In this document: positions 1-64,000 of the stretch, piece after piece | Position numbering within the stretch: position 1 is the stretch's first letter | How the letters are laid out: every line of letters starts with the position of its first letter | Assembly: GCA_037129835.1 (NCBI GenBank) | Contig: JBAXUE010000003.1 | Span: 87,275 to 151,274 of the forward strand | DNA: 64,000 nucleotides | Direction of reading: 5' to 3' | DNA from: a bacterium | Lineage (GTDB): Bacteria > Patescibacteriota > CPR2 > UBA1875 > CAIMLA01 | Made by a program: the position numbers and the translations under genes | Notes under the pieces: generated by a model | Databases searched by the model: none | The model's input: only the letters and a program-made list of their open reading frames with translations | Told to the model about the DNA's origin: nothing

Positions 1-23
1 GAGACGAGGCTGCACAGGCACTA

Positions 24-350
24 GTGGTGTCTGAAAACAAGGGTCTTTCAGAACAAAGCTTTATGCAAGAAAAAAGGGCTCGCCTTGATAGGCGTCTTGA
101 TATCCTTAGCCAATTAATTAATCCTAGCGATAGCGGACAGTCGGTCGATGAATTGTTAAAAATAGTGCGCACTTTACACAGGGGAACAAAAAGCGAAGTA
201 ACTTTAGATGGTGGTAAATATATTGAAATTGTACAAGATTATGAAGATCTAGAGGGCTTTTTACTGCAATTTAATGATTCAAATAAAATCGAATCATATC
301 GACAAGACAATTTTTCATACAGAAATTGGTTAGAAAGTGGTGAAGTATAA
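24..350 (+). CDS. hypothetical protein; the frame is open back to window position 1, so it may be 5'-truncated
   Basis: ORF with a GTG at 24 and no upstream in-frame stop to the window edge. No recognisable motif. Confidence 0.4.
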   Translation: MVSENKGLSEQSFMQEKRARLDRRLDILSQLINPSDSGQSVDELLKIVRTLHRGTKSEVTLDGGKYIEIVQDYEDLEGFLLQFNDSNKIESYRQDNFSYRNWLESGEV

Positions 351-457
351 ACTTAATTGAGGTTTTCGCGGATAACCGTTTTTTGATGATTGGTAAGCTG
401 GGTAGTATTTTCTGGCACTTTCCTCCGTTGAATATTTGATTAACAGGATTATATAAC

Positions 458-751
458 ATGGATTATACAAAGTTTATTAATAAAATCGAAGGTGAAAACA
501 GGGGAGATTTCTTGCTATTTACACTTTCAACGTGTATTTGGTGTCGTAAAACCAAGTCCTTTCTTGATAGTTTAGGGGTAGAATATGGCTATATTGATGT
601 TGACCTAGTAGATGGCGATGAAGGGGAGATGGTAATGTTGGAGATGCATAAATACAATCCCAAAACCTCTTTCCCTACGATCGTGGTTAATAAGGGCGAA
701 AAGGTTATTCTTGGTTTTGAGGAAGATCAAATTCGCGAAAGTCTTAAATAA
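458..751 (+). CDS. glutaredoxin-like / thioredoxin-fold protein (CxxC)
   Basis: Contains CIWC (CxxC), a downstream cis-Pro-like FPTI and a GF motif; ~97 aa, the usual Grx/NrdH size. Its stop overlaps the start of the next gene (taATGa). Confidence 0.65.
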   Translation: MDYTKFINKIEGENRGDFLLFTLSTCIWCRKTKSFLDSLGVEYGYIDVDLVDGDEGEMVMLEMHKYNPKTSFPTIVVNKGEKVILGFEEDQIRESLK

Positions 752-1260
752 TGATCGAAAAAGAAAGAGTTAATGACCTTAGGGGTAAATTGGCAGAACT
801 CAATCAACGACGAGGGTACTATCTAAATCCAGACGTTGAATTTACTAAGGAATTACTAGAAAGTCTACTCGTTAACGAAGACCGGTATGGATATCAGGCT
901 TGCCCTTGTAGGCTGGCGACAGGTAAACGTGCTGAGGATTTGGATATTGTCTGCCCGTGCGATTATCGTGACGCCGATATAATTGATTACGGAGCTTGTT
1001 ACTGTGGGTTATACGTTTCAAAAGATATATATGAAGGTAAAAGCCGGCTTAAGCCAATACCAGAAAGAAGAAAGTTTAAGATAGAAGGGGTGATTATGGA
1101 ATCAAAAAAGGAATTTGATGTTGTAAAATTACCAGTATGGCGATGTACAGTTTGCGGTTATCTCTGTGCTAGAGAAAATCCACCAGAGATTTGCCCTATA
1201 TGTGGCGTCGCACACGATAGGTTCGAGAGGTTCGAGCGAAGCAAACATTGCCCGAAATAA
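751..1260 (+). CDS. ferredoxin-thioredoxin reductase catalytic-subunit-like domain fused to a C-terminal rubredoxin-like domain (FDR-like ferredoxin:disulfide reductase)
   Basis: Spacing ACPCR...(17 aa)...CPC...(13 aa)...CYC matches the CPC/CPC/CHC redox-active motif of the FTR catalytic chain. The C-terminus has CTVCGY...CPICG, a rubredoxin-type CxxCG...CPxCG pair. Confidence 0.7.
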   Translation: MIEKERVNDLRGKLAELNQRRGYYLNPDVEFTKELLESLLVNEDRYGYQACPCRLATGKRAEDLDIVCPCDYRDADIIDYGACYCGLYVSKDIYEGKSRLKPIPERRKFKIEGVIMESKKEFDVVKLPVWRCTVCGYLCARENPPEICPICGVAHDRFERFERSKHCPK

Positions 1261-1493
1261 AACTTGGAATATATCGAAATTATAAAGGGCATGACTACGA
1301 GGTGATGGGTGTGGGTACCAATACAGAAACACGAGAAATATTTGTGGTATACAAAATGCTATACGATTCAGAAGGCTATAAATGTGGTTCTATTTGGATG
1401 CGGCCTTTTGATATGTTTACTGGTAAAGTTACTATTGAAGGGAAAGAACAACAGCGCTTTAAATATATCGGGACTCAGAAGGAAGACAAATAA
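1248..1493 (+). CDS. DUF1653-family small protein
   Basis: 81 aa with YRNYKGHDYEV...ETREIFVVYKMLY, the signature of the DUF1653 family. It overlaps the previous gene by 13 nt in another frame. Confidence 0.55.
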   Translation: MPEIKLGIYRNYKGHDYEVMGVGTNTETREIFVVYKMLYDSEGYKCGSIWMRPFDMFTGKVTIEGKEQQRFKYIGTQKEDK

Positions 1494-1537
1494 CTTCAAA
1501 ATTTGTCTTGGATGAGCTATAATACCGCCACGGAGAA

Positions 1538-3295
1538 GTGGATTTGAATGAACTTGATGAAATAAAGAATCGGCTGGACATAGTCGAGTACATCGGAAAA
1601 TATGTTCCACTAAAGCAAGCTGGCAGGAACTGGAAAGGCCTGTGCCCTTTTCATAATGAGAAAACGGGCTCCTTTATGGTGAGTTCAGAAAAACAAATAT
1701 TTCATTGTTTTGGTTGTGGTGAAGGCGGGGATATCGTCACTTTTGCCGAAAAAATCGAAGGCATCGACTTTCAAACTGCCCTCAAAGAGCTTGCCGATAA
1801 GGCTGGAGTGAAATTACCAGACAATTATCAGGCCAAAAAAGAGCCAACAGATAAGCTTTTTGACATTAGTAAACAAGCTGCAGATATTTACGAAAAAGAA
1901 CTATATAAATCAGAAAATAAGAAGGTGTACCAATATTTGCTTGATAGAGGCATGACAAAAGAAACCATAAAAACTTTTAATCTCGGTTTCGCACCTGTTT
2001 CGGGCACAATAATAGTGAAAGACCTGGGCGAGCTCGGTTATATCCAAGAAGACTTGATAAAGGCCGGTGTCGCAAAAGAGAGAAACGGGCGACTTCTTGA
2101 CCAATTCTATAACCGCATTATTTTCCCTATTCGTAACGCGAGTGGTAAGATCGTTGCTTTTACGGCTCGTGTTCTTGACGATTCTTTGCCAAAATATATT
2201 AATACTCCAGAGACGCCGATATATCACAAGTCAGATATACTTTTTGGTTTTGATATGGCAAAAGAGCAGATTCGTAAGCAAGATCACATTATTATCGTCG
2301 AGGGTCAGATGGACGCTATTTTTTCTCACCAGGCAGGAGTAAATAACGTCGTCGCCTCTAGTGGGACCGCACTTACTGTGGCACAACTAGACATCATAAA
2401 GCGTTTTACCAAGAATATTAAAATTGCTTTTGATGTTGATATGGCAGGTCAGAATGCGACACGTCGAGCCATCGAGCTCGCCTGGGAGCGTGAATTCAAT
2501 ATCAAGGTGATTAGTGTGCCCGAAGGTAAGGACCCCGCTGACCTAGTAAAAAGTGACCCGAAGAAGTGGATTCAGGCTTGCAAAAAGGCTAAATATGTTG
2601 TAGACTATATTTTTGACAGCACCTTTGAAAAATACAACATAACGAATATTTTAGATAAAAAGCAAGCAACCAAAGAGTTACTTGTGATGATAAAAAAGCT
2701 ACCAGACCCAGTCGAAAGAGAGCACTATCTCAAATTATTAGCCGGTAAAGTAAATGTCAGTGAGCAAGCTTTGAGCGATGCCCTGACAAAAGTAAAAAAT
2801 ACTCCGGTAAAAACGACTTCTGGTGATAGCGAAAAGGCGACAATTTACAAATCGCCTACAAAAAACAAAGAAGAGCACACGTTGTCTATGTTGCTCCTCT
2901 CACCTAAATATTGCGAATTTTTCTTTAATAAATTGAACGTATCCGACTTTGAGGACGAAAAAGTCCGAGACATAGTCGTCACGATAGAAAAATATTACGC
3001 AAAAGAAGCCAAATTCGACACCAAGAAATGGCAAAAAAAATTGAATAAAGAAGAATCTGATTATGTCGATAGACTGGTTATGATTACTGAAGATGAGTTT
3101 TCTGAAGCTGATGAGGAGATACTTCTCGAAGAGACTTTTTATACCGTTGTTCGACTCAAAAAAGACGTTATCGAGCGCGAAAAACATGAGCTCAACAATA
3201 GATTAATGGTTGCAGAAAGGTCTGCCGACAAAAAAGAACAAGCAAAATTATTGCAAGAATTTCAAAAACTTATAGAAAAAGAAAGAAATATCTAA
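1538..3295 (+). CDS. dnaG: DNA primase DnaG
   Basis: N-terminal zinc-binding motif CPFHNEKTGSF...HCFGCGEGGD and the TOPRIM motif VEGQMDAIF. It lies directly upstream of rpoD (the conserved dnaG-rpoD arrangement). GTG start. Confidence 0.9.
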   Translation: MDLNELDEIKNRLDIVEYIGKYVPLKQAGRNWKGLCPFHNEKTGSFMVSSEKQIFHCFGCGEGGDIVTFAEKIEGIDFQTALKELADKAGVKLPDNYQAKKEPTDKLFDISKQAADIYEKELYKSENKKVYQYLLDRGMTKETIKTFNLGFAPVSGTIIVKDLGELGYIQEDLIKAGVAKERNGRLLDQFYNRIIFPIRNASGKIVAFTARVLDDSLPKYINTPETPIYHKSDILFGFDMAKEQIRKQDHIIIVEGQMDAIFSHQAGVNNVVASSGTALTVAQLDIIKRFTKNIKIAFDVDMAGQNATRRAIELAWEREFNIKVISVPEGKDPADLVKSDPKKWIQACKKAKYVVDYIFDSTFEKYNITNILDKKQATKELLVMIKKLPDPVEREHYLKLLAGKVNVSEQALSDALTKVKNTPVKTTSGDSEKATIYKSPTKNKEEHTLSMLLLSPKYCEFFFNKLNVSDFEDEKVRDIVVTIEKYYAKEAKFDTKKWQKKLNKEESDYVDRLVMITEDEFSEADEEILLEETFYTVVRLKKDVIEREKHELNNRLMVAERSADKKEQAKLLQEFQKLIEKERNI

Positions 3296-3365
3296 GCAGT
3301 AAATATCCAATATTACCAAAAAAACATAAGAAAATAAGTATTTACGAATATTTAAAGGAGCAAAA

Positions 3366-4445
3366 TTGGCTAAAGAAAAAGATTTTGGGAAAATAGTAGA
3401 AGCACTAGTTACTAAGGGGCGTGAACAAGGTTTCGTCACACAAGAAGAAATTTTGGGAAAGTTTCCAGAAGTTGAAGAAAACGTAGAGAAGCTCGATGAA
3501 CTTTATGCAACACTTTCCGAACAGGGCATCGAAGTCGTCGATAATAGAGAAAAAATGATCTGGGGTGAGGATGACGAAGACCCAGCTGCTGTTGAAACAT
3601 TTGATGATATTTCAGAGCTTGCCGATGACTCAGTCAGAATGTATCTACGCGAAATCGGCAAAATACCGCTTTTAACCCAAGCCGAAGAAGTAGATTTGGC
3701 TAAAAAAATATTAAAAGGTGATAAGCAAGCAAAAAAGAAACTCGCAGAAGCAAATATGAGACTAGTAGTTTCGATTGCTAAGAAATATATCGGTAGAGGT
3801 CTGGATCTTCTCGATCTTATTCAAGAAGGAAATACTGGCCTTCTTCGTGCTGTAGTTAAGTTTGATTATACCAAGGGCTTTAAGTTCTCAACTTATGCGA
3901 CTTGGTGGATCCGTCAGGCTATTACTCGTGCCATTGCCGACCAAGCTAGGACTATTCGTATTCCAGTGCATATGGTAGAAACCATTAACAAACTTATCCG
4001 AACTCAGAGAAGATTACTTCAAGAGCTTGGGCGTGAGCCGCTTCCTGAAGAAATTGCTCTAGAAATGGGGATTGAGACAGAAAAAGTAAACTACATCCTA
4101 AAGATTAAAGAAGATACTGTTTCTATTGAAGCACCTGTTGGTGAAGAAGAAGACAGTAGGCTTGCGGACTTTATCGAGGATCGTGATTCGGTCACTCCCG
4201 ATGAGGCTGCTACCTACCAACTTCTGAAAGAGAATATTGCTGATGTTCTGCAGCTTCTTACTCCGCGAGAGCAAAAGATTTTACGTATGAGGTTTGGTCT
4301 TGATGATGGCCGTTCTCACACTCTTGAGGAAACAGGGCAAGAGTTTGGCGTTACTCGTGAACGTATCAGGCAGATCGAGTCAAAGGCACTACAAAAGCTT
4401 AAGAAACATCGTGAAAGCAAAAAACTACGAGATTATTTGTACTAA
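3366..4445 (+). CDS. rpoD: RNA polymerase sigma-70 factor RpoD
   Basis: Region 2 [19 protein letters not shown]...[20 protein letters not shown] and the region 4 HTH. TTG start with an aaaggag RBS. Confidence 0.95.
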
Positions 4446-4449
4446 TAAT

Positions 4450-4473
4450 AAGCCCCATTAGGGGCTTATTTCT
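4450..4473 (+). terminator. rho-independent terminator-like hairpin after rpoD
   Basis: aagccccattaggggctt followed by a T-rich run, immediately after the rpoD stop. Confidence 0.6.
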
Positions 4474-4487
4474 GCTATAATATACCT

Positions 4488-7286
4488 ATGAAAAGACCAA
4501 AATTTGTACTTATAGATGGTCATGCATTAATTCACCGAGCATATCATGCCATCCCACCACTCACCACCAAAAAAGGTGAGATAGTGAACGCTGTATATGG
4601 TTTTACGATGATTGTGTTAAACGTTTTACGTGATCTGAAGCCAGACTACATAGCGGTGGCGATGGATCTTCCTGGAAAAACTTTCCGTCACCATGATTTC
4701 GCGGACTATAAAGCCACAAGGAAGAAAGCGGATGATGACCTGGTAGCACAGTTTCCCCGTGTTTATGATGTTATTAATGCCTTAAATATCCCAATTTATG
4801 AACAAAAAGGCTTCGAAGCAGATGATATTATCGGATCGGCAGCAGAAAAGCTTAAAAACGACTACGAAGTGTACGTTGTTACTGGCGATCTTGATGAATT
4901 GCAACTCGTCGATGACCACGTCCACATCTACACAATGAAACGAGGATTTTCGGATATCTTTATCTATGATAAAGCAGCAGTAATGGAAAGATATGGTCTA
5001 ACTCCAGAAGAATTCGTCATTTTAAAGGCTCTCAAGGGCGATACTTCTGACAATATTCCAGGCGTCGCAGGCATCGGAGAAAAAACTGCTATCGATCTCG
5101 CATCAAAATACAAAAGTTTAGACGATTTATATGACAATTTGTATGAAATAAAGTCCTCAATTGCAAAGAAACTAGAAGACGGCAAAGAAAGTGCTTATCT
5201 CAGCTTGCATCTTTCAACAATAGTTCGTGATATCCCACTCGATATTTGCGAAGATGATTGTAAAACGCACCAATTTGACCGAGATAAAGCATTGGAATTA
5301 TTTCGTGAACTTGAGTTTAAATCATTATTAACTAGATTGCCAGTGAATAAGGACGATAAGGATATGGATTCCCGCCTACGCGGGAATGACAAGGGGGAGG
5401 GTAAGGATGACAAATATGATAATAATGGCAACATGGTAGTGAGTGAAAGCCGAGACCATTATACCAAAGAAAATTATATTCTCATTAATAATGAAGCAGA
5501 ACTAGTAAATCTAGCTAGTAAATTGTCGGCTCAGAAAATTATCGCTGTCGATACAGAGACAGATTCATTGGATACTATCTCTGCAAATCTGGTAGGAATA
5601 TCGTTTTCTTTTGAAGAAGGTAAGGCATATTATATTGCGATACTTGGTCTAGGTGGAGATACACTATCAAAGGAAACCGTTATAAGGCACTTGGATCCGA
5701 TACTTCGAGATCCGAAGGTTTCTAAAGTCGGCCATAATATCAAGTTTGATTACGAAGTACTTTTTGCAAACGGGTTTAGTTTTGAAGGTATCGTTTTTGA
5801 TACTATGGTGGCGGCATATCTGATTAATCCTAATGCAAGAGCTCAAAGATTAGACGAGCTAGCTTTCACTGAGCTTGGTATCGAGATGACGAAAATCGAT
5901 GAACTGATAGGAAAAGGTAAAGAGGAGATAACTTTTGATAAAGTGGACATCAATTCAGCTGCACTTTATGCCGCCGAAGATGCTGACATTACTTTACGCT
6001 TATACCATCATCTGCAGACAGATTTAGCAGAAGGCGGCTTCAATGAACTGATGGGCAAAATAGAGGCACCACTGATAACTGTTTTGGCTCGTGTGGAAAT
6101 GAATGGAGTAAAAATAGATTTGCCTTTGCTTTCTGATTTGTCTAAATCTTTTGGTTTAAGAATAGAAAAGCTGCAAACAGAGATTTACAAATTGGCTGGT
6201 GAAGAATTCAATATTGCCTCGCCTCTTCAAATGCAAAAAGTGCTTTATGACAACCTGGACCTTAGAAATAAAATACCATTTCCAAAAGACATAAAGAAAT
6301 TACCATCTGGCGGTTACTCGACAGGAGCAGAGCAACTGGAAAAGCTACGAGATTCTGGTCACCCAATAATAGAAAAAATTTTAGAATATAGAGAGCTTGC
6401 AAAACTAAAGAGTACGTATATCGACTCCCTGCCGAAGCTTGTTAGCTCTAAAACTGGACGGATTCACACTAGCTTTAACCAAGCTATTGTGGCAACGGGC
6501 AGACTTTCTTCTACAAATCCAAATCTCCAGAATATTCCTATTCGCACAGAGACAGGCATGCAGATACGCAAAGCATTTATTGCAGATCCCGGAAACAAAA
6601 TATTATCTGCAGATTACTCCCAGATAGAGCTACGAATTATTGCTCATATGTCAGGTGACACTGAAATGATAAAAGCCTTTAATGATGGCATAGATATCCA
6701 TACGGCGACAGCTGCCAAAGTATTTGCAGTCGATGAAAAAGATGTGACCAAAGAGATGCGTCGTACAGCGAAGATCGTGAATTTCGGAATCGTATATGGA
6801 GTTTCTGCCCATGGGCTACAGCGCCAAAGCAATCTTGAGTATGCAAGTGCTAAAGATTTTATTGATAAATATTTCGAAACATACAAAGGCGTTAAGCTTT
6901 ATCTAGACGCAGCTGTAAAAATAGCAAAAGAAAGAGGTTTCGCCGAAACTTTATTTGGGCGCAGACGGTATTTACCAGAGCTAAATAGTTCGAATTTCGC
7001 GGTTCGCGGCTCTGCAGAACGTATGGCTGCGAATATGCCGATTCAAGGGACAGCCGCAGATCTTATCAAACTTGCGATGATAGAAATAGACAAAGATTTA
7101 ACTACGTTTAGCCCTAAAACTAGGCTACTTCTTACGGTTCACGACGAGCTTGTTTTCGAAATTCCAGAAGACGAGGTCCAAAAAGTACAAGACTTTGTAA
7201 AGAAAAAGATGGAAAATGTAGTCAAGCTAGACGTGCCTGTAGTAGTAGACATCGGAGTAGGCGATAACTGGGGAGAAGCGAAATGA
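4488..7286 (+). CDS. polA: DNA polymerase I (5'-3' exonuclease + 3'-5' exonuclease + polymerase domains)
   Basis: N-terminal FEN-like domain, a 3'-5' exonuclease domain (AVDTETDSL...YAAEDAD) and the pol A motifs (RRTAKIVNFGIVYG; TVHDELVFE). It carries an in-frame palindromic element at 5366-5390. Confidence 0.95.
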   Translation: MKRPKFVLIDGHALIHRAYHAIPPLTTKKGEIVNAVYGFTMIVLNVLRDLKPDYIAVAMDLPGKTFRHHDFADYKATRKKADDDLVAQFPRVYDVINALNIPIYEQKGFEADDIIGSAAEKLKNDYEVYVVTGDLDELQLVDDHVHIYTMKRGFSDIFIYDKAAVMERYGLTPEEFVILKALKGDTSDNIPGVAGIGEKTAIDLASKYKSLDDLYDNLYEIKSSIAKKLEDGKESAYLSLHLSTIVRDIPLDICEDDCKTHQFDRDKALELFRELEFKSLLTRLPVNKDDKDMDSRLRGNDKGEGKDDKYDNNGNMVVSESRDHYTKENYILINNEAELVNLASKLSAQKIIAVDTETDSLDTISANLVGISFSFEEGKAYYIAILGLGGDTLSKETVIRHLDPILRDPKVSKVGHNIKFDYEVLFANGFSFEGIVFDTMVAAYLINPNARAQRLDELAFTELGIEMTKIDELIGKGKEEITFDKVDINSAALYAAEDADITLRLYHHLQTDLAEGGFNELMGKIEAPLITVLARVEMNGVKIDLPLLSDLSKSFGLRIEKLQTEIYKLAGEEFNIASPLQMQKVLYDNLDLRNKIPFPKDIKKLPSGGYSTGAEQLEKLRDSGHPIIEKILEYRELAKLKSTYIDSLPKLVSSKTGRIHTSFNQAIVATGRLSSTNPNLQNIPIRTETGMQIRKAFIADPGNKILSADYSQIELRIIAHMSGDTEMIKAFNDGIDIHTATAAKVFAVDEKDVTKEMRRTAKIVNFGIVYGVSAHGLQRQSNLEYASAKDFIDKYFETYKGVKLYLDAAVKIAKERGFAETLFGRRRYLPELNSSNFAVRGSAERMAANMPIQGTAADLIKLAMIEIDKDLTTFSPKTRLLLTVHDELVFEIPEDEVQKVQDFVKKKMENVVKLDVPVVVDIGVGDNWGEAK
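5366..5390. repeat. GC-rich palindromic hairpin element inserted in-frame in the polA inter-domain linker
   Basis: ggattcccgc-ctac-gcgggaatgac is a perfect 9-bp inverted repeat, nearly identical to the intergenic copy at 53425-53448. The antisense pseudo-ORF 5195-5434 reads SFPRRRESI. Confidence 0.7.
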
Positions 7287-7804
7287 AAACATGGCATAAG
7301 ATTGGCTTCGTAATTTCGACCCTGCTAACATTGGCAAGCTGGGCTATAGCACTATATTATTGGGACAAGCTACCTAGTGTGATACCAACGCATTTTGGAT
7401 TCAATGGACCAGCTAATGGTTGGAGCAACAAATCAATATTTTATGTATTCATGATACCTTTTATACAAAGTCTGATGCTAGCTTGTTTCGGCTTTTTGTA
7501 CTGGAAACCACAGTTTTCTGACATGCCAACTACTTTGTGGCTTATGACTATGGGAGAAACAAAACGCGTACACGCCTTTGACCTCATTCGCACTATGTTA
7601 GTGGTAATCGGATTGTGGGTCGGGGTGCTCCTTACATATATTACTTACGGAATGAATATCTCGGCTTTAGATAATAGTATGGGTCTTAATACGTGGCTGC
7701 TCATGACGATAATAGTATTAATGATTATTTGGTTAATCTGGTGGACAGCAAAGGTGTATAAAGCAACTAAGGCTGCTATTGGGGATAATAAAACTGAGAA
7801 ATAA
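7283..7804 (+). CDS. DUF1648-type integral membrane protein
   Basis: Four predicted TM helices; the N-terminus WAIALYYWDKLPSVIPTHFGFNG resembles the DUF1648/SdpI-like pattern. Its start overlaps the polA stop. Confidence 0.45.
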   Translation: MKTWHKIGFVISTLLTLASWAIALYYWDKLPSVIPTHFGFNGPANGWSNKSIFYVFMIPFIQSLMLACFGFLYWKPQFSDMPTTLWLMTMGETKRVHAFDLIRTMLVVIGLWVGVLLTYITYGMNISALDNSMGLNTWLLMTIIVLMIIWLIWWTAKVYKATKAAIGDNKTEK

Positions 7805-8925
7805 TGAATATATATATTCACATTCCTTTTTGTCATTCAAAGTGCGCTTATTGCGCATTTTTGAGTCATTGCGATGTTCAGAAGGAAGACGAGTATGTGG
7901 ATGCGCTATGTGAAGAAATCAAAACTCGACTCTCTGAATATTTTTCTAGAGAGCAAGGCGACTTGGGAAGTAGTTATCGGCTACGTTCGAACAACAGAGT
8001 GGAGACAGTATACTTTGGTGGCGGAACGCCGAGTTTACTAAAAAAATGTAATATTAGTAAAATTATTCAAACACTAAATAGTTGTGTAGTTTTCGGAAAA
8101 GATATAGAAATCACGCTAGAATGCAACCCAGAAGATATAACAAAAGCTAATCTTATTAGCTGGAAGGAATCCGGAGTAAATCGTCTTAGTATAGGTGTGC
8201 AAACGCTTAATAATGACGCTAGAAGTATTGTTGGCAGAGAACTAACTTCAAACGAGACGATAAATCGAATAGTTTTGACACAAAAATATTTTACAAATAT
8301 CGGAATTGATATAATTTCTGGATTGCCAGGAGAAAGTACCGAAAGTCTGCTGGGAGGAATAGAAATTATCAGTAATTTAGGCATCGATCACATCTCATTT
8401 TATGACCTGGAAATAAATCAGGGCTCACAATTGTCAAAAACACCGCAGAAGTTTACTCTACTAGTGGAAGACACTAGGGCAGATATGCTAATAGCGGGTT
8501 GGCAGAAACTTTCAAATTTGGGCTACAAACAGTATGAAATATCGAATTTTACCAGCAATAAGCATAATTGTCGACATAATCTCGATTTTTGGAAAGGTAG
8601 AGACTATCATGGTTTTGGGCTCGGCGCTACATCAAGGCTTGGAAACCAAATATTAACGAATACGACAGATTTTGAGCTATATTTATTGGGTAATATGTCT
8701 GAACGAGCAGACACCCTCTCCGCTTATGAGATAAATAGAATGAATTTATTGTCGGCGATGCGCCTTCTCACAACATTTAAGAAGGAATACCGTAAATTGT
8801 TGGGTTCAAAAGCCTTACCGCAAGACTTGATAGATGCAAAATATATTACTACGGACTTTCGGCTGACTCCCGCTGGCAAGCTAGTGTATAATCTAATCGT
8901 AAATAGGTTGGTATTAGATGAATAA
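7804..8925 (+). CDS. hemW: radical SAM heme chaperone HemW / HemN-like protein
   Basis: N-terminal radical-SAM cluster motif CHSKCAYCAF, YFGGGTPS and the HemN C-terminal domain. Confidence 0.8.
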   Translation: MNIYIHIPFCHSKCAYCAFLSHCDVQKEDEYVDALCEEIKTRLSEYFSREQGDLGSSYRLRSNNRVETVYFGGGTPSLLKKCNISKIIQTLNSCVVFGKDIEITLECNPEDITKANLISWKESGVNRLSIGVQTLNNDARSIVGRELTSNETINRIVLTQKYFTNIGIDIISGLPGESTESLLGGIEIISNLGIDHISFYDLEINQGSQLSKTPQKFTLLVEDTRADMLIAGWQKLSNLGYKQYEISNFTSNKHNCRHNLDFWKGRDYHGFGLGATSRLGNQILTNTTDFELYLLGNMSERADTLSAYEINRMNLLSAMRLLTTFKKEYRKLLGSKALPQDLIDAKYITTDFRLTPAGKLVYNLIVNRLVLDE

Positions 8926-9682
8926 AAAAATATTAGTTTTATGTTTATATATATTCTCAGTGATAGTGGGCGGAGCAATAATAGGGATTGCTAGATATCA
9001 ATATATAAATTCTGAAGTTTTAAATAACAAAGAAAGAGTTTCGGCGCCGATTGAAACAGCAAAAAATCCTACTGTTTCAATACAGCCCACGATTACTACG
9101 TTTATAGAAAAATCCTTACCGGCGAGCGCAGATATAACAGTTCCATATGCGGCTCAAGCACCATTCTCAAACTGGGCAGTTCACGAAGAGTCTTGTGAAG
9201 AGGCCGCGCTACTTATGTATCATGAGTTTCTGGTCGGGACCACATACCCGGCGAATAAAATACCAGATGCCATGGACGACACCACACTCCGCGATATGAA
9301 GTCTTGGCAAATTAAGAACTATGGTTCTGAGGCAGATCTATCTATGGACACTTTGGGAAAGTTCGCTGCAAATTATTATGGCTTAAAGCCAGTTGTAAAG
9401 AAGGATATTGGTGAAGCAGATATTAAAAGGGCTCTTGCGACAGGTTCTCCAGTTCTCGTTCCTGTGATGACTCATTCGCTTCAAAATAGTATGTATGGGC
9501 CTTATACGGTATATCACATCTTACTTATCAAGGGCTATGACGCTGCAGGGGTAATTACCAACGATGCCGGCGTTGGTAATGGTGTAAACAAACACTATTC
9601 ATGGGATATTCTCTGGCAGGCTATTGATGCTCAAACAGCCAAAATGAACCAGAGTAGAACTATGCTGATATTATCAAAATAG
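8918..9682 (+). CDS. membrane-anchored papain-like (C39-like) peptidase-domain protein
   Basis: N-terminal TM helix, then YAAQAPFSNW...ESCEEAALLM (candidate catalytic Cys) and a later His (VYHILLIKGYD), as in Peptidase_C39_2-type domains. Confidence 0.4.
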   Translation: MNKKILVLCLYIFSVIVGGAIIGIARYQYINSEVLNNKERVSAPIETAKNPTVSIQPTITTFIEKSLPASADITVPYAAQAPFSNWAVHEESCEEAALLMYHEFLVGTTYPANKIPDAMDDTTLRDMKSWQIKNYGSEADLSMDTLGKFAANYYGLKPVVKKDIGEADIKRALATGSPVLVPVMTHSLQNSMYGPYTVYHILLIKGYDAAGVITNDAGVGNGVNKHYSWDILWQAIDAQTAKMNQSRTMLILSK

Positions 9683-9765
9683 AACACTAAAACTGTATAC
9701 TAAACAAAACTCTTGACATGTGGATAACTCTAGGTATACACTATTGGTATACAAAAGGAGGCACA

Positions 9766-10398
9766 GTGAAAGCATTAACAACAAAACAAAAGACAGTTCT
9801 CGGTTGGATAGAAGATTCTGTCCAAAAAACTGGCCAAGCCCCGACGGTTCGTGAGCTACAAGAGAGGCTTGGTTGCTCATCCCCTATGGGTGCGGTATCT
9901 CATCTTAACGCTCTTGAGGCAAAAGGATATATTACCAAAGTTGATGGCAAGGCAAGAGGTTTAATACTTAATACCGGCGATGATATCAAATCAAATGATG
10001 ATATCATACAAGTTCCGCTAGTTGGTAATGTAGCCTGCGGTATGCCTATCTGGGCTGAGGAAATGGTAGAAGAGATTATCCCCCTACCCAAGGCATTTGT
10101 ACATTATACTTCAGATGTTTTTATGCTACGTGCCCAAGGCGATTCTATGAATATGGGCGGAATCGATGATGGCGACTACGTAATCTTTCATAAACAAAAC
10201 AGTGCTGACGAGGGAGATAAAGTAGTTGTCCTGATGGGTAGTGAGGCAACAGTTAAAAAATATCGAATAGAAAAAGACAAAAAACGAGTGGTTTTCCAAC
10301 CCATGAGTGATAATCCTAATCATGCACCGATTATACCCGAGCTTGGCACATTTATGATTCAAGGTAAGGTTATCGGCGTAGTAAAGAATAATTTCTAA
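9766..10398 (+). CDS. lexA: LexA repressor (start refined to the GTG at 9766, behind an aaggagg RBS)
   Basis: Winged-helix N-terminus (TVRELQERLG...SHLNALEAKGYI) and an S24 peptidase C-terminus with the Ser in AQGDSM and a Lys in the KKY motif. Confidence 0.85.
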   Translation: MKALTTKQKTVLGWIEDSVQKTGQAPTVRELQERLGCSSPMGAVSHLNALEAKGYITKVDGKARGLILNTGDDIKSNDDIIQVPLVGNVACGMPIWAEEMVEEIIPLPKAFVHYTSDVFMLRAQGDSMNMGGIDDGDYVIFHKQNSADEGDKVVVLMGSEATVKKYRIEKDKKRVVFQPMSDNPNHAPIIPELGTFMIQGKVIGVVKNNF

Positions 10399-10402
10399 GA
10401 TT

Positions 10403-10768
10403 ATGGAAAAATTTCACGCACTCGTAATTATAAATAGTTTGACTAAGGCAGAAATATTTTCTGATTATAAATTATTAAGCAAGAAAACTGACGGAAGTTG
10501 GTTAATTTTTAAACTAGAACTAAATAATGATAACATTGATAGATTTATCAAAGATATTCAGAGGAATCTAAAAGAAGACCAGGGCTGGTATACACATCTC
10601 TACAATCAAGATGGAAGTAAATTGATAATTATCTTTAAGAACAAAGTCTTCCATACAAATTCATTAAGAGATAATTGGCAAGATGCTATAAAATATGGCG
10701 TATCTATTAGAATCCCAATAGAGCAGCTTGATTTTCGTCCAAATAACTTTGAAAACGAAAAATATTAG
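10403..10768 (+). CDS. hypothetical protein
   Basis: 121-aa ORF tightly packed between lexA and the next gene. No recognisable motif. Confidence 0.4.
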   Translation: MEKFHALVIINSLTKAEIFSDYKLLSKKTDGSWLIFKLELNNDNIDRFIKDIQRNLKEDQGWYTHLYNQDGSKLIIIFKNKVFHTNSLRDNWQDAIKYGVSIRIPIEQLDFRPNNFENEKY

Positions 10769-10780
10769 GGGGATTTATAA

Positions 10781-11191
10781 ATGAACAAAAAAATTTCATG
10801 TAAGCCAATAACTCAAGAAGATCCATTCGGTTGCGGGGTAGCTTGTACTGCACTCTTGTTAGATCAATCTTATCAAGAAACAATAAAAATGTTTAATATC
10901 AAAAAAATTGAGAATTATGGTTGCGATTGCCCCGATATATCAAAAGTTCTGAATAAGAACGGACTGGCATATAAATGGAAAAAATATACAACAGGTTTGA
11001 TACCAAGCTTTTCTGTAGTCTACCTTGGGCCAAATGACTATTACCAGGTCGGTCATTGGCTTGTCAAGTACAATGATACTTGGATGAATCCATGGGTTTC
11101 TGGCAAGACCATAAAAGAAGCTGAAGCAGGGATGGTAAATAATTTATTAGGCAAAATAACATATATAGTTTACCCATATAATAAAGAATAA
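10781..11191 (+). CDS. small papain-like (C39-like) peptidase-domain protein
   Basis: DPFGCGVACTALLL (Cys) ... QVGHWLVKY (His), the spacing typical of C39/BtrH-type cysteine peptidases. Confidence 0.4.
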   Translation: MNKKISCKPITQEDPFGCGVACTALLLDQSYQETIKMFNIKKIENYGCDCPDISKVLNKNGLAYKWKKYTTGLIPSFSVVYLGPNDYYQVGHWLVKYNDTWMNPWVSGKTIKEAEAGMVNNLLGKITYIVYPYNKE

Positions 11192-11200
11192 GGAGAAAAG

Positions 11201-12223
11201 ATGACAACCAAAGAAACAAAAGCTGAGAAACAGGCAAGCAATACGGAGAGAATGGACAATATACAGACAGCAGTAGACGCGATAGAAAAACAATTCGGTA
11301 AAGGCTCGATTATGAAGCTTGGAGAGGCTGGTAACTGCCACGTTGAAACAATTTCTACAGGTTCGCTATCACTGGATCTAGCACTCGGAGGCGGAGTGCC
11401 TAAAGGAAGAATTATCGAAATATACGGACCTGAGTCTTCTGGCAAAACCACCTTAGCTTATCATGTAGTAGCGGAAGCTCAGAGAAATGGCGGTATTGCT
11501 GCCTTTATCGACGCAGAGCATGCTCTGGATCCTGATTATGCTAAAAATATTGGAGTTGATATCGATAAACTCTTAATTTCGCAACCAGATACTGGCGAGC
11601 AGGCCTTAGAAATTGCCGAAACCCTGGTCCGATCCAATTCTATTGATGTTTTGGTTATAGACTCAGTCGCAGCACTAGTACCGCGAGCTGAAATAGAAGG
11701 TGATATGGGCGACTCCCATATGGGCCTTCAGGCAAGATTGATGTCTCAAGCTTTAAGAAAAATGACTGGAGCTATATCTAAATCAAATACCGTCGTAATA
11801 TTTATTAACCAAATACGTATGAAAATAGGAGTTATGTTTGGCAATCCAGAGACGACTTCTGGTGGACAGGCCTTGAAGTTTTTTTCTTCTGTAAGAATGG
11901 ACATACGCCGTAGTGAGCAGCTAAAAGATGGTGACAACGTTATCGGCAACCGTGTAAAAGTCAAAGTTGTAAAAAATAAAGTAGCACCGCCATTCAGAGT
12001 TGCCGAGTTTGATATTATGTACAACGAGGGAATAGCTAGAACTGGCGAGATTATAGACTTGGGGGTAAAGTACGGTTTGGTTGGAAAGGCAGGGTCCTGG
12101 TATGAATATAAAGAAGAAAAAATCGGACAAGGCCGTGAAGCAGCGAAGCAGTATTTAAAAGATAACCCGAAAATATGTTCCGAAATTGAAAAGCAAGTCA
12201 GAATAGCAGCTGTTTCAAAGTAG
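11201..12223 (+). CDS. recA: recombinase RecA
   Basis: Walker [11 protein letters not shown], the [14 protein letters not shown] motif and the L2 loop. Strong RBS aaggagaaaag. Confidence 0.97.
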
Positions 12224-12240
12224 ATACGGAGTCTCATAAA

Positions 12241-12855
12241 ATGAAGATAACATCGCTTGAGCCACAGGCTCATACGAAAAACCGCTTTAATATGTATGTG
12301 GATGGTAAATTTCATTCAGGTTTGCTAATTTCTACTGCGGCTTCTTTGGGACTTTATGAGAATAAAGAGGTAACGGCCTTTGAGATAGCTAATATTGACG
12401 TAGAAGAAGAATATCAGAAGTGTATGACTTCTGCCTTGCTATTAGCATCTAGAAGAATGCAATCTGAAAAAGAATATTGGCAAAAACTTGGAAGGCGCTA
12501 TGACAAGGCAGTAATTGGTACCTGCTTAGATAGATTGCGAGTACTTGGTTATGCAGACGACAAGCATTTTGCAGAGATGTGGGTAAGAGAAAGATCTCTT
12601 AACCGAGGAGTGGTGTTATTGAGGCAGGAGCTGACTCAAAAAGGAGTAGACAAACATATCGTTGAAGATTGTTTGGGCGATATTGCAGACGATTTTACTA
12701 TAGAAAGTGCTAAGTCATTGGCTTTGCGAAGATATAAACCGCAAATCGCCAGAAAAGAAAATTTTGCAAAAATAGTCGGATATTTGAACCGCCGAGGTTA
12801 TAGTTACGATACGGCAAAATCTGTATTTAATATAATTGATAAGACCACTGACTAG
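12241..12855 (+). CDS. recX: RecA regulator RecX
   Basis: Immediately downstream of recA; three-helix-repeat architecture and basic character typical of RecX. Confidence 0.7.
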   Translation: MKITSLEPQAHTKNRFNMYVDGKFHSGLLISTAASLGLYENKEVTAFEIANIDVEEEYQKCMTSALLLASRRMQSEKEYWQKLGRRYDKAVIGTCLDRLRVLGYADDKHFAEMWVRERSLNRGVVLLRQELTQKGVDKHIVEDCLGDIADDFTIESAKSLALRRYKPQIARKENFAKIVGYLNRRGYSYDTAKSVFNIIDKTTD

Positions 12856-12868
12856 CAGTGGTCTTATC
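12838..12868 (+). terminator. terminator hairpin at the recX stop
   Basis: gataagaccactg-acta-gcagtggtcttatc is a perfect 13-bp stem overlapping the stop codon. Confidence 0.6.
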
Positions 12869-13172
12869 GTGTGCTTCCGCGATATTATTGATTTTGAATG
12901 CTGAGCACCTTGTAGGTAAACGCAAACGCGGCTCCCCACATGAGTAATGGTAACATCCTACCTCCTCTACGCATTTCAGCGTGTTAGTATTATAGGCTCA
13001 GGAGCCCTATTTGTCAATCGATTTATCCTGTTAAATTCATACTAAAAGCCTTAGCAAAGGGAAAATAGATTTGTGCATAACTTCTCAAATTAAACATTAT
13101 TTATAATCTTATCCTTTACAACACTCTTATCTTGTGCTAAAATCTGATAGCAAATAAGAAGGATTTAGGTCA

Positions 13173-13541
13173 ATGCCAATCACAAAATCAGCCATTAAGG
13201 CAATGAAACAAAGCCGTAAGGCGAACGATCGTAATAAAGTAGTTAAGGCAGATTATAAAGCTAAGGTCAAGGCTGTCAAAAAAGAATCAGCCGGTGACTC
13301 AAAAAATCTAGGCAAGCTAGCTTCTCTTGCGGTTCAGTCTTTAGACAAAGCTGCTAAAAACGGAGTTATCCATAAAAGAACCGCGGCAAGAAAGAAATCC
13401 AGGCTTGCTAAGGCACTTGAGAGAACTACAGGTAAATCGATAGAGCTAAATTCTATTAAAGAGCCGGTTTCTCTAGCTAAACCAAAGGTTTCTGCAAAAT
13501 CAAAAACTACTCCCAAGAAAACTATAAAAAAAGAGGCTTAG
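13173..13541 (+). CDS. rpsT: 30S ribosomal protein S20 with a Lys/Ala-rich C-terminal extension
   Basis: ITKSAIKAMKQSRKANDRNK...KNGVIHKRTAARKKSRLAKAL matches S20. It is 122 aa against ~87 typical, because of the basic tail. Confidence 0.85.
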   Translation: MPITKSAIKAMKQSRKANDRNKVVKADYKAKVKAVKKESAGDSKNLGKLASLAVQSLDKAAKNGVIHKRTAARKKSRLAKALERTTGKSIELNSIKEPVSLAKPKVSAKSKTTPKKTIKKEA

Positions 13542-14500
13542 GCCTCTTTTTTACTTAAACGAATTACCAGACGCTCTAGTAAAGTGGTAGGATCTCCAAA
13601 GCCTTGCTTTATCATCGAATCTGTTTTCAATACAGCTTCGTGCATAGTTAGTAATTGGGGCATAGTGAAATAACGAATTTGGCCAAGAGATTTTTGTACA
13701 ACGAACTGGTGAAGTTTAGTCCTAGATTGTATTTCGAATTCGTTTAATCTGTGTTCGTGGAGATCTCTCACCAATAATAAGTTGCGAACCTGCCCCCCTA
13801 TCATGCCAAGTATCCCAAGTGGCTCCTCGCCAATACTTAGAAGTTTTTCTAAATGATACAGCGCTTTTTTACTATTCTTACTCGATATTGCATCTGTGAG
13901 GTCAAAAATACGGTTAAAATACCCGGCGTCTACCAATAGATCCACGTTAATAGTTGAAATGTTGGGATTATAAGCTATAAGTTTATCTATTTCATTATTG
14001 ACTGAGTTTAGATCAGTGCCGCAGGCAAACTGTAGATTGCGGGCAGTAAGCTCGTCAATTGTACCGCTTTTTTCCAATACTCGTTTTTTTATATACGAGA
14101 CTATATCTGCGACACTCATTGGTTTAAATTCATGTATTTCGCCAAATTTACTAATATTTTTATATATTTTCAGTCTTTTGTCTGGTGTGTCATTATCTAT
14201 AATAACTATATCGGTAAAATCGGGAACATTTTCGAGCCATGTTGCAAAAGTGTCTAAAAAATTCTTATCCTTAGACTTAAAAACGCCTTCTAATACAATC
14301 ATTCGGCGGTCAGATAAGAAGGGTAACGATGATGCTTCTAAAATAATCTTTCCTACTTCGAAAGTATTCCGGTGAAAGGTGAGATTTATACTATCATTTA
14401 CGAAACCCAGTTTTTCCTTTAATCCAGAATAAAAACGGTCACGTCCATATTTGTCTTCTCCAAAAAGTAGATATATCATTATCTTTGGCACCTTGGGCAA
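13538..14500 (-). CDS. holA: DNA polymerase III delta subunit (HolA)
   Basis: N-terminal MIYLLFGEDKYGRD and overall delta-subunit clamp-loader architecture; ~320 aa. Confidence 0.7.
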   Translation of the reverse strand: MPKVPKIMIYLLFGEDKYGRDRFYSGLKEKLGFVNDSINLTFHRNTFEVGKIILEASSLPFLSDRRMIVLEGVFKSKDKNFLDTFATWLENVPDFTDIVIIDNDTPDKRLKIYKNISKFGEIHEFKPMSVADIVSYIKKRVLEKSGTIDELTARNLQFACGTDLNSVNNEIDKLIAYNPNISTINVDLLVDAGYFNRIFDLTDAISSKNSKKALYHLEKLLSIGEEPLGILGMIGGQVRNLLLVRDLHEHRLNEFEIQSRTKLHQFVVQKSLGQIRYFTMPQLLTMHEAVLKTDSMIKQGFGDPTTLLERLVIRLSKKEA

Positions 14501-15327
14501 TAGTGTGTACCCCTACCTGCTAGTTTTATTTTTTCGATTGTCCCACCGCAGTGGTATGGGCACATCTCGCCTTCTTTATGATAGACATTCAGATAATTTT
14601 GCATGCCACCCTTTTCTCCAAATACATTTAAATAATCACTGTCCGTTGTTCCGCCTTTCGATATTGAGAAGGCTAAGATATCAGATATATTAGTTGACAA
14701 CAAGTTCCATTCTGTCGGAGATACTTTTGATATCACTCTTTCGGGATTAATTTTACTTTTAAATAGAGCCTCATCAGCATAAATATTGCCCACCCCTGCT
14801 ATAACTCCTTGGTCCATGATAAACTTTTTTATTTGCGATTTTGGCGACCTCTTGGCCCGCTCTATAAGGTAGTTGGTATCTATTGATGGATACGCTTCAG
14901 GGCCGAATTTAGAAAAATAATTATTATATCCATCTTGATTCACTACCCTGCACCAGCCAAACTTTCTTAAATCATTAAAATATAATTTCTTATCTTTTCC
15001 AAAAGAGAAAATGACGCGGGTATGTTTACTAGGGAGTTTTTCGTGCCATTCGTGTGAAGCATGACCACCAGCAAGTCGGGTTCCATGGTTGATATATATA
15101 AGTTGACCAGTCATCTTGAGATGGATAAGCAAACATAGTTTGTTTTCGAAGGATATAATTATAGTCTTAGCTCGTCTCCCGACTGAAGAAATTTTAATAT
15201 TTGCAATCTTCCTTCCGTCGTCAGTAAATGAACCGTAATTAAGTACTTCAATATCGGTTATCTTTTCTCCCGAGATAACTTTGTTTAGTTGCTTTACAAT
15301 TGTTTCTACTTCAGGAAGTTCTGGCAT
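14479..15327 (-). CDS. mutM: formamidopyrimidine-DNA glycosylase (Fpg/MutM-Nei family)
   Basis: N-terminal MPELPEVE (catalytic Pro2/Glu3), an H2TH domain and a C-terminal zinc finger CPYHCG...CPRCQ. Confidence 0.9.
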   Translation of the reverse strand: MPELPEVETIVKQLNKVISGEKITDIEVLNYGSFTDDGRKIANIKISSVGRRAKTIIISFENKLCLLIHLKMTGQLIYINHGTRLAGGHASHEWHEKLPSKHTRVIFSFGKDKKLYFNDLRKFGWCRVVNQDGYNNYFSKFGPEAYPSIDTNYLIERAKRSPKSQIKKFIMDQGVIAGVGNIYADEALFKSKINPERVISKVSPTEWNLLSTNISDILAFSISKGGTTDSDYLNVFGEKGGMQNYLNVYHKEGEMCPYHCGGTIEKIKLAGRGTHYCPRCQR

Positions 15328-15352
15328 AGCATCTTTCTTACGTTTACGGGTA

Positions 15353-16207
15353 TTATTCCGTAATTTGTTTTGCAGATTCGCTTTTTATTTCTTTTTCCAT
15401 CCTTCTATGGGACGGGAATTTTATAATCTCTGCTTGTTTTTTTCTGGGTCCAAAAACAATAGTTCTTATTAAGATACGAAAACCTTTTGGCCACATAAAA
15501 AAAGCGTATCTGAAAATACCATTAAGTTCCCATTTGTCATTCATGGATTGAGTTTGTGAATCTAAAATAGCTTCTTTTAAGTCACTTGCTGTTTGGCCTT
15601 CAAAAATTGTGAAGCCTTTTCCTATAGATTCTAAAATATGGGCATCACTTCCGCCAACTTCAGCTTCGAAAAGAAGTAACTGATTAATGTACTTGGCTTT
15701 TAGATTTTCTTGTTCATAGGTAGGGATTCCGTTAACTGTTTCAATACCATCGAGGCCGTTTTTTTCCTTAATTAAACCGGCCGCACCGATCCCTTTAGCC
15801 GCGTAGACCTTATTACTGTTAAACCTAGTGGTGAGAAACGGGTGAGCTGCGATGGCAATTCCGCCTTGTTTGTGGATATTCTTAATTACTTCATGGGCTG
15901 GCTGCAAAGGTTCTATTTTTTCATTTATATAAAGTGCAAGGATGTGACCTTCATTTGATGATACTTCTTCCCCCACAACTAGGTCAAAACGATATTTTTT
16001 TTTCGCCATTAATTCTTTGGCATATATGGCACCATTGATTGTATCATGGTCAGTTATAGCGATAACGCAAAAGTCTGTTTCGTTTTCGACATATTCTAAT
16101 ATTTCTTCTATTGACGGTTTTCCATCCGAGAAGTTGCTGTGTATATGGAGATCAGCTTTACCAAGATGAGGAAACTGCTTGTGAATCTGTTTTTTAAATC
16201 TAACCAT
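15353..16207 (-). CDS. PHP-domain metal-dependent phosphoesterase (TrpH/YciV-like)
   Basis: DLHIHSNFSDG...ITDHD...AHP motif series of the PHP family. Confidence 0.8.
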   Translation of the reverse strand: MVRFKKQIHKQFPHLGKADLHIHSNFSDGKPSIEEILEYVENETDFCVIAITDHDTINGAIYAKELMAKKKYRFDLVVGEEVSSNEGHILALYINEKIEPLQPAHEVIKNIHKQGGIAIAAHPFLTTRFNSNKVYAAKGIGAAGLIKEKNGLDGIETVNGIPTYEQENLKAKYINQLLLFEAEVGGSDAHILESIGKGFTIFEGQTASDLKEAILDSQTQSMNDKWELNGIFRYAFFMWPKGFRILIRTIVFGPRKKQAEIIKFPSHRRMEKEIKSESAKQITE

Positions 16208-16234
16208 ATGTAGATTATAGCATTTTATACTCGC

Positions 16235-16933
16235 TTAAAAAATACTGATTGCTACGAAAATGTCGGCAATAACGTGTGTTACTATGGCCGGCAGCAAACT
16301 TTTGTATTTTTTTGTCATGTAACCCCAAGCCAAACCAAGGAAAAAGGTTAGTCCTACGAAAAGCCAAAGATTACTGCTCATGGGGTTAAAAACATGAATA
16401 AGCGCGAAGGCAGTGGCTTGAAAGAAGTTAGCGAACCAAAAACCATATTTTCTAGTGAACATCTCGAGACCGATACCTCGAAAAAAAACTTCTTCTACAA
16501 AGGCATTACTAACTGCGTATAAAATAAATATAGGAAAGTTGGTTAGATAAAAAATCAGGGTGAAAGAGGCGCTTTTTAAAAAGAAGGGGTATAGAATTAC
16601 ACCAAGAATCGTAAAAATAAAGGTTCCCCAAAAAGTAAAAAGAAAGAGATTTTTGTTATTTTTGAAACCTAAGTATATGTCCTCTCCGTCCAAGCCTATA
16701 TTTTGCGAGAGAAAGAATATCAATGGTAATATCACGGCTACTCTGATGAGCCCCCACAATATAAGATAGCTAGGCTGTATCATTGACACGAGGTCTTGGT
16801 GGAAAACAAGCTTGCTCGCTGCCATACTGAGCGGATATTGTAATAATATGAGCAGATATATGATGGATAAAAAAATCCATCTAGTGTTATGAACGAGTAA
16901 ATTATTTTTGTGCGTTTTTTGAAGCATATTCAC
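16235..16933 (-). CDS. CPBP-family intramembrane metalloprotease (CAAX protease / Abi)
   Basis: Multi-TM protein with EEVFFRG and the downstream FxxxH / HxxxN motifs of the CPBP family. Confidence 0.8.
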   Translation of the reverse strand: MNMLQKTHKNNLLVHNTRWIFLSIIYLLILLQYPLSMAASKLVFHQDLVSMIQPSYLILWGLIRVAVILPLIFFLSQNIGLDGEDIYLGFKNNKNLFLFTFWGTFIFTILGVILYPFFLKSASFTLIFYLTNFPIFILYAVSNAFVEEVFFRGIGLEMFTRKYGFWFANFFQATAFALIHVFNPMSSNLWLFVGLTFFLGLAWGYMTKKYKSLLPAIVTHVIADIFVAISIF

Positions 16934-18137
16934 CCGCTATTTTACCACTTGACCAAGCCCATTGTAAGTTATAACCCCCAGAGTCTCCATCTATATCCAA
17001 AATTTCCCCCGCAAAATACAATTTCGGGATTATTCTTGATTGTAGTGTTCCGTCTATATCGGAGAGAGGTATGCCGCCAGATGTTACCTGTGCTTCTTTT
17101 AGAGGACGGACAGATTTTACTGTCAGGCTAAAAAATTTGATGTTATTAATAATCGTTAATCTCTGGATTCTTGAAATTTCTGAAGCGTTTTGATTATCTT
17201 TTAGTTTTGAAATACTAGCGATAAGCTCGGCGACACTTTTTGGCAGAACGCCAGCGATAATATTTCCTGCTGATTTTTTCGGGTACTTTTCAATTTGTTC
17301 TAATAACATTTTATCAAGTTCTTCCTCGGACATATTCGGTATTAGATCAATAGATAACTTAATTACTTCTTTACCAATCTTGGGTGCAACTATCCCGGCG
17401 ATACTCATAGCGGCGGGTCCAGAAATCCCGAAATGAGTAAAAATAATGTCACCAGACCTTTGTATTAAAGGTTCATCCCTTACGGTTGCAGATATTGTTA
17501 CTGGAAACTTAACGCCCATTATTTTTGATATAAATGATTCCTCTATTTCTATTGGTGTAAGAGCTGCATATATTTCAGTAATATTGTGCCCTAGTTTTTT
17601 GGCCCAAAATAAACCATCACCGCTTGAACCAAATTGGTGTGCTGCCCTTCCACCAGTCGCTAGTATTAATGTTTTTGATTCGAATTTCGTTCCATTTTCA
17701 AGAAATACAACGTAATTATCTGTAACTTCAATATTCTTAACAGTTGAATCGAGTAAAACTTTTACGCCGCAATGTTTAAGTTCTTCTGATAGTGACGTTA
17801 CAATAGTACTTGCCTGATTCGTAGCTGGGAAAATTCTGCCCCTATCCTCTTTTTTTGTAACTACACCTAGGCCGTTAAAATATTTGATGGTTTGAATTTG
17901 GTTAAATCTGCCGATTATATCCATCGAAATATTTGACACACTGCCATGATAATTATCAGCTGAGATAGTTTCGTTTGTTAAATTACAACGACCATTGCCA
18001 GTTGCTAGTATCTTTCTGCCTATCAAATTATTTTTTTCGATTAATAAGACTTTTGAGCCGGAGTTTGCTGCCGCAATCGCTGCGAAAATACCGGAGGGGC
18101 CAGAACCAATTACTATTACATCCCGCATATTGGACAT
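16902..18137 (-). CDS. NAD(P)/FAD-binding flavoprotein, HI0933/BaiN/YhiN family
   Basis: N-terminal Rossmann GSGPSG followed by GRCNLTN and the C-terminal HI0933-like region. Confidence 0.85.
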   Translation of the reverse strand: MSNMRDVIVIGSGPSGIFAAIAAANSGSKVLLIEKNNLIGRKILATGNGRCNLTNETISADNYHGSVSNISMDIIGRFNQIQTIKYFNGLGVVTKKEDRGRIFPATNQASTIVTSLSEELKHCGVKVLLDSTVKNIEVTDNYVVFLENGTKFESKTLILATGGRAAHQFGSSGDGLFWAKKLGHNITEIYAALTPIEIEESFISKIMGVKFPVTISATVRDEPLIQRSGDIIFTHFGISGPAAMSIAGIVAPKIGKEVIKLSIDLIPNMSEEELDKMLLEQIEKYPKKSAGNIIAGVLPKSVAELIASISKLKDNQNASEISRIQRLTIINNIKFFSLTVKSVRPLKEAQVTSGGIPLSDIDGTLQSRIIPKLYFAGEILDIDGDSGGYNLQWAWSSGKIAGEYASKNAQK

Positions 18138-18139
18138 TA

Positions 18140-18640
18140 TTAACGATAGTTTCCGAATTGCAGAGGCATTTCTAGGTCGCTAGAGTTGAGTAACTGCATA
18201 ATTTCTTGTAGTTCATTTTTTGACTTGGATGAGACTCTAATTTCCTCACCTTGTATGGATGGCTTTGCTTTAGGAAATGAATCTCTGATATTTTTAGAGA
18301 TTTTTTTTGCATCCTCACTATTAAGTCCGCTTCTGAGGGTAATTTTTTTACGAATTGTGTTTCCTGTTGCGTTTTCTTCAGGTGTCGATTTATCCAAGAC
18401 TTTTAAACTAAGCTCTCTTTTAACCATTTTTGATTCGATAATATCAATGATCGATTGGAGCTTGTAATCACTTTCAGTATGAATGGTGATTAGATTTTCT
18501 TTTTCTGAATAGTCTATATCGGCAAGAACTCCTTTGAAGTCAAATCTCCCGATAATTTCCTTTTTACTTTGGTTAATTGCGTTTGCCATTTCTTGATGGT
18601 CGAAATCGCATGTTATATCAAATGAATAGTCGCTGGCCAT
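18140..18640 (-). CDS. yajQ: YajQ-family nucleotide-binding protein (UPF0234)
   Basis: SFDI...FDHQE...RFDFKGV N-terminal pattern and ~165-aa length typical of YajQ. Confidence 0.8.
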   Translation of the reverse strand: MASDYSFDITCDFDHQEMANAINQSKKEIIGRFDFKGVLADIDYSEKENLITIHTESDYKLQSIIDIIESKMVKRELSLKVLDKSTPEENATGNTIRKKITLRSGLNSEDAKKISKNIRDSFPKAKPSIQGEEIRVSSKSKNELQEIMQLLNSSDLEMPLQFGNYR

Positions 18641-18650
18641 AGTAAACTCC

Positions 18651-19616
18651 TTATTTAATAGTCATTCCTTTTACAAATTCTCTGGTAGTATTTTCGTTTG
18701 CCTTTCCTAGAAAGCCCACCGATTGGTCGTTATAGGTTGCCTGGACAGATCCGCCATCATTTGTGGTAATCTTGATAGTTTCATTCGCCTTATATGTCTG
18801 AGAAACTCCAGCTAACATGATAATAGCTTTTTCGGTAACTTTTTTACCATCAATGTCCACCTGTAATGACGCCGATCTGGGCCCAATAGTCACCTTCACT
18901 TCGAAGGCGCCTGGCGCAGGCGTTGCAGCTCCGATGTACTGTGACACTACAGTTCGGTCTACTTGATTAGTTCTACCTAGCTTGTTTAGTGCCTTTACTT
19001 TAATAATATTGACCCCGGTTTGTAAGTTTACTTTTTCTTTAAAACTACCATTCTGACCTATACCGACCTCGACTTCGTTAATTAGAAGGGTAGAGCCGGG
19101 TGATGTTTCTCCGGCTACAACTACGGAGTTGTCTGATGTAGTAAAATCGTCTGCAGGTCCAGATATGGATAATATCGGAGGAGAAGTTAATATATTAACT
19201 TGCCACCCAATGTAACTAAAGATCAGAAGAAAGAAAAGTGTTATTAAAAAAATAGTAATAGTTTTAGGTGTTATCACCAACTTGGGCGTATTCAATACCT
19301 TTCCAGAAGGTTTATTTTTTATATTTTTTGCACTTTCTTCTAGGCCTCTTTCCCTTTCATATAATCTGATGACCTTGTCGGGATCAAGGCCCAGAAAGGT
19401 TGAATAATTTGAAATAAACCCGCGAACGTAGACGTCAGGAGGAAGTCCAGTGTAGTTCCCACTTTCTATTGCATCGATATGTTTTGCCCTGATTCTGATA
19501 GCCTTTTCGACATCTCTAATATCTAAACCAAGAGAGATTCTTTTTTTTGCTAGTTTTTCTCCTAGTCCCTCTTTTTGAGGTAAGGTTTTACGGGTGAACT
19601 TAACAGCTGCTGTCAT
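18651..19616 (-). CDS. rodZ: RodZ-like cytoskeleton protein (HTH + TM + C-terminal domain)
   Basis: N-terminal XRE-type HTH (LGEKLAKKRISLGLDIRDVEKAIRIRAKHIDAIE), a single TM helix and a C-terminal beta-rich domain. Confidence 0.6.
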   Translation of the reverse strand: MTAAVKFTRKTLPQKEGLGEKLAKKRISLGLDIRDVEKAIRIRAKHIDAIESGNYTGLPPDVYVRGFISNYSTFLGLDPDKVIRLYERERGLEESAKNIKNKPSGKVLNTPKLVITPKTITIFLITLFFLLIFSYIGWQVNILTSPPILSISGPADDFTTSDNSVVVAGETSPGSTLLINEVEVGIGQNGSFKEKVNLQTGVNIIKVKALNKLGRTNQVDRTVVSQYIGAATPAPGAFEVKVTIGPRSASLQVDIDGKKVTEKAIIMLAGVSQTYKANETIKITTNDGGSVQATYNDQSVGFLGKANENTTREFVKGMTIK

Positions 19617-21724
19617 TACATTTCTCCGTCTGAGAGCTCACTCATGTCATCAATAAGTACATCTCTAGGCCTTGCACCATCTTGAGGACCGACCACACCC
19701 CTGTCTTCAAGTATGTCTAGTAGTCTTGCGGCACGAGCATAGCCAACGCGAAGTCTTCGTTGTAATAGAGAGGCTGATGCTTTACCGGCTCTAATAACGC
19801 AGTCTGCGGCATCATAAAAAAGTTCATCATCTATATCTCCTATTTCTCCACTCCGGTTTGCCTTTGCGTTTTGTAAAGTAATTTCTTCATTATATTCGGG
19901 CTCTGCTTGTTGTTTCACAAACTCCGTTACCATTTTGACTTCTTCTTCAGATACATAAGCACCTTGAACACGTTTTGGTTTGGAAAGTTCTGCAGAAAGA
20001 AAGAGCATATCTCCCATACCGAGAAGTTTTTCGGCGCCGCCTTGATCCAAAATAGTACGAGAATCTGCGTTGGCAGCAACAGAAAAAGCAATCCTTGTCG
20101 GAATGTTTGCTTTTATTAGCCCAGTAATAACATCTACTGATGGCCTTTGAGTGGCTACTATCAAGTGTATTCCTACAGCTCTAGCCATTTGCGCAATACG
20201 ACAGATTAGAGCTTCCGCCTCATTTGCAGACGCCATCATCAGATCGTTAAGTTCGTCTATTACTATAACGATATACGGCATGCCGTCTTTGCCTTTAATG
20301 GTATTGAACTCTTCAATATTCCTTTTTCCTGCATCTTGAAGCACGTGGTATCTTCTTTCCATTTCAGCTACCGACCATTTTAGGGCGCTAATTGTTTTGT
20401 CTGGGTCAACTATAACTGGAGTTAAAAGGTGTGGAATATTGTTGTATAGCGACAGTTCGACTCTTTTTGGGTCTACCAGTATCAACCGAAGTTCCCTTGG
20501 CGTATTTTGGTAAAGAAGACTCATTAATAATGAATTGATACAGACGGATTTGCCAGAACCTGTTGATCCTGCGACTAAGAGGTGTGGCATCTTTGTTATA
20601 TCGGCTATCTGAGGATGCCCAGCGACATCAAGCCCGAGAACTACTGATAATTTTGATTTTCTGTTTTTAAATGTCTCGGAGGATAAGATATTTCTCATTC
20701 TTACAATCTGAGCAGTTTTATTTGGGATTTCCACCCCAACAAGGCTTTTGCCCGGAATTGGTGCTTCGATACGGATGGGATGAGCTGCAAGAGAGAGGGC
20801 TAAGTTTTTGTCTAGCCCAGTGATTTTTTCGAGTTTAACTCCCTCGCTGGGTTTTAGTGTATATTGAGTTACCGTTGGTCCCACGTTGACATCACCCATC
20901 CCAACCTCGATTCCGAAGTTTGATAGAGTTTTTTGAATAGTGGCTGCGTTTTCTCGTACATTTCCGCTATCAGCCCTCGTTGTCATTTCTTCAAATAAAC
21001 TAAGAGGAGGTAATTTCCAACCAGAAGTATCTACTGTTGTGGCTACTGGTTGCTCTGCTTTTTCTTTCTCTAATTGATTCTTTTTAAAATCAGCTAAACT
21101 GGTTTTTGGGGCTGAGACTGTTTCGTGAATTTTAATATCATTTTTTGCATCTGTATTTTTTTCATCGTCTTTATTGAAAACATTTTTAATATTTTTAATC
21201 GGAGTATTTGTTGCTAGTAGCATGCCAATAACCGCAAGGGCTATCAATAGTACAAACGAAACTGGAGCGTTGAAAATGAGCAGTAATAGTTTTTGAATGT
21301 ACTCACCGATTAAGCCGCCTCTATCCCCAAGCATTGCGACTTGGTGTGCTGTAAGAGGAGAGACAAAAATGTGGAAAATACCCGAGAAGGCGAAAACTGA
21401 TAATATAATTCCAATAATGGTAGCCGGAGTGATTTCATATTCATCTGGGTTAAAAAGACTGTAACCTACGCCTAATAATATTATCGGTAGTACAAAAACA
21501 GTCCAACCGAAAGTCAGTCTGAGATATTGGTTCATATATCCACCAAAAGGACCACCAAAATTAAGCGAACTCACCAGTATAAGAAATGACAATACAAAAA
21601 GAACAACCGCTAGTATTTGATTTCTAACATAAGGATCTATGCTAGAAAATGTGCTGGCCTGTTCTTTGTTTGATTTTCTGTTTGAGGAGCCTTTTGGTCT
21701 CCCTGGTTTTCTGTGTCGTGCCAT
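19616..21724 (-). CDS. ftsK: DNA translocase FtsK/SpoIIIE
   Basis: N-terminal TM helices, the motor-domain Walker A AGSTGSGKS, and a C-terminal gamma (winged-helix) domain LLQRRLRVGYARAARLLD. Confidence 0.95.
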   Translation of the reverse strand: MARHRKPGRPKGSSNRKSNKEQASTFSSIDPYVRNQILAVVLFVLSFLILVSSLNFGGPFGGYMNQYLRLTFGWTVFVLPIILLGVGYSLFNPDEYEITPATIIGIILSVFAFSGIFHIFVSPLTAHQVAMLGDRGGLIGEYIQKLLLLIFNAPVSFVLLIALAVIGMLLATNTPIKNIKNVFNKDDEKNTDAKNDIKIHETVSAPKTSLADFKKNQLEKEKAEQPVATTVDTSGWKLPPLSLFEEMTTRADSGNVRENAATIQKTLSNFGIEVGMGDVNVGPTVTQYTLKPSEGVKLEKITGLDKNLALSLAAHPIRIEAPIPGKSLVGVEIPNKTAQIVRMRNILSSETFKNRKSKLSVVLGLDVAGHPQIADITKMPHLLVAGSTGSGKSVCINSLLMSLLYQNTPRELRLILVDPKRVELSLYNNIPHLLTPVIVDPDKTISALKWSVAEMERRYHVLQDAGKRNIEEFNTIKGKDGMPYIVIVIDELNDLMMASANEAEALICRIAQMARAVGIHLIVATQRPSVDVITGLIKANIPTRIAFSVAANADSRTILDQGGAEKLLGMGDMLFLSAELSKPKRVQGAYVSEEEVKMVTEFVKQQAEPEYNEEITLQNAKANRSGEIGDIDDELFYDAADCVIRAGKASASLLQRRLRVGYARAARLLDILEDRGVVGPQDGARPRDVLIDDMSELSDGEM

Positions 21725-21836
21725 TTTATACCTTTAAAAACGAGTTTATTATAGCATTGTTTGTGTATAATATGAATATATAAATAAGGAGCTTCTCTAA
21801 TGACAGTATCCAAGATATTGTGTAAAATATATTTAT

Positions 21837-23183
21837 ATGGATAATAATATATTTAAAGCCTATGATATTCGTGGCATTTATCCGACAGAAATAAACGCTG
21901 CAGATGTAAAAAATATAGCAATGGCCTATGCTGATTGGCTGAAACCTAGACGCATAGCACTTGGCCGGGATGTTCGCTTATCAGGAGAAGAACTCTGGAA
22001 GGCTGCTGCAGATGGGCTAATAGAGATGGGCGTAGAAGTGGTTGATATTGGCGTGATTTCTACAGATATGTTATATTTTGCTGTCGCAAACTACAACCTT
22101 GATGGCGGTATTACAATTTCGGCATCGCACAATGCTGGTAATTTTAATGGTATGAAGTTCGTCAAGGAGCGTTCAAGACCGATATCTATTGATACCGGTC
22201 TTGCCGAAATACGAGACAGGGCAATTTTTGGGAAATTTGAAGCCCATAAACAAACTGGTAAAATAGTAAAAAAAGATATTATAAACGATTATGTCGAAAA
22301 AATGACTTCCTTTGTTGATAGGTCCGAAATAAGATCCCTTAAAGTGGTGGTCAATCCGAATTTTGGCTCAGCGGGTGATGTAATCCAAAGGGTAGCAAAT
22401 TATTATGGTATAGAGCTTGTAAAAATTAATTTTGAGCCAAATGGAAACTTTCCTAAGGGTAAGCCCGACCCCACAAAAACAGAGAATAGAAGCGAAACGG
22501 CTGCGCTAGTTAAGTCTAGCGGAGTTGATTTTGGGGTTACATGGGATGCGGATGCAGATCGTTGTTTCTTTTTTGATGAAAAAGGTAATTTTATCCTGCC
22601 GTATTATGCTACGGGAAATTTCATTGACTATTTTCTCAGGGGTCAGCCGGGCCAAACGATTATTATCGATCCTAGGCTTCGTTGGCTTTCCGCATATTTA
22701 GTAGGGAAAAAACAAGGAAAACTTATAATAAATAAATCCGGACACTCATTCATAAAAGAACGGATGAGAAAAGAAAATGCAATATTCGGTGCTGAAGCTA
22801 GTGCTCATTATTATTTTAGAGATCTTTGGTATACAGACAACGGTATTTTACCATTTATTCTTATGCTTAAGACCGTTTCAAGCTCTGCCTTACCCCTCTC
22901 TGCAGTAATTAAAAAATACCAGCATAGCTATTTTGCGCTTGAAGAACAGAATTATATTGTGGATAGCGTTGAAGAAACAATAAAGAAAGTAAAACATGCA
23001 TTTCCAAGCGACAATACAGATGATATAGATGGTTATTCGGCAGAGTTTATAGATTGGAGAATGAATTTAAGAGGTTCTAATACGGAGCTGCTAATACGGC
23101 TTAATATTGAAGCCACAAATAAAGAAATTGCTTTTAATCGGCTTAAGATATTAGAGGAGGTTATAGGTGGGGAAAAAGCTTAA
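21837..23183 (+). CDS. phosphoglucomutase/phosphomannomutase (alpha-D-phosphohexomutase)
   Basis: FKAYDIRG, the active-site Ser loop SASHNAGNFNGMK and the metal-binding DGDADR motif. Confidence 0.85.
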   Translation: MDNNIFKAYDIRGIYPTEINAADVKNIAMAYADWLKPRRIALGRDVRLSGEELWKAAADGLIEMGVEVVDIGVISTDMLYFAVANYNLDGGITISASHNAGNFNGMKFVKERSRPISIDTGLAEIRDRAIFGKFEAHKQTGKIVKKDIINDYVEKMTSFVDRSEIRSLKVVVNPNFGSAGDVIQRVANYYGIELVKINFEPNGNFPKGKPDPTKTENRSETAALVKSSGVDFGVTWDADADRCFFFDEKGNFILPYYATGNFIDYFLRGQPGQTIIIDPRLRWLSAYLVGKKQGKLIINKSGHSFIKERMRKENAIFGAEASAHYYFRDLWYTDNGILPFILMLKTVSSSALPLSAVIKKYQHSYFALEEQNYIVDSVEETIKKVKHAFPSDNTDDIDGYSAEFIDWRMNLRGSNTELLIRLNIEATNKEIAFNRLKILEEVIGGEKA

Positions 23184-23556
23184 AGAAAAAAAAGCAGAAA
23201 AGTACCAAGAAGGTTTCATTAAGGGGAAAAAGGTATTTTTAATAGGAATTCTGCCCGTAATTATTATGTTTGTTATTTTTGGTGGGATTGCTTGGATTGT
23301 GACTAACTACTACTATGAGAAGCCCGTGAATAATGACTCTGGAGATGCTGGAATTTGTAATACCGTCAGGAAACAGTACCCATCTAGTTTGGGCAAGGAC
23401 TTTCCTTGTGAGGTAACAGATAGCGGTGACTACTGGTTAGTTACTTTTACACAAAATGCGAATGCGAATTCAATACCAGCGTATATGACATTTAAGGTTC
23501 AAAAATCTAGTAAAGCCGTCACTCCTGCTATTGATATCAACAATCCTAATAAATAG
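23167..23556 (+). CDS. hypothetical membrane protein
   Basis: Basic N-terminus plus one TM helix (VFLIGILPVIIMFVIFGGIAWIV). Overlaps the pgm stop. Confidence 0.4.
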   Translation: MGKKLKEKKAEKYQEGFIKGKKVFLIGILPVIIMFVIFGGIAWIVTNYYYEKPVNNDSGDAGICNTVRKQYPSSLGKDFPCEVTDSGDYWLVTFTQNANANSIPAYMTFKVQKSSKAVTPAIDINNPNK

Positions 23557-23640
23557 ACTATATTATAACAGTACTTCGTGTTAATATTTGCGAACCAGAA
23601 ATATTCTGGCCTGTTCCATGACAACTGATAGGAGGAAGCG

Positions 23641-24087
23641 ATGGAAGGCTATTACCGTGTAGTAGATAAGCGTGGCAATGTCCATGAATATGACACACGA
23701 GTAAGTGGTTTGGATGATGGCTTCCTTCTTTTTTCTAAGGAAGAAGAAGTAGCCTATTTGGGCTCTGGTGGTTTCGTTGTTGGCCAAAAGGTGAAAGATA
23801 TCACGTATTTTGGCTCCATAGCACACCACCTCGTAACGCTAGAAACATCTGGCCAAATCGTTACTGTCACATGTCATCCTGCGAAATTGAGCATAGTCTG
23901 TCCTGACTGGCAAATGCCGAAAAGAACAAATGACATTAGGCTGGATCGCTCACTAGCCATCTCGGTAAAACGCGTACTCGAAGGCAGCGCAAGGCCGAGA
24001 GACTTCGGAATTATAGAAGCAACTAAGCGCTTTGTCCGAGTAACGACGTTGAGACTTCGACAGGGACAGGATGGGGTGTCGGTTTAA
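23641..24087 (+). CDS. hypothetical protein (higher GC than its surroundings)
   Basis: 148-aa ORF with an upstream ggaggaag RBS and a hairpin at 24073-24098 spanning its stop. No recognisable motif. Confidence 0.4.
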   Translation: MEGYYRVVDKRGNVHEYDTRVSGLDDGFLLFSKEEEVAYLGSGGFVVGQKVKDITYFGSIAHHLVTLETSGQIVTVTCHPAKLSIVCPDWQMPKRTNDIRLDRSLAISVKRVLEGSARPRDFGIIEATKRFVRVTTLRLRQGQDGVSV

Positions 24088-24127
24088 TATCGCACCCCTT
24101 CTTCAATATTTAAGGTAGAATATACTT

Positions 24128-24949
24128 ATGAAAAATATTTTATTAATTGATAAACAGGCTGGTTGGACAAGCTTTGATGTGGTGGCGAAGATTCGTAATG
24201 CTGTAAATCAAATAAATAAAAATCAGGGTTTACCGAAAACAAAACATGGAGTGAAGGTCGGACACGCTGGAACGCTAGACCCCTTTGCAACAGGTTTATT
24301 GATAGTTTTGGTTGGTAAAGAAACCACTGCCAAGCAAGAGATGTTTATGAAGCAAGATAAAGAATATCAAGCGACGCTTAGGCTTGGGTTCACTAGCAGT
24401 ACTGGAGACCCAGAGGGGGATATTACGTCATTTATTCCGTTGGCATCTCTGGTTCCTGAATCAAGTTCAGGACAGACTCCAGCCCAGGGATCTATCCTGT
24501 CTTCCGAAGGAGATCCTCGCGTTCGCAAGGATGACAAGCCATTTTTAGAAGATATAGAGGGTGTGTTACAGACATTTCTTGGCGAAATAGAGCAAATCCC
24601 CCCCATTTATAGCGCAATTAAGATAGATGGCAAACGAGCATACAAGCTTGCTAGGGCTGGGGAAAAAGTTGTAATGAAACCACGGCTAGTGAATATTCTG
24701 AAACTAAAGATAGACAAATACGCATACCCAGAACTGCGAGTCACTGTTAAATGTTCTTCGGGGACATACATCAGAAGCTTGGCAGAAGATATTGGTAAGA
24801 CACTTGGTTGCGGTGCCTATTTGACTGAACTCAGGCGTACAAAGATCGGCCACTACTCGATAGCAGATGCCGTAACTGTTGAGGCTGCTTTGAAAACCCT
24901 TGTTAATCCATTGAATAATGCACCTGATTGTAGTATAATTGATGCATAA
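24128..24949 (+). CDS. truB: tRNA pseudouridine(55) synthase TruB with an in-frame ~25-aa insertion; no PUA domain
   Basis: Motif II GHAGTLDPFATGLL (catalytic Asp) and EQIPPIYSAIK. The segment between LRLGFTSSTGD and EQIPP is ~25 aa longer than in canonical TruB and holds hairpin repeats. Confidence 0.9.
   Translation: MKNILLIDKQAGWTSFDVVAKIRNAVNQINKNQGLPKTKHGVKVGHAGTLDPFATGLLIVLVGKETTAKQEMFMKQDKEYQATLRLGFTSSTGDPEGDITSFIPLASLVPESSSGQTPAQGSILSSEGDPRVRKDDKPFLEDIEGVLQTFLGEIEQIPPIYSAIKIDGKRAYKLARAGEKVVMKPRLVNILKLKIDKYAYPELRVTVKCSSGTYIRSLAEDIGKTLGCGAYLTELRRTKIGHYSIADAVTVEAALKTLVNPLNNAPDCSIIDA
24455..24536. repeat. degenerate two-hairpin palindromic element inserted in-frame in truB
   Basis: ttcctgaa-tcaag-ttcagga (24455-24474) and gatcctcgc-gttc-gcaaggatgac (24512-24535). 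In reverse complement the order is hairpin A then a cttgat-loop hairpin, the same arrangement as the intergenic element at 53398-53448. Both this and the polA copy end in tgacaag. Confidence 0.6.
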
Positions 24950-25023
24950 TTAAGTAACACCCACCATGAGGCTGAATCCGTCGATCGCCGGACAGGCTTC
25001 GGGTCGGGCAAGAAGGAAGAAAC

Positions 25024-25293
25024 GTGTCAATCAAAAAAGAAGAAAAAGAACAGATAGTAAAAGAAGTAGGTAGAAGTGATAAAGACACTGGTTCGCCAGA
25101 AGTTCAAGTAGCTATTTTTACTGAAAAAATCAAGCAACTTACGGACCATTTAAAGACTCATAAAAAGGATGAACATTCTAGGCGTGGTCTTTTAAAAATG
25201 GTAGGTAAAAGACGTAGGCTCCTCGACTATTTATCGCGAAAAAACAAAGAAGTTTACGAAGCTTTAGTCAAAAAACTAGGTCTTCGCAAATAA
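25024..25293 (+). CDS. rpsO: 30S ribosomal protein S15
   Basis: [48 protein letters not shown]; GTG start; followed by pnp. Confidence 0.95.
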
Positions 25294-25303
25294 TTAGCTA
25301 ATA

Positions 25304-25321
25304 CCGGCCCCAAGGGGCCGC
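25304..25321 (+). promoter_or_regulatory. GC-rich hairpin in the rpsO-pnp intergenic region (terminator/attenuator; processing-site candidate)
   Basis: ccggcccc-aa-ggggccg sits between rpsO and pnp, where an RNase III-processed attenuator hairpin is found in other bacteria. Confidence 0.5.
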
Positions 25322-25426
25322 AATTAGTTCATTAAACAATTGAATAGGAATCAGAGACAGGAAGTCGCATATGCGGTCGATTTGACTTCTTCCCCTGACT
25401 CCTATTCTATAAAAGAAAGGAGCATT

Positions 25427-27526
25427 ATGAGCTCAAACAAAGTTTCGACATACGAAACGGATTTTAACGGTACCAAAATGGTCTTCGAGACCGGAAAAAT
25501 GGGTTTACTTGCTGATGGCGCAGTTGTTATTAAATATAACGACTCTGTTGTTCTCGCTACTGTAGTAATAAATAATAAGGTAAGAGATAAGCAAGATTTT
25601 TTTCCTCTATCGGTAGAATTCCAGGATAAATGGTCTGCAACAGGGAAAATAAGTGGTTCCAGATTTATTAAAAGAGAAGGCCGACCTTCTGAATTAGCAG
25701 TTTTGCGTTCAAGAATGATAGATAGACCAATCCGACCAATGTTTCCTAAGGGATATCTTAATGAAGTTCAAATTATTATTTCACCATTGTCGCTCGATCT
25801 TACTATAGATCCTGCGGTCTTGGGTCTAAATGCTGCTTCAGCTGCATTAATGCTAACTGGAGCACCCTTCGAAGGACCACTAGCAGCAGTGAGAATTGGT
25901 CAGATAGAAGGTGAATTTGTCGTAAATCCAACAGAAGAGCAAGAAATAGCTTCTGACCTCGACTTACTGGTGGCTGGTTCAGAAGAGGCGATAACTATGA
26001 TTGAAGGCGAAGCAAAAGAATTATCAGAAGAAAGAATTGCCGAAGCACTAGAGCTAGCACACAAGGCCATCCAAAATAGTATCAAGACTCAAAAAGAAAT
26101 GGTTAAAGCTCTTTCGGTAGAGAAAATGAAGTTTTCAGTTCAACTGCCTGATGAGGATGTCTATAAAGATGTTTCCAAGTATTTATCAGACAAGCTGGGA
26201 GACTCTATTCGACATAAAGACAAAATAGCAAGAAATCTCATAATATCCGACCTTGAAGATATGGTTCAAATAGAATTTGATGAAAAGTATGAAGACTATC
26301 AGATCTCAGAAGCTTTTGAGAAAGTTATCAAGTCAGAAGTAAGGCGTTCAGTCCTCGAGGACGGCATTAGACCCGATCACCGCAAGATGGACCAAGTTAG
26401 AGACCTATCTTCTGAAGTCGGTATTTTACCGAGAACACACGGTTCAGGCTTATTCCAAAGAGGTCAGACACAGGTACTGTCTATTGTTACTTTGGCATCA
26501 CCTTCGAAGGCACAAATCGTAGAAAGCATGGACCAAGACTTTAGTAAACGTTATATGCACCACTATATGGATACACCTGCTAGCTATGGCGACACTGGAC
26601 GTATTGGCGCTGGACGACGAGCAATAGGTCATGGTTTTCTCGCAGAAAAAGCACTTGAGGCCGTACTTCCAGATGAAAAAGATTTTCCATACACTATTAG
26701 AGTTGTTTCAGAAATACTAAGCTGTAATGGCTCTAGCTCTATGGGTTCAGTTTGTGGCTCTTCGCTGGCTTTGATGGACGCCGGTGTCCCTATTAAGTCG
26801 CAAATAGCAGGTATTGCTATTGGTTTAATGTCTACGGACGGTGATTTGTCGCAAAAATATGAAATTCTTACCGACATACAAGGAGCCGAGGACTTTGCTG
26901 GAGATATGGATTTCAAGCTTGCCGGTAGCAGAAAAGGTATAACAGCAATACAAATGGATATCAAGGTTAAGGGGCTTACGCTTGATTTCTTAAAGGAAGT
27001 TATGAAACGTGCTACCACTGCAAAGTTGGAAATTTTGGATGTTATGGATGCAGCTATCGGAGCCCCCAAAAAAGATTTATCTAAATACGCTCCTAGACTT
27101 ACTTCATTCCAGATTAATCCTGAAAAAATCCGTGAAGTTATTGGTAAAGGTGGCGAAGTAATTAATAAAATTATCGCAGAGACTGGTGTAGAGATTGATA
27201 TCGAAGACGATGGTACTGTAGTAGTAGCAGCAGTTGACGGGGAAGCTGCAGATAAAGCGGTTGCTTGGATCAAATCCATTATTGCCGAACCAGAAGTCGG
27301 TAAAATATATGACGGAAGAGTCGTAAAGCTTATGGACTTCGGTGCTTTTGTAGAATTTATGCCAGGCAAAGAAGGTCTAGTCCACGTTTCTCAAATATCA
27401 AATGATCGTGTTGAAAAAGTTTCCGATGTACTCAAAGAGGGGCAAGAAGTAAAGGTGAAACTTACTGAGATAGACTCACAAGGTAGAAAAAATCTTTCGA
27501 TTAAGGCAGCATTGCCAAAAGATTAA
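25427..27526 (+). CDS. pnp: polynucleotide phosphorylase (start refined to the ATG at 25427, behind an aaaggag RBS)
   Basis: Two RNase PH domains, then KH (INPEKIREVIGKGGEVINKI) and S1 (KIYDGRVVKLMDFGAFVEF) domains. Confidence 0.97.
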   Translation: MSSNKVSTYETDFNGTKMVFETGKMGLLADGAVVIKYNDSVVLATVVINNKVRDKQDFFPLSVEFQDKWSATGKISGSRFIKREGRPSELAVLRSRMIDRPIRPMFPKGYLNEVQIIISPLSLDLTIDPAVLGLNAASAALMLTGAPFEGPLAAVRIGQIEGEFVVNPTEEQEIASDLDLLVAGSEEAITMIEGEAKELSEERIAEALELAHKAIQNSIKTQKEMVKALSVEKMKFSVQLPDEDVYKDVSKYLSDKLGDSIRHKDKIARNLIISDLEDMVQIEFDEKYEDYQISEAFEKVIKSEVRRSVLEDGIRPDHRKMDQVRDLSSEVGILPRTHGSGLFQRGQTQVLSIVTLASPSKAQIVESMDQDFSKRYMHHYMDTPASYGDTGRIGAGRRAIGHGFLAEKALEAVLPDEKDFPYTIRVVSEILSCNGSSSMGSVCGSSLALMDAGVPIKSQIAGIAIGLMSTDGDLSQKYEILTDIQGAEDFAGDMDFKLAGSRKGITAIQMDIKVKGLTLDFLKEVMKRATTAKLEILDVMDAAIGAPKKDLSKYAPRLTSFQINPEKIREVIGKGGEVINKIIAETGVEIDIEDDGTVVVAAVDGEAADKAVAWIKSIIAEPEVGKIYDGRVVKLMDFGAFVEFMPGKEGLVHVSQISNDRVEKVSDVLKEGQEVKVKLTEIDSQGRKNLSIKAALPKD

Positions 27527-27585
27527 TGGGTAGATAATAATATATCTTAAACGTATCTTACGTATTTAATTGCTAGCTTGAGAGT

Positions 27586-27616
27586 TAAAAAAGAGGCCGA
27601 AAGGCCTCTTTTTTGT
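27586..27616. terminator. bidirectional rho-independent terminator after pnp
   Basis: aaaaaagaggccgaaaggcctctttttt is a perfect stem flanked by an A-run and a T-run. Confidence 0.8.
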
Positions 27617-27639
27617 TATAATAAGAAAAAGGATAGCAT

Positions 27640-28239
27640 ATGAATGAACGTCCGCAAACACCAAGTGAAGTAATAGAAAGCTTCCAGAAAACCTTCCCAG
27701 GGACAAAAGAAAAGGATATTCGGGAGGTTATTACAGCGCATGCGAGTAATATTGCCAGTCAAGAAGGCCGCGAGGTCGCTATTAAGGACTATCGAGCCAT
27801 CTTGAAGGCATATGCTGACGGTTTGAAATCTAATCCATATTTATTAAAAGAGGTTTTTGATACTGCGTATATGAGTATCAAATTTGATGAGTTGTTGGGA
27901 CCCGAGAACGCAAGTAGATTTGGCGATAGGGTAAAATATTTAGTTGCCCAAAAAAACAGCAACAACATTACAGAAATTATAATTAAGTGTATCACCGAAT
28001 CGGACAGTACAGATGAATCGGAATTAATAATGTCGATATATGACGAGATAGATAAACAGGTGGCAGAATTGGTTACCCAGATATTTTACGACGATGAAAT
28101 CAAAGAAATGTTTGATGACGACCCAGTTTTGAAAAATAAAATTAAAGAATTTGAGATAGATTCTATCAGTGGGCTACTCCGCAAAATGGTAGGTGCAGGG
28201 ATAGAAATGTATAGCCAAGCCACCGCAGATAACGAGTAA
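27640..28239 (+). CDS. hypothetical acidic protein
   Basis: 199-aa ORF with an RBS aaaaggatagcat. No recognisable motif. Confidence 0.45.
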   Translation: MNERPQTPSEVIESFQKTFPGTKEKDIREVITAHASNIASQEGREVAIKDYRAILKAYADGLKSNPYLLKEVFDTAYMSIKFDELLGPENASRFGDRVKYLVAQKNSNNITEIIIKCITESDSTDESELIMSIYDEIDKQVAELVTQIFYDDEIKEMFDDDPVLKNKIKEFEIDSISGLLRKMVGAGIEMYSQATADNE

Positions 28240-28248
28240 TGGGCAGCA

Positions 28249-28971
28249 CTAACCATTTAGCATAATAACATTGGCAAACCTACCGGTATGTCCATTGCCG
28301 GCTCTGTGAGAGTAAAATATGTCGTTACTGCAGCAAGTACAAATATTTGAATGCTCGATATTTTCTTGTGAAACGCCGGCAATAATTAGCTGATTGTTTA
28401 TTAGCCTAGGTAAGTCTATTTCGTAACAACAAGAATGTATACAGGGGCCAATTCCGACCAACAAATTATCGGGCCTACTATTATACTTTATTGTCATTTG
28501 GGTAATCGTACCACCCACTATATTTGATTCTGTTCCTTTTTTCCCCGAGTGTGCAATGCCGATGGCATTATTGATAGGATCATAGATAAATATCGATGCG
28601 CAGTCAGCAGTAACAACTAGTAATGGGACGTCGACTATTTTTGTTATTAACCCATCTGTCTCGGTGAACCCATCTTTCCAACTATTTGAGCCCTTGCCGA
28701 AGTCTTTTTGCGTAACTACTTTTATATTAGTACTGTGTGTTTGTTGCCCGCAAGTAAATGCCTTTTCCGAGACCGAAATTGCTTTTGCGAGTATTCTTCG
28801 ATTATTTAGTACGATATGATTTTCATCACCAACGTGAAGGCCGACATTAAGCTCTGCAAAATTGCCTTTACTATTACCGCCCTTTCTGGTCGACACTACC
28901 GCAGTTATTTTATGCTTTTTAAATATTTTAAAATAATAAAGTGGAATGACTTTTTTTGTTTTTATTATCAT
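28249..28971 (-). CDS. pgeF: YfiH/PgeF-family purine nucleoside phosphorylase / peptidoglycan editing factor (laccase-domain, DUF152)
   Basis: Conserved His/Cys/His set: HS..I (QTHSTNI), VVTADCASIF, IGIAHSGKKG, as in Cu-oxidase_4/YfiH proteins. Confidence 0.75.
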   Translation of the reverse strand: MIIKTKKVIPLYYFKIFKKHKITAVVSTRKGGNSKGNFAELNVGLHVGDENHIVLNNRRILAKAISVSEKAFTCGQQTHSTNIKVVTQKDFGKGSNSWKDGFTETDGLITKIVDVPLLVVTADCASIFIYDPINNAIGIAHSGKKGTESNIVGGTITQMTIKYNSRPDNLLVGIGPCIHSCCYEIDLPRLINNQLIIAGVSQENIEHSNICTCCSNDIFYSHRAGNGHTGRFANVIMLNG

Positions 28972-29031
28972 AACCTTAGTATACTAGAATACCGACTTCG
29001 CGAGAATGTTAAGAACGGTTATAATGTAATT

Positions 29032-29526
29032 ATGAAAATAGCTGTAATATCGGACATCCATGGTAATATGGCCTACCTCGGAAGAGCAAAAAAGATTATC
29101 GATGATAAAAAACTATCCTTGGTTATTTGCTGTGGCGATATGCAGGACATTGAAACATTTTCTGAGCTAGATAGTTGGAGCCAGAAAGTATATTGTTCTT
29201 TGGGCAATGCCGACTACGAAATTCGTTATAGGTTAGACATAGGAACTCTTTTAGCAAAAAAAATGGAAATATTCTTAGATTATGGGGTTTTAAATATTGA
29301 TGGTTCGAAAATAGCGTTTTGTCATTATCCAAAATTTGCTAAAAAACTAGCTGAGGACGGAAGGTACGACGTCGTTTTTTATGGCCATAATCACAAGCCA
29401 TGGGAAGAAAAAATCGGTAATACAGTCCTTTTGAACCCCGGTGAATTACAAGCCAGAGATGGTAAACCTACTTTTGCTATATATGATCTTAAAAATATGA
29501 GCGCTGAACTAAAGCTCCTGGTATAA
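29032..29526 (+). CDS. YfcE/MJ0936-type metallophosphoesterase (start refined to the ATG at 29032)
   Basis: MKIAVISDIHGN...CCGDMQD...GHNH, the calcineurin-like phosphoesterase motifs I to V. Confidence 0.8.
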   Translation: MKIAVISDIHGNMAYLGRAKKIIDDKKLSLVICCGDMQDIETFSELDSWSQKVYCSLGNADYEIRYRLDIGTLLAKKMEIFLDYGVLNIDGSKIAFCHYPKFAKKLAEDGRYDVVFYGHNHKPWEEKIGNTVLLNPGELQARDGKPTFAIYDLKNMSAELKLLV

Positions 29527-29652
29527 ATAAGTTTACAAAGCTAACATAAGGCGTATAATTATCAAGTTCCCATATTTGTGGGTCATCCTAGTGGATACTA
29601 GGATAAGGATGTCTGTCTCTGCATCAACTCAGGGACAAAGGAGGTGTGCCGG

Positions 29653-29955
29653 ATGGCCGCTAGCATAGAGATCGTTGATGGGCCAAGTAAGTATGGACTC
29701 ATCGAAAGTCTTACGGAAGGCGACAGCAGAAGTAGACACGAGGTCTACTTCAAGATTCTCGCCAAGGTACATGATGAGATCGTCGAAGACACTATCAGTG
29801 GCTGGGTTAACACACTCGGTCGTGAGGATGGTTCTTCATTCCTCTGGAACGTAAATCTCTACCTGCGAGAAGCGCCTGGGTTTATTGCAAAGCATGGAGG
29901 TTGTATTAAGTTCCAATACGATGCACGTAAGCGCAAAGGAATGGTACAACTCTAA
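29653..29955 (+). CDS. hypothetical protein in a higher-GC islet
   Basis: ATG at 29653 is 8 nt after an aaaggagg RBS. The ORF has ~47% GC against a ~38% background. Hairpins flank it upstream (29585-29608) and downstream (29979-30010). Confidence 0.45.
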   Translation: MAASIEIVDGPSKYGLIESLTEGDSRSRHEVYFKILAKVHDEIVEDTISGWVNTLGREDGSSFLWNVNLYLREAPGFIAKHGGCIKFQYDARKRKGMVQL

Positions 29956-29978
29956 GGCCGCGATCTGACCTGCCTCCG

Positions 29979-30010
29979 CCTTCTACCGCCTAATTCCAGG
30001 CGGTAGAAGG
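29979..30010 (+). terminator. terminator-like hairpin
   Basis: ccttctaccgcc-taattccag-gcggtagaagg is a 12-bp stem. Confidence 0.55.
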
Positions 30011-30076
30011 CATCTACATTGACTTTTCACGCGATATTTGATATAATTAATTTAATTTAAAAGCTCTCCAATAAAT

Positions 30077-30679
30077 ATGCAAGTGACGAAAAACCAAATT
30101 AACGATGCCAAAAGTCTAAACGAGTTAGAAAAACTTGTTGCTGTTTGTGAGCTATGTGAGTTATCAAAAACCAAAACAAACGATGTTTTTGGAGTTGGAA
30201 GGGATACAGCTGATATCTTATTTATTGGCGAAGCGCCTGGGAAAAGTGAGGATTTGCTGGGAGAACCTTTCGTAGGGGCTGCAGGTAAATTCTTAAATGA
30301 AATGCTTGAGAGTATTTGCCTCTCGAGAAAAGAAATATATATTGCAAACGTACTTAAACATCGTCCACCAAATAATAGGGACCCGCTACCCAAGGAAGCC
30401 GAGCTGTGCTGGCCCTTCTTGAGACGTCAAATAGAGCTTATTAACCCAAAGTTAATTATCTTTCTTGGGCGCCACTCGATGAATCGTTTTTTTCCAGAGT
30501 TTAAGATATCTGAAGTACATGGGAACGCATTTCGTAAAGAAATGTGGGGAAGAAATCAAGTCTTTTTGGCCTTATATCACCCTGCAGCAGCACTATATAA
30601 CGGTGGGATGCGCGATACCTTGAAAAATGATTTTTCAAAAATACCTAAAATAGTCGAAGGAATCGACGAAGAATATTAA
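30077..30679 (+). CDS. uracil-DNA glycosylase, family 4
   Basis: CELCELS...GEAPG..ED..G.PFVG.AG..L motif series typical of family-4 UDG. Confidence 0.85.
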
Positions 30680-30787
30680 TAAATAATTAAATTATTATTC
30701 GACTGAAATAGAGAAGTTCTCGACTTCGCTCGAATAAGACTCCTCTGTGTTAATACCATAGAAGGAAAAGAAGGAAAACCATAAAAT

Positions 30788-32596
30788 ATGGAAAAAGTAC
30801 TCCGTAAACCCGAGAGAAAACCTCGGAAACAACCACAGAATCATCAGTCAAATCCGATGTTTCGAAAAAACAATATTAAAACAAATTCTGATGTAAACCA
30901 GAATGGCTCACAAACAAAAGATATGAAAAACGGTCTTCTCAAGATAACTCCACTCGGAGGTCTGGGTGAAGTAGGTAAAAACCTAACCGTTTATGAATAT
31001 GAAAATGATATCATCATTGTCGATATGGGATTCAAATTTCCTGACAATGAGATGTTGGGTATCGATTACATCATTCCGGACATTGCCTATCTTGAAGACA
31101 AGAAAGACAAAATACGAGGTATCGTAATTACTCATGGACACGAAGATCATATTGGCGCAATACCCTATATCTGGCCTAAGCTCGGGGTGCCAATCTACGG
31201 AACAAAGCTAACCATTGGAATGATTGAATCAAAGTTATCAGAATATAGCTTTGACTATTCATCGGCTCTTAAGGTTATAGATCCAGAAAAAGATATCCTA
31301 AAGCTTGGTGGTTTTGAAGTAGAAGCCTTTCGTGTTACACACTCAATACCTGATGCGGTTGGCTATTCGATTAAAACACCACTTGGAAGAGTGATATACA
31401 CCGGAGATTTTAAAATTGATCATTCACCGATGGACGGTCGAAAGATTGATTGGAATAAGCTTTCGCATTTTGCCCAAGAAGGGGTCTTATTGTTACTTTC
31501 TGATAGCACAAACGCAGAACAACCAGGATTCTCTATGAGTGAAAAATCGCTAGAACAGAGTTTTGAAGATCTTTTTGACAAAGCTACTGGTCGTATTATC
31601 GTCGCCTCATTTGCTTCTCAAATAAATAGAATTCAGATGATTATCGATTCGGCTCGTGACCACGGGCGCAAGCTTGCTTTTTCTGGTCGATCGCTTCTCA
31701 AAAACGTCGAAATAGCAGTTCGGCTTGGATATCTGAAGGTCCCCGCTGGTATGGTAGTAAGAATTCAGGAAATCGGTAAATTTCCCGATAATATGGTAAC
31801 TATCATGAGTACAGGTTCTCAGGGTGAAGCGATGTCTGCACTTGCACGTATGGCACGTGGTGAGCATAAAAACATCAAGATTAAAAAAGGTGATACTGTA
31901 ATCTTTTCTAGCTCCCCTATTCCTGGAAATGAAAATTCAGTTACGTCTGTAATGGATGATCTTTTCCGAGAAGGTGCGAATGTTGTTTTCGATGCAGAAA
32001 GAAGCCGTACACATGTTACTGGACATCCTTGTCGCGAAGAAATCAAAATGATGCTTGCATTTCTAATGCCAAAATATTTTTCACCTTGGCACGGAGAGCG
32101 GCATATGCTTGTTAGACATGCAGAAGTAGCTAAGGAAGTAGGCGTGCCAGAACAAAATATCTTTATTTTAGACAATGGTAACCAAATACTGATTGATGAA
32201 AACGGGGCTCGTATGGGCGAACAAAAAGTTCAGAACGGCATCGTTCTTATCGACGGACTTGGGATAGGTGATGTAGGAGAGATAGTTCTTCGTGAAAGAA
32301 AAGCCATGTCTACAGAAGGGATTTTTGTTGTTATCTGCACGCTTGATCGTAAGACGGGCAGAATAATGACTAGCCCAGACATCATTTCTAGAGGATTTAT
32401 CTATATGCGTGAAAATGAAAAATTAGTAAGTAGTGCCAGGACTGAGATTAAACGAATTGTCGAGTCTGTACCAAAAGAAGATAGTAGTCAAAATCACCAG
32501 GTTCTGAAGGTAAAACTTCGAGAATCAATTGGAGATTTACTATATAACGAAACACAGCGAAGGCCGCTGGTTCTACCAGTTGTAATAGACATTTAG
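30788..32596 (+). CDS. rnj: ribonuclease J (beta-CASP metallo-beta-lactamase) with a basic ~50-aa N-terminal extension
   Basis: LGGLGEVGKN, HGHEDHIG (HxHxDH), the beta-CASP motifs and a C-terminal domain. Confidence 0.9.
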   Translation: MEKVLRKPERKPRKQPQNHQSNPMFRKNNIKTNSDVNQNGSQTKDMKNGLLKITPLGGLGEVGKNLTVYEYENDIIIVDMGFKFPDNEMLGIDYIIPDIAYLEDKKDKIRGIVITHGHEDHIGAIPYIWPKLGVPIYGTKLTIGMIESKLSEYSFDYSSALKVIDPEKDILKLGGFEVEAFRVTHSIPDAVGYSIKTPLGRVIYTGDFKIDHSPMDGRKIDWNKLSHFAQEGVLLLLSDSTNAEQPGFSMSEKSLEQSFEDLFDKATGRIIVASFASQINRIQMIIDSARDHGRKLAFSGRSLLKNVEIAVRLGYLKVPAGMVVRIQEIGKFPDNMVTIMSTGSQGEAMSALARMARGEHKNIKIKKGDTVIFSSSPIPGNENSVTSVMDDLFREGANVVFDAERSRTHVTGHPCREEIKMMLAFLMPKYFSPWHGERHMLVRHAEVAKEVGVPEQNIFILDNGNQILIDENGARMGEQKVQNGIVLIDGLGIGDVGEIVLRERKAMSTEGIFVVICTLDRKTGRIMTSPDIISRGFIYMRENEKLVSSARTEIKRIVESVPKEDSSQNHQVLKVKLRESIGDLLYNETQRRPLVLPVVIDI

Positions 32597-32601
32597 AGAA
32601 A

Positions 32602-32628
32602 AGAGCGGGAAACCGCTCTTTTTTTTAT
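32602..32628 (+). terminator. rho-independent terminator after rnj
   Basis: agagcggg-aaa-ccgctct followed by T9. Confidence 0.8.
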
Positions 32629-32999
32629 ATTCTTTTTTTGGTTCTGTCAGCAAAGAAAGAAAAATGTCTTATCGTTTTGTCATTCCAAACTAGATTTGGG
32701 ATCCATGTCTAAAATATTTTAATACTTTTGTCTATCGTCACAAAAGTATCCAAAAAGACTCTTTTTCTCGCGATCAGAAAGCAGATCCGCGGTCTCAAGT
32801 GCTTATGTTTAGGTATAATTAAATTATTTTTTAACGCTCCCACGAACTCGGGTATCGTGTGTCGCCCAAAATCGGCTATAATTTTGGCAGAACCTCGCTT
32901 GTGACAGCTAACTCTATTATTTGATAAGGGAATATTGAAATTTAAATATATTTTATATCTTATTGTCAGAAAGTCTGAACTTGTGAGATAATGACCCTG

Positions 33000-33470
33000 A
33001 CCGAACGGCCGTGAGACGACCTTGAGGAGGGGATTTCTACGACGCCTGGAAAAGGACGTTCTATGGGCCCAGGTGGAACCTGGGGCTGCTCCCGAAATTC
33101 GGGTGGACAAAGACGGGTGGACTGTCAAAGTCGCCGTCTGCCTCGGAGTAGTCTGGCTGGGTATAGTACCCACAAGCTTCAGGCTGGCACGTTGCCAACA
33201 GAAATCGTCAGGGAAAAGTACGATTTCTGAACCTGCTACCAAGAAAGAGGTGAATTGGGATGAAAGCCCAAACACACATAGGGCATCACTCCGATAAGCG
33301 AGGGCGAAAGCTCCTCTGACCTAGGAGGTGATAGGCTTCGGCCTATCTAGGCCTGCTAATAACAGGCTAGGAGACCTCGCTATGGCCTCTGATTCGGGCT
33401 AAACCCCGGCAAGTGAGTTACGGCTCAAACCCCCCGTCTGTTCCAGATATTTTGGGACACGGGGGGTTTC
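33000..33470. ncRNA. candidate structured non-coding RNA; ~470-nt GC-rich island of unknown identity and strand
   Basis: ~55% GC over 470 nt in a ~38% GC genome, between two + strand genes. Many stem-loops, e.g. a perfect 10-bp stem cagaaatcgt/acgatttctg at 33199-33229, and a terminal C7/G6 hairpin at 33429-33468. Only low-complexity ORFs overlap it. Partial resemblances to RNase P P4 (gaugaaagccc...auagggca) and to a tmRNA post-tag region (gcuaauaa + hairpin) are not convincing. Confidence 0.4.
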
Positions 33471-33496
33471 CAGTATATAGATGATATAATATACAA

Positions 33497-34024
33497 ATGA
33501 TAAAAAAATCTAGTGAATTGATAGGTAAGCCAGTAATACTACAGCGTGAAAAAGCTGTAGTAGGCCTTGTTAAGTCATTTGTAATAGACCCAGAAACGGG
33601 TGAATTGGTAGGCTTACTAGTGTTAGAGGGTTTTGGTAGCAGAAATCTCAAAAGTTTAGCTATTAAAGATGTCACCACAATAACAAAAGAATATTTTCTG
33701 ATAGGTAGCTATGAAAATCTGGGAGAGCTTGACGAAATTGTAAGAATAAAAAAAGTTTTGGATAAAAAAATAGGAATAAATAAATGTAATGTATATACAG
33801 TTAGCGGCAAGTTCCTCGGCCGCGTTAAAGACTTTAGTATTAATCTCACTTTTATGCGATTAGAAAAAATTTTTGTAGATTCTCTTTGGATAATAAGCAC
33901 AGCGAGGCACTATATAATATCTTTTAATCAAATAATAAGTATTGAACCTGGAAAAATAATTGTTGAAGATGCTACAGTGAGCAAAAAGAAAAGTGTTTTA
34001 GAAGAAGTCGCAGAAGCTTCATAA
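33497..34024 (+). CDS. PRC-barrel domain protein (two PRC-like repeats)
   Basis: Two repeats of the LIGKPV...G..LG.V.D..ID pattern seen in PRC-barrel proteins. Confidence 0.5.
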   Translation: MIKKSSELIGKPVILQREKAVVGLVKSFVIDPETGELVGLLVLEGFGSRNLKSLAIKDVTTITKEYFLIGSYENLGELDEIVRIKKVLDKKIGINKCNVYTVSGKFLGRVKDFSINLTFMRLEKIFVDSLWIISTARHYIISFNQIISIEPGKIIVEDATVSKKKSVLEEVAEAS

Positions 34025-34025
34025 C

Positions 34026-34054
34026 TTGACCAATTTACCTTAAATTGTTATAAT
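34026..34054 (+). promoter_or_regulatory. sigma-70-type promoter for the rpsF-ssb-rpsR operon
   Basis: TTGACC, a 17-nt spacer, then TATAAT. It is followed by a ~95-nt leader ending in aaaggag. Confidence 0.6.
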
Positions 34055-34153
34055 GTTTTTATTGATAAATAAATACGGATTTACTCTCCATATCGCCTTA
34101 GTGAAAAATCTAGGGCTCGCGAAAAAGCGATCCGTGAGAAAGGAGTTTTTTTA

Positions 34154-34723
34154 ATGCAAAAAAACTATGAATTACTCTACATCGTCCATCCGGACCTTGA
34201 GGGAAGTATTGATAAAGTGTCAGAAAAAGTTGCTAGCTTTGTAGCAAAAGCTGACGGAAAGATCACTAGCCAGGACGATTGGGGCAAGCGCAAGCTCGCA
34301 TACAAGATTGCCAAAAATGATTTCGGTATCTATTCTTTAGTATATTTTTCTGCAGAATCAGAAAAACTTTCTAATTTAGAGCGAGAGCTTATGCTTTCAG
34401 AAGAAATTATTCGTTCGATGGTCGTAGCGATACCTGTAATTAGTCCGGTAAAGGCCGCGAAAAAAGCTGCCAAAAAACCTAGAGTTAAGCCAGAAGACAG
34501 AGTAGATGCGCCTTCATCGATTATCGTAAACGCCGAAAAACCGAAGAAAGCTACTATCGAAAAAGCAGTGGAAAAAGAAGTCAAAGAGGTTAAGGGAACC
34601 ATTACTAAGGAAGATAAGCCAGCGAAAAAGGCCGCAGTAAAGAAAACTGCCAAAACCGAGGAAAAAGAAGAAAAAGCACGTCTTAAGAAGCTTGACGAAA
34701 AGCTAGATGAGCTGTTGAAATAA
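34154..34723 (+). CDS. rpsF: 30S ribosomal protein S6 with a long Lys/Ala/Glu-rich C-terminal tail
   Basis: YELLYIVHPDLEG...DWGKRKLAYKI. It is 189 aa against ~100-130 typical, because of the KAAKKAAKK tail. Confidence 0.9.
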   Translation: MQKNYELLYIVHPDLEGSIDKVSEKVASFVAKADGKITSQDDWGKRKLAYKIAKNDFGIYSLVYFSAESEKLSNLERELMLSEEIIRSMVVAIPVISPVKAAKKAAKKPRVKPEDRVDAPSSIIVNAEKPKKATIEKAVEKEVKEVKGTITKEDKPAKKAAVKKTAKTEEKEEKARLKKLDEKLDELLK

Positions 34724-34798
34724 ATTCAATATTATACTTCGAGCGAACTCGAGAAGTCCTCAATTCTGTTCGAAAGATATATATCTAAGGAGTACAAC

Positions 34799-35257
34799 AT
34801 GAAAAGCGTAAATATGGTTATCTTAATGGGAAATATGACACGAGAAGCAGAGCTTCGCTACACCCCAAATGGTAAAGCAGTTGCCAGCTTTGGTCTCGCC
34901 GTAAACAGAAGTTATACAGATGCATCTGGCGAAAAACATGATGAAGTAGATTTTTTTGACATTGTAGCTTGGGGTAAACTCGCCGAAATTATTAGCCAAT
35001 ATGGTAGTAAAGGTCAGGGCGTCCACGTGATGGGAAGATTGCAAAATCGTAGCTGGGAAGGCACCGATGGCGCAAAGAGAAATAAAACTGAGGTTATCGC
35101 AAACGATATTTCCCTTATCGGTGGTAAGGGTACCGGTTCAGGTGCTAGCGCGGCCAAAGAAACAGGGGTATCTTCTGGTGTCGATAAACCAGCACCAGAG
35201 ATAGCCACACAAGAGGTCGAAGAAGATACGATAAACATCGACGACATCCCGTTTTAA
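34799..35257 (+). CDS. ssb: single-stranded DNA-binding protein
   Basis: OB-fold MVILMGNMTREAELRYTPNGKAV.SFGLAVNR, a Gly/Ser-rich linker and the acidic C-terminal tip DDIPF. Confidence 0.9.
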   Translation: MKSVNMVILMGNMTREAELRYTPNGKAVASFGLAVNRSYTDASGEKHDEVDFFDIVAWGKLAEIISQYGSKGQGVHVMGRLQNRSWEGTDGAKRNKTEVIANDISLIGGKGTGSGASAAKETGVSSGVDKPAPEIATQEVEEDTINIDDIPF

Positions 35258-35306
35258 ACGGATATCAAATAGTTATTAACAAAGGTTAAATAAAAGGAAA
35301 TATATT

Positions 35307-35543
35307 ATGGCTTATCAAAAGCAAGAACCACAATTTTTCACAAAAAAAGTATGCCGCTTCTGTGAAGGTCAAGTAGACTTTATTGACTACAAAGACGTTA
35401 AATCTTTACAGAAATATACTTCTAGTATAGGTAAAATAGAAACCAAAAAAAGAACGGGATGTTGTCCTAAACATCAAAGAGCGTTATCTACAGCTATAAA
35501 AAGAGCTAGGATTATGGCTCTAATGCCGTTTTTAAATAGATAA
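35307..35543 (+). CDS. rpsR: 30S ribosomal protein S18
   Basis: CRFC...[19 protein letters not shown]...[17 protein letters not shown]. Confidence 0.9.
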
Positions 35544-35623
35544 CAAGCAAAATATTCTTCGAGATTTCTGAGAAGTTCTAGATATAGTCCTCGACTTTAC
35601 TCGAACAATAATAGGAGAATGAT

Positions 35624-36184
35624 ATGTACGGAATAAATGACCTAAAAAATGGGGTAACCTTTGAGGTTGATTCACAACCCTTTGTGGTCCTTGATTATCA
35701 GCACTCGAAACAGGGACGTAGTGGTGCTGTGCTTCGAACAAAGCTCAGGAATCTATTGACTGGCGCTACTGTTAATAAAACTTTTTCAGGCAATGAGAAA
35801 TTTATGGAAGTACAGATAGAACGCAAAAAAGTACAATACCTGTATCTTGATAGTGGCAGATACTATTTTATGGACCAGAACGATTATACTCAGTTTGACC
35901 TTTCCGTGGAAGATCTTGGTATCAATGTTAACTATCTTAAAGATGGTGAAGTCGTTCAATTCCAATTCTACGGCGAGAAACCGATAAATCTTGACCTCCC
36001 AGTGAAGATGGATTTTGAAGTAACGGAAGCCAGTGAAGGACTAAAAGGAGACACTGCATCGGGTGCTACAAAAGCTGTCAAGATAGAGACCGGACTTTCG
36101 GTAAATGTACCTCTTTTTATTAAAAAGGGCGACAAAATTCGTATAAATACCACCGACGGTTCATATGTGGAGAGAGCAAAATAA
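35624..36184 (+). CDS. efp: elongation factor P
   Basis: GVTFEVD..PFVVLDYQHSKQGRSGAVLRTKLRNLLTG, the KOW-like domain with the conserved loop Lys, and two OB domains. Confidence 0.95.
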   Translation: MYGINDLKNGVTFEVDSQPFVVLDYQHSKQGRSGAVLRTKLRNLLTGATVNKTFSGNEKFMEVQIERKKVQYLYLDSGRYYFMDQNDYTQFDLSVEDLGINVNYLKDGEVVQFQFYGEKPINLDLPVKMDFEVTEASEGLKGDTASGATKAVKIETGLSVNVPLFIKKGDKIRINTTDGSYVERAK

Positions 36185-36206
36185 GGGCATCTTTGCTCCT
36201 ATATTT

Positions 36207-36929
36207 ATGAAAAATAGATTAGACCAATTACTCGTAGATAATGGACTCGCGGAAAGTAAAACAAAGGCCCAGGCTCTTATAATGGCTGGGCAGGTCTACG
36301 TTGATGGTTTGCGTTCTGACAAATCGGGTAGGCCAACATCTAATGAGGCAAAAATATGTGTTAAGGAACTCTTCCCATATGTTTCTCGGGGAGCTCTTAA
36401 GCTGGAAAAAGCTTATCAGGAATTTAGTTTGGACTTTAACGACAAAATTGTTTGCGATATCGGTTCATCGACCGGCGGATTTACCGATTTTGCACTCCAA
36501 AATGGTGCAAAAAAAGTATATGCCATTGACGTTGGCACTGGACAACTCGCTCAAAAAATTCGCGAGAACGTAAAAGCCGTAGTAATGGAAAAAACTGATT
36601 TTCGGAACATAGAACCTCTCGGAGACAGAATTGATATATTTGTCTGTGATGTTTCTTTTATTTCACTAAAAAATATTATTCCTAAAATCAAACTATTAGC
36701 AAATGAAAACAGCCAAATTGTCTTATTAATAAAGCCTCAGTTTGAGGCTGGCATCAAGGAAGTAAGCAAGGGCAAGGGTATAATAAGGGACGAAAATTTA
36801 AGGTGTGAAATAGTTGAAGATATTAAGCTCTTTTCAGAGAGCAATGGATTTAGAGTTTCCGGTCTAGTAGAATCACCCATTACGGGCGCTAAAGGTAACG
36901 TCGAGTATCTGCTTCATCTTGTGGTATAA
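36207..36929 (+). CDS. tlyA: TlyA-family rRNA 2'-O-methyltransferase (S4-like + FtsJ-like domains)
   Basis: N-terminal S4 RNA-binding domain (RLDQLLVDNGLAESKTKAQALIMAGQVYVDG) and the SAM motif DIGSSTGGFTD. The start overlaps the efp stop region. Confidence 0.85.
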   Translation: MKNRLDQLLVDNGLAESKTKAQALIMAGQVYVDGLRSDKSGRPTSNEAKICVKELFPYVSRGALKLEKAYQEFSLDFNDKIVCDIGSSTGGFTDFALQNGAKKVYAIDVGTGQLAQKIRENVKAVVMEKTDFRNIEPLGDRIDIFVCDVSFISLKNIIPKIKLLANENSQIVLLIKPQFEAGIKEVSKGKGIIRDENLRCEIVEDIKLFSESNGFRVSGLVESPITGAKGNVEYLLHLVV

Positions 36930-36936
36930 TCTCACC

Positions 36937-37635
36937 ATGCTTAAAGTAAAAAATCTTTCCATAACTTATAAAACCACTGGGCAAAAAGTTATTAATAGCC
37001 TCAATTTCAGTGTAGAAAAGGGTGAGGTGGTAGCAATCATGGGTCCTAGTGGCTGTGGTAAAACTACTTTATTGAAAGCTATAGCTGATCTTTTTGAAAG
37101 TAATGAAATATTTCAAAAAGGAGAGTTGGTTCTGAAAAAGGATGCGAACATACGAATCGTCTTTCAAGAGGCAAATCTTCTCCCATGGAGAAATGTTTTA
37201 AGAAATGTAACCTTTGGTCTAGAAACGCAAAATATTGAAGATGCTATTGCCATCCCTAGAGCCACTAACACACTAGGGTTAGTTGGGCTTTCTAAATATG
37301 AAAAATACTTTCCACATCAACTTTCTCTTGGGATGAAACAGCGGGTAAATTTTGCCAGAGCGATTACGTGTGAACCAGATATTTTACTTCTAGATGAACC
37401 CTTTTCAGCTCTTGATACGGTCATAAAAGAAGATATTATAAGAGAGTTTAAGAAAATAATTAAACAGAAACATATTACTACTATTTTTGTTACTCACAAT
37501 GAAGTTGAAGCAAAAATACTTTCCGATAAGATAATCACTCTTGGTGAAAACTTCACCGGAATCAGAGAAAATGACAACACGAAAGCAAGGACGATATTGG
37601 ACCCTTACGACAATTTATTGGAGCTAGAAGGATGA
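36937..37635 (+). CDS. ABC transporter ATP-binding protein (NitT/TauT-like)
   Basis: Walker A GPSGCGKTT, Q-loop, signature LSLGMKQRV, Walker B LLLDEPFSALD. Confidence 0.85.
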   Translation: MLKVKNLSITYKTTGQKVINSLNFSVEKGEVVAIMGPSGCGKTTLLKAIADLFESNEIFQKGELVLKKDANIRIVFQEANLLPWRNVLRNVTFGLETQNIEDAIAIPRATNTLGLVGLSKYEKYFPHQLSLGMKQRVNFARAITCEPDILLLDEPFSALDTVIKEDIIREFKKIIKQKHITTIFVTHNEVEAKILSDKIITLGENFTGIRENDNTKARTILDPYDNLLELEG

Positions 37636-38393
37636 AAGAGGTTGATAATAAAAAACGTTCATGGAATTATGGCTATTTCTCTGTAATTCTGTTCCTTCTT
37701 TTATGGGAATATGTAGCGTCCCAATCGATAATAGACCCGATATATATCGGTACACCTCATATTATTATGGTCAAGCTTTATCAGATGTTTTTGAAACCAG
37801 ATTTTTATGATAGCTTCAAGAATAGTGCCCAAGCATTTTTTATTGGGTATGTACTAGCCGTGGTGTTTGGTGCTGGCTTCGGGTTGCTACTCGGTACAAA
37901 GAAAAAACTATATCAGATAATGTCACCGTTCGTTTTTACAATTAACTCTCTACCATTTGTAGCTATTTTGCCACTTATTATAATTTGGTTTGGTGTTGGC
38001 TTGGTTGCTAAGAGCTTTGTTGTGTTTTTGATGGTAGTTTCGCCGGTGATAATTTATACCCTAGATAGTACAAAGACTCTCGATGAGGGGCTACTTCTTA
38101 TGTCAAAATCATTTAAAGCGAGTGAATGGATCAAGTTAAAGAGTATATATTTTTATCATAGCCTTCCTTACATATTTTCAGGAGCTAGAGTGGGTGTGGG
38201 GAGAGGGATTATTGCAATTGTAGTTTCGGAACTTTATGGTTTTGGTATGGGAATGGCCTACTACATTCAATATTACGGATCAACCTACCAAACGGATAAG
38301 TTGATGGCAAATATATTATTAATAGTTAGTTTTAATTTCGTGCTTATTTATCTTTTGAAAAAAATACAAAAAAAGGTTGTTTTTTGGAGATAA
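37632..38393 (+). CDS. ABC transporter permease (NitT/TauT-like)
   Basis: 6-TM protein translationally coupled to the ATPase gene (overlapping stop/start). Confidence 0.75.
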   Translation: MKEVDNKKRSWNYGYFSVILFLLLWEYVASQSIIDPIYIGTPHIIMVKLYQMFLKPDFYDSFKNSAQAFFIGYVLAVVFGAGFGLLLGTKKKLYQIMSPFVFTINSLPFVAILPLIIIWFGVGLVAKSFVVFLMVVSPVIIYTLDSTKTLDEGLLLMSKSFKASEWIKLKSIYFYHSLPYIFSGARVGVGRGIIAIVVSELYGFGMGMAYYIQYYGSTYQTDKLMANILLIVSFNFVLIYLLKKIQKKVVFWR

Positions 38394-38454
38394 TTTGGTA
38401 GAATTTTAATCTGCAAGTGGTAATTGTTAAAATAATGGTGGGTGGGAGAAAAAC

Positions 38455-39468
38455 ATGAAGTCAAACAAGACAATTTTGTTGGTTGCTGTAGCAGTGGTGC
38501 TATTAGTAGGTGGTTGGCTGTGGTATTCAAAGGTAGAGACAGACAAAGCTGAAAAGGCAGCTGCAGCGGTTAAGGCTGCTGAGCTAAAGGAGGCTAGTGT
38601 GCCGATTCAAACTGTAAAAGTAGCATTTCAGGCAGATGAGTTAATTACGGCTTCTCTTTTGGGCCTGGCAGAAGATAAGGGTATCTTTACAAAAAACCGT
38701 ATAGAGATCAAAAAAGTTACAAGCGCAAGCGCGATATCAACTTTACTAAAGTCTGGTGAAGCAGATGTTTCTATCACTTCGGCAGCTACTGTTTTGCTTG
38801 GTTACTTAAACAAGCAAGATACACAATGGATAGACAAAATAGCTGACTACCCTGCGCTATTTGGTTTTGTTGGTAAGGCTGGGGATATCTCTACTTTCAA
38901 AAATGCTGGAGTGTCCAAGCTTGGAACTTCACCGCAGATATATACCGAAGTAGTTGCTCCAAATCTTGGTATTAAAGGAAAGATTGATTTCGTAGTTGCA
39001 GCCAATGGGGCTCCCCAGCTAGCAATGATAGACCAAGGAAAACTAGATTTTATAGTATCAAATGTTTACAACGATACGTTACAAAAAATAATATCTGAAA
39101 AGAAATATCAGTCAAAAAGTTCAAAAGACACCTTTAAAAATAAGAAAGTACCAGTAGGCGTCTTTACAAATCAGAAGCAAATAGATACCAACTCAGATGC
39201 TCTTGCACGTTTTGTAAAATCAATAAACGAAGTAAGTGACTACGTTCTTACACATAAAAATGAATTTAAGGAAGAGATTAAGAAAGACGACAGCGTTAAT
39301 GATGCGTTAGCTCAGCAAATAGTTGACGCTTTTATCTCAGCTCGTTCCAAAACTAATAAACCTGTAGTGTCAGATTTAAATGACTTGATGCCAGTATTAA
39401 AAGGTTTAGAACCGGCAGAACCGGGGCGAGATCTGAACAAGTTCGTAAATACAAAATATGTGAAATAA
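38455..39468 (+). CDS. ABC transporter substrate-binding protein (NMT1/SsuA-like), membrane-anchored
   Basis: N-terminal signal-anchor helix, then a periplasmic-binding-protein-like two-lobe pattern. Completes the importer operon. Confidence 0.6.
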   Translation: MKSNKTILLVAVAVVLLVGGWLWYSKVETDKAEKAAAAVKAAELKEASVPIQTVKVAFQADELITASLLGLAEDKGIFTKNRIEIKKVTSASAISTLLKSGEADVSITSAATVLLGYLNKQDTQWIDKIADYPALFGFVGKAGDISTFKNAGVSKLGTSPQIYTEVVAPNLGIKGKIDFVVAANGAPQLAMIDQGKLDFIVSNVYNDTLQKIISEKKYQSKSSKDTFKNKKVPVGVFTNQKQIDTNSDALARFVKSINEVSDYVLTHKNEFKEEIKKDDSVNDALAQQIVDAFISARSKTNKPVVSDLNDLMPVLKGLEPAEPGRDLNKFVNTKYVK

Positions 39469-39471
39469 GCA

Positions 39472-40761
39472 TTATTCTAAGTGCGATATAATGTGTTTCG
39501 ATTTGGCCTCTACGGGGGCCTTTTCGATAAATTTTACTTTTAGCGGTAAGAATAGGCCTTCGTCTACTAGGTCCTCGAGGGTTTTTGTTGCAGTGAGGTA
39601 AAGTTGTTTCTGGACCAATTTGGCAATATCTGTTTCTTTGCCCTTAACATTGTTAATATCCTCAGAAGCTAAGTGAAGTTCTAGTTCGTTGATCATCATG
39701 TCACCTTGATTTCTTTCAAAAACGTGTAGTTGAAACCATGGAACTCCGGGCGTATCGAACTCTGGAATAGCGTCTGCGATTACTTGCGTGTGAAGTGTAA
39801 CCCCAGAAAATCTTAAAACGTCGAAATCTCTCTTCCCATTTACCTTTATAGTATATTTTTCACCGCAGTCACATGTGTTACTCGTTATATCCGCATAATC
39901 AGCTGTTTGGTAGCGTATCAATGGGAATGCCGGTAGTTTTAATGAGGTAAGTATTATCTGGCCGCTTGAAACAGGTGTTATGTCATCTTCATCCAACACC
40001 TCTAGAATATTTCTCTTGTGAGGATGGAAAAAACTTGGAGCTTCGTGTTCAATATATGCACATCTATAGCCAATTAATCCCGCCATTTCGGAGCTACCAT
40101 AAGCGAAACTGACATCTGCGTTTGGAAAAGATTTTCGAAAATAGTCTGCTCTTTGTTTTGAGCAAAATTCTGAACCTAACCGAATAAGCCGAATTTGTTG
40201 TAAGTCAAAATCAACCTTCTTGAGTTCTGCTATAAACAGAGTTAATAGTGTCGGGGTCGACAATATTGCATCTGGCGAAAGTTCCTTTGCTATTTTCGCT
40301 GCTAAACTCAACTTTTGCGGATCTCCTGGGAACATTGGTATTGGTGAGTTTTCAACTTTTCCAATTGCCCTGATTGTTGGGAGCAGAACAAAGCCTCTTT
40401 TGAGTCCGAGGTGTGAGAAAGGAAAATAATAAGAATTTTTTTCCGTGGCCGGGATAAGGTGGTCATCAGTTCGCGGTAAAATAAGTGGCTTATTAGTATT
40501 TGTAGTTCCACTCGAAGCAGAATATTTAGTTATTTTATCTATGTCGACAAAAATGCGCTCATTTAAGGGTACTTGGAGTATTTCGTCCTTGGTCAGGATC
40601 GGTATTCTTAAGAAATCGGCATAACTGTTTATGCTTTTTGAACTAATATTTAGTCCCTTATATTTGTTTATATAAAAATCTGAATACTGGCTTTCTAAAA
40701 CATAGTCAAGCAAACTTTTCACTTGTGCTAGAAATTTTTCTTTAAATTCATTTTCTGTCAT
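39472..40761 (-). CDS. adenylate-forming enzyme of the phenylacetate-CoA ligase (PaaK)/F390-synthetase family
   Basis: SSGTTNTNKPLIL matches the SSGTTGKP AMP-binding motif of the PaaK family; also AYGSSEMAGLIGY and a C-terminal lid domain. Confidence 0.55.
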   Translation of the reverse strand: MTENEFKEKFLAQVKSLLDYVLESQYSDFYINKYKGLNISSKSINSYADFLRIPILTKDEILQVPLNERIFVDIDKITKYSASSGTTNTNKPLILPRTDDHLIPATEKNSYYFPFSHLGLKRGFVLLPTIRAIGKVENSPIPMFPGDPQKLSLAAKIAKELSPDAILSTPTLLTLFIAELKKVDFDLQQIRLIRLGSEFCSKQRADYFRKSFPNADVSFAYGSSEMAGLIGYRCAYIEHEAPSFFHPHKRNILEVLDEDDITPVSSGQIILTSLKLPAFPLIRYQTADYADITSNTCDCGEKYTIKVNGKRDFDVLRFSGVTLHTQVIADAIPEFDTPGVPWFQLHVFERNQGDMMINELELHLASEDINNVKGKETDIAKLVQKQLYLTATKTLEDLVDEGLFLPLKVKFIEKAPVEAKSKHIISHLE

Positions 40762-40897
40762 ACAATTAAGTATAATATATAATGAGCTTGAACGACAGAA
40801 GAAGTCCTAATGTCGGTTAGTTGTTAGAAGACTCAGCGCTTTTCGTATATTTTCGGCTTATCGCTTTATTCAAGTACTAATATAAAGTATTATTGAT

Positions 40898-42577
40898 ATG
40901 AAGATGAAGAAACAAAAGATAAATATAAAGATACCTCGTTTAGGGATATTCTTTGGAATATTGACACTTACAGTCATTTTACTAATTACTTATTCGATAT
41001 TTTTATACTATCCGCTGAAACATGAGAGTATTGATAATATTTCATTAACGGGAGACTCGAATGTTTATAGATTGGAAAAAGGCATATTTCTCCAAGGTCA
41101 AAACGGCACAGCTATTGTGATACAGCCACTTACTTGGTGGCGGCTCGCCAAACTAGCGAATTTCTATTTGGCCGTAAAGTATGAACCGATTTTTATAGAT
41201 AGCAGTTTGTCCGAAAATGACTATCATGACGCGGTACAAAGTATTAGTGAAAATCAGGATAAAATAAAAAATTATTACAAGTTGAAGGAAGATTTTATTC
41301 CAACCGAATTTATGATGAATTTATACACCCTATCGGGAAAATACAAGAAATTCATAGATACACCTAGTGAGAAGCGAGCGGAAGAAATTTTAGATGATTA
41401 TGTAAAAGCAAACCAGGCATACTTGCAGAGCGCACAAAAACTAAAGAGTGTTGTGATAAGGGCCTTTCCAAAATCACAATCGCTCAATTTTATTAATTCT
41501 ATGTCTACAAGCGCTATTATAGAAAATAACATTGATATGATAATAATAAATTCAAGATCATTAGCCAAGGAAATCGACGATTTTAGGGGAGTTTTTTCCG
41601 GTTTACCACAGCTTAGTTACTATCCCAAAATATCACAAATCGCAGATGTGATTAAAGAAGATAATGCCCTGCTCCCGTTAGAAGATTTGGGGATAGCGGG
41701 TGGCATTACAACATCAGGTCCTTATCAGGTCGAGACAGGTTGTTTTGGTGGTGTTAATGAGCCTAAGTTATTTTATGTTAGAAATTTGCCTGATAAAAAT
41801 GGTGATAAGACATTTATCGCACCCAAATATGCAGAAAATAACTATTATTATTTACTCTCCTTAGAAGTTCCTGCGGAGGCTAAGCTTATTAGCCAGGGCT
41901 ACAAATACAAGCTAGCTAGAGAAACAAATACATACAAATGCAACGATTTGACATATCTGATCGATATTTTGTCGCTTGATGAATATAGACAGAATTATTC
42001 AGAAAAAATTCTCGGCGGTATCGATATATCTAGACCAGGATTTTCAAAAAAAGATTTAGAAATTATTAATAAAGCCCAAAAGGCTGAAGAAGTATTTTAT
42101 TCTGATAAAATTAAGCGCAGTGCCTCCTTGAAAAATCTTTCTAACGATTACTTCTTGGTTTATAAAGCTTTAAAGAATACCGACTACCCAGACAAGAGTC
42201 TGATAATAAATCTATTTACTCGTTATAGCTCAGTCCGAGGTGGCACAGTGGGTATTAGCAGAATCTTAAACACTAAGTTGTATCTCGAGCATTTGAATGA
42301 ATCATTATCGCTTGTCAGCGATAAGAAGACAGTCGATGAACGTTATATTAACGTTGCGCGTAGTGCTTATTCTTTGACATATTTTTCATATAGTCCATTT
42401 GTCTGGAAGCAGCCAAAGCCACTGCTATATCAATTAAATGTTAAATCGCCCACGAATCCAAGCCAAACGGATTATTTAACCTTGATCAAAAAAGTAGGTA
42501 GAGAAGAAATTCTTTCTTACCATGCCATTACGGAAGATACAGTTTTTGAGATACAAAAACAGAGCGTTAAAAACTAG
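40898..42577 (+). CDS. hypothetical membrane-anchored protein (559 aa)
   Basis: N-terminal TM helix (LGIFFGILTLTVILLITYSIFLYY) and a large extracytoplasmic region. No recognisable motif. Confidence 0.5.
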   Translation: MKMKKQKINIKIPRLGIFFGILTLTVILLITYSIFLYYPLKHESIDNISLTGDSNVYRLEKGIFLQGQNGTAIVIQPLTWWRLAKLANFYLAVKYEPIFIDSSLSENDYHDAVQSISENQDKIKNYYKLKEDFIPTEFMMNLYTLSGKYKKFIDTPSEKRAEEILDDYVKANQAYLQSAQKLKSVVIRAFPKSQSLNFINSMSTSAIIENNIDMIIINSRSLAKEIDDFRGVFSGLPQLSYYPKISQIADVIKEDNALLPLEDLGIAGGITTSGPYQVETGCFGGVNEPKLFYVRNLPDKNGDKTFIAPKYAENNYYYLLSLEVPAEAKLISQGYKYKLARETNTYKCNDLTYLIDILSLDEYRQNYSEKILGGIDISRPGFSKKDLEIINKAQKAEEVFYSDKIKRSASLKNLSNDYFLVYKALKNTDYPDKSLIINLFTRYSSVRGGTVGISRILNTKLYLEHLNESLSLVSDKKTVDERYINVARSAYSLTYFSYSPFVWKQPKPLLYQLNVKSPTNPSQTDYLTLIKKVGREEILSYHAITEDTVFEIQKQSVKN

Positions 42578-42798
42578 AAAAAATTATTACAGCCGACCCA
42601 TAGGCAGTCATTTTTAGGTGGCGATTTAGCCAGCTCCGCATTCTTTGTTTCTGCTGTTTTAATTTTTAATTCATTCTGTGCTATATAATAATTATTTATT
42701 CCAAAACCAACAAAAAAAAGTACCGTCAAAACTATTAGAAGAATAACGATCTTGTGTAATTTGTTAAATTTGTTTTTCCTGGTACTTGGTTCCCTCAT
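42574..42798 (-). CDS. small membrane protein
   Basis: 74 aa with one TM helix (IVILLIVLTVLFFVGFGI); convergent with the 40898 gene. Confidence 0.35.
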   Translation of the reverse strand: MREPSTRKNKFNKLHKIVILLIVLTVLFFVGFGINNYYIAQNELKIKTAETKNAELAKSPPKNDCLWVGCNNFF

Positions 42799-42917
42799 AA
42801 ATTCATTATTAACAATATTGATTCTTATGTCAAGTAGGACAAAGCTAAAGAATAGTACAAATATTATTGTATTGTTACGATTATAAATATAAAATATATA
42901 TATAATTTGAGAGGGTA

Positions 42918-45900
42918 ATGAAACCTAAAAAGGCTTATTTCAAGTTTCAGAAGAAAGAAGCTATTATTAGACCGTCAAAAATCGGTTCTTTTAGTGTTCA
43001 TGATTACTTTATAAAAACACAACTATTTATTTTAGAAATATTTTCTAAGCTTCATCTGGTTTTGCGCAAGCCGCACGATCAGGCTTATAAAAATATTAAA
43101 ATTTATAAAAATTATAGTGACCACCCCGCTTCTGGACCGATAAATCGCTCGGTAGCAGCCGGTTTCGTAGCTTCATTGGCGATTTTCCTAACTTTGCAAT
43201 ATGTTGTTCCAAATCTCTTTGACACCTTTAAGCCAAATAAGGCAGAAGCTTCATCAACTTCAAAACAATGGACATTAGATACAGATTTTAACAATAACAC
43301 CCCCACAACTGGTGTCGCTACCAACAGAGTTCTTGCCGTTTTGCCGGGTACTTCTTCCGTAACACTCGGTTCAAAAACAGTTACAGGTACAGGTACTGAT
43401 TTTACCACTTCGGTTAATACATATTCACCGAAAGAGGTGGCGATAAATGGTATAAGCTACGCAGTTGCGTCTGTAGAAAGCAATACTTCTCTTACATTAC
43501 GGGATAACTATCCTACAGCCACTGCTTCTGGATTAGCCTTGAGCCACAAAAGTGATACTGCGCTTCTAGGTACAGCCACATTAGTATCTGGCTCAGCTGC
43601 AGTGGTTGGTGTTGGTACAAATTTTAACACCAGTGTCAAAAAATTTGCTTCACCAATATTGATTAGAATATCGGGTACGGCCTATACGGTTTCTACGGTA
43701 ACCGACGACACACATCTTACACTCAGTGCCAATTCTGCAGTTTCTGGAGCTGGGCTACCGATTAGTTACGATAATGCTGTTGTAGGTAACAACGCAGTAT
43801 CACTGCACTCAGGTCCCGTAGCAACGACCTTGACATACGGTCTTGGTGGAAATGTGGGCAAAACAACTGCCGGTACATATTCTCTAGCGGTACCAGCGGG
43901 CATCACTGGTTTTACTGTAGATATCAAGGGCGCTGGCGGCGGCGGTGATACCGGTGGAGGGGCGGCTGGTACTGCTGGCGGGGTGACAAAGCTGTCTTAT
44001 AGTACTTACGATGCGACTGCGAACAGCGGTAGCGGTACCGGAGTGGTTGGCACGGCAAGTATCAGCGGATTTACCGGTCTGACGGCTGTAAGCGGTCAAG
44101 GTAACGCAGGAGGAGCTGGCGGTTATGGCACACCTGTTTACTATGACGGCGGTTGTCAATATGATTCCTGCGATCAACCATATGGCTGCTGGGCTCCTTA
44201 TTGGGACTACGGACCACTAGGTGCTAGCGGTGGCGCTGGTGGTAGGATTACTGGCTCTATTACTACGGCGCAAGTCGCAGGGCAGACACTATCTGTCGTT
44301 GTTGGTGCGGGCGGTGGTGGATATACAGCTGGTTCGATCGGTACAATCGTCGTAACCTATTTCACCACTGGTTATAACAGTACTGGCACGCTTTCAGGCT
44401 TAAAGATTGACTCTGGATCTAATGTAAAATCCAAGTGGAACACAGTATCTTGGGTGGGGACAACTACTGGAGCAGGGACTAATCCTATAAAGTTTCGGAC
44501 CCGGGGCTCGAATATGGCAAGCCCAACCACAGTTACTGGAAGCGCTGATACTGGATGGACGTATTGGAATAATGATGCAACTAACGTAGCTTATTACACA
44601 AGTACGGGAGCAACACTAGTAACCATCCCAACTAGATGGCTAGAAATAGAAGCTACCTTGACCACATCGGATATTACTGTTACTCCATCTTTGACTGATT
44701 TTACGATAAATTATGATACCTTAGATGCTCCTACAAACCTTGCTCAATACAAGGCAGATACTACGACGGCTATCAGTGCTAACTATACTAACGAAACTAG
44801 CTTTGTCGCCAAGGCGAATCTGGGCGTGCCACTCAAAAATTCTACACCTATCACGCCTCAGTTTGAAATCCGAACCACCGATACTGGCTGGACTGGGGCA
44901 GTAGCAGTACCGGCTGGCGTTACAGCCACTCCTACTAGCATAGTCTACACATGTACTGTTGATCCTTGTGCTGCTCTGGGAGTCCAAACGGTTGGAACCA
45001 TCACTGGTCTAACAGCTGGGACTAGCTATTATTACCGAGTTCGCACTACAGATGCCACAGGTCGGGTGTCTGGTTGGAGTGCCAGCTCTTCTTTTGTAAA
45101 TCCAGATCAGGCAGCACCTACTATTATTGCCTTCGTCAATGATGGGACAAGTGCGGACATTATATATTCATCTTCTTTGTCTCAGCTTTCTGCGAACTGG
45201 GGTGCTTCCACAGATGCAATTTCTGGTTTACAAAAATATCAATATGCCATCGGCACTACATCTGGGGGCACGAATACATTGACATGGACGGACAATGGTA
45301 CGGCTACTGCAGTGACAAAAACTGGACTATCACTTGTAGAAGGAACTACATATTATTTCACTGTTAGGGCTGTCGACAATGTTGGTAACACAAGCTTAGT
45401 TACAACTTCAAATGGTCAGCTTGTGGATGTATCGTCTCCAACGGGAACAATATCTATTAAAGATACAGAGAGTCCTTATAGTGATAATTATTCCAATGCG
45501 AAGCTCGTTAAACTTATTTTGACACCAGTAGAAACAGGCTCGGGTATGAAAGATTTCCAACTGTCTAATGACGGTGTTACATGGGGAACGGCAACAAGTA
45601 CTTTGGGAGTAGTGACAAACTCAGGAACTTGGGGGACATGGAGTGATGCCTATAATTCGACCGGATTTAGCGGTTGGTATCTAAGCGGGGCAGACGGGTC
45701 GAAGTCGGTTTATGTAAAGTATCGAGATGTAGCTTTGAATGTTTCTGGAACTCAGGGATCATATTCCCCGACAGCTTCTACGTCATGGACCATTCCTAAT
45801 GGTATTGCATCAATCAATTTTACTTTCGTTGGGGCTGGTGGTGGGGGTTGTTATGGCCCTAGATATAAACATACTGGTACTAGTGGCGGCAATGGTGGAG

Positions 45901-48900
45901 ACTCAGGAATCACAATCGGCGCCAACATCTATAAGGCGCTAGGCGGCACGGGAGCGACAGGAGAATATGATAGTGATTGTGGTATAGGCACTGATGGTGG
46001 GACTTCTTTCCCGGCCGGTTTTGTTCCGACACAAAATGTTACAGGAGGCGCAGGCAACGGTGGTCCAAATCCGGGCGATGATTATTACGCAGGTGGCCCT
46101 GGTGGCGCCGGAGGTTTATTGGCGGGTACAATTGGTGTAAGTGGCGGCAGTGCTACTATTTCTGTTGGAGCCATGGGTTCTCCAAATGGTGGCGCTGGAT
46201 CGGTTTTGATAACTTATTCTCAAAATATATCAGCCACTACCACGCTTGATACTACGGCTCCAACGGCCGCTATCACTTATTCATTATCACGTAACGTGAA
46301 GACCGGTGATGTACAGCGCATTACTGCTACATTTAATGAAGATATACTAGCAGGTACTTTACCAAAAGTGGCTATATCTGGCTCAAATACACTTGCCGCT
46401 ACAGATATGGTTAGGACAGATGCCACTCACTATTATTATGACTACACCGTAGGAGCTGGCAATGGAGCGTCAACGATCGCTTTGAGCGTGGGAACTGATC
46501 TTGCCGGTAATGTGGTAACGTCAGCCCCAACATCTGGTGCAACCTTTACCGTTGACAATGTCCTGCCAACAATTACATCAGCTACTTCAACGACCGCTAA
46601 TGGCTATTACAAGGCCGCAAATATAGTAAATGTTACAGTAAATTTCTCTGAAATCGTGTCTTCAATAGGTAGTGTTACTGTCAACTTAGATTCAGGTGGC
46701 GCTTGTAGTTTTATAATTACGAATTCTAACAGCGGTAGCTGTAATTATACAGTCGGAGCGAGCGATAATAGCTCTGACTTGAATACTAGTTCCATCTCCG
46801 GAAATATCAAAGATTTGGCTTTAAATACCTTAACCAACTTCGCTCCAGCTGCTTCTTTAGCTTCATCGAAAGCAATAGTTATCGATACCACAGCCCCAAC
46901 GGCTGCTATCACTTATTCATTATCACGTAATGTGAAGACTGGTGATGTACAGCGCATTACTGCTACATTCAATGAAGCTATGTTAGTAGGTACTTTGCCA
47001 AAAGTTGCTATATCCGGCTCAAATACACTTGCCGCTACAGATATGGTCAGGACAGATGCCACTCACTATTATTATGACTACACCGTAGGAGCTGGCAATG
47101 GAGCGTCAACGATCGCTTTGAGCGTGGGAACTGATCTTGCCGGTAATGTGGTAACATCAGCCCCAACATCTGGTGCAACCTTTACAATCGATAATATTGT
47201 ACCGACTCTCACAACGGTGACGATAGCTTCGAATAACACCATAAACCATGTGGCCAAGATGGGTAATCAAATCACACTTACAATAGTGGCTAGTGAAAGT
47301 GTTACTACACCTACTGTTATAATTGCGGGGAACTCGGCGACCGTAACGGGTACAGGAACTAACTATTCCGCAGTTTATACTATGGTAAGTGGAGATACAC
47401 AAGGGACGGTGCTATTCTCTATTTCAGCTTTTCAGGATTCAGCACTCAATACAGGATCGGTTGTAAGCACGAATACAGGTGGTAACAACATCACTTACGA
47501 TAGAACAAACCCTGATCAAATAACTATTACCAGTGTTAGTCCCGCTACAAACAATACCGGAGAGCAGACTGTCACTTGGGCAGATTATACAGATTCCGCT
47601 CCAACTTCTGGTTTTGGTAAATATGTATTACAAAGAAAGAAATCAACAGATGTGGACTTCTCAGATATAAGTCCAAGCGTAGAGATAACAAGTCAATCGA
47701 CTCATACATATTTGGACCATATAGCTCAGTCTAGTAATAGCTCTGGCACTTATTACTATCGCGTTATCGCCTATGATAGAGCTGGTAATAGTAGTAATGG
47801 GGCTGCATCTCAGGCGGTTGTTATAGATAATCAGGCACCAGCCGGTACTTTGCACATTCTTGACACAGTTAATGGGACAGATCCAAAGGCGACAAAGAAC
47901 AGCACTGTAAACCTTTCTTTCATTCTTACAGATGATTATTCCGGAGTTTCTAGCTACTCTATAGATAATGGTGATGGAAATTGGTCGGAGTCTACAGATA
48001 TCTCTAGCGATGGCCTTAGCCATAGCGGTACTTATACTGGATGGGCTCTCGTAAACCCTAGCACCGAAGGAACTAAGACGGTACGAATAAAACTTGCCGA
48101 TAAGGCTGGAAATGAAGTAACCAACATCTCTCATACTATTATCCTAGATACTACTTCACCGGACAGCATTAGCTCAGTTGTTGCTTATAGTGACGATACT
48201 CAGGAAACATCAATCTCTGAAACTGGCGATAGCCTAGGATGGTACCCTTATACTGGCCCGAATTTTAAATTTATATCTTCGGATCAAGTATCTGGAATAA
48301 AAGAATTTAAGTATTGTATCTATCGCCCGTCTTCCGAGAGCTGTGATTATACGGCCAATTCAGCGGTATCGGCTAGCCAAATAAACAATTCGAAAAGCTA
48401 TACTGGCAATGTTACATTAGAGCTTACAGACTTTGGTAATAATAATATGCAGGGGGAATTGCTCTTTAAGGTAATCGGCGTAGATTATGTTGGTAAGACT
48501 AGTGCGCCGTCGACATATACTTACAAGTTTGATAATACAGTGCCAACTTATGTTAATAATTTTTCCGCTACCCAGGGCACCTATACTGACAAGATAGTCC
48601 TTACTTGGGACAAATCTTCAAATATTACCCCAGTCGCACCGATTGAAAAATATAAAATAGAGCGGGTTCAGTCGAGCTATTACAATGGAATCAACGACAG
48701 CGATTGGACTCAGTTTATAAATTATCAGAATATCACTTGTCAGACAGCTACACCTTATGTTTGTTTAGATAAAGATGGAGTCCAGGTCGGTAATATTAGT
48801 TTAGACGGGAGTAGTTATAAATTTGAGAATAAACCTGAGGTCGATGGTATATCGTCTACCTCTACCGATGCTTCTCTCTTGTCTTCAACTAAATATATTT

Positions 48901-51900
48901 ATCGTATCAGTGCAAAAGACTATTCAAATGAAGAGTATGGACCGGTGCCCGCGAATGGTAATCAAAATCAGTTCGAGGTTTATGGCTACACCAAAGATAC
49001 CGAGAGTCCAGGGGTTTTGCCAACAGATGTGACTGCAGTAACCTGTGACGGTGCAAGTGTTCTAGCTTGTAATGATGACCTGGCCATGAGGGGCAGAAGA
49101 GTTTATGTTAGCTGGGCACCAGCAGAAGATAATATCTCAGCAATAGATTATTACGATATTTATAGAAGAGAAGGTGGCCCTAATGATCTAAACGGCTGGG
49201 ATAAAGTCGGTACGCTACCAGAAACTACGGATAACGAATTTACAAAGAGGGTATTTTACGACGACACCGTCGTAGATGCGAAATCATATTCTTACCGTAT
49301 TGTTGCGGTTGATAAGGCTAGACCATTGCCAGCGAATGCGACTGAGATAGTCCCAGGCGGTATGATTGATAATATTGAAAACGCTACCCAATCGGCAGTA
49401 TATGTTTATGATATTACACCGCCAGTAGTGCCCACTTCGTTTACTGTTCAACCCAAAGGCATTGATTGCTTTGATGTCGAGTGTACTCCGAAACAGATGG
49501 TCGGTATTAGTTGGCAAGAAACGACGGATAATACTCCAAGCAATAATATTTCGTATGAGCTGTATCGATCATTGTCAGCGACCTCGGGCTTCGGAGAAGT
49601 GGCGGCGGCGGCAACCATCTCGCCAGACAATACAGGCAAGTATTTCTATGAAGACAAGGCCTTGGATGATAGGACTACATATTATTACTACCTCAGGGTT
49701 ATTGACGGTCATGAAAATAGCGCAAATACTACGGTTATGGTAGTTACCACTGGTAATAGTTCAGCACCAACACCACCAAAAGATGTTTTAGTTTCTAATA
49801 GTGATAGTTCACTTACAGATCAAGCACATCAGCTTAGGGTCAGCTTTGTCGGTAGTTATGCAAGAGGGTTTGATTCAGTCACTAAAGAAAACGGAATCGT
49901 AGGTTATGATTCGTACATCTCGCAAACAAATATTATACCTGATATGCTTCAAGACCCAACAGACGGTACTACGAATAACTGTATTGATAACGAAACCGCC
50001 GATGACTGTTGGATAAGAATAAATAATGCTACGGTTGCAAATACCCAGACCCTTACTACACCGATCGGAGACGATTCTCATATTGTTAGAGCGTTTACTG
50101 CCGCAAATCTTACAGAAACAACACAATATTATTTCCGCATTCGTGCAGTGGACAACGGAAAAAATATTGACGGTTCAGATGCACCTCTTAAGTCACTTTT
50201 TACAGCGGTAACGCCTCTAGTTAAAAAAAGTGGTGGCTGGGAGGTTACGCGCGATCTCACTGTACCGCCGCTTCCAACTGGAGGCCTAGAGGTGAAAGTT
50301 ACTAATACTCACCCAAATACCACAGTACTTCGCAACATCGTTACTTGGAAGATTCTTAGTGAAAAACCTTTAAGAAAGAAACTACCATTTGAAATAGCTT
50401 ATAACGCCACGACGAATCCAAAAGGTTGTAAAGCGGTAGCAGTAAACGGAGTAGACTACTGCAACGATTTTTATAGCTTTGAATTATATAGAGAGGTATT
50501 GGACGTAGATAATAATGTAATATACGAAAGTTCTACCCCGATAAAGACAGAAATTAATCCTGAGACAAACTTTTATATCGATGAGATAGGTAACACAGAT
50601 CTTATCGGTGGTACGGGTGATAGCTCATTCCTTATCGATGCCAAAATAAGATATTATGTTAAAGTCGTTGATAGTTCTATCTATAACTTCAACTACCCAG
50701 ATGGCACTAGTATCAATGCACTTCCAAACAAAACCGAGAGGCAAGATTCTGGATCCACTATTATTCCTGCCAAGTCGATACCAAGCATATTGGGTTTAGT
50801 CACGGTTTCTGACATTGGTGTTTCTTCGGCGACTGTTTCGTGGACGACCAATCAATCAACAGATGCCGTAGTTGAATTTCGGAAAAAGTATAAAAATGGT
50901 AACTCAGGGGAGTTAAATGACGGTACTTATCAGGTTATCGGAGAGAATAGTAACCCTGTTATACACGTAGAAACAGAAAATCATGCCGTACAAATGTTCG
51001 GCCTTCAAGCAGAGACTGAATATGATTATCGAGTTGTTTCAAAGAATTATTTGGCGAACACAGTTTATAGAAGTGGTAATGACGTGCCAACCTTAAAGAC
51101 TAAAGGATTCACCATCACCTATTTGCCGAATCGACTATCAACTACAACTGTATCTGCAGAACTACGTTGGTCTACCAATATGCCGTCAAATTCAAATATG
51201 GTTGAGTTTAGAGAAAGCAATGGGACACAAAACGGTGCAGTGGCTGAAACGCCACTAAAAACAGAGGAAGTTACTACTTGGGCAAAAAACTGTGAAGCGA
51301 ATCCAAACTCTCAGCTTTGCTCTCATTCGGTAATTATCTCTCCTTTAAAGAAAAGTACAGAGTATACAATAAATATAGTTTCTGTTTCTCTCGACAATTA
51401 TAATACAAGCTCTGGGCTTCAGAAATTTACGACTGCAAGCTCTGATTCTAAACAGTTTACGGTTAAGCCATCTGCTTCGAATGTCGCTGAAAGAAATATT
51501 ACTGCCACTTCGGCTCAAATAGTTTTCCAGACCGCAGAGAGCACAACTGCTACTCTTTACTATGATGTTGAGAGCGGTGCTCCAACCTATGAGCCAAAAG
51601 ATTATAAGCTTACTGCTACAGACGCATTGAATAGCACTACTCATCAGATCCTCGTCGATGGACTCGAGCCGGGCAAAAAATATTATTATATTGTAAAGGT
51701 TGATAATGGGCTTCTTTCCTACACTTCCCCAGAGTCTTCGTTTACTGCGGTTCTAAAACCAAAAATATCAAATCTTAAAGTAGCCGAAGTAAAGCCATAC
51801 TCATTCCAGGTTACCTGGGAAACAAATATTGATACTGAAACGCTCATCAATTTAGGTGCGGGCTCGGCAAACTATAGCGAGAAAAGAGGCAAGCCCGGAC

Positions 51901-52451
51901 TAGTTAAGAGTCACGACCTCATGGTTGATCAACTTACTGATAACACAGAGTATCATTATCAGATATTAGCCAAAGATGACACTGGCAATGAAGTTGCCTC
52001 TAGTGACTCTATTATAAGAACACCACTAGATACAGAGGGGCCAAAGATATCTGGCGTAAAAGTAGATATCTTACCAATGGGAGAAAATGATACCAAGTCT
52101 TCGGTAATCATTTCCTGGATAACTGACAAGCCAGCCACCACCTTGGTAGAGTATGACAAAGGTGTCATCGGCGGCGATTATGGCAACCGTTCTGTAGAAG
52201 ATACTTCTCTTAATAATTCACACACCGTTATCATTAAGGGTCTTGATCCCGCTGCTTCCTATCACTATCGTATTATTTCCAAGGATAAACGAAATAATAT
52301 TACTGAATCACAGGATTATACGTTTGTTACGCCTAGTAGAGAAAAATCTATCTTACAGCTTATACTTAAATCATTTGAAGAAACATTTGCTTGGACCCAG
52401 AGATTAAACGAGTTTTTTGGGAGTTTGGGCAAGAGATTTGCCGGAAAGTAA
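42918..52451 (+). CDS. giant cell-surface protein (3177 aa): N-terminal membrane anchor, Thr/Ser/Gly-rich Ig-like repeats, Gly-rich modules, C-terminal FN3-like repeats
   Basis: Uninterrupted 9.5-kb ORF. TM helix VAAGFVASLAIFLTL near the N-terminus, so the true start may be a non-ATG codon downstream of 42918. Repeated domain boundaries of the form (V/I)DxTAPT/VDNxxP. GGxGG-rich blocks at ~43.9-44.3 kb and ~45.8-46.2 kb. Tandem ~90-100-aa FN3-like units in the last ~2 kb (e.g. VSWTTNQSTDAVVEF...YDYRV). Confidence 0.85.
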   Translation: MKPKKAYFKFQKKEAIIRPSKIGSFSVHDYFIKTQLFILEIFSKLHLVLRKPHDQAYKNIKIYKNYSDHPASGPINRSVAAGFVASLAIFLTLQYVVPNLFDTFKPNKAEASSTSKQWTLDTDFNNNTPTTGVATNRVLAVLPGTSSVTLGSKTVTGTGTDFTTSVNTYSPKEVAINGISYAVASVESNTSLTLRDNYPTATASGLALSHKSDTALLGTATLVSGSAAVVGVGTNFNTSVKKFASPILIRISGTAYTVSTVTDDTHLTLSANSAVSGAGLPISYDNAVVGNNAVSLHSGPVATTLTYGLGGNVGKTTAGTYSLAVPAGITGFTVDIKGAGGGGDTGGGAAGTAGGVTKLSYSTYDATANSGSGTGVVGTASISGFTGLTAVSGQGNAGGAGGYGTPVYYDGGCQYDSCDQPYGCWAPYWDYGPLGASGGAGGRITGSITTAQVAGQTLSVVVGAGGGGYTAGSIGTIVVTYFTTGYNSTGTLSGLKIDSGSNVKSKWNTVSWVGTTTGAGTNPIKFRTRGSNMASPTTVTGSADTGWTYWNNDATNVAYYTSTGATLVTIPTRWLEIEATLTTSDITVTPSLTDFTINYDTLDAPTNLAQYKADTTTAISANYTNETSFVAKANLGVPLKNSTPITPQFEIRTTDTGWTGAVAVPAGVTATPTSIVYTCTVDPCAALGVQTVGTITGLTAGTSYYYRVRTTDATGRVSGWSASSSFVNPDQAAPTIIAFVNDGTSADIIYSSSLSQLSANWGASTDAISGLQKYQYAIGTTSGGTNTLTWTDNGTATAVTKTGLSLVEGTTYYFTVRAVDNVGNTSLVTTSNGQLVDVSSPTGTISIKDTESPYSDNYSNAKLVKLILTPVETGSGMKDFQLSNDGVTWGTATSTLGVVTNSGTWGTWSDAYNSTGFSGWYLSGADGSKSVYVKYRDVALNVSGTQGSYSPTASTSWTIPNGIASINFTFVGAGGGGCYGPRYKHTGTSGGNGGDSGITIGANIYKALGGTGATGEYDSDCGIGTDGGTSFPAGFVPTQNVTGGAGNGGPNPGDDYYAGGPGGAGGLLAGTIGVSGGSATISVGAMGSPNGGAGSVLITYSQNISATTTLDTTAPTAAITYSLSRNVKTGDVQRITATFNEDILAGTLPKVAISGSNTLAATDMVRTDATHYYYDYTVGAGNGASTIALSVGTDLAGNVVTSAPTSGATFTVDNVLPTITSATSTTANGYYKAANIVNVTVNFSEIVSSIGSVTVNLDSGGACSFIITNSNSGSCNYTVGASDNSSDLNTSSISGNIKDLALNTLTNFAPAASLASSKAIVIDTTAPTAAITYSLSRNVKTGDVQRITATFNEAMLVGTLPKVAISGSNTLAATDMVRTDATHYYYDYTVGAGNGASTIALSVGTDLAGNVVTSAPTSGATFTIDNIVPTLTTVTIASNNTINHVAKMGNQITLTIVASESVTTPTVIIAGNSATVTGTGTNYSAVYTMVSGDTQGTVLFSISAFQDSALNTGSVVSTNTGGNNITYDRTNPDQITITSVSPATNNTGEQTVTWADYTDSAPTSGFGKYVLQRKKSTDVDFSDISPSVEITSQSTHTYLDHIAQSSNSSGTYYYRVIAYDRAGNSSNGAASQAVVIDNQAPAGTLHILDTVNGTDPKATKNSTVNLSFILTDDYSGVSSYSIDNGDGNWSESTDISSDGLSHSGTYTGWALVNPSTEGTKTVRIKLADKAGNEVTNISHTIILDTTSPDSISSVVAYSDDTQETSISETGDSLGWYPYTGPNFKFISSDQVSGIKEFKYCIYRPSSESCDYTANSAVSASQINNSKSYTGNVTLELTDFGNNNMQGELLFKVIGVDYVGKTSAPSTYTYKFDNTVPTYVNNFSATQGTYTDKIVLTWDKSSNITPVAPIEKYKIERVQSSYYNGINDSDWTQFINYQNITCQTATPYVCLDKDGVQVGNISLDGSSYKFENKPEVDGISSTSTDASLLSSTKYIYRISAKDYSNEEYGPVPANGNQNQFEVYGYTKDTESPGVLPTDVTAVTCDGASVLACNDDLAMRGRRVYVSWAPAEDNISAIDYYDIYRREGGPNDLNGWDKVGTLPETTDNEFTKRVFYDDTVVDAKSYSYRIVAVDKARPLPANATEIVPGGMIDNIENATQSAVYVYDITPPVVPTSFTVQPKGIDCFDVECTPKQMVGISWQETTDNTPSNNISYELYRSLSATSGFGEVAAAATISPDNTGKYFYEDKALDDRTTYYYYLRVIDGHENSANTTVMVVTTGNSSAPTPPKDVLVSNSDSSLTDQAHQLRVSFVGSYARGFDSVTKENGIVGYDSYISQTNIIPDMLQDPTDGTTNNCIDNETADDCWIRINNATVANTQTLTTPIGDDSHIVRAFTAANLTETTQYYFRIRAVDNGKNIDGSDAPLKSLFTAVTPLVKKSGGWEVTRDLTVPPLPTGGLEVKVTNTHPNTTVLRNIVTWKILSEKPLRKKLPFEIAYNATTNPKGCKAVAVNGVDYCNDFYSFELYREVLDVDNNVIYESSTPIKTEINPETNFYIDEIGNTDLIGGTGDSSFLIDAKIRYYVKVVDSSIYNFNYPDGTSINALPNKTERQDSGSTIIPAKSIPSILGLVTVSDIGVSSATVSWTTNQSTDAVVEFRKKYKNGNSGELNDGTYQVIGENSNPVIHVETENHAVQMFGLQAETEYDYRVVSKNYLANTVYRSGNDVPTLKTKGFTITYLPNRLSTTTVSAELRWSTNMPSNSNMVEFRESNGTQNGAVAETPLKTEEVTTWAKNCEANPNSQLCSHSVIISPLKKSTEYTINIVSVSLDNYNTSSGLQKFTTASSDSKQFTVKPSASNVAERNITATSAQIVFQTAESTTATLYYDVESGAPTYEPKDYKLTATDALNSTTHQILVDGLEPGKKYYYIVKVDNGLLSYTSPESSFTAVLKPKISNLKVAEVKPYSFQVTWETNIDTETLINLGAGSANYSEKRGKPGLVKSHDLMVDQLTDNTEYHYQILAKDDTGNEVASSDSIIRTPLDTEGPKISGVKVDILPMGENDTKSSVIISWITDKPATTLVEYDKGVIGGDYGNRSVEDTSLNNSHTVIIKGLDPAASYHYRIISKDKRNNITESQDYTFVTPSREKSILQLILKSFEETFAWTQRLNEFFGSLGKRFAGK
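46251..46550 (+). repeat. intragenic repeat copy 1 (~300 bp) inside the giant gene
   Basis: ~95% nucleotide identity to 46886-47186. It encodes TAPTAAITYSLSRNVKTGDVQRITATFNE...VTSAPTSGATFTVDN. Confidence 0.85.
46886..47186 (+). repeat. intragenic repeat copy 2 (~300 bp) inside the giant gene
   Basis: Near-identical to copy 1, with an in-frame 636-bp period. The intervening domain, and the domain following copy 2, are divergent. Confidence 0.85.
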
Positions 52452-52501
52452 CTTTCTCGTCTAAAGTAGCCGCCTACATACAAAATCATAAAGTCGAAAA
52501 T

Positions 52502-52530
52502 TATAGCCCGAAACAAGTATTCGGGCTATA
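52502..52530 (+). terminator. terminator hairpin after the giant gene
   Basis: tatagcccgaa-acaagta-ttcgggctata is an 11-bp stem. Confidence 0.6.
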
Positions 52531-52538
52531 ATCTATTC

Positions 52539-52982
52539 ATGCGTATTACCAAACAAGAAATAAAAAATAATGAAATCAGCGCCAGAAAATATCTTGAAGA
52601 TTATAATCTTGGGCAAGAACTTGCCTTTGATCATTTTGGTCTCCAGGCCCTGACAACAGACGAGTATCTTGAGCTAAAAGAGTTTTTCATTATAAGAGCA
52701 AAATTTGAGGGGGAAATTCATTTTCATGAACGACGTTTGGGCAAGTTTTACCTCGGTGATAAAAAGGACAAAATGGAACTTATTGAGCCGCATCCAGGAC
52801 AGGTATTTGTCCAGTATGATTGTTTCGTGGAACACGTAGCATTTAAGGTAAAATATATCGATAGGCTAAGAGATATACTCAAAGACAGAATTATCACCGA
52901 TTTTAACATTGAGGGTGCAAAAGGATTTAAGGTACAAGGACCAGGGGCACTTCTTATTGAGTTTCGGAATAACGAATTCTAG
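52539..52982 (+). CDS. hypothetical protein, possibly a VOC/glyoxalase-fold protein
   Basis: 147 aa with H/E-containing motifs (DHFGLQ, IEPHPGQ, EHVAFKV) that weakly suggest a VOC metal-binding fold. Confidence 0.35.
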   Translation: MRITKQEIKNNEISARKYLEDYNLGQELAFDHFGLQALTTDEYLELKEFFIIRAKFEGEIHFHERRLGKFYLGDKKDKMELIEPHPGQVFVQYDCFVEHVAFKVKYIDRLRDILKDRIITDFNIEGAKGFKVQGPGALLIEFRNNEF

Positions 52983-53197
52983 CTGTAATTATTACTATAT
53001 CTTCTTTTTTTATAATAACTTACTCCACTTTTGCATAGCCAGGGTGGAGGCATTAACCTGTCTGTTGCAGGCAGAGACCGAGCCTCAATATTTTACTGTT
53101 CGAAGTCTGGTAGTAGTTGGCTTGAGAACTGCTCCCCACGTCATTCCTCAATCTAGTTGAGGACAGGCTCTAAACTTGATTTAGGATCTCTTTCATA

Positions 53198-53247
53198 TTG
53201 TTCGAATTCTAATGAGAACTATAGACACATGTTATGTGTTATTTTCT
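53198..53247. repeat. 50-bp AT-rich direct repeat, copy 1
   Basis: ttgttcgaattctaatgagaactatagacacatgttatgtgttattttc; repeated at 53590-53638 with ~90% identity. Confidence 0.8.
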
Positions 53248-53397
53248 TTTCAATTTTCTCTTGAAAGAAAAATGAGTTAACCTGCCTGCCGCAGGCGGGA
53301 TTCAAGAAAAATCCTTCTTCGCACCCTAGCTTCCGACGTCGCTAAAGCTATGCTGGACAAATCGGACGGACAGGTCGAACTATTTCTACTCCCCGTT

Positions 53398-53448
53398 GTC
53401 ATTCCGGACTTGATCCGGAATCTAGATTCCCGCTTTCGCGGGAATGAC
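53398..53448. repeat. canonical double palindromic hairpin element (intergenic copy)
   Basis: gtcattccgga-cttga-tccggaatctag + gattcccgc-tttc-gcgggaatgac. Antisense pseudo-ORFs read SFPRKRESRFRIKSGMT. This is the same hairpin family as the polA and truB inserts. Confidence 0.8.
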
Positions 53449-53589
53449 GGGAGTGGGGACGATTGTCGGGTGCGTGACACCAAAGCGATTTTTCATAGGA
53501 ATTAACACTCAAAGCCCAAACCCTTACATCATCCTGAGTCGAAACGAAGCTTGCCTGCGGTAAGCAGGGATCCATGTCCACTCTCCTTA

Positions 53590-53638
53590 TCGTTCGAATT
53601 CTAATGAGAACTATAGATACAAGTTATATGTTATTTTT
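53590..53638. repeat. 50-bp AT-rich direct repeat, copy 2
   Basis: tcgttcgaattctaatgagaactatagatacaagttatatgttattttt. Confidence 0.8.
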
Positions 53639-53888
53639 CATAGAACCTACGTAATCCAACCATCAGGTCGAAAAGAAAGAGAGTTAAGTAGCGAACATAT
53701 AATAAATAACTTCCGGTATCGGCTTGTTGTTATTTATTATATTAGAGTTACTGTAACGAAAGATGCTTTAAAGAATCTGCTTGCTCGTTCCGCCCGCCCG
53801 AACGACCTTCAGGTCGGGCAGGTAACCTTGGTGAAGGAGGGTTAGGTTGGGCTTTTTGCACCACTTTTATCAAAAAAGTGGTAGTAAA

Positions 53889-54968
53889 CTACACATTAAA
53901 TTTAAATATCATTACATCGCCGTCTTGAACGATGTAATCTCGACCTTCGAGCCGAACCTTACCATCTGTTTTTGCCCCTACCCAGCCGTTATTTGAGATT
54001 AGATCACTGTAATTAACAACCTCTGCTTTGATAAAGCCTTTCTCGAAATCTCCATGAATTACGCCTGCGGCTTGTGGTGCCGTCCAGCCTTTTTTGATCG
54101 TCCAGGCTTTTATCTCTTTTTCTCCTGCAGTAAAGTACGTCTGTAGTCCTAGAAGGTCGAAACCTTTTTTTACGAGCGTGTCTAGGCCAGGTTCGTTCTG
54201 TCCTAGTTCTGCAAGATATTCGCGCTTTTCTTCTTTTGATAGTTCATTTAGCTCTGATTCTATTTTGGCTGAAATAAATACAGCATTTTGTGGTTTGATA
54301 TTTGTTTTTTGTATCAACGCCTTCGTATTTACTAGATGTTTTTCATCCCCATTAAGGACATAAATATGTGGTTTTGCCGTTAATAGACTTAGATCGGCTA
54401 TATGTTCATGTTCTTTTTCATTTAGTTCCATTTCTCGGATAGGGATAGTTGAGTTTAGAGATATTTCTACTTTCTCTAAAGTATCTAGAAGTGGTTTCAG
54501 TTTTGGTTCTTTTTTAATTTCTTTTTGTGTTTTTTCTAGCTTGCGAGTAACTGTTTCTATGTCTGCAAGTATTAGTTCGGTTTTAATCGTTTCAATGTCA
54601 GATATGGGGTCAATAACACCCGAAACATGCAGTACATTGCTGTCTTCAAATACCCGGACTACTTCTGCGATAGCGTCACAAGAGCGAATATTCGCTAAAA
54701 ATTTGTTCCCTAGGCCCTCACCAGTGCTAGCTCCCTTTACTATACCGGCTATATCTATAAATTCTACGACTGCGGGGACTAGTTGTTTAGTGGATATAAC
54801 TTTTTCCATTTCTGATAGACGATTGTCGGGTACGGCAACAATCCCAACATTTGGGTCTATAGTACAAAACGGGTAGTTTTGTGCCTCAACTTGATTGTTG
54901 GTGATAGCGTTGAACATTGTTGATTTGCCCACATTGGGTAATCCTACTATGCCGATAGATAGATTCAT
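53889..54968 (-). CDS. ychF: ribosome-binding ATPase YchF (Obg-like GTPase family)
   Basis: G1 GIVGLPNVGKST, G3 DIAGIV.GAS.G.GLG, and a TGS C-terminal domain ending VMIFKFNV. Confidence 0.95.
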   Translation of the reverse strand: MNLSIGIVGLPNVGKSTMFNAITNNQVEAQNYPFCTIDPNVGIVAVPDNRLSEMEKVISTKQLVPAVVEFIDIAGIVKGASTGEGLGNKFLANIRSCDAIAEVVRVFEDSNVLHVSGVIDPISDIETIKTELILADIETVTRKLEKTQKEIKKEPKLKPLLDTLEKVEISLNSTIPIREMELNEKEHEHIADLSLLTAKPHIYVLNGDEKHLVNTKALIQKTNIKPQNAVFISAKIESELNELSKEEKREYLAELGQNEPGLDTLVKKGFDLLGLQTYFTAGEKEIKAWTIKKGWTAPQAAGVIHGDFEKGFIKAEVVNYSDLISNNGWVGAKTDGKVRLEGRDYIVQDGDVMIFKFNV

Positions 54969-55178
54969 TATGCCTCATAATTGTTTATTTTCAGTCAGTA
55001 TTTTAGCACAAAATCACATATTTTGCACATGCCCTACAGAAAAATGTAGAACATTAGTTTAGTGAAAGCATAAACTGGGTAATTATAAGCCACTTAACCT
55101 ACTATTTTTGATATTAATATACTTGTTGGCAATAGTATTTATTGTATAATGTACTTAGTGATATAACTCGGAGGGGAT

Positions 55179-55289
55179 ATGGTTATTATGAATTCTTTGG
55201 GTAATATAACATGTTGGCCTATTTTTGATGTTCGCCATCCTGTTTTTTTTGGTAGTCCATTTTTAAAAATAACAAATAGAGGCGAATAA
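55179..55289 (+). CDS. 36-codon upstream ORF translationally coupled to pilM (taaATG)
   Basis: ggaggggatATG is the same RBS context as the major pilin gene at 61917-61931. Translation MVIMNSLGNITCWPIFDVRHPVFFGSPFLKITNRGE. Its stop abuts the pilM start codon. Confidence 0.3.
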   Translation: MVIMNSLGNITCWPIFDVRHPVFFGSPFLKITNRGE

Positions 55290-56324
55290 ATGGGTCTTTT
55301 CTTTAATAACAATGATTTTGTAGGAATCGAAATAGGAAATACCGCAATCCGTTTAGTTCAGCTTCGGTTGGTCGGGAAAAAGTATACTTTAATTTCTTTT
55401 GGCTCAGCACAGTTACCGCCAAAAATCGTTCAAAGCGATAGCAAGCTCGATATGCAGAAGGTTGCAGCTATTATTCAGCAGTTAGTAAAGTCATCTAAGG
55501 TCACAACTAAAAATGTCGCAACTGCTCTTCCTGCTTCTGCGGTATTCTCATTTATCGCAAAGATGCCACCGATGTCTCATGCCGAGTTAGAAAATGCTAT
55601 CAGATACCAAGCAGAACAAAATATTCCTCTGAAAATCGAAGATGTAAGAATAGATTGGCAAGTGATTCGAGAAAATCCAACAACTCATGAGACAGCAGTT
55701 ATGGTTGTCTCTGCGCCCAATAAAAACGCTTCAAGACTCCTCGAAATATTCAACATGGCAGATATGAATGTTATATTTCTTGAAACAAATTCTATCGCCA
55801 ATTCTAGGTCACTATCAAATCTGAATGATCCAATTGTGATGATTGTCGATATCGGAGCCGCCACAACAGAGATCACTATCGTTGAGAATAGTGTAGTTTC
55901 TCACGTGCGTAGTGTTTCTTCGGGCGGATACGCCTTTACTAGAGCTATTTCGCAAGGTCTGGGTTTGGACATTACCCAAGCCGAACAATTCAAACAAAAG
56001 TTTGGCATGTCGCAAGATAAGCTAGAGGGACAAGTATATAAGACACTAAAGCCTTTTGTCGGAAATATAACAGATGAGATACGAAGATCGATGAAATACT
56101 ATTATGAACAATTCGGAACCTCGGTACAAAAGATAGTTTTGACTGGTGGTAGTTCTCGCATGCTATTACTAGCAGAAAATATAAAAAATACATTAAATGT
56201 TGAAGTTACCTTTGGCAATCCGTGGATAAATGTAAAGGCTCAGCCCGAAGTAGTAGCGAAATTAAATGACATAGCCCCAGAGTTCGCTACAGTTGTCGGT
56301 CTTGCCATGAGAGATAACAAGTGA
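55290..56324 (+). CDS. pilM: type IV pilus assembly protein PilM (actin-like ATPase fold)
   Basis: GIEIGNTAIRLVQL N-terminus and an FtsA/actin-like fold; first gene of the pilMNO block. Confidence 0.85.
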   Translation: MGLFFNNNDFVGIEIGNTAIRLVQLRLVGKKYTLISFGSAQLPPKIVQSDSKLDMQKVAAIIQQLVKSSKVTTKNVATALPASAVFSFIAKMPPMSHAELENAIRYQAEQNIPLKIEDVRIDWQVIRENPTTHETAVMVVSAPNKNASRLLEIFNMADMNVIFLETNSIANSRSLSNLNDPIVMIVDIGAATTEITIVENSVVSHVRSVSSGGYAFTRAISQGLGLDITQAEQFKQKFGMSQDKLEGQVYKTLKPFVGNITDEIRRSMKYYYEQFGTSVQKIVLTGGSSRMLLLAENIKNTLNVEVTFGNPWINVKAQPEVVAKLNDIAPEFATVVGLAMRDNK

Positions 56325-56893
56325 AAATCAATTTAATCCCAGAGATTAGACAAGAGCAAGTCAGGATACAAAAGACAAATGCCCTTGTCACAATGATAGC
56401 CATTATTCTGGCGGTAGTTTTGGGGGCGATAATTTTACTTCTAAGTGGAATGTTTCTAGCTAGAATGGCACAGGCCAATCAGTACAACGCTTCAATTACA
56501 CAAATAAATAAGAATATTAAGTCTCAAGCTGCATTAGAAAAAACGGTAATAGATGTTTCAAAAGGCATCCAAGATGTAAAAAGTATTTTAGGAACAGATA
56601 ATAAATGGAAGAATTTTTTTAGTGATCTCGAAAAAGCAACCCCTGGAGATGTTAGATTCAAATCGCTTAGTATTACGTCAGACGGCAAGGCCTCTGCCGA
56701 AATGGAAGCAAGAGATGTTACTTCATTGGACCGATTTCTTACGTCTTTTTCAACGTATAAACGAAAAGACCTAGTTACAAATACTGATAAAAATAATTTA
56801 TTTTCAGACGTAGTGGTAGCAGGCTATAATGTGGATGATACAGGTAAAATAAATTTTTCTGCTACTTTCTTAGTAAATTTAAAGGAACTATAA
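56321..56893 (+). CDS. pilN: PilN-like bitopic pilus assembly protein
   Basis: Short cytoplasmic N-terminus (INLIPE), a single TM helix and a periplasmic domain. Overlaps the pilM stop. Confidence 0.6.
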   Translation: MKINLIPEIRQEQVRIQKTNALVTMIAIILAVVLGAIILLLSGMFLARMAQANQYNASITQINKNIKSQAALEKTVIDVSKGIQDVKSILGTDNKWKNFFSDLEKATPGDVRFKSLSITSDGKASAEMEARDVTSLDRFLTSFSTYKRKDLVTNTDKNNLFSDVVVAGYNVDDTGKINFSATFLVNLKEL

Positions 56894-57481
56894 GTGGATA
56901 TAGAATTCGATAAAGAAATATTTAATCATTATAAATACGCGATTATTACGGGCCTTGCTGCTTTTTTTATATTCATTTTTACAGTATTTATTATCATCAT
57001 CCCACTGTATCAAACCGCGAGTGCAAAAGCCAAAGAGGCAGAAGCGGCATTGGTTTTACTAAAGGAAACACAAGAAAAAGAAGCTGTTTTAAATAACCTT
57101 AAAAGCCAAGGAGATGAACTTAAAAAGACTTCCGAGCTTCTTGCTACCGCCCTACCGATATCTAATGATGTCGGGCCTCTCTTTATCCAGCTTAGCGCGC
57201 TGATAGTCCAAAACGGCGGTAAGGTTAAAGGGATTGCCGGTGCAGCGGGTAATGAACTGGTTGCAACAACAACCGAGCAAATAACTTCGATGGTAAATCT
57301 AAACAAGTATACGTATGTTCTACCAATAGAATTTAGTAGCTATAGTAAGCTCAAGACTTTTATCGATGATGCGAAGCAGGCATTGCGCTTGATAGAAATC
57401 AGTAGTATTACGATATCTTCATCAGATAAAGAAAAAATAAACGCAACGATAACGGTAGTTACATATACTAGGAGCAAATAA
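56894..57481 (+). CDS. pilO: PilO-like bitopic pilus assembly protein
   Basis: TM helix, a coiled-coil and a periplasmic domain. GTG start abutting pilN. Confidence 0.55.
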   Translation: MDIEFDKEIFNHYKYAIITGLAAFFIFIFTVFIIIIPLYQTASAKAKEAEAALVLLKETQEKEAVLNNLKSQGDELKKTSELLATALPISNDVGPLFIQLSALIVQNGGKVKGIAGAAGNELVATTTEQITSMVNLNKYTYVLPIEFSSYSKLKTFIDDAKQALRLIEISSITISSSDKEKINATITVVTYTRSK

Positions 57482-57754
57482 ATGAAAAAAAAGGACATAA
57501 TAACATTGGCAGTTAGTGGAGTAATACTGATTGGTTGCGCGGTATTTGTGATAATGGTATTTTTTCCTTCTTTTGGTCTCAACCCCAGTGCTACAGTAGA
57601 AACAAAAACGGTAACAAGCCAGACAAAAATAACCGAAGAGGCGATAAATAGTCAAGAAAGCAAAGATGTAATAAATAAAATAAATGAATTAAAAAAATAT
57701 GGCGAAACAGATTTGGATAATATCGGTCGGCCCAACCCTTTTGGGCCATTATAG
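57482..57754 (+). CDS. small membrane-anchored protein in the pilus operon (PilP-position)
   Basis: 90 aa with an N-terminal TM helix; sits between pilO and pilB. Confidence 0.4.
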   Translation: MKKKDIITLAVSGVILIGCAVFVIMVFFPSFGLNPSATVETKTVTSQTKITEEAINSQESKDVINKINELKKYGETDLDNIGRPNPFGPL

Positions 57755-57773
57755 ATTGACGGAGTGATAATAA

Positions 57774-59537
57774 ATGCTTGTTAAGGACGAAAACAAATTT
57801 CTAGACACTTTGATCGAGTTGAACTTGGTAACTCGAGAGCAGACAGAGCTAGTAAAAATAGAAAGTGCCAGGAGCGGTAACAACTATGAAGACGTACTTG
57901 TTGATCTTAAGTTACTGGGTGAAGAAGATATCGTCAAGGCAGAAGCTATAGCGGCGGGATTGGCGTATGTCAACTTAGCAAACTTCAAATTGCCAATAGA
58001 ACTACAGAAAGATGTAAGTAAAGAGATCGCTACCAAATATACTGCGGTGCCATTTGGCTTCACGGGCGAAGTTCTCAATGTCGCTATGGTTGACCCGAAT
58101 GATGTCCAGGCACTTGAGTTTATAGAAAAGAAAAGTGGTTTTCATGTACAGCCTTATCTTGCTTCGGAAACAGGCGTTAGTGGTGTTATTGGCCAATACG
58201 AGGATGCGGCGGATGAGGTATCAGAGGCACTGCAAAACTATGACACCGAGGCGGTTCCAAAGACAGAAGCCGTAGACCCAGAAGCTGGTGATCTTATCCA
58301 AGATGCGCCAGTTACTAGGGCGGTTAACACGATTATCGAATACGCCGCTAGGGCAAAGGCTTCAGATATCCATATTGAACCCAGAGAAAAAACAGTTAAA
58401 GTGAGGTATCGCATAGATGGTATCTTGCACGAAACCATGGATTTGCCGATTCATATTCATACAGCACTAGTTTCTAGGATAAAAATACTATCAAATCTGA
58501 AGATTGATGAGCATCGCATACCTCAAGACGGCCGTTTTGGCACCACAGTGGATAAGAGGCCTATTGATATGCGTATTTCTATATCTCCGACTGTATTTGG
58601 TGAAAAGGTTGTAATCCGTCTTCTTGATAAATCGGCGGGAGTTATCACTCTAGATAAGCTTGGAGTCCGCGGGCGCGCTTTTAAGATTATCGAGGCAGGA
58701 GCATTGAGACCTCATGGAATGGTGCTTTCGACAGGGCCTACCGGTTCTGGTAAGTCTACTACGCTCTATGCACTGCTAACAGTAATGAATAAGCCCGATG
58801 TAAACATTATTACCTTAGAGGATCCAGTTGAGTATCAGGTAGATGGAGTAAACCAAATCCAGGTGAACACAGCGGTTGGGCTCACCTTTGAATCTGGGCT
58901 ACGCTCTATATTGCGTCAAGATCCGGATGTAATCATGGTTGGTGAGATACGCGATGTACAAACTGCTGGCCTTGCTGTCCAGTCTGCTCTTACGGGGCAT
59001 ACCGTACTGTCGACTCTACATACCAATAGTGCAGCTGGTGTACTCCCAAGACTTCTTGATATGGAGATAGAGCCTTTTTTGATAGCTTCAACTGTCAGCA
59101 CCGTTATCGGTCAAAGGCTAGTTAGGAAGATTTGTGATGATTGTAAGGAGCAATACGAAGCCTCGCCAGCAGTCGTAGACAGTATTAAGAAGGCCCTTGA
59201 GGGGCTGTTGCCTAGTCATACTGGGCAGACAATGTCTCCCGAAGAATCTGGTTACAAGGATTTACCATTTGTCGAAGATGATACATTTCCACTATATAGA
59301 GGAAAAGGATGCCCCACTTGTAACAATAGTGGATACAAAGGTCGTGTCGGTATCTACGAAGTATTTGCCGTTAGCGACCGCTTAGAAAAGCTCATTGTCG
59401 GTCATGCCACTAGCTCAGAGATACAAGAAGTGGCCGTAAAAAACGGGATGGTTACGATGAGACAAGATGGATTTTTGAAGGCTTTAGAAGGCATCACTAC
59501 GATTGAAGAGGTTATTTCTAAAGCGACAGAAGACTAG
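57774..59537 (+). CDS. pilB: type IV pilus assembly (extension) ATPase PilB/GspE
   Basis: N-terminal T2SSE_N domain, Walker A LSTGPTGSGKSTTL, Asp box, His box, and a tetracysteine CxxC...CxxC zinc motif. Confidence 0.95.
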   Translation: MLVKDENKFLDTLIELNLVTREQTELVKIESARSGNNYEDVLVDLKLLGEEDIVKAEAIAAGLAYVNLANFKLPIELQKDVSKEIATKYTAVPFGFTGEVLNVAMVDPNDVQALEFIEKKSGFHVQPYLASETGVSGVIGQYEDAADEVSEALQNYDTEAVPKTEAVDPEAGDLIQDAPVTRAVNTIIEYAARAKASDIHIEPREKTVKVRYRIDGILHETMDLPIHIHTALVSRIKILSNLKIDEHRIPQDGRFGTTVDKRPIDMRISISPTVFGEKVVIRLLDKSAGVITLDKLGVRGRAFKIIEAGALRPHGMVLSTGPTGSGKSTTLYALLTVMNKPDVNIITLEDPVEYQVDGVNQIQVNTAVGLTFESGLRSILRQDPDVIMVGEIRDVQTAGLAVQSALTGHTVLSTLHTNSAAGVLPRLLDMEIEPFLIASTVSTVIGQRLVRKICDDCKEQYEASPAVVDSIKKALEGLLPSHTGQTMSPEESGYKDLPFVEDDTFPLYRGKGCPTCNNSGYKGRVGIYEVFAVSDRLEKLIVGHATSSEIQEVAVKNGMVTMRQDGFLKALEGITTIEEVISKATED

Positions 59538-59597
59538 GCATAGAGTTAACAATCCAAAATATATATGATATTCTAGATAAAGAAAATAGGAGGGTCA

Positions 59598-60662
59598 ATG
59601 GTAGAACTTAAAATAGAGAATCTGCTCGAGGAAGTGGTTACGAAACATGCTTCGGATTTGCATATCTCGGTAGGGGTACCACCGATGTTTAGGATAGACG
59701 GTGCCTTGGTCCCCGCAGATGACATGGGACCGCTTGCATCAGCAGATGTAGAAAAAATAGTATATTCCGTGATGGATGATATACAGAAAGATATACTCGA
59801 AAAAGACAAAGAAGTTGACTTTTCTTTTTCATTTGGAGATGTGGCAAGATTTCGTGCAAATGCCTTTCATCAAAAAGGAAATCTGGGTTTGGCTCTGAGA
59901 ATTATTCCCAACAATATCCTTACTTTATCTGAGCTTGGCATGCCACCCATCATAGAGCAATTCGCTAATATTCCCCGGGGCCTAGTGCTAGTAACTGGAC
60001 CGACAGGTTCGGGGAAGTCTACTACTCTGGCTGCAATGGTAGATAAGATAAACACAGAAAAAAGCGTCCACATTATTACGATTGAAGATCCAATCGAATA
60101 TACCCACTCACACAAAAAAGCACTTATTGACCAGAGAGAAGTCCATTATGATACTAGGTCTTTTGGTGCTGCGCTACGGAGTGCACTTCGTGAAGATCCA
60201 GATGTTGTTCTTATTGGTGAGATGAGAGACCTAGAGACTATCTCTGCCGCTATCACAATCGCAGAAACGGGACATCTTGTTTTGGCAACACTGCATACAA
60301 ATACTGCCGCCCAATCTATAGACCGTATGATTGACGTATTTCCTCCATATCAGCAACAACAAGTACGTGTTCAGCTTTCAAACATTTTGCAGGGTGTCGT
60401 CTCACAAAGGCTGATACCTGCCATTGGTGGTGGTCGTCTTGCGGCTGCAGAAATCATGGTTGTTTCGCCGGCAGTTAGAAATATTATACGAGAAGGCAAG
60501 ACACATCAGTTAGATGCCGTTATCCAAACTAGCGCGGATCAGGGCATGATCCAAATGGACAAGTCTTTGGTAAATTTAGTAAATTCTGGTTCAATAACTG
60601 CAGAAGAGGCGCATGGATATTGTGTTGACCCCCATGAGTTTGATAGACAACTTCATGGCTAG
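59598..60662 (+). CDS. pilT: type IV pilus retraction ATPase PilT
   Basis: Walker A VTGPTGSGKSTTL, HIITIEDPIEY, and the PilT C-terminal AIRNIIREGK-type motif. ~350 aa without the GspE N-terminal domain. Confidence 0.93.
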   Translation: MVELKIENLLEEVVTKHASDLHISVGVPPMFRIDGALVPADDMGPLASADVEKIVYSVMDDIQKDILEKDKEVDFSFSFGDVARFRANAFHQKGNLGLALRIIPNNILTLSELGMPPIIEQFANIPRGLVLVTGPTGSGKSTTLAAMVDKINTEKSVHIITIEDPIEYTHSHKKALIDQREVHYDTRSFGAALRSALREDPDVVLIGEMRDLETISAAITIAETGHLVLATLHTNTAAQSIDRMIDVFPPYQQQQVRVQLSNILQGVVSQRLIPAIGGGRLAAAEIMVVSPAVRNIIREGKTHQLDAVIQTSADQGMIQMDKSLVNLVNSGSITAEEAHGYCVDPHEFDRQLHG

Positions 60663-60670
60663 GAGCTAGA

Positions 60671-61873
60671 TTGAAAGAATTTTTTTATAGTGGCAAAAAC
60701 CATGACGGAGAAATCCAAAAAGGTTCGATAGAGGCAGAAAACGAAGAAGGGGCCGCTAAGTATCTTAATGATCACAATATTTATCCCATCCGGATATCAG
60801 AGAAGAATAAAAACACTTTTGGGCTAGCTATTCTCAATCATGTTTCAGCCAAAGAAAAGGTTTTCTTTATCCGTCAGCTTTCTACTACCATAAGCGCAGG
60901 GTTGCCAGTTTCTCAGGCGCTAGTAACCCTTTCTGAGGGTTCAAAAAAAGGACCATTACAGGATATCGTCACGCAAATAGTTCGTGACGTAGGCGGAGGC
61001 TCGACATTAGCAGATGCATTTGGTAAATATCCGAAGCTTTTTAATGTCATAGATGTCACTTTGATCAAGGCTGGTGAGAGTAGTGGTAGTTTGGACGCTG
61101 TGCTTTCTCGTTTGGCAGATAGTACGGAGAATGAATATCGTATCTCGAGTAAGATTCGGGGGGCTATGGTCTATCCGGCCTTTGTTATAGTTTTAATTAT
61201 GGGTGTGCTGGTGGTGATGAACTACTTTGTTTTACCAAAAATGAAAGAATTATACGCTTCTTTTGGTAAAGCCAAGCTTCCAGCAGTGACACAGGGGTTG
61301 ATGACAGCAAACGAATTTACCACGAAGTATTGGTATATTATGATAGTGCTTATCATCGGTCTTATCGTACTCTTTCGTTGGTATTTGACTACAAGTGCTG
61401 GGCGGCATCAATATGATTATTTCAAGCTGATTATGCCAGGCTTTGGAAAGTTTTTCCAAAGTGTGTATATGAGTCGCTTCACTCGTACTCTCGCAGGTCT
61501 TATTAGTTCTGGTGTATCTATTCTAGACGCCTTGAGGATAGTGACCAATGCGACTGGTAATGTCGTCATCGCTGATGAAATACGGAAAGTAATCCCCAAG
61601 GTCAAGGCAGGGACACCGCTTTCGAAGCCTCTTAAAGAAAGTCCAAACTTTCCTCCTATTGTTTCGCAAATGGTGGGAATAGGCGAAGAGACAGGTGATA
61701 TAGATAAGATGTTGACAAATCTGGCCAACTATTTTGATGACGAAGTTAGTAGTTTTGTATCCGCCATCACTAGTGTTATTGAGCCGTTTATCATCATCAC
61801 CCTCGCTGGTATCGTCGGCTTTATTCTGATCGCTGTAATGTTGCCGATATATCAGTTTGGGAGTGTCTTGTAG
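60671..61873 (+). CDS. pilC: type IV pilus platform protein PilC/GspF
   Basis: Two T2SSF repeats with 3 TM helices. TTG start. Confidence 0.9.
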   Translation: MKEFFYSGKNHDGEIQKGSIEAENEEGAAKYLNDHNIYPIRISEKNKNTFGLAILNHVSAKEKVFFIRQLSTTISAGLPVSQALVTLSEGSKKGPLQDIVTQIVRDVGGGSTLADAFGKYPKLFNVIDVTLIKAGESSGSLDAVLSRLADSTENEYRISSKIRGAMVYPAFVIVLIMGVLVVMNYFVLPKMKELYASFGKAKLPAVTQGLMTANEFTTKYWYIMIVLIIGLIVLFRWYLTTSAGRHQYDYFKLIMPGFGKFFQSVYMSRFTRTLAGLISSGVSILDALRIVTNATGNVVIADEIRKVIPKVKAGTPLSKPLKESPNFPPIVSQMVGIGEETGDIDKMLTNLANYFDDEVSSFVSAITSVIEPFIIITLAGIVGFILIAVMLPIYQFGSVL

Positions 61874-61928
61874 TTGACATACGATATAGTATATATATAA
61901 TAATTATTAGAAATATATAGGAGGGGAT

Positions 61929-62417
61929 ATGAATAAAATAAGCAAAACAGCTCAAAAAATGGGTTTCACTCTAGCAGAACTTATGGTAGTAATAGCACTC
62001 ATGGCAGTGCTTGGGACACTGATAGCCGGAGCTATACGGCTCGCATCAGATAAAGCAAAGGTCACAGCTCATCAAACAAACGCAAAAATGATTATTGCCG
62101 CTCTCGAAGACGGAAATTCAAAGTTTAGAGTATTCTGTGGCACCAATATGCCCACTTGCAGTGCTACTACCGCTTTGACTACCATTGGGACAGGGACTCA
62201 AGTATCTTTTACGGCAGCCGCTAAATCTATGGGACTTGAAGCTAGACTAACTCAAACTTCTGAATGTTCAGGCACAACTGCTGGCGGTGGCGTAATAGCT
62301 GCTGATAGTTATAGGTATTATGTATTAACTGCTGACGCAGCATGTACAAAGAAAATTAATGGCGCAGTCTTTGGAGATACAGTCATAGACCCAGTCAATG
62401 ATACTATTAACTTCTAA
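61929..62417 (+). CDS. pilA: type IV (major) pilin with a class III signal peptide
   Basis: KMG|FTLAELMVVIALMAVLGT: Gly at -1, Phe at +1, Glu at +5. Strong RBS ggaggggat. Confidence 0.85.
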   Translation: MNKISKTAQKMGFTLAELMVVIALMAVLGTLIAGAIRLASDKAKVTAHQTNAKMIIAALEDGNSKFRVFCGTNMPTCSATTALTTIGTGTQVSFTAAAKSMGLEARLTQTSECSGTTAGGGVIAADSYRYYVLTADAACTKKINGAVFGDTVIDPVNDTINF

Positions 62418-62427
62418 ATTATATATA

Positions 62428-62454
62428 AAGAGCGCGAAGGCGCTCTTTTTTTTT
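62428..62454 (+). terminator. rho-independent terminator after the pilin gene
   Basis: aaagagcgcg-aa-ggcgctctt followed by T9. Confidence 0.8.
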
Positions 62455-62480
62455 ATCCCAGATTATACTAGAATAGTATT

Positions 62481-63359
62481 ATGATATTTATAATTATAAT
62501 ATTTTTGCTCGGTCTAGTTATTGGTAGTTTTATCAATGCCCTAGAGTATCGGATTACCGAAAAAAAAACTATGGCTGGACGTTCTTTTTGTCCTCATTGC
62601 AAGCACCAGCTTGCCTGGTATGATTTATTCCCGCTTCTTAGCTTTGCTTTTCTCGGCGGCAATTGCAGATATTGCAAAAAGAAGATATCTTGGCAATATC
62701 CTTTGATAGAGCTTATTACTGGGATTACGTTCGTCGGCGTCTTGCTAGCGTCACCATTTGCTACTCTCTATGATTTTACTAAAGTAGCCTTAGATTTGCC
62801 GATATTATCTCAGAGCTTAGCCTTGTATCAAGAAAACTTTTTCTTGATTTCTGGGATTAAGCTATTTCTGACCTTGATTGTATTCTCGGTTCTAGTACTT
62901 GTCGCGCTTCATGATGCTAAGACGGGATACATTCTCTCGACGTATGTCTACGTAGCGGCGGCTATGTCTTTTGTTATCATTATCCTAGCCTTCTCGGGAG
63001 GAGCCGATATGACCAATATTATTAGCTACTTTTTTCCCTATCTCTGGAGCGCCATTGTGCCTGCAAGCATCTTTTTCTCTCTTTACTTTTTTTCTAAAGG
63101 GAAGTGGATGGGGGCTGGCGATAGTGAGCTCGCGGTCCTTATGGGACTTGTTCTTGGGTACCCCTTGGTAATTGTTGCTTTCTACGTCACCTTTATTGTT
63201 GGTAGTGTCTGGTCACTTATTCAGATATATATTACAAAAAAAGCTAAAATGAGGTCTGCAATACCTCTGGGGCCCTTTATGGTTCTCGGGATCTTTGTAG
63301 CTTATTTCTACGGACAACAAATGATCGATTTATACTTTAAAATGTTTTTGGGGGCCTGA
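62481..63359 (+). CDS. pilD: prepilin peptidase PilD (A24 family) with an N-terminal zinc-binding CxxC...CxxC
   Basis: CPHCKHQ...CRYCKKKI, 8 TM helices and the conserved Asp-containing motifs (GAGD). Confidence 0.9.
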   Translation: MIFIIIIFLLGLVIGSFINALEYRITEKKTMAGRSFCPHCKHQLAWYDLFPLLSFAFLGGNCRYCKKKISWQYPLIELITGITFVGVLLASPFATLYDFTKVALDLPILSQSLALYQENFFLISGIKLFLTLIVFSVLVLVALHDAKTGYILSTYVYVAAAMSFVIIILAFSGGADMTNIISYFFPYLWSAIVPASIFFSLYFFSKGKWMGAGDSELAVLMGLVLGYPLVIVAFYVTFIVGSVWSLIQIYITKKAKMRSAIPLGPFMVLGIFVAYFYGQQMIDLYFKMFLGA

Positions 63360-63363
63360 GCAA

Positions 63364-64000
63364 ATGAAGAGGAGGGAGGGGTTTACTTTGTCTGAGCTGA
63401 TGGTGGTGATGGCCATTATCGCTGTACTTACTTCTCTTGGAGGCTTTTTTCTCCAGGATATCTATAATAGCTATATGGCGGACCAGGGTGCACAGGATGT
63501 ATTGGGTGCGATCCGTGATGTTCAGAACAAGAGCCTCACAATCAAAGATGGTAAAAAGGTTTGGGCGGTTTCGATAAGTGCAAAAAAACCGGGTTCTCTC
63601 CCCACAGTAGGAGGGGAGATAAAGATCCTCTCATATAATAATACTATATCTGCCCCGACTATATTAATAGCCGACCCACCTTCAGGGATTCGCCAGATCG
63701 CGGCAAATTCTGTTACCCTGGTCACCGGAAGTACTTTACCAACTACTCCAGCTTCATACGTAGAACCAACCGACCACTTTGTTTTTTCATTCAGTGCTCC
63801 CTTTGGGCGCCCGAGTTTTTATCGAGGGTCAACTACGGGGATTCCACTGGACGATTGTGCTGTCGCTATACCGATAGCAGATTGTAAATGGGAAAGAGGT
63901 GTCGGTTTTCTAGGCGAGTGGGTGCTAAATCCAGACCCGCTTGTTCCTCTCGACAGCGCGTATAAAATAATTGACGGTCCAGACGCATTAATTAAAATTA
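63364..64000 (+). CDS. prepilin-type N-terminal cleavage/methylation domain protein (minor pilin/pseudopilin); 3'-truncated by the window edge
   Basis: MKRREG|FTLSELMVVMAIIAVL class III signal; the ORF is open to the window end. Confidence 0.7.
   Translation, partial: MKRREGFTLSELMVVMAIIAVLTSLGGFFLQDIYNSYMADQGAQDVLGAIRDVQNKSLTIKDGKKVWAVSISAKKPGSLPTVGGEIKILSYNNTISAPTILIADPPSGIRQIAANSVTLVTGSTLPTTPASYVEPTDHFVFSFSAPFGRPSFYRGSTTGIPLDDCAVAIPIADCKWERGVGFLGEWVLNPDPLVPLDSAYKIIDGPDALIKI

Follow-up and report, generated by a model that had tools for sequence, protein, structure and literature searches.

Giant membrane proteins in CPR bacteria have been proposed as adhesins, and a connection has been drawn between such proteins and the fibrous appearance of a CPR cell surface (PMC8080830). 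In Southlakia epibionticum the FN3-domain protein SEML1_0890 is among the envelope proteins essential in co-culture, and the authors of that work speculate on host glycans as the target of such domains (PMC10633639); further, ‘close-proximity adhesins’ have been proposed to come into play once tethering by pili has taken place (PMC12206443). Among phages, glycine-rich brush domains are treated as antireceptor domains (PMC13243795, PMC13252515, PMC13243192), being presumed rather than proven to bind lipid or glycan (PMC13243795, PMC13252515), and in the F2-pyocin protein PyoF13 an N-terminal OB-like domain docks the side fibre onto the central fibre (PMC13455828). The giant protein analysed here resembles, by description only, those of Vampirococcus lugosii (PMC8080830) and SEML1_0890 (PMC10633639), in that it comes from the same lifestyle group, is very large, is predicted to lie in the membrane or at the surface and carries FN3/adhesion-type modules; it differs from them in belonging to a narrow set of orthologues with an N-terminal motif and a C-terminal tail of their own. 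Giant CPR surface proteins having already been described, it is the phage-like head that is the interesting feature of this one.

The gene, from an uncultured Saccharibacteria (CPR) bacterium, lies in a window of 64,000 nucleotides, the whole stretch of DNA that was analysed, and is real and intact: the single 9.5-kb ORF of a preliminary description of this DNA is indeed unbroken, with no internal stop over 3177 aa (Table 1). The orthologue group is defined as the window protein, P0058 (MEI6267021.1, 3219 aa) and the 2558-aa product of ORF 4358–12034 in L001, a Candidatus Saccharibacteria MAG. P0058 is colinear with the window protein at 49% identity; the L001 protein is 37% identical over aa 1–134 and 53% over aa 1391–3177, with different modules in place of aa 135–1390. 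All three share the N-terminal motif, a stalk in which some 14 modules run colinear, and the tail ..SILQ(L/M)ILKS.E.TFAWT.., and comparison of the window protein with its two orthologues divides it into four parts, export segment, head, stalk and tail. The N-terminal export segment, the FN3/Ig stalk and the amphipathic C-terminal tail are conserved, and the module content of the head (aa ~135–1530) differs between orthologues, as seen both in the module map and in the identity profile against P0058. While gene integrity, architecture, domain homology, this conservation pattern and the synteny described below are directly demonstrated, the idea of a ‘swappable head’ is a suggestion drawn from three sequences.

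A representative search with aa 1–1200 gave 3369 matches, mostly driven by the common FN3-like module at aa 730–845; among the matches listed, head modules are carried by P0058 and a further protein, P0060, only, the other 148 relatives having just FN3/Ig-type repeats in common with the window protein. The sole related locus in a GTDB genome scan was L001, with the same gene order, in agreement with the CPR origin supposed earlier. Taken together, the matches listed and the GTDB scan yielded one partial relative in addition to the two full orthologues. A word-indexed protein search with aa 1–140 and aa 2436–2640 gave no matches, from an index evidently without P0058 (80–90% identical over the latter region), and neither the window protein nor P0058 had a record under its exact sequence.

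The fibrillar MSCRAMM adhesins of Gram-positive bacteria consist of a signal peptide, a variable ligand-binding N-terminal region, a repeated stalk and a C-terminal wall anchor. The giant protein follows this order, with an export signal, then the variable head, the conserved repeat stalk and a conserved element at the C-terminus, but MSCRAMMs have an LPXTG motif, a C-terminal TM helix and a basic tail, whereas the giant protein has neither that motif nor such a helix followed by a basic tail, and ends in an amphipathic helix. As regards an LPXTG-type adhesin in general, there is no LP.[TSA][GAN] motif anywhere in the protein and no hydrophobic C-terminal stretch. Nor does it conform to the giant type I-secreted RTX/BAP adhesins, which carry arrays of the RTX nonapeptide GGxGxD and a secretion signal at the C-terminus but none at the N-terminus: it has a single GGxGxD (aa 990) and a hydrophobic N-terminal export segment, and the Pfam scan of the protein found no RTX family.

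Table 1. Features of the giant gene and its predicted product (positions are those of the window)
Feature	Residues (aa)	Positions	Strand	Basis
Whole gene, giant putative surface protein	1–3177	42918..52451	+	Single ORF, 3177 codons/aa, stop codon included
Basic N-terminal region, predicted cytoplasmic	1–77	42918..43148	+	Start and motif KPHDxAYKNIKIYKxYxDHPASGPINRS conserved
Sole strongly hydrophobic helix, signal-anchor or signal-peptide h-region	78–98	43149..43211	+	Kyte–Doolittle
Conserved (A/V)-x-A, possible signal peptidase I site	109–111	43242..43250	+	Aligned in three orthologues
Two ~75–90-aa repeats resembling phage/pyocin side-fibre N-terminal OB-like domain	138–212 and 213–300	43329..43817	+	phmmer, internal repeat
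Gly-rich brush domain 1 (PF21722-like)	313–485	43854..44372	+	Sub-threshold Pfam, related modules, AF2
Inserted Cys-rich loop of brush domain 1, including CQYDSCDQPYGCW	403–433	44124..44216	+	Alignment A2
Beta-rich domain after brush 1, ending ...RWLEIEATL...TPSLTDFTINY	486–603	44373..44726	+	Also follows Gly-rich domains in P0058, P0060 and L001
Two FN3-like modules and one Ig-like module	604–729, 730–842 and 843–946	44727..45755	+	Local HMM, Pfam
Gly-rich brush domain 2	947–1104	45756..46229	+	AF2 model, Foldseek against PDB and BFVD
Four Ig-like modules bounded by DTTAP / VDNxxP	1109–1528	46242..47501	+	Local HMM
Stalk, first part, seven FN3/Ig-like modules	1538–2435	47529..50222	+	Module-for-module colinear with L001
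Hyper-conserved module	2436–2625	50223..50792	+	P0058 identity 78–90%; L001 E 7.7e-66
C-terminal array, five FN3 modules	2626–3140	50793..52337	+	Pfam; colinear in orthologues
Amphipathic 37-aa C-terminal tail, REKSILQLILKSFEETFAWTQRLNEFFGSLGKRFAGK		52338..52448	+	Conserved in P0058 and L001

In particular, we identify the two glycine-rich blocks of the head as divergent PF21722 ‘brush’ domains. Their presence with similar lead-ins (YSLAVPAGITGFTVDIKGAGGGG and WTIPNGIASINFTFVGAGGGG) had been pointed out before and is confirmed at aa ~313–485 and ~947–1104, as is a Cys cluster (CQYDSCDQPYGCW) at aa 413–425. The score of a local alignment between the two blocks (z = 3.1) is reached by 7 of 1000 shuffles, a similarity modestly beyond composition; the relationship is strengthened by profile and fold comparisons. 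Both blocks fall under the curated gathering cut-off of PF21722 (Gly_rich_2; 24.3 bits), block 1 with 18.7 bits (E 0.002) and block 2 with 9.6 bits (E 1.1); a transitive profile link is given by related modules of the orthologue and relative, which align over their whole length, six of seven aligned modules (from the window protein, P0058 and P0060) matching PF21722 at E ≤ 1 and the best at 8.9e-9. Alignment A2 of these modules has an invariant P, an invariant G-x-GGG and later invariant Gly columns, and the features of the family are found in the giant protein: the lead-in ..VP.G....V.(I/L).G(A/G)GGGG, several segments rich in Gly and, to close, a G.(I/V)...Y strand. In hhalign the lead-in of gp33 of mycobacteriophage Bxb1, itself a PF21722 member (E 1.2e-11), aligns with ..VP.G....V.(I/L).GAGGGG of the giant protein.

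In agreement, the AF2 model of block 2 (pLDDT 85.6, pTM 0.82) matches the fold of this solved family member: a Foldseek search of the PDB ranked first the tail wing brush gp33 of Bxb1 (9d93_Qa; E 4.3e-4, probability 1.0, TMq 0.50) and second its chain 9d93_Qb (E 1.5e-3, likewise at probability 1.0 and TMq 0.5), and BFVD yielded 30 matches to viral proteins at E ≤ 1e-3, the best with E 2.6e-8 and TMq 0.73; among them are proteins named tail fibre and glycine-rich domain. DSSP leaves the Gly-rich segments of the model neither helix nor strand, an assignment of secondary structure only, which is compatible with a bundle of polyproline-II-type (PPII) helices. Brush domain 1 modelled together with the following domain gave a mixed result (pLDDT 60.9; core of the brush 80–94, Cys-rich loop <50), and a PDB search with that model found no significant match. 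The Cys-rich loop is an insertion relative to the other A2 modules, common to module a of P0060 and in part to module b of P0058. The phage PF21722 brush proteins (Bxb1 gp33, PDB 9D93 chain Q) have in common with the giant protein both the lead-in motif and the later Gly-rich segments, domains of this kind being the best structural match of block 2 in the PDB and in the viral structure library alike; the adhesin gp38 of Salmonella phage S16 is functionally related to the brush-domain proteins. In contrast, the phage brush is a small virion protein, and the giant protein carries two copies inside a cellular protein of 3177 aa, both below the Pfam cut-off and the first with the Cys-rich insertion. 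By sequence, no close viral relative was found among GenBank phages (tblastn with brush domain 1 as query, no match) and viral contigs, and PHROGs has no family for the giant protein; a metagenome scan with an alignment of the brush and the next domain yielded one weak fragment only. The TG supradomain of the ALK/LTK receptor kinases likewise combines a TNF-like beta-sandwich with glycine-rich segments. Membership of this glycine-rich family was rejected: the isolated blocks had no Pfam match to PF12810 even at E ≤ 10, and the several ALK/LTK chains returned by Foldseek for the block 2 model (E 0.06–0.1, TM about 0.23) were not significant, so that the ALK/LTK domain is at best a distant fold relative.

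A second phage-like element precedes the first brush domain. The two units there form an internal repeat (aa 126–235 against 196–312, 36% identity, E 8e-13), and phmmer against the PDB relates about 65 residues (aa ~143–207) to solved phage and tailocin side-fibre OB-like domains, the distal tail protein gp20 (23gd_B, E 8e-5) and an F2-pyocin side fibre (25ve_A, E 5e-4), a resemblance at the level of sequence. In the pyocin this domain docks fibre to fibre, whereas the giant protein, which is cellular, has a tandem pair of such units close to its N-terminus. The remainder of the head is made of a beta-rich domain and FN3/Ig modules. The domain that follows brush 1 matches nothing in Pfam and is modelled by AF2 with low confidence, and a jelly-roll fold is a guess; Pfam Ig_Rha78A_N matches aa 697–726 in the FN3-like pair. 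Among the four Ig-like modules, the first and third are near-identical (46248–46547 against 46884–47183, 95% nucleotide identity, with 15 synonymous and six non-synonymous codon differences). The DxTAP / VDNxxP boundaries given in the preliminary description recur at seven positions (aa 1110, 1212, 1322, 1424, 1636, 1743 and 1871); its ‘dozens of Ig-like modules’ hold as to the modular build and slightly overstate the number, about 24 globular modules being counted over the protein. A recent foreign origin of the GC-rich stretch at 44–46 kb was considered and rejected: its GC3 (0.30–0.40) is that of the rest of the window, and the excess of G+C lies at the first and second codon positions, in codons for Gly and Ala.

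Within the stalk, P0058 has no match to the first module (aa 1538–1642), and Pfam Ig_J_second matches aa 2208–2268. The module at aa 2436–2625 is far better conserved in P0058 (Table 1) than the 49% of the whole protein; it has no Pfam match and, judged by eye, is FN3-like with a Cys-bracketed insert. Tandem copies of fibronectin type III (PF00041, PF16656 / PF16655) exceed their cut-offs after it, Pfam giving over aa 2628–3140 fn3 at 84.7 bits (cut-off 25), Pur_ac_phosph_N at 89 bits with five stretches, and PhoD_N. The tandem FN3-like array previously assigned to the last ~2 kb is therefore real, its extent being five modules or about 1.5 kb. The tail that closes the protein (REKSILQLILKSFEETFAWTQRLNEFFGSLGKRFAGK) is kept, among the matches listed, in P0058 and L001 only; its helical hydrophobic moment is 0.4–0.5, the 99th percentile of the protein being 0.42, and it contains neither a TM helix nor an LPXTG motif.

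At the other end, the annotated start had been doubted since no Met occurs between residue 1 and the TM helix and the upstream part is Lys-rich. Both observations are correct (the first Met after residue 1 is residue 533, and nine of the first 50 residues are Lys), but the doubt itself is not upheld, for the start sequence is conserved: MKPKKAYF in the window protein corresponds to MKPRKAQF in P0058 and MKARKTH in L001, and MKP(K/R)KA, R18-P19 and F25-S26-V27 are conserved in P0058 and largely also in L001. The juxtamembrane motif (Table 1) is kept mainly in P0058 and partly in L001, and aa 51–100 are 82% identical to P0058. The helix at aa 78–98 reaches a Kyte–Doolittle maximum of 2.04 over 19 residues, and the only second stretch above 1.6 in the whole protein (1.62) lies inside a Ser/Ala-rich segment. 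The ‘N-terminal anchor’ proposed earlier is thus present as a single hydrophobic helix, and its permanence is qualified by the putative cleavage motif: because (A/V)-x-A at aa 109–111 is conserved in all three orthologues at aligned positions (AEA in the window protein, VEA in P0058, ARA in L001), the helix may be a long cleaved signal peptide rather than an anchor. A permanent anchor would place the variable head beside the membrane, where it could be partly within the cell wall. A membrane-proximal head is an odd location for a host-binding tip. Overall, the data support an exported, multi-module protein rich in Ig/FN3 domains, which is presumably exposed at the surface.

We suggest, at somewhat better than even chances, that the giant protein is a modular-adhesin-like fibrillar surface protein for host attachment with a brush-bearing head. 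The gene would encode a fibrillar Saccharibacteria surface protein of ~330 kDa with a modular-adhesin layout; the basic N-terminal stretch and the hydrophobic helix would take the chain across the membrane via the Sec pathway, the helix then being either retained as an anchor or cut at the conserved A-x-A. The stalk would keep the head at a distance from the cell, and the head, made up in the window protein of two side-fibre OB-like units, two brush domains, the beta-rich domain and FN3/Ig modules, would bind a component of the partner-cell envelope through its brush domains, as is thought for phage tail tips, while the binding target would be retuned as head modules pass from one lineage to another. 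The orientation of the chain on the cell, the origin of the ligand from a host cell and its binding by the brush domains are all things we infer, and host attachment itself is plausible; its candidacy, put forward in the preliminary description, is strengthened by the phage-type brush domains in the part that varies between orthologues, the role staying a presumed one. In a bolder and more tentative form, which we hold to be possible but doubtful, Saccharibacteria would possess a cellular counterpart of the phage tail fibre, with an FN3/Ig stalk and an exchangeable head of phage receptor-binding modules, both brush and side-fibre OB-like domains, whose swaps between lineages would set the host envelope on which the cell can dock.

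Another possibility, which we regard as unlikely, is that the protein is structural, a wall-spanning spacer or a part of the surface coat that gives shape or protection to the surface of the epibiont itself, without a specific host ligand, and whose brush and jelly-roll modules close to the N-terminal anchor would bind the cell's own wall or membrane. Given a permanent N-terminal anchor the head would adjoin that membrane, the conserved parts are the stalk and tail, as expected for self-assembly or a scaffold, and the tie between giant proteins and the fibrous CPR surface (PMC8080830) points the same way. However, neither an SLH nor any other recognised S-layer or wall-binding domain was found in the whole protein with Pfam and NCBIfam, and module turnover among close relatives is confined to the part with phage receptor-binding-type domains; because the modules change there, diversifying recognition fits better than housekeeping structure.

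The genomic setting raises the question of a pilus-associated adhesin or a docking partner acting with PilM/N/O. The gene sits in a housekeeping chromosomal region, and the window annotation agrees with the earlier statement that transporter and pilus genes flank it, with an ABC ATPase, a permease and a binding protein upstream and a type IV pilus operon (PilM/N/O/B/T/C/D) downstream. It lies ~2.8 kb upstream of pilM, in the same position relative to pilM in L001. While adjacency to the pilus genes stands, a link by operon does not: between it and pilM stand a gene for 147 aa and, on the opposite strand, YchF; L001 has this pair inverted and carries an additional, inserted SurA_N-like gene of 937 aa, so that the giant gene and the pilus genes share no operon. 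Promoter and terminator scans were at background level. The neighbouring proteins of L001 and the window are mostly 35–72% identical (24–28% for two), and the synteny may simply reflect genome collinearity of relatives. Since, in addition, the N-terminus lacks a class III prepilin motif and Pfam finds neither a PilY1 family nor a PilY1-type domain, we consider an accessory role in the type IV pilus improbable.

Still less probable is a surface enzyme or effector carrier for polymer degradation or toxin delivery, with a catalytic or toxic part too divergent to recognise. The only hints of it are weak sub-threshold matches, one to Ntox24 (E 0.086) and one to the exoglucanase CbhB (E 3e-4; 18.9 bits where the cut-off is 1950 bits), the latter on FN3-like regions; against it, no catalytic or toxin family reaches threshold over the whole protein in Pfam, NCBIfam or PHROGs, nor did these scans reveal an enzyme family of any other kind, and beta-rich binding or spacer modules account for the whole length. 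Lastly, that the ORF is a pseudogene or an assembly artefact, joined wrongly from repeats or fused in error from several genes, is scarcely credible, for although the near-identical 300-nt internal repeat could mislead an assembler, a 9.5-kb open frame in DNA of 39–47% G+C is not possible by chance, the independent 3219-aa P0058 from another assembly is colinear over its full length, the C-terminal 1800 aa are matched by L001 and the GC3 of the gene agrees with the rest of the window.

Finally, considering that the recognition of specific hosts by ultrasmall CPR epibionts is largely unknown beyond type IV pili, the giant protein is a target for dissection, having two small and well-delimited brush domains (aa 313–485 and 947–1104), and the variable head set against the conserved stalk can be tracked over Saccharibacteria genomes, head content being compared with host identity. 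If the phage-like modules do not bind host envelope, this would be another large FN3-rich surface protein, of which there are many in CPR genomes; if they do, the recognition strategies of phages and episymbionts would be linked. Should the reading as a cellular tail fibre be true, the host range of an episymbiont would evolve by a phage-like cassette logic.

Both glycine-rich blocks of the giant protein, each with its lead-in (YSLAVPAGITGFTVDIKGAGGGG in block 1, WTIPNGIASINFTFVGAGGGG in block 2), lie where the preliminary description had placed them. The Cys cluster noticed with them (CQYDSCDQPYGCW) is likewise present, as an insertion loop of block 1 that is common to P0060 (a 2638-aa partial relative) and in part to P0058 (a full-length orthologue); the other aligned modules lack it. 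Taken alone, block 1 matches the Pfam family PF21722 ('Gly_rich_2') with E 0.002 and 18.7 bits, below the cut-off of 24.3, and block 2 gives a weaker sub-threshold match. When the two blocks are aligned with three modules of P0058 and two of P0060, six of the seven aligned modules match PF21722 (best E 8.9e-9). An AlphaFold model of block 2 made with this alignment (pLDDT 85.6, pTM 0.82) was compared with the PDB by Foldseek. Two chains of 9D93 head the ranking, Qa (E 4.3e-4) and Qb (E 1.5e-3), both at probability 1.0 and TMq 0.5; in this entry chain Q is labelled 'Tail wing brush, gp33' and comes from mycobacteriophage Bxb1. Further down, and without significance, are lectins of the TNF-like type, the glycine-rich domains of ALK/LTK and the receptor-binding head of a lactococcal phage. 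Bxb1 gp33 itself falls clearly within PF21722 (E 1.2e-11), and it has the same lead-in (QVPEGASGCWVTLGGAGGGGGS) as our blocks. Against predicted viral structures the block 2 model has 30 matches at E <= 1e-3 (best E 2.6e-8, TMq 0.73), many named 'Glycine-rich domain-containing protein', 'tail fiber repeat protein' or 'Gp38'. In a model of block 1 with the next domain, the block-1 core reaches pLDDT 80-94; the Cys-rich loop and the following domain are poor. The sequence signal of the blocks on its own is modest (composition-controlled shuffling, z = 3.1 for block 1 against block 2 and z = 4.8 for block 2 against gp33), so the brush assignment rests on profile, motif and fold together. Through this transitive profile and fold evidence, the giant protein carries divergent PF21722 domains. 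Polyglycine-rich 'brush' domains have been described as phage antireceptor modules thought to touch lipid-rich or glycan surfaces (PMC13243192, PMC13252515, PMC13243795).

Ahead of block 1, one unit is present twice (36% identity, E 8e-13). The first of these copies matches ~65 residues at the N-terminus of 'distal tail protein gp20' from a phage (23gd_B, E 8e-5). It likewise matches the side fibre of the F2-pyocin (25ve_A, E 5e-4), in which the matching region is an OB-like domain docking the side fibre (PMC13455828). The beta-rich domain after block 1, ending ...RWLEIEATL...TPSLTDFTINY, has no Pfam family and gave a low-quality model; a domain of this RWLEI type also comes after Gly-rich domains in P0058, P0060 and L001, the related locus in a Candidatus Saccharibacteria MAG. 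Then come FN3-like and Ig-like modules, block 2 and four Ig-like modules, and the DTTAP / VDNxxP boundaries proposed earlier were found. The first and third of the four Ig-like modules share 95% DNA identity (15 synonymous and 6 non-synonymous codon differences), which points to recent duplication or gene conversion; the modules between them are diverged. This repeat is a place where an assembler might miscount copies.

Features of the giant gene, its product and their surroundings
Feature	Nucleotides (strand)	Residues	Remark
559-aa upstream neighbour	40898-42577 (+); L001 2679-4313		conserved, 24% identity over ~530 aa
74-aa ORF	42574-42798 (-)		one hydrophobic helix
Giant ORF	42918-52451 (+)	1-3177	no internal stop
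Hydrophobic helix		78-98	sole strongly hydrophobic 19-residue stretch
(A/V)-x-A		109-111	conserved in 3/3 orthologues
Duplicated unit		~126-312	two copies
Block 1		313-485	lead-in at ~321-343, Cys cluster at 413-425
Block 2		947-1104	lead-in at ~957-977
DTTAP / VDNxxP boundaries		1110, 1212, 1322, 1424, 1636, 1743, 1871	
Ig-like modules 1 and 3	46248-46547; 46884-47183		near-identical copies
Hyper-conserved module	50223-50792	2436-2625	Cys-bracketed insert
FN3-type domains		2628-3140	Pfam
Tail	52338-52448	3141-3177	amphipathic
Type IV pilus set	55290-63359		PilM, two PilN/O-like, 90-aa ORF, PilB, PilT, PilC, 162-aa ORF, PilD; apparently complete
Gly-rich segment of L001 orthologue	L001 4715-6760	~120-800 (L001)	followed by RYLEI-type domain
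937-aa gene of L001	L001 13786-16599		SurA_N-like N-terminal domain

Of the 3369 relatives found in an exhaustive search with aa 1-1200, almost every one shares just the common FN3-like module at aa 730-845. The whole protein is colinear with P0058 (NCBI MEI6267021.1, 'fibronectin type III domain-containing protein', 3219 aa) at 49% identity, P0060 has head modules in common with it, and L001 came out as the single related locus when GTDB was scanned with one genome for each species (record title 'uncultured Candidatus Saccharibacteria bacterium'). The giant protein is a member of a small and so far uncharacterised group of Saccharibacteria orthologues. Identity to P0058 is highest at aa 51-100 (82%), 2451-2600 (78-90%) and 3101-3150 (82%), and lowest at aa 151-300 and 1100-1600. 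By module mapping, the window protein, P0058 and L001 have their stalk modules and the 37-aa tail in one common order, with colinearity setting in at aa 1538 in L001 and one module further, at aa 1646, in P0058. Across these three sequences, which are the whole support for a variable head, module content differs over aa ~135-1530: P0058 has three brush domains, arranged otherwise than in the window, and the L001 head is without any PF21722-type module. The L001 orthologue has a different Gly-rich segment (..INADGKGYAGGAAEGNGQGTGGGAGG..), which by eye looks like a beta-helix and against Pfam gave nothing beyond an Ig_Rha78A_N hint.

Over the whole protein, the 'dozens' of modules once counted come to about two dozen. 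At the end of the stalk, the terminal FN3 array was recovered by Pfam. The module preceding this array has 78-90% identity with P0058, where the full-length figure is 49%, and contains the Cys-bracketed insert CKAVAVNGVDYC; it had no Pfam match, and no further relatives in a word-indexed search that also misses P0058. The tail, REKSILQLILKSFEETFAWTQRLNEFFGSLGKRFAGK, is present only in the window, P0058 and L001 proteins, has a helical hydrophobic moment in about the top 1% of the giant protein, and shows neither a TM segment nor LPXTG nor any other known sorting signal; it may serve for docking or at the membrane surface.

That the gene is a single intact ORF, as first described, was borne out. 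The product is rich in Thr (13%), Ser (10.5%) and Gly (9%), GC3 along the gene (0.30-0.40) is at the level of other window genes, and the G+C rise at 44-46 kb is due to Gly and Ala codons. The annotated start had been doubted for want of a Met before the helix, and indeed none occurs between residue 1 and residue 533. The doubt is nevertheless not upheld, since the residues ahead of the helix are conserved in orthologues, which argues for their translation: the first residues are MKPRKAQF... in P0058 and MKARKTH... in the L001 orthologue, all three proteins share R18-P19 and F25-S26-V27 unchanged, and the motif KPHDxAYKNIKIYKxYxDHPASGPINRS is largely kept in P0058 and in part in L001.

The window genes are those of an ordinary chromosome (DnaG, RpoD, PolA, FtsK, PNPase, RNase J, ribosomal protein S6, EF-P), and no tRNA or Rfam elements were found in it. 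Both neighbourhoods reported for the giant gene are there: an ABC ATPase, permease and binding protein close 5', and the pilus genes downstream, beyond a 147-aa protein gene and an opposite-strand YchF. Also upstream are an opposite-strand AMP-binding enzyme and the 559-aa protein, which has an N-terminal membrane helix, belongs to no Pfam family and is a possible partner of the giant protein. The 74-aa ORF lies within the 340-nt AT-rich gap before the giant gene; in L001 the matching gap measures just 45 nt, and this ORF is therefore not conserved there. Gene order in L001 matches (binding protein, AMP-binding enzyme, 544-aa unknown, giant gene, PilM/N/O/B), with neighbouring proteins at 24-72% identity and the YchF / 147-aa pair inverted; the 937-aa gene between that pair and pilM is extra, the window having no counterpart. 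A Saccharibacteria (CPR) bacterium is on this ground very probably the source of the window. The giant gene has the pilus genes as conserved neighbours but not as members of its operon. Within the pilus set, PilD is a prepilin peptidase and the family-less 162-aa ORF is possibly a pilin.

Fibrillar adhesins have a layout of export signal, variable head, repeat stalk and C-terminal element. The giant protein runs likewise from an export signal through a variable head and a conserved repeat stalk to a conserved C-terminal element. Since the head carries modules that have their closest relatives on phage tail tips, we favour, by analogy, a surface fibre whose head would bind another cell's envelope, and in which exchange of head modules would change binding specificity. 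The hydrophobic helix of the supposed N-terminal anchor is real; that it anchors lastingly is put in doubt by the conserved (A/V)-x-A. A cut at this motif would release the head, and attachment would then fall to the tail or to something else, whereas a permanent anchor would hold the head beside the membrane and favour a structural protein with no specific partner-cell binding. As to known families, the protein fails the defining tests for an LPXTG adhesin, an RTX adhesin, a pilin or PilY1, an SLH S-layer protein and an ALK-type glycine-rich domain; by its sequence it is an FN3 superfamily member.

Giant surface proteins in CPR bacteria are already an established theme: giant membrane proteins were proposed as adhesins in Vampirococcus (PMC8080830), the essential envelope proteins of Southlakia include an FN3-domain protein (PMC10633639), and close-range adhesins of Nanosynbacter were postulated to act after pilus tethering (PMC12206443). 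This literature supports the general adhesin idea only. The interest of the present protein lies in its phage-type brush and side-fibre modules and in the pattern of conservation between head and stalk. That epibiont host recognition evolves through phage-like cassette exchange is an idea we offer tentatively, and on balance think rather unlikely.

Follow-up and report, generated by a model that had tools for sequence, protein, structure and literature searches.

The non-coding gap between the 147-aa gene and ychF

The region described here is a non-coding gap of 906 bp at positions 52983-53888 of the window, i.e. of the whole 64-kb stretch of DNA that was analysed. It is flanked by a gene for a 147-aa protein and by the convergent gene ychF (Table 1). 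The gap had been considered very long for this genome, and indeed it exceeds more than twofold the next-largest gap between ORFs of at least 90 aa in the window, which measures approximately 390 bp (24949-25340). The 147-aa gene is real and conserved: tblastn revealed homologues with 76% amino acid identity in the related locus L022 and 71.5% in L020 and L021, and searches of Pfam and NCBIfam with the protein gave no match. In L020, L021 and L022 the homologous gene directly adjoins ychF and shares its orientation; relative to these more distant relatives, the gene in the window is inverted. A gene for a surface-type protein of 3177 aa is located 0.5 kb away from the array described below.

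The gap sequence is not an assembly artefact, since it is reproduced by three independent assemblies (L003 with 100% identity over 53190-55077, L002 with 100% over 53827-56694 and L004 with 99.9% over 53714-55070). In line with the original prediction, the only ORFs in the gap are repeat-derived pseudo-peptides, such as VIPDLIRNLDSRFRGNDG and SFPRKRESR. A replication origin was ruled out by the absence of DnaA boxes in the gap and by the cumulative GC skew, which shows no switch in the window; counts of DnaA boxes across the window correspond to chance. ARAGORN detected no tRNA or tmRNA in the window as an integration site. The 906 bp had no match in phage records, and in the plasmid collection PLSDB they matched only at 12 to 13 places in each of two N. 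gonorrhoeae chromosomes, always over the double hairpin (92-94% identity), which corresponds to the Neisseria Transformation Sequence (NTS) of this species. A phage or plasmid origin was thus rejected.

Table 1. Genes, modules and hairpins in and around the gap (positions in the window).
Feature	Position	Strand	Basis or remark
147-aa gene, function unknown	52539-52982	+	real, conserved; no Pfam/NCBIfam match
H1, GC-rich hairpin module ttaaCCTGTCTGTTGCAGGCAGag; predicted unit start, copy 1	53053-53077	+	direct repeat D3 and inverted repeat I3
T1, degenerate linker copy (TACTGTTCGAAGTCT ... GAGAACT) with 15-nt insert	53094-53130	+	repeat family D2
S1, SRM-like hairpin with C-rich leader (gctccccacGTCATTCCTCAATCTAGTTGAGGAcagg)	53131-53165	+	GTCATYC-hairpin scan
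S2, decayed hairpin GGCTCTAAACTTGATTTAGGATC, GTCAT head gone	53166-53188	+	aligns with intact GTCATTCTGAACTTGATTCAGGATC of L007 and GTCATCCTAAACTTGATTTAG of L008
T2, AT-rich linker (26% G+C), 50-bp repeat copy 1	53196-53245	+	direct repeat D1
P, AT-rich hairpin CAATTTTCT-CTTGAA-AGAAAAATG, then conserved GAGTTAA	53251-53274	.	nearly invariant in the three loci of alignment A2
H2, GC-rich hairpin (74% G+C), predicted unit start, copy 2; insert relative to L007	53277-53303	+	
Core, 5' part, ...AAGAAAAATCC...GGACAGGTCGAACT..TCTACTC	53304-53385	.	conserved blocks common to L007 and L008
Palindromic double-hairpin unit, 71 nt	53386-53456	.	C-rich leader, SRM-like hairpin (+) and NTS (-)
Core, 3' part: GTCGGG, small hairpin 53469-53481 (GGTG/CACC), AAGCGATTTTTCATAGG	53461-53505	.	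alignment A2
Direct repeat ATTTTTCATAG, copy 1	53488-53498	+	left flank of the 145-nt unit missing in L001
S5, long SRM-like hairpin, degraded head (CATCATCC for GTCATCC), ends GGGATCC	53527-53573	+	
T3, linker module, 50-bp repeat copy 2	53588-53637	+	likeness to T2+P extends to 53689 (nhmmer)
Direct repeat ATTTTTCATAG, copy 2	53633-53643	+	L001 match to the window ends at 53633
ychF-proximal AT-rich segment with 14-bp-stem hairpin (53697-53742)	53646-53779	.	
H4, GC-rich module (64% G+C) with motif cttcaggtcgggcagg	53780-53840	-	
Hairpin CCACTTTT-ATCAA-AAAAGTGG directly past the ychF stop codon; no T-run	53861-53881	.	
ychF	53889-54968	-	convergent with the 147-aa gene

The repeats and hairpins form a modular array

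All repeats and hairpins that had been predicted in the gap are present, far above chance, and with one exception they were located to within approximately 2 nt. The copies of the 50-bp direct repeat, T2 and T3, had been placed at 53198-53247 and 53590-53638; they are 92% identical, and the 26-nt core of the repeat was found twice in the window and 0.00 times in shuffled sequences. The motif proposed as unit start occurs at 53053-53072 and 53277-53296 (85% identity; two matches against 0.00 expected). The canonical double hairpin at 53398-53448 consists of two perfect 8-bp stems and an outer stem, and as DNA it adopts a three-way fold of -20.6 kcal/mol (z = -4.8). Further hairpins were found at 53145-53163 and 53554-53568, and the GC-rich motif is exactly at 53807-53822. 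The exception is a hairpin predicted at 53707-53745 with a 10-bp stem: it exists but is larger, with 14-nt arms (53697-53710 and 53729-53742) that are 100% complementary.

Two tandem units, each ended by the 50-bp repeat, had been proposed. The unit ends are indeed common to both, but this applies to the ends alone, and comparison with relatives gave a better register, a modular alternation of hairpins and linkers. In the alignment with relatives the 50-nt repeat opens a conserved block instead of closing a unit. The array harbours at least five hairpins of the NTS/SRM class, three intact and two decayed, alternating with AT-rich linkers, one of which is the 50-bp repeat. Along the array the G+C content forms a wave, with 52-74% in the H, NTS-pair and S5 modules and 24-26% in the T and P modules; the AT-stemmed hairpins S1 and S2 have approximately 40%, which is close to the average of the window.

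The array of the related locus L007 has the order S-T1-S-S-T2-P-core-S-S-S-T3 and is collinear with that of the window. T1 is collinear with the L007 sequence TATTGTTCGAAGTCT...GAGAACTAT (window 53093-53130 corresponding to L007 6798-6761), and the sequence GATCTCTTTCATATTGTTCGAATTCTAATGAGAACTATAG in T2 is invariant across the window, L007 and L008. The double-hairpin unit occupies the position in the core at which L007 and L008 have an AT-rich hairpin. S5, the intact form of which is GTCATCCTGAGTCGAAACGAAGCTTGCCTGCGGTAAGCAGGGATCC in L009, encloses an H-type hairpin, CCTGCGGTAAGCAGG, and part of S5 (53548-53574) is 96% identical to L017 7395-7421. H4 is related to a module within an L007 hairpin (window 53793-53823 and L007 6719-6689, 84%). 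The hairpin directly past the ychF stop codon is a possible terminator stem of this gene.

The double hairpin contains a perfect NTS

The double-hairpin unit is composed of an SRM-like hairpin on the plus strand (53397-53425) and an NTS on the minus strand (53422-53449), which have the central CTAG in common. The minus strand at 53422-53449 reads CGTCATTCCCGCGAAAGCGGGAATCTAG and matches the 28-nt NTS consensus CGTCATTCCCGCGMAVGCGGGAATCYRG at 28 of 28 positions. Both the consensus, for which one mismatch is allowed, and the experimental role of NTS as the ssDNA target of the small GIY-YIG nuclease SsnA come from the same work (PMC11893778). This copy includes a strict dRS3 (53426-53445; one more is found in the window at 5368-5387). 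The GTCAT head with its orientation is retained, as is the C that follows the palindrome. Two Ssn-related motifs (SRM), joined tail to tail, make up the double hairpin.

The published degenerate SRM pattern HGTCWYN(0-2)YYVSBRHN(0-5)WNVSBRGN(0-2)RNCYNB matches two sites in the window, against 0.22 in dinucleotide shuffles: 53422-53449 and, outside the gap, 5364-5391. Among the hairpins of the gap only the one at 53422-53449 passes. S1, S3 and S5 fail because their stems are AT-rich or irregular, and the hairpins of L007, L008 and L009 fail as well. S1, S3 and S5 are SRM-like only by our relaxed definition, a GTCATYC hairpin with a stem of 7-8 bp. By this definition the 64-kb window, in which copy-number enrichment was counted, contains seven hairpins against 0.155 expected from shuffles, three of them in the 906-bp gap (binomial P of approximately 1e-4). 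Further hairpins elsewhere in the window include in-frame insertions in the polA linker and the truB loop, the latter being absent in six of nine homologs.

The 51-nt double hairpin was found at 35 sites in 34 DNA stretches and in 14 GTDB genomes of very different lineages, which include Rickettsia/Tisiphia, Brocadiales, Gracilibacteria, Bacteroidales, Bdellovibrionales, Aminicenantes and Balneolaceae, and also Levyi-, Peri- and Wolfebacteria. The copy in a Wolfebacteria MAG (L056) is identical in 51 of 51 positions. Four of the six stem pairs left free by the search pattern change on both sides (31 cells), which none of 500 shuffles equalled. No stem pair was changed on one side only and there were no G-U intermediates, only Watson-Crick pairs; a hairpin formed by DNA is therefore more in keeping with these changes than one formed by RNA.

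The block differs among relatives and breaks at module edges

Comparison of the ychF synteny, as suggested in the original prediction, showed that only some of the relatives have the block and that the breakpoints are at module edges. The loci L020, L022, L058 and L059, whose YchF is 77-80% identical, have no repeat block, and a 148-aa gene follows ychF with gaps of 0-60 bp. In L020 and L021 a small 23S_rRNA_IVP gene is found in place of the block (in L020 between ychF and the 148-aa gene). The other relatives without the block have nothing there, and thus no gene was lost.

In close relatives the block is different in every case, as read for the variant junctions from short metagenome contigs. 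L001, which has the same YchF, is 99.4% identical up to 53633 and continues with a diverged core, which carries the compensated hairpin variant GTCATCCTTACGAAAGTAAGGAC, and with different genes. L009 (93% identical) diverges within the GTCAT head of S5. L017, with a YchF of 90% identity, carries DNA homologous to the region at 32.7 kb of the window; H4 is absent there, with 53779 joined directly to 53841. The ychF-proximal segment is 99% identical in L001, 93% in L009 and 97% in L017, but in the latter it is inverted relative to ychF. Going by these comparisons, the spot next to ychF marks a site of genome rearrangement among close relatives of this uncultured bacterium.

The unit of 145 nt comprising S5 and T3 is flanked by the 11-nt direct repeat and is absent in L001. 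This is a single case, the repeat extends into the end of T, and the flanks would be explained equally well by microhomology-mediated duplication as by target-site duplication. Of the features expected of a MITE, namely terminal inverted repeats, a target-site duplication and presence/absence polymorphism, an inverted repeat is formed by the 71-nt unit of the double hairpin on its own. Three options had been offered originally: a nest of MITEs, the remnant of a mobile element, or a pair of small RNA genes. A nest of small repeats or a mobile-element remnant agrees with the dispersed, cross-phylum NTS/SRM class, with its further copies in the window, with a block that is missing in distant and rearranged in close relatives, and with the 145-nt unit of hairpin and linker between direct repeats. 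The small RNA genes found no positive support.

It is very improbable that the gap is decayed junk, i.e. a ruined gene or prophage end whose hairpins and repeats are meaningless. Some modules are visibly degraded: S2 is without GTCAT, S5 reads CATCATCC and T1 has an insert. However, the modules are 85-100% conserved across loci with much more diverged genes, the double hairpin has an identical counterpart in a different candidate phylum as well as covarying stems, the phage records are without a match, and the block-less relatives show no lost gene, merely the 23S_rRNA_IVP gene in L020/L021. For junk, a lack of conservation in relatives and of copies elsewhere had been anticipated, and we found both conservation and further copies.

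A GIY-YIG nuclease gene beside the related array

In L007, an ORF for an 84-aa single-domain GIY-YIG protein (PF01541, E = 2e-15) is located approximately 100 nt after T3, which lies downstream of the conserved block. No GIY-YIG gene was detected in the 64-kb window (tblastn, best E = 1.8), and a search by tblastn for a decayed one in the gap found nothing. The L007 protein had no tblastn match in the two N. gonorrhoeae chromosomes even at E <= 10. A PDB search returned UPF0213 proteins only, one of which is the closest solved structure, and the L007 protein may fall outside the Ssn clade (cd10448). Its family shows 75-82% identity across many candidate phyla. At the loci L014 and L016 a GTCATCC hairpin is approximately 1 kb away from the homolog, and L011, L012 and L013 have no such hairpin nearby. 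In L011 the homologs are beside RT and Avd genes. A diversity-generating retroelement was rejected, since the four mismatches between the 50-nt copies (T/C, C/T, T/A and G/A) are not adenine-specific.

These data bear on the possibility that the gap is what remains of a mobile element formerly equipped with its own GIY-YIG gene (hairpin-nuclease-hairpin), since deleted here. The IS-like architecture NTS-ssnA-NTS noted before (PMC11893778) would be a precedent, and the array of L007 has the same order up to T3, where it is followed by the GIY-YIG gene, while T3 in the window is followed by 250 bp of non-coding DNA. The identity of the family across candidate phyla is as expected of a horizontally moving gene, and the hairpins near the L014 and L016 homologs also fit. 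Nevertheless, this origin seems unlikely to us: there is no trace of a GIY-YIG frame in 53638-53888 or in the rest of the window, the 250 bp after T3 are dissimilar to the L007 sequence after T3, L008 carries the unit without the gene, the L007 hairpins are on one side of the gene only, and transposition by Ssn proteins has never been shown.

The conserved T-P-core block

The hairpin-repeat model leaves T, P and the core, which do not belong to the hairpin repeats, without an explanation. Together these modules form a block (approximately 53196-53505; approximately 230 nt without inserts) that is nearly invariant in the window, L007 and L008, and its central stem takes different inserts. The surroundings of the block are unrelated in L008, where it is upstream of rpmH-rnpA, and only 68% identical in L007. 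In alignment A2 the stem of the small core hairpin changes from GGTG/CACC in the window to GGGC/GCCC in L007 and to GGTAC/GTACC in L008.

A 19-mer of the T module had no match in 185,579 GTDB genomes or in viral contigs. Six matches were found in metagenomes; three are the related loci L007, L008 and L009, and the other three, limited to a 20-24-nt seed, are consistent with chance. The core pattern had no match in viral contigs, and nhmmer with a T-P-core profile revealed no extra copies in approximately 350 kb of related loci. Coding modules were also rejected: the minus-strand ORF starting with MKNRFG at the conserved core edge has 16, 24 and 45 aa in the three loci with unrelated tails, and on the plus strand the reading frames are broken by indels.

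Could the gap contain one or two small RNA genes, with the T module as promoter, with the P hairpin and the core (approximately 53246-53505) as a structured ncRNA invaded by hairpins, and with a second, degenerate unit after T3? The high conservation of the block, which has long invariant stretches at three loci whose surroundings are unrelated or 68% identical, would agree with this, as would the two compensatory pairs of the small core hairpin among the three sequences; three sequences, however, are too few for a covariation test. Folding is strong (z = -5.5 for the plus strand), but the minus strand folds equally well (z = -5.0), as is the case with palindromic DNA. Sigma-70-like sites (9/12 and 10/12) occupy the same place within the T modules of the window and L007; promoter-like sites, however, number one against 2.0 in shuffles, and terminator-like sites zero. 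In addition, the window shows a wholesale replacement of the hairpin at the centre of the core, the loci have no downstream gene in common, and the nhmmer search added no copies.

Rfam searches, proposed originally as a check, revealed no family at its gathering threshold anywhere in the window, with RNase P, 6S, SRP and tmRNA among the families covered; at permissive E-values, neither the gap (E <= 10) nor five related loci (E <= 1) gave a convincing match. The single sub-threshold match in the latter was an L20 leader outside the repeat region (L008 1136-1254; 25.5 against 58.7 bits). The best match in the gap was FtrB (RF02748) with 18.8 bits, compared to a gathering score of 66. FtrB of Francisella is an sRNA verified by Northern blot (PMC3091763), and it contains the same hairpin, GUCAUUCCCGCG-loop-CGCGGGAAUC, followed by a second hairpin. 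The similarity is confined to the repeat hairpins, and thus FtrB is not a homologous gene. Taken together, we regard small RNA genes in the gap as improbable.

There is a similarly slim chance that the T-P-core block is a previously undescribed functional element travelling with the hairpins. If so, it could be the mobilisable, non-autonomous unit of a transposon that relies on a GIY-YIG ssDNA nuclease, or a structured RNA working with the nuclease. As a mobilisable unit, it would make the 145-nt hairpin and T unit with its 11-nt direct repeats a fresh insertion.

A probable counterpart of NIME arrays in an uncultured bacterium

We consider it probable that DNA-level hairpin repeats of the NTS/dRS3 class (SRM) and AT-rich linkers make up a lineage-specific mosaic array in the gap, which is the counterpart of a Neisseria intergenic mosaic element (NIME) array and contains no known RNA gene. 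The array thus represents a type of element already known, here with a new host, and not a new RNA gene. It is tempting to speculate on how it would operate. When the DNA becomes single-stranded during replication, repair or uptake, each GTCATYC-stem-loop-stem-GRATC unit would fold into a hairpin, and a putative small single-domain GIY-YIG nuclease of the Ssn type would bind it and cut a few bases 5' of it. The nicks together with the many short homologies could then lead to insertion, duplication, replacement and inversion of modules and neighbouring genes. As a by-product, transcription of the 147-aa gene and ychF, which converge, may stop at the hairpins that separate them. We infer that a nuclease of this genome recognises the hairpins and drives the rearrangements, and the same holds for any terminator role.

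NIME arrays, in which dRS3 flank RS elements, were reported as specific for Neisseria (Bentley et al. 2007, PMC1797815). They are defined by 20-bp dRS3 inverted repeats, ATTCCC-N8-GGGAAT, that flank RS elements of approximately 50-150 bp. The gap contains a single strict dRS3, the other boundaries being variant hairpins, and therefore the array is not a NIME in the strict sense. It resembles the Neisseria arrays in the alternation of hairpin repeats with AT-richer spacer modules of 25-200 bp that form families, in the wave of G+C content, which is high at the hairpins and low at the spacers, in recombination end-points inside the array, and in a syntenic position with variable content, since the window, L001, L009 and L017 differ downstream of the same ychF. 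It differs, besides the dRS3 count, in being a single array of approximately 0.8 kb in a 64-kb sample.

The Neisseria system of NTS/SRM and SsnA (Chenal et al. 2025, PMC11893778) is paralleled by the 28/28 copy with its dRS3, by the preserved GTCAT head and the C following the palindrome, by the multiple copies above the level of shuffles, and by the small single-domain GIY-YIG gene beside the same array in L007. In contrast to Neisseria, the host is a Patescibacteria-like MAG, most local copies are AT-stemmed and fail the SRM pattern, and the hairpins are often tail-to-tail pairs with a common CTAG and a C-rich 5' leader. Further, the window is without a nuclease gene, and the nuclease of L007, which lacks BLAST similarity in N. 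gonorrhoeae, looks closer to UPF0213.

REP/BIME elements with RAYT, an IS200/IS605-like Y1 transposase, are also short extragenic palindromes recognised as single-stranded hairpins, which form mosaics with linker motifs and are linked to a small domesticated nuclease gene with its own repeats on either side. However, their nuclease belongs to the HUH/Y1 instead of the GIY-YIG superfamily, the repeat sequence differs, and no RAYT was found here. Rickettsia palindromic elements (RPEs) are 100-150 bp long and were defined in Rickettsia. Like the hairpins described here, they are palindromes present between genes and in frame in essential genes (here in the polA linker and the truB loop), and Rickettsia and Tisiphia carry the same double hairpin; the units in our case, however, have 25-51 nt.

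The hairpins of the NTS/dRS3 class and their mosaic arrays were worked out in Neisseria, and the link to a nuclease and to other phyla dates only from 2025. With this locus, a perfect NTS and a NIME-like array are now described from the reduced genome of an uncultured Patescibacteria-like bacterium, at a place where insertion, replacement and inversion distinguish close relatives, and this supports the view that NTS-class hairpins are a general bacterial genome-shaping system rather than a peculiarity of Neisseria. The compensated stem of L001, the AT-rich stems and the tail-to-tail pairs are natural variants for probing small GIY-YIG nucleases. Last but not least, hairpin repeats account for "hypothetical proteins" of one class (SFPRKRESR, RFRGNDG) and for many of the contig breaks seen in MAGs of this type.

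Composition of the 906-bp gap

At 906 bp, the gap that separates a 147-aa ORF from ychF is by far the largest inter-ORF gap in the window, which is AT-rich and coding-dense (G+C approximately 35-45%) and includes type IV pilus genes and a gene for a 3177-aa repeat protein. The latter gene, located 0.5 kb from the array, harbors an internal 300-nt direct repeat. A comparison of YchF in NCBI gave candidate division WS5, Howlettbacteria and 'Patescibacteria group' as the named relatives; the host is therefore uncultured, a bacterium of the candidate phyla radiation type. An assembly artefact is ruled out, since the independent assemblies L002, L003 and L004 reproduce the sequence of the gap region at 99.9-100%.

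The direct repeat, the 'unit start', the double hairpin, the smaller hairpins and the GC-rich motif of the original prediction were all recovered in the gap. The AT-rich long hairpin exists as well, but its size had to be corrected to arms of 14 bp. The cores of the 50-nt repeat and of the unit start gave two matches each, compared to 0.00 in shuffled sequences. GTCATYC hairpins with 7-8-bp stems are present seven times in the window versus 0.155 times in shuffles; three of the seven lie in the gap (P ~1e-4), which contains two more, decayed copies (S2 and S5). Together with these SRM-like hairpins (S; SRM, Ssn-related motif), four further kinds of module make up the gap (T, P, H and core in the Table).

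Features of the gap and of related sites in the window
Feature	Position	Strand	Description
147-aa ORF	52539-52982	+	flanks the gap
ychF	53889-54968	-	flanks the gap
Unit start	53053 and 53277		20 nt, 85% identical
Direct repeat	53196-53245 / 53588-53637		50 nt, 92% identical
T			AT-rich linker, TRTYGTTCGAA...GAGAACTA; three copies, one degenerate; the 50-bp repeat of the original prediction
P			AT hairpin, alternates with hairpin modules
H			GC-rich hairpins CCTGCC...GGCAGG; four copies, including unit start and GC-rich motif
Core			conserved block, alternates with hairpins
Double hairpin	53398-53448
NTS match	53422-53449	-	contains strict dRS3
AT-rich long hairpin	53697-53710 / 53729-53742		arms
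GC-rich motif	53807-53822
Tiny ORF	53498 downwards	-	24 aa
SRM hairpin in polA	5364-5391	-	TGTCATTCCCGCGTAGGCGGGAATCCAT; in ORF 4488-7286; contains strict dRS3
Two hairpins in truB	24455-24535	-	GTCATCCTTGCGAACGCGAGGATC and GTCCTGAACTTGATTCAGGAAC; in ORF 24128-24949
Intergenic hairpin and adjacent DNA	32679-32869		GTCATTCCAAACTAGATTTGGGATCC
Spacer (with hairpin) and 147-aa gene	52452-52982		TATAGCCCGAA-ACAAGTA-TTCGGGCTATA, before the 147-aa gene
Repeat in 3177-aa protein gene	46248-46547 / 46884-47183		95% identical

The G+C content changes along the gap, with 52-74% in the H, NTS-pair and S5 modules, approximately 40% in the AT-stemmed S1 and S2, and 24-26% in T and P. This is a wave of the same kind as the comparable one described for arrays of the Neisseria intergenic mosaic element (NIME; PMC1797815), although the gap is not a NIME array in the strict sense. 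An additional hairpin with an 11-bp stem lies in the 87-bp spacer before the start of the 147-aa gene, and its loop is similar to the CAAG loops that characterize the hairpins of this family.

The double hairpin and the Neisseria Transformation Sequence

A search of the literature for the hairpin pointed to the Neisseria Transformation Sequence (NTS; consensus CGTCATTCCCGCGMAVGCGGGAATCYRG), which contains the older repeat dRS3 (ATTCCC-N8-GGGAAT). The NTS is bound, as single-stranded DNA only, by the 94-aa GIY-YIG protein SsnA, which cuts a few bases upstream of it, and SRMs and Ssn homologs are present in many phyla (Chenal et al. 2025, PMC11893778). We found that the minus strand of the double hairpin matches the NTS consensus at 28 of 28 positions; it is one of two matches to the SRM regular expression in the window, where 0.22 are expected. 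The plus-strand partner tGTCATTCCGGACTTGATCCGGAATCTAG has an NTS-like architecture; it and the minus-strand NTS overlap by the palindromic CTAG. If the C-rich leaders are included, both hairpins constitute a 71-nt palindrome which folds as a three-way junction. When the whole gap was compared by BLAST to plasmid records, matches were found only in two N. gonorrhoeae chromosomes filed there, in 12-13 places per chromosome, each over the double hairpin, and a weak Rfam match to Francisella FtrB was confined to the same element. Its sequence places the double hairpin in the known NTS/SRM class of motifs; one copy only belongs to the strict NTS class.

Scanning one genome per GTDB species with the pattern GTCATTCC-N8-14-GGAATCTAGATTCC-N8-14-GGAATGAC revealed 35 sites on 34 DNA stretches of 14 genomes. 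The hosts are Tisiphia, Rickettsia, Brocadiales and other Planctomycetes, several Gracilibacteria, Bacteroidales, Bdellovibrionales, Aminicenantes, Balneolaceae, Levyi-, Peri- and Wolfebacteria, the last with a copy identical to that of the window in all 51 nt. Gracilibacteria harbor many copies, often at contig ends. In the Gracilibacteria MAG GL114_DN_metabinner_8 (L025-L051), the double hairpin is found ~20-80 nt from the end of at least six contigs and its flanks are conserved; in this MAG, it is part of a larger dispersed repeat which breaks the assembly.

Covariation was analyzed in 22 distinct sequences at those stem positions that the search pattern did not fix. Both sides changed in four of the six free pairs (31 cells), a level reached by 0 of 500 shuffles, and slid controls collapsed. 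One-side-only changes, and thus G-U intermediates, were absent from the six pairs in the 22 sequences. This is the pattern that a Watson-Crick DNA hairpin would predict, and it speaks, weakly, against a constraint at the RNA level. The best-supported interpretation is that the gap represents a mosaic array, at the DNA level, of hairpins of the NTS/SRM class. This array is probably functionally analogous to a NIME array and would be a hotspot where insertion, replacement and inversion take place.

Related arrays and a GIY-YIG nuclease

Metagenomes were scanned for a 19-mer of T, which yielded three related loci. In L007, a collinear array (S-T1-S-S-T2-P-core-S-S-S-T3) occupies the same place after a giant-protein gene, which is 68% identical to that of the window. 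In L008, S-S-T2-P-core stands upstream of rpmH-rnpA, at another locus. Long invariant stretches of T-P-core are common to the window, L007 and L008. The small core hairpin covaries across the three loci (GGTG/CACC, GGGC/GCCC, GGTAC/GTACC), and the central AT-rich core hairpin of L007 and L008 is replaced by the NTS pair in the window. The conservation of this block is too high for a spacer, and the mosaic-array model gives no explanation for it. The block could be a small RNA gene, but neither an Rfam match, nor an excess of promoters or terminators, nor strand asymmetry in folding was found. Alternatively, it could be a mobilisable unit of a nuclease-driven element; the three known copies (window, L007, L008) are too few to decide between the two.

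A tiny ORF (MKNRFG.. PT(I/V)..) starts exactly at the conserved core edge in the window, in L007 (6482 onwards, +; 45 aa) and in L008 (~678 downwards, -; 16 aa). Some third-position changes are synonymous, the tails are unrelated, and no ribosome-binding site is visible in the three loci; it is probably not a gene.

Approximately 100 nt after T3, L007 harbors an 84-aa single-domain GIY-YIG ORF (PF01541, E = 2e-15). We infer a mechanistic link between the array and a GIY-YIG ssDNA nuclease from this gene beside the collinear array, the perfect NTS and the published biochemistry. The link is weakened because no GIY-YIG gene was found in the 64-kb window, BLAST showed no similarity of the L007 protein to N. 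gonorrhoeae sequences, and among solved structures a UPF0213 protein is the closest to it. The L007-type family is 75-82% identical across many candidate phyla, with some members in Bro-N/DGR contexts. In L011 (2445-5529), L012 and L014-L016, a GIY-YIG homolog (80% identical) and a Bro-N gene overlap at the 3' end of the latter; a reverse transcriptase (RVT_1) follows in L011 and L012, and L011, which also has a bAvd gene, represents a diversity-generating retroelement. This Bro-N/RVT_1 setting is a different, phage-like context for the nuclease. The 3-kb flanks of the nuclease gene contain no hairpin in L011 and L012; in L014 and L016, where it adjoins the Bro-N gene, one hairpin lies ~1 kb off.

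Variation of the block among relatives

In four relatives with 77-80% identical YchF (L020, L022, L058, L059), a 148-aa gene directly follows ychF with gaps of 0-60 bp, in L020 with a small 23S_rRNA_IVP gene in between. The 147-aa ORF of the window is its ortholog (76% aa identity), but is inverted; in L020, L021 and L022 the ortholog comes after ychF and shares its strand. L059 (YchF 78% identical) has a head-to-head hairpin pair, GTCATTCCGAACTTGTTTCGGAATC and GTCATCCTGAATTTATTTCAGGATC, at 4787-4842. The pair follows the 148-aa gene at a distance of ~230 bp, where the contig ends, and falls within the 3' end of the next gene as called.

L001, with identical YchF, is 99.4% identical to the window down to 53633 and then shows a diverged core, the hairpin of which has compensated stem changes (GTCATCCTTACGAAAGTAAGGAC), and different genes; compared to L001, the window carries an additional 145-nt hairpin-plus-T unit with the direct repeat ATTTTTCATAG on either side. 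In L009 (93% identical), the divergence begins within the GTCAT head of S5, followed by two more hairpins and unrelated genes. In L017 (YchF 90%), the ychF-proximal segment is inverted and without the H4 module, and hairpins are accompanied by DNA with homology to an intergenic region of the window (32.7 kb). Based on these differences, the breakpoints therefore fall at module edges. The block appears to be lineage-specific and unstable. The intergenic hairpin at 32.7 kb and the 150 bp next to it are homologous (76-91%) to DNA directly downstream of the L017 ychF; either a module is common to both loci or it was exchanged between them.

Hairpin insertions in polA and truB

Hairpins are also inserted in frame in two genes of the window. 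In polA, the SRM hairpin is preceded by a half-motif at 5411, and it encodes MDSRLRGNDKGEGKDD within the linker that separates the 5'-3' exonuclease domain (residues 1-265) of DNA polymerase I from the 3'-5' exonuclease domain (330-513). In truB, two hairpins lie in a loop of TruB (tRNA pseudouridine synthase B). Of nine aligned homologs, six lack the ~30-aa insert, and in the remaining three the site is occupied by other inserts; the loop therefore looks like a place where insertions land repeatedly.
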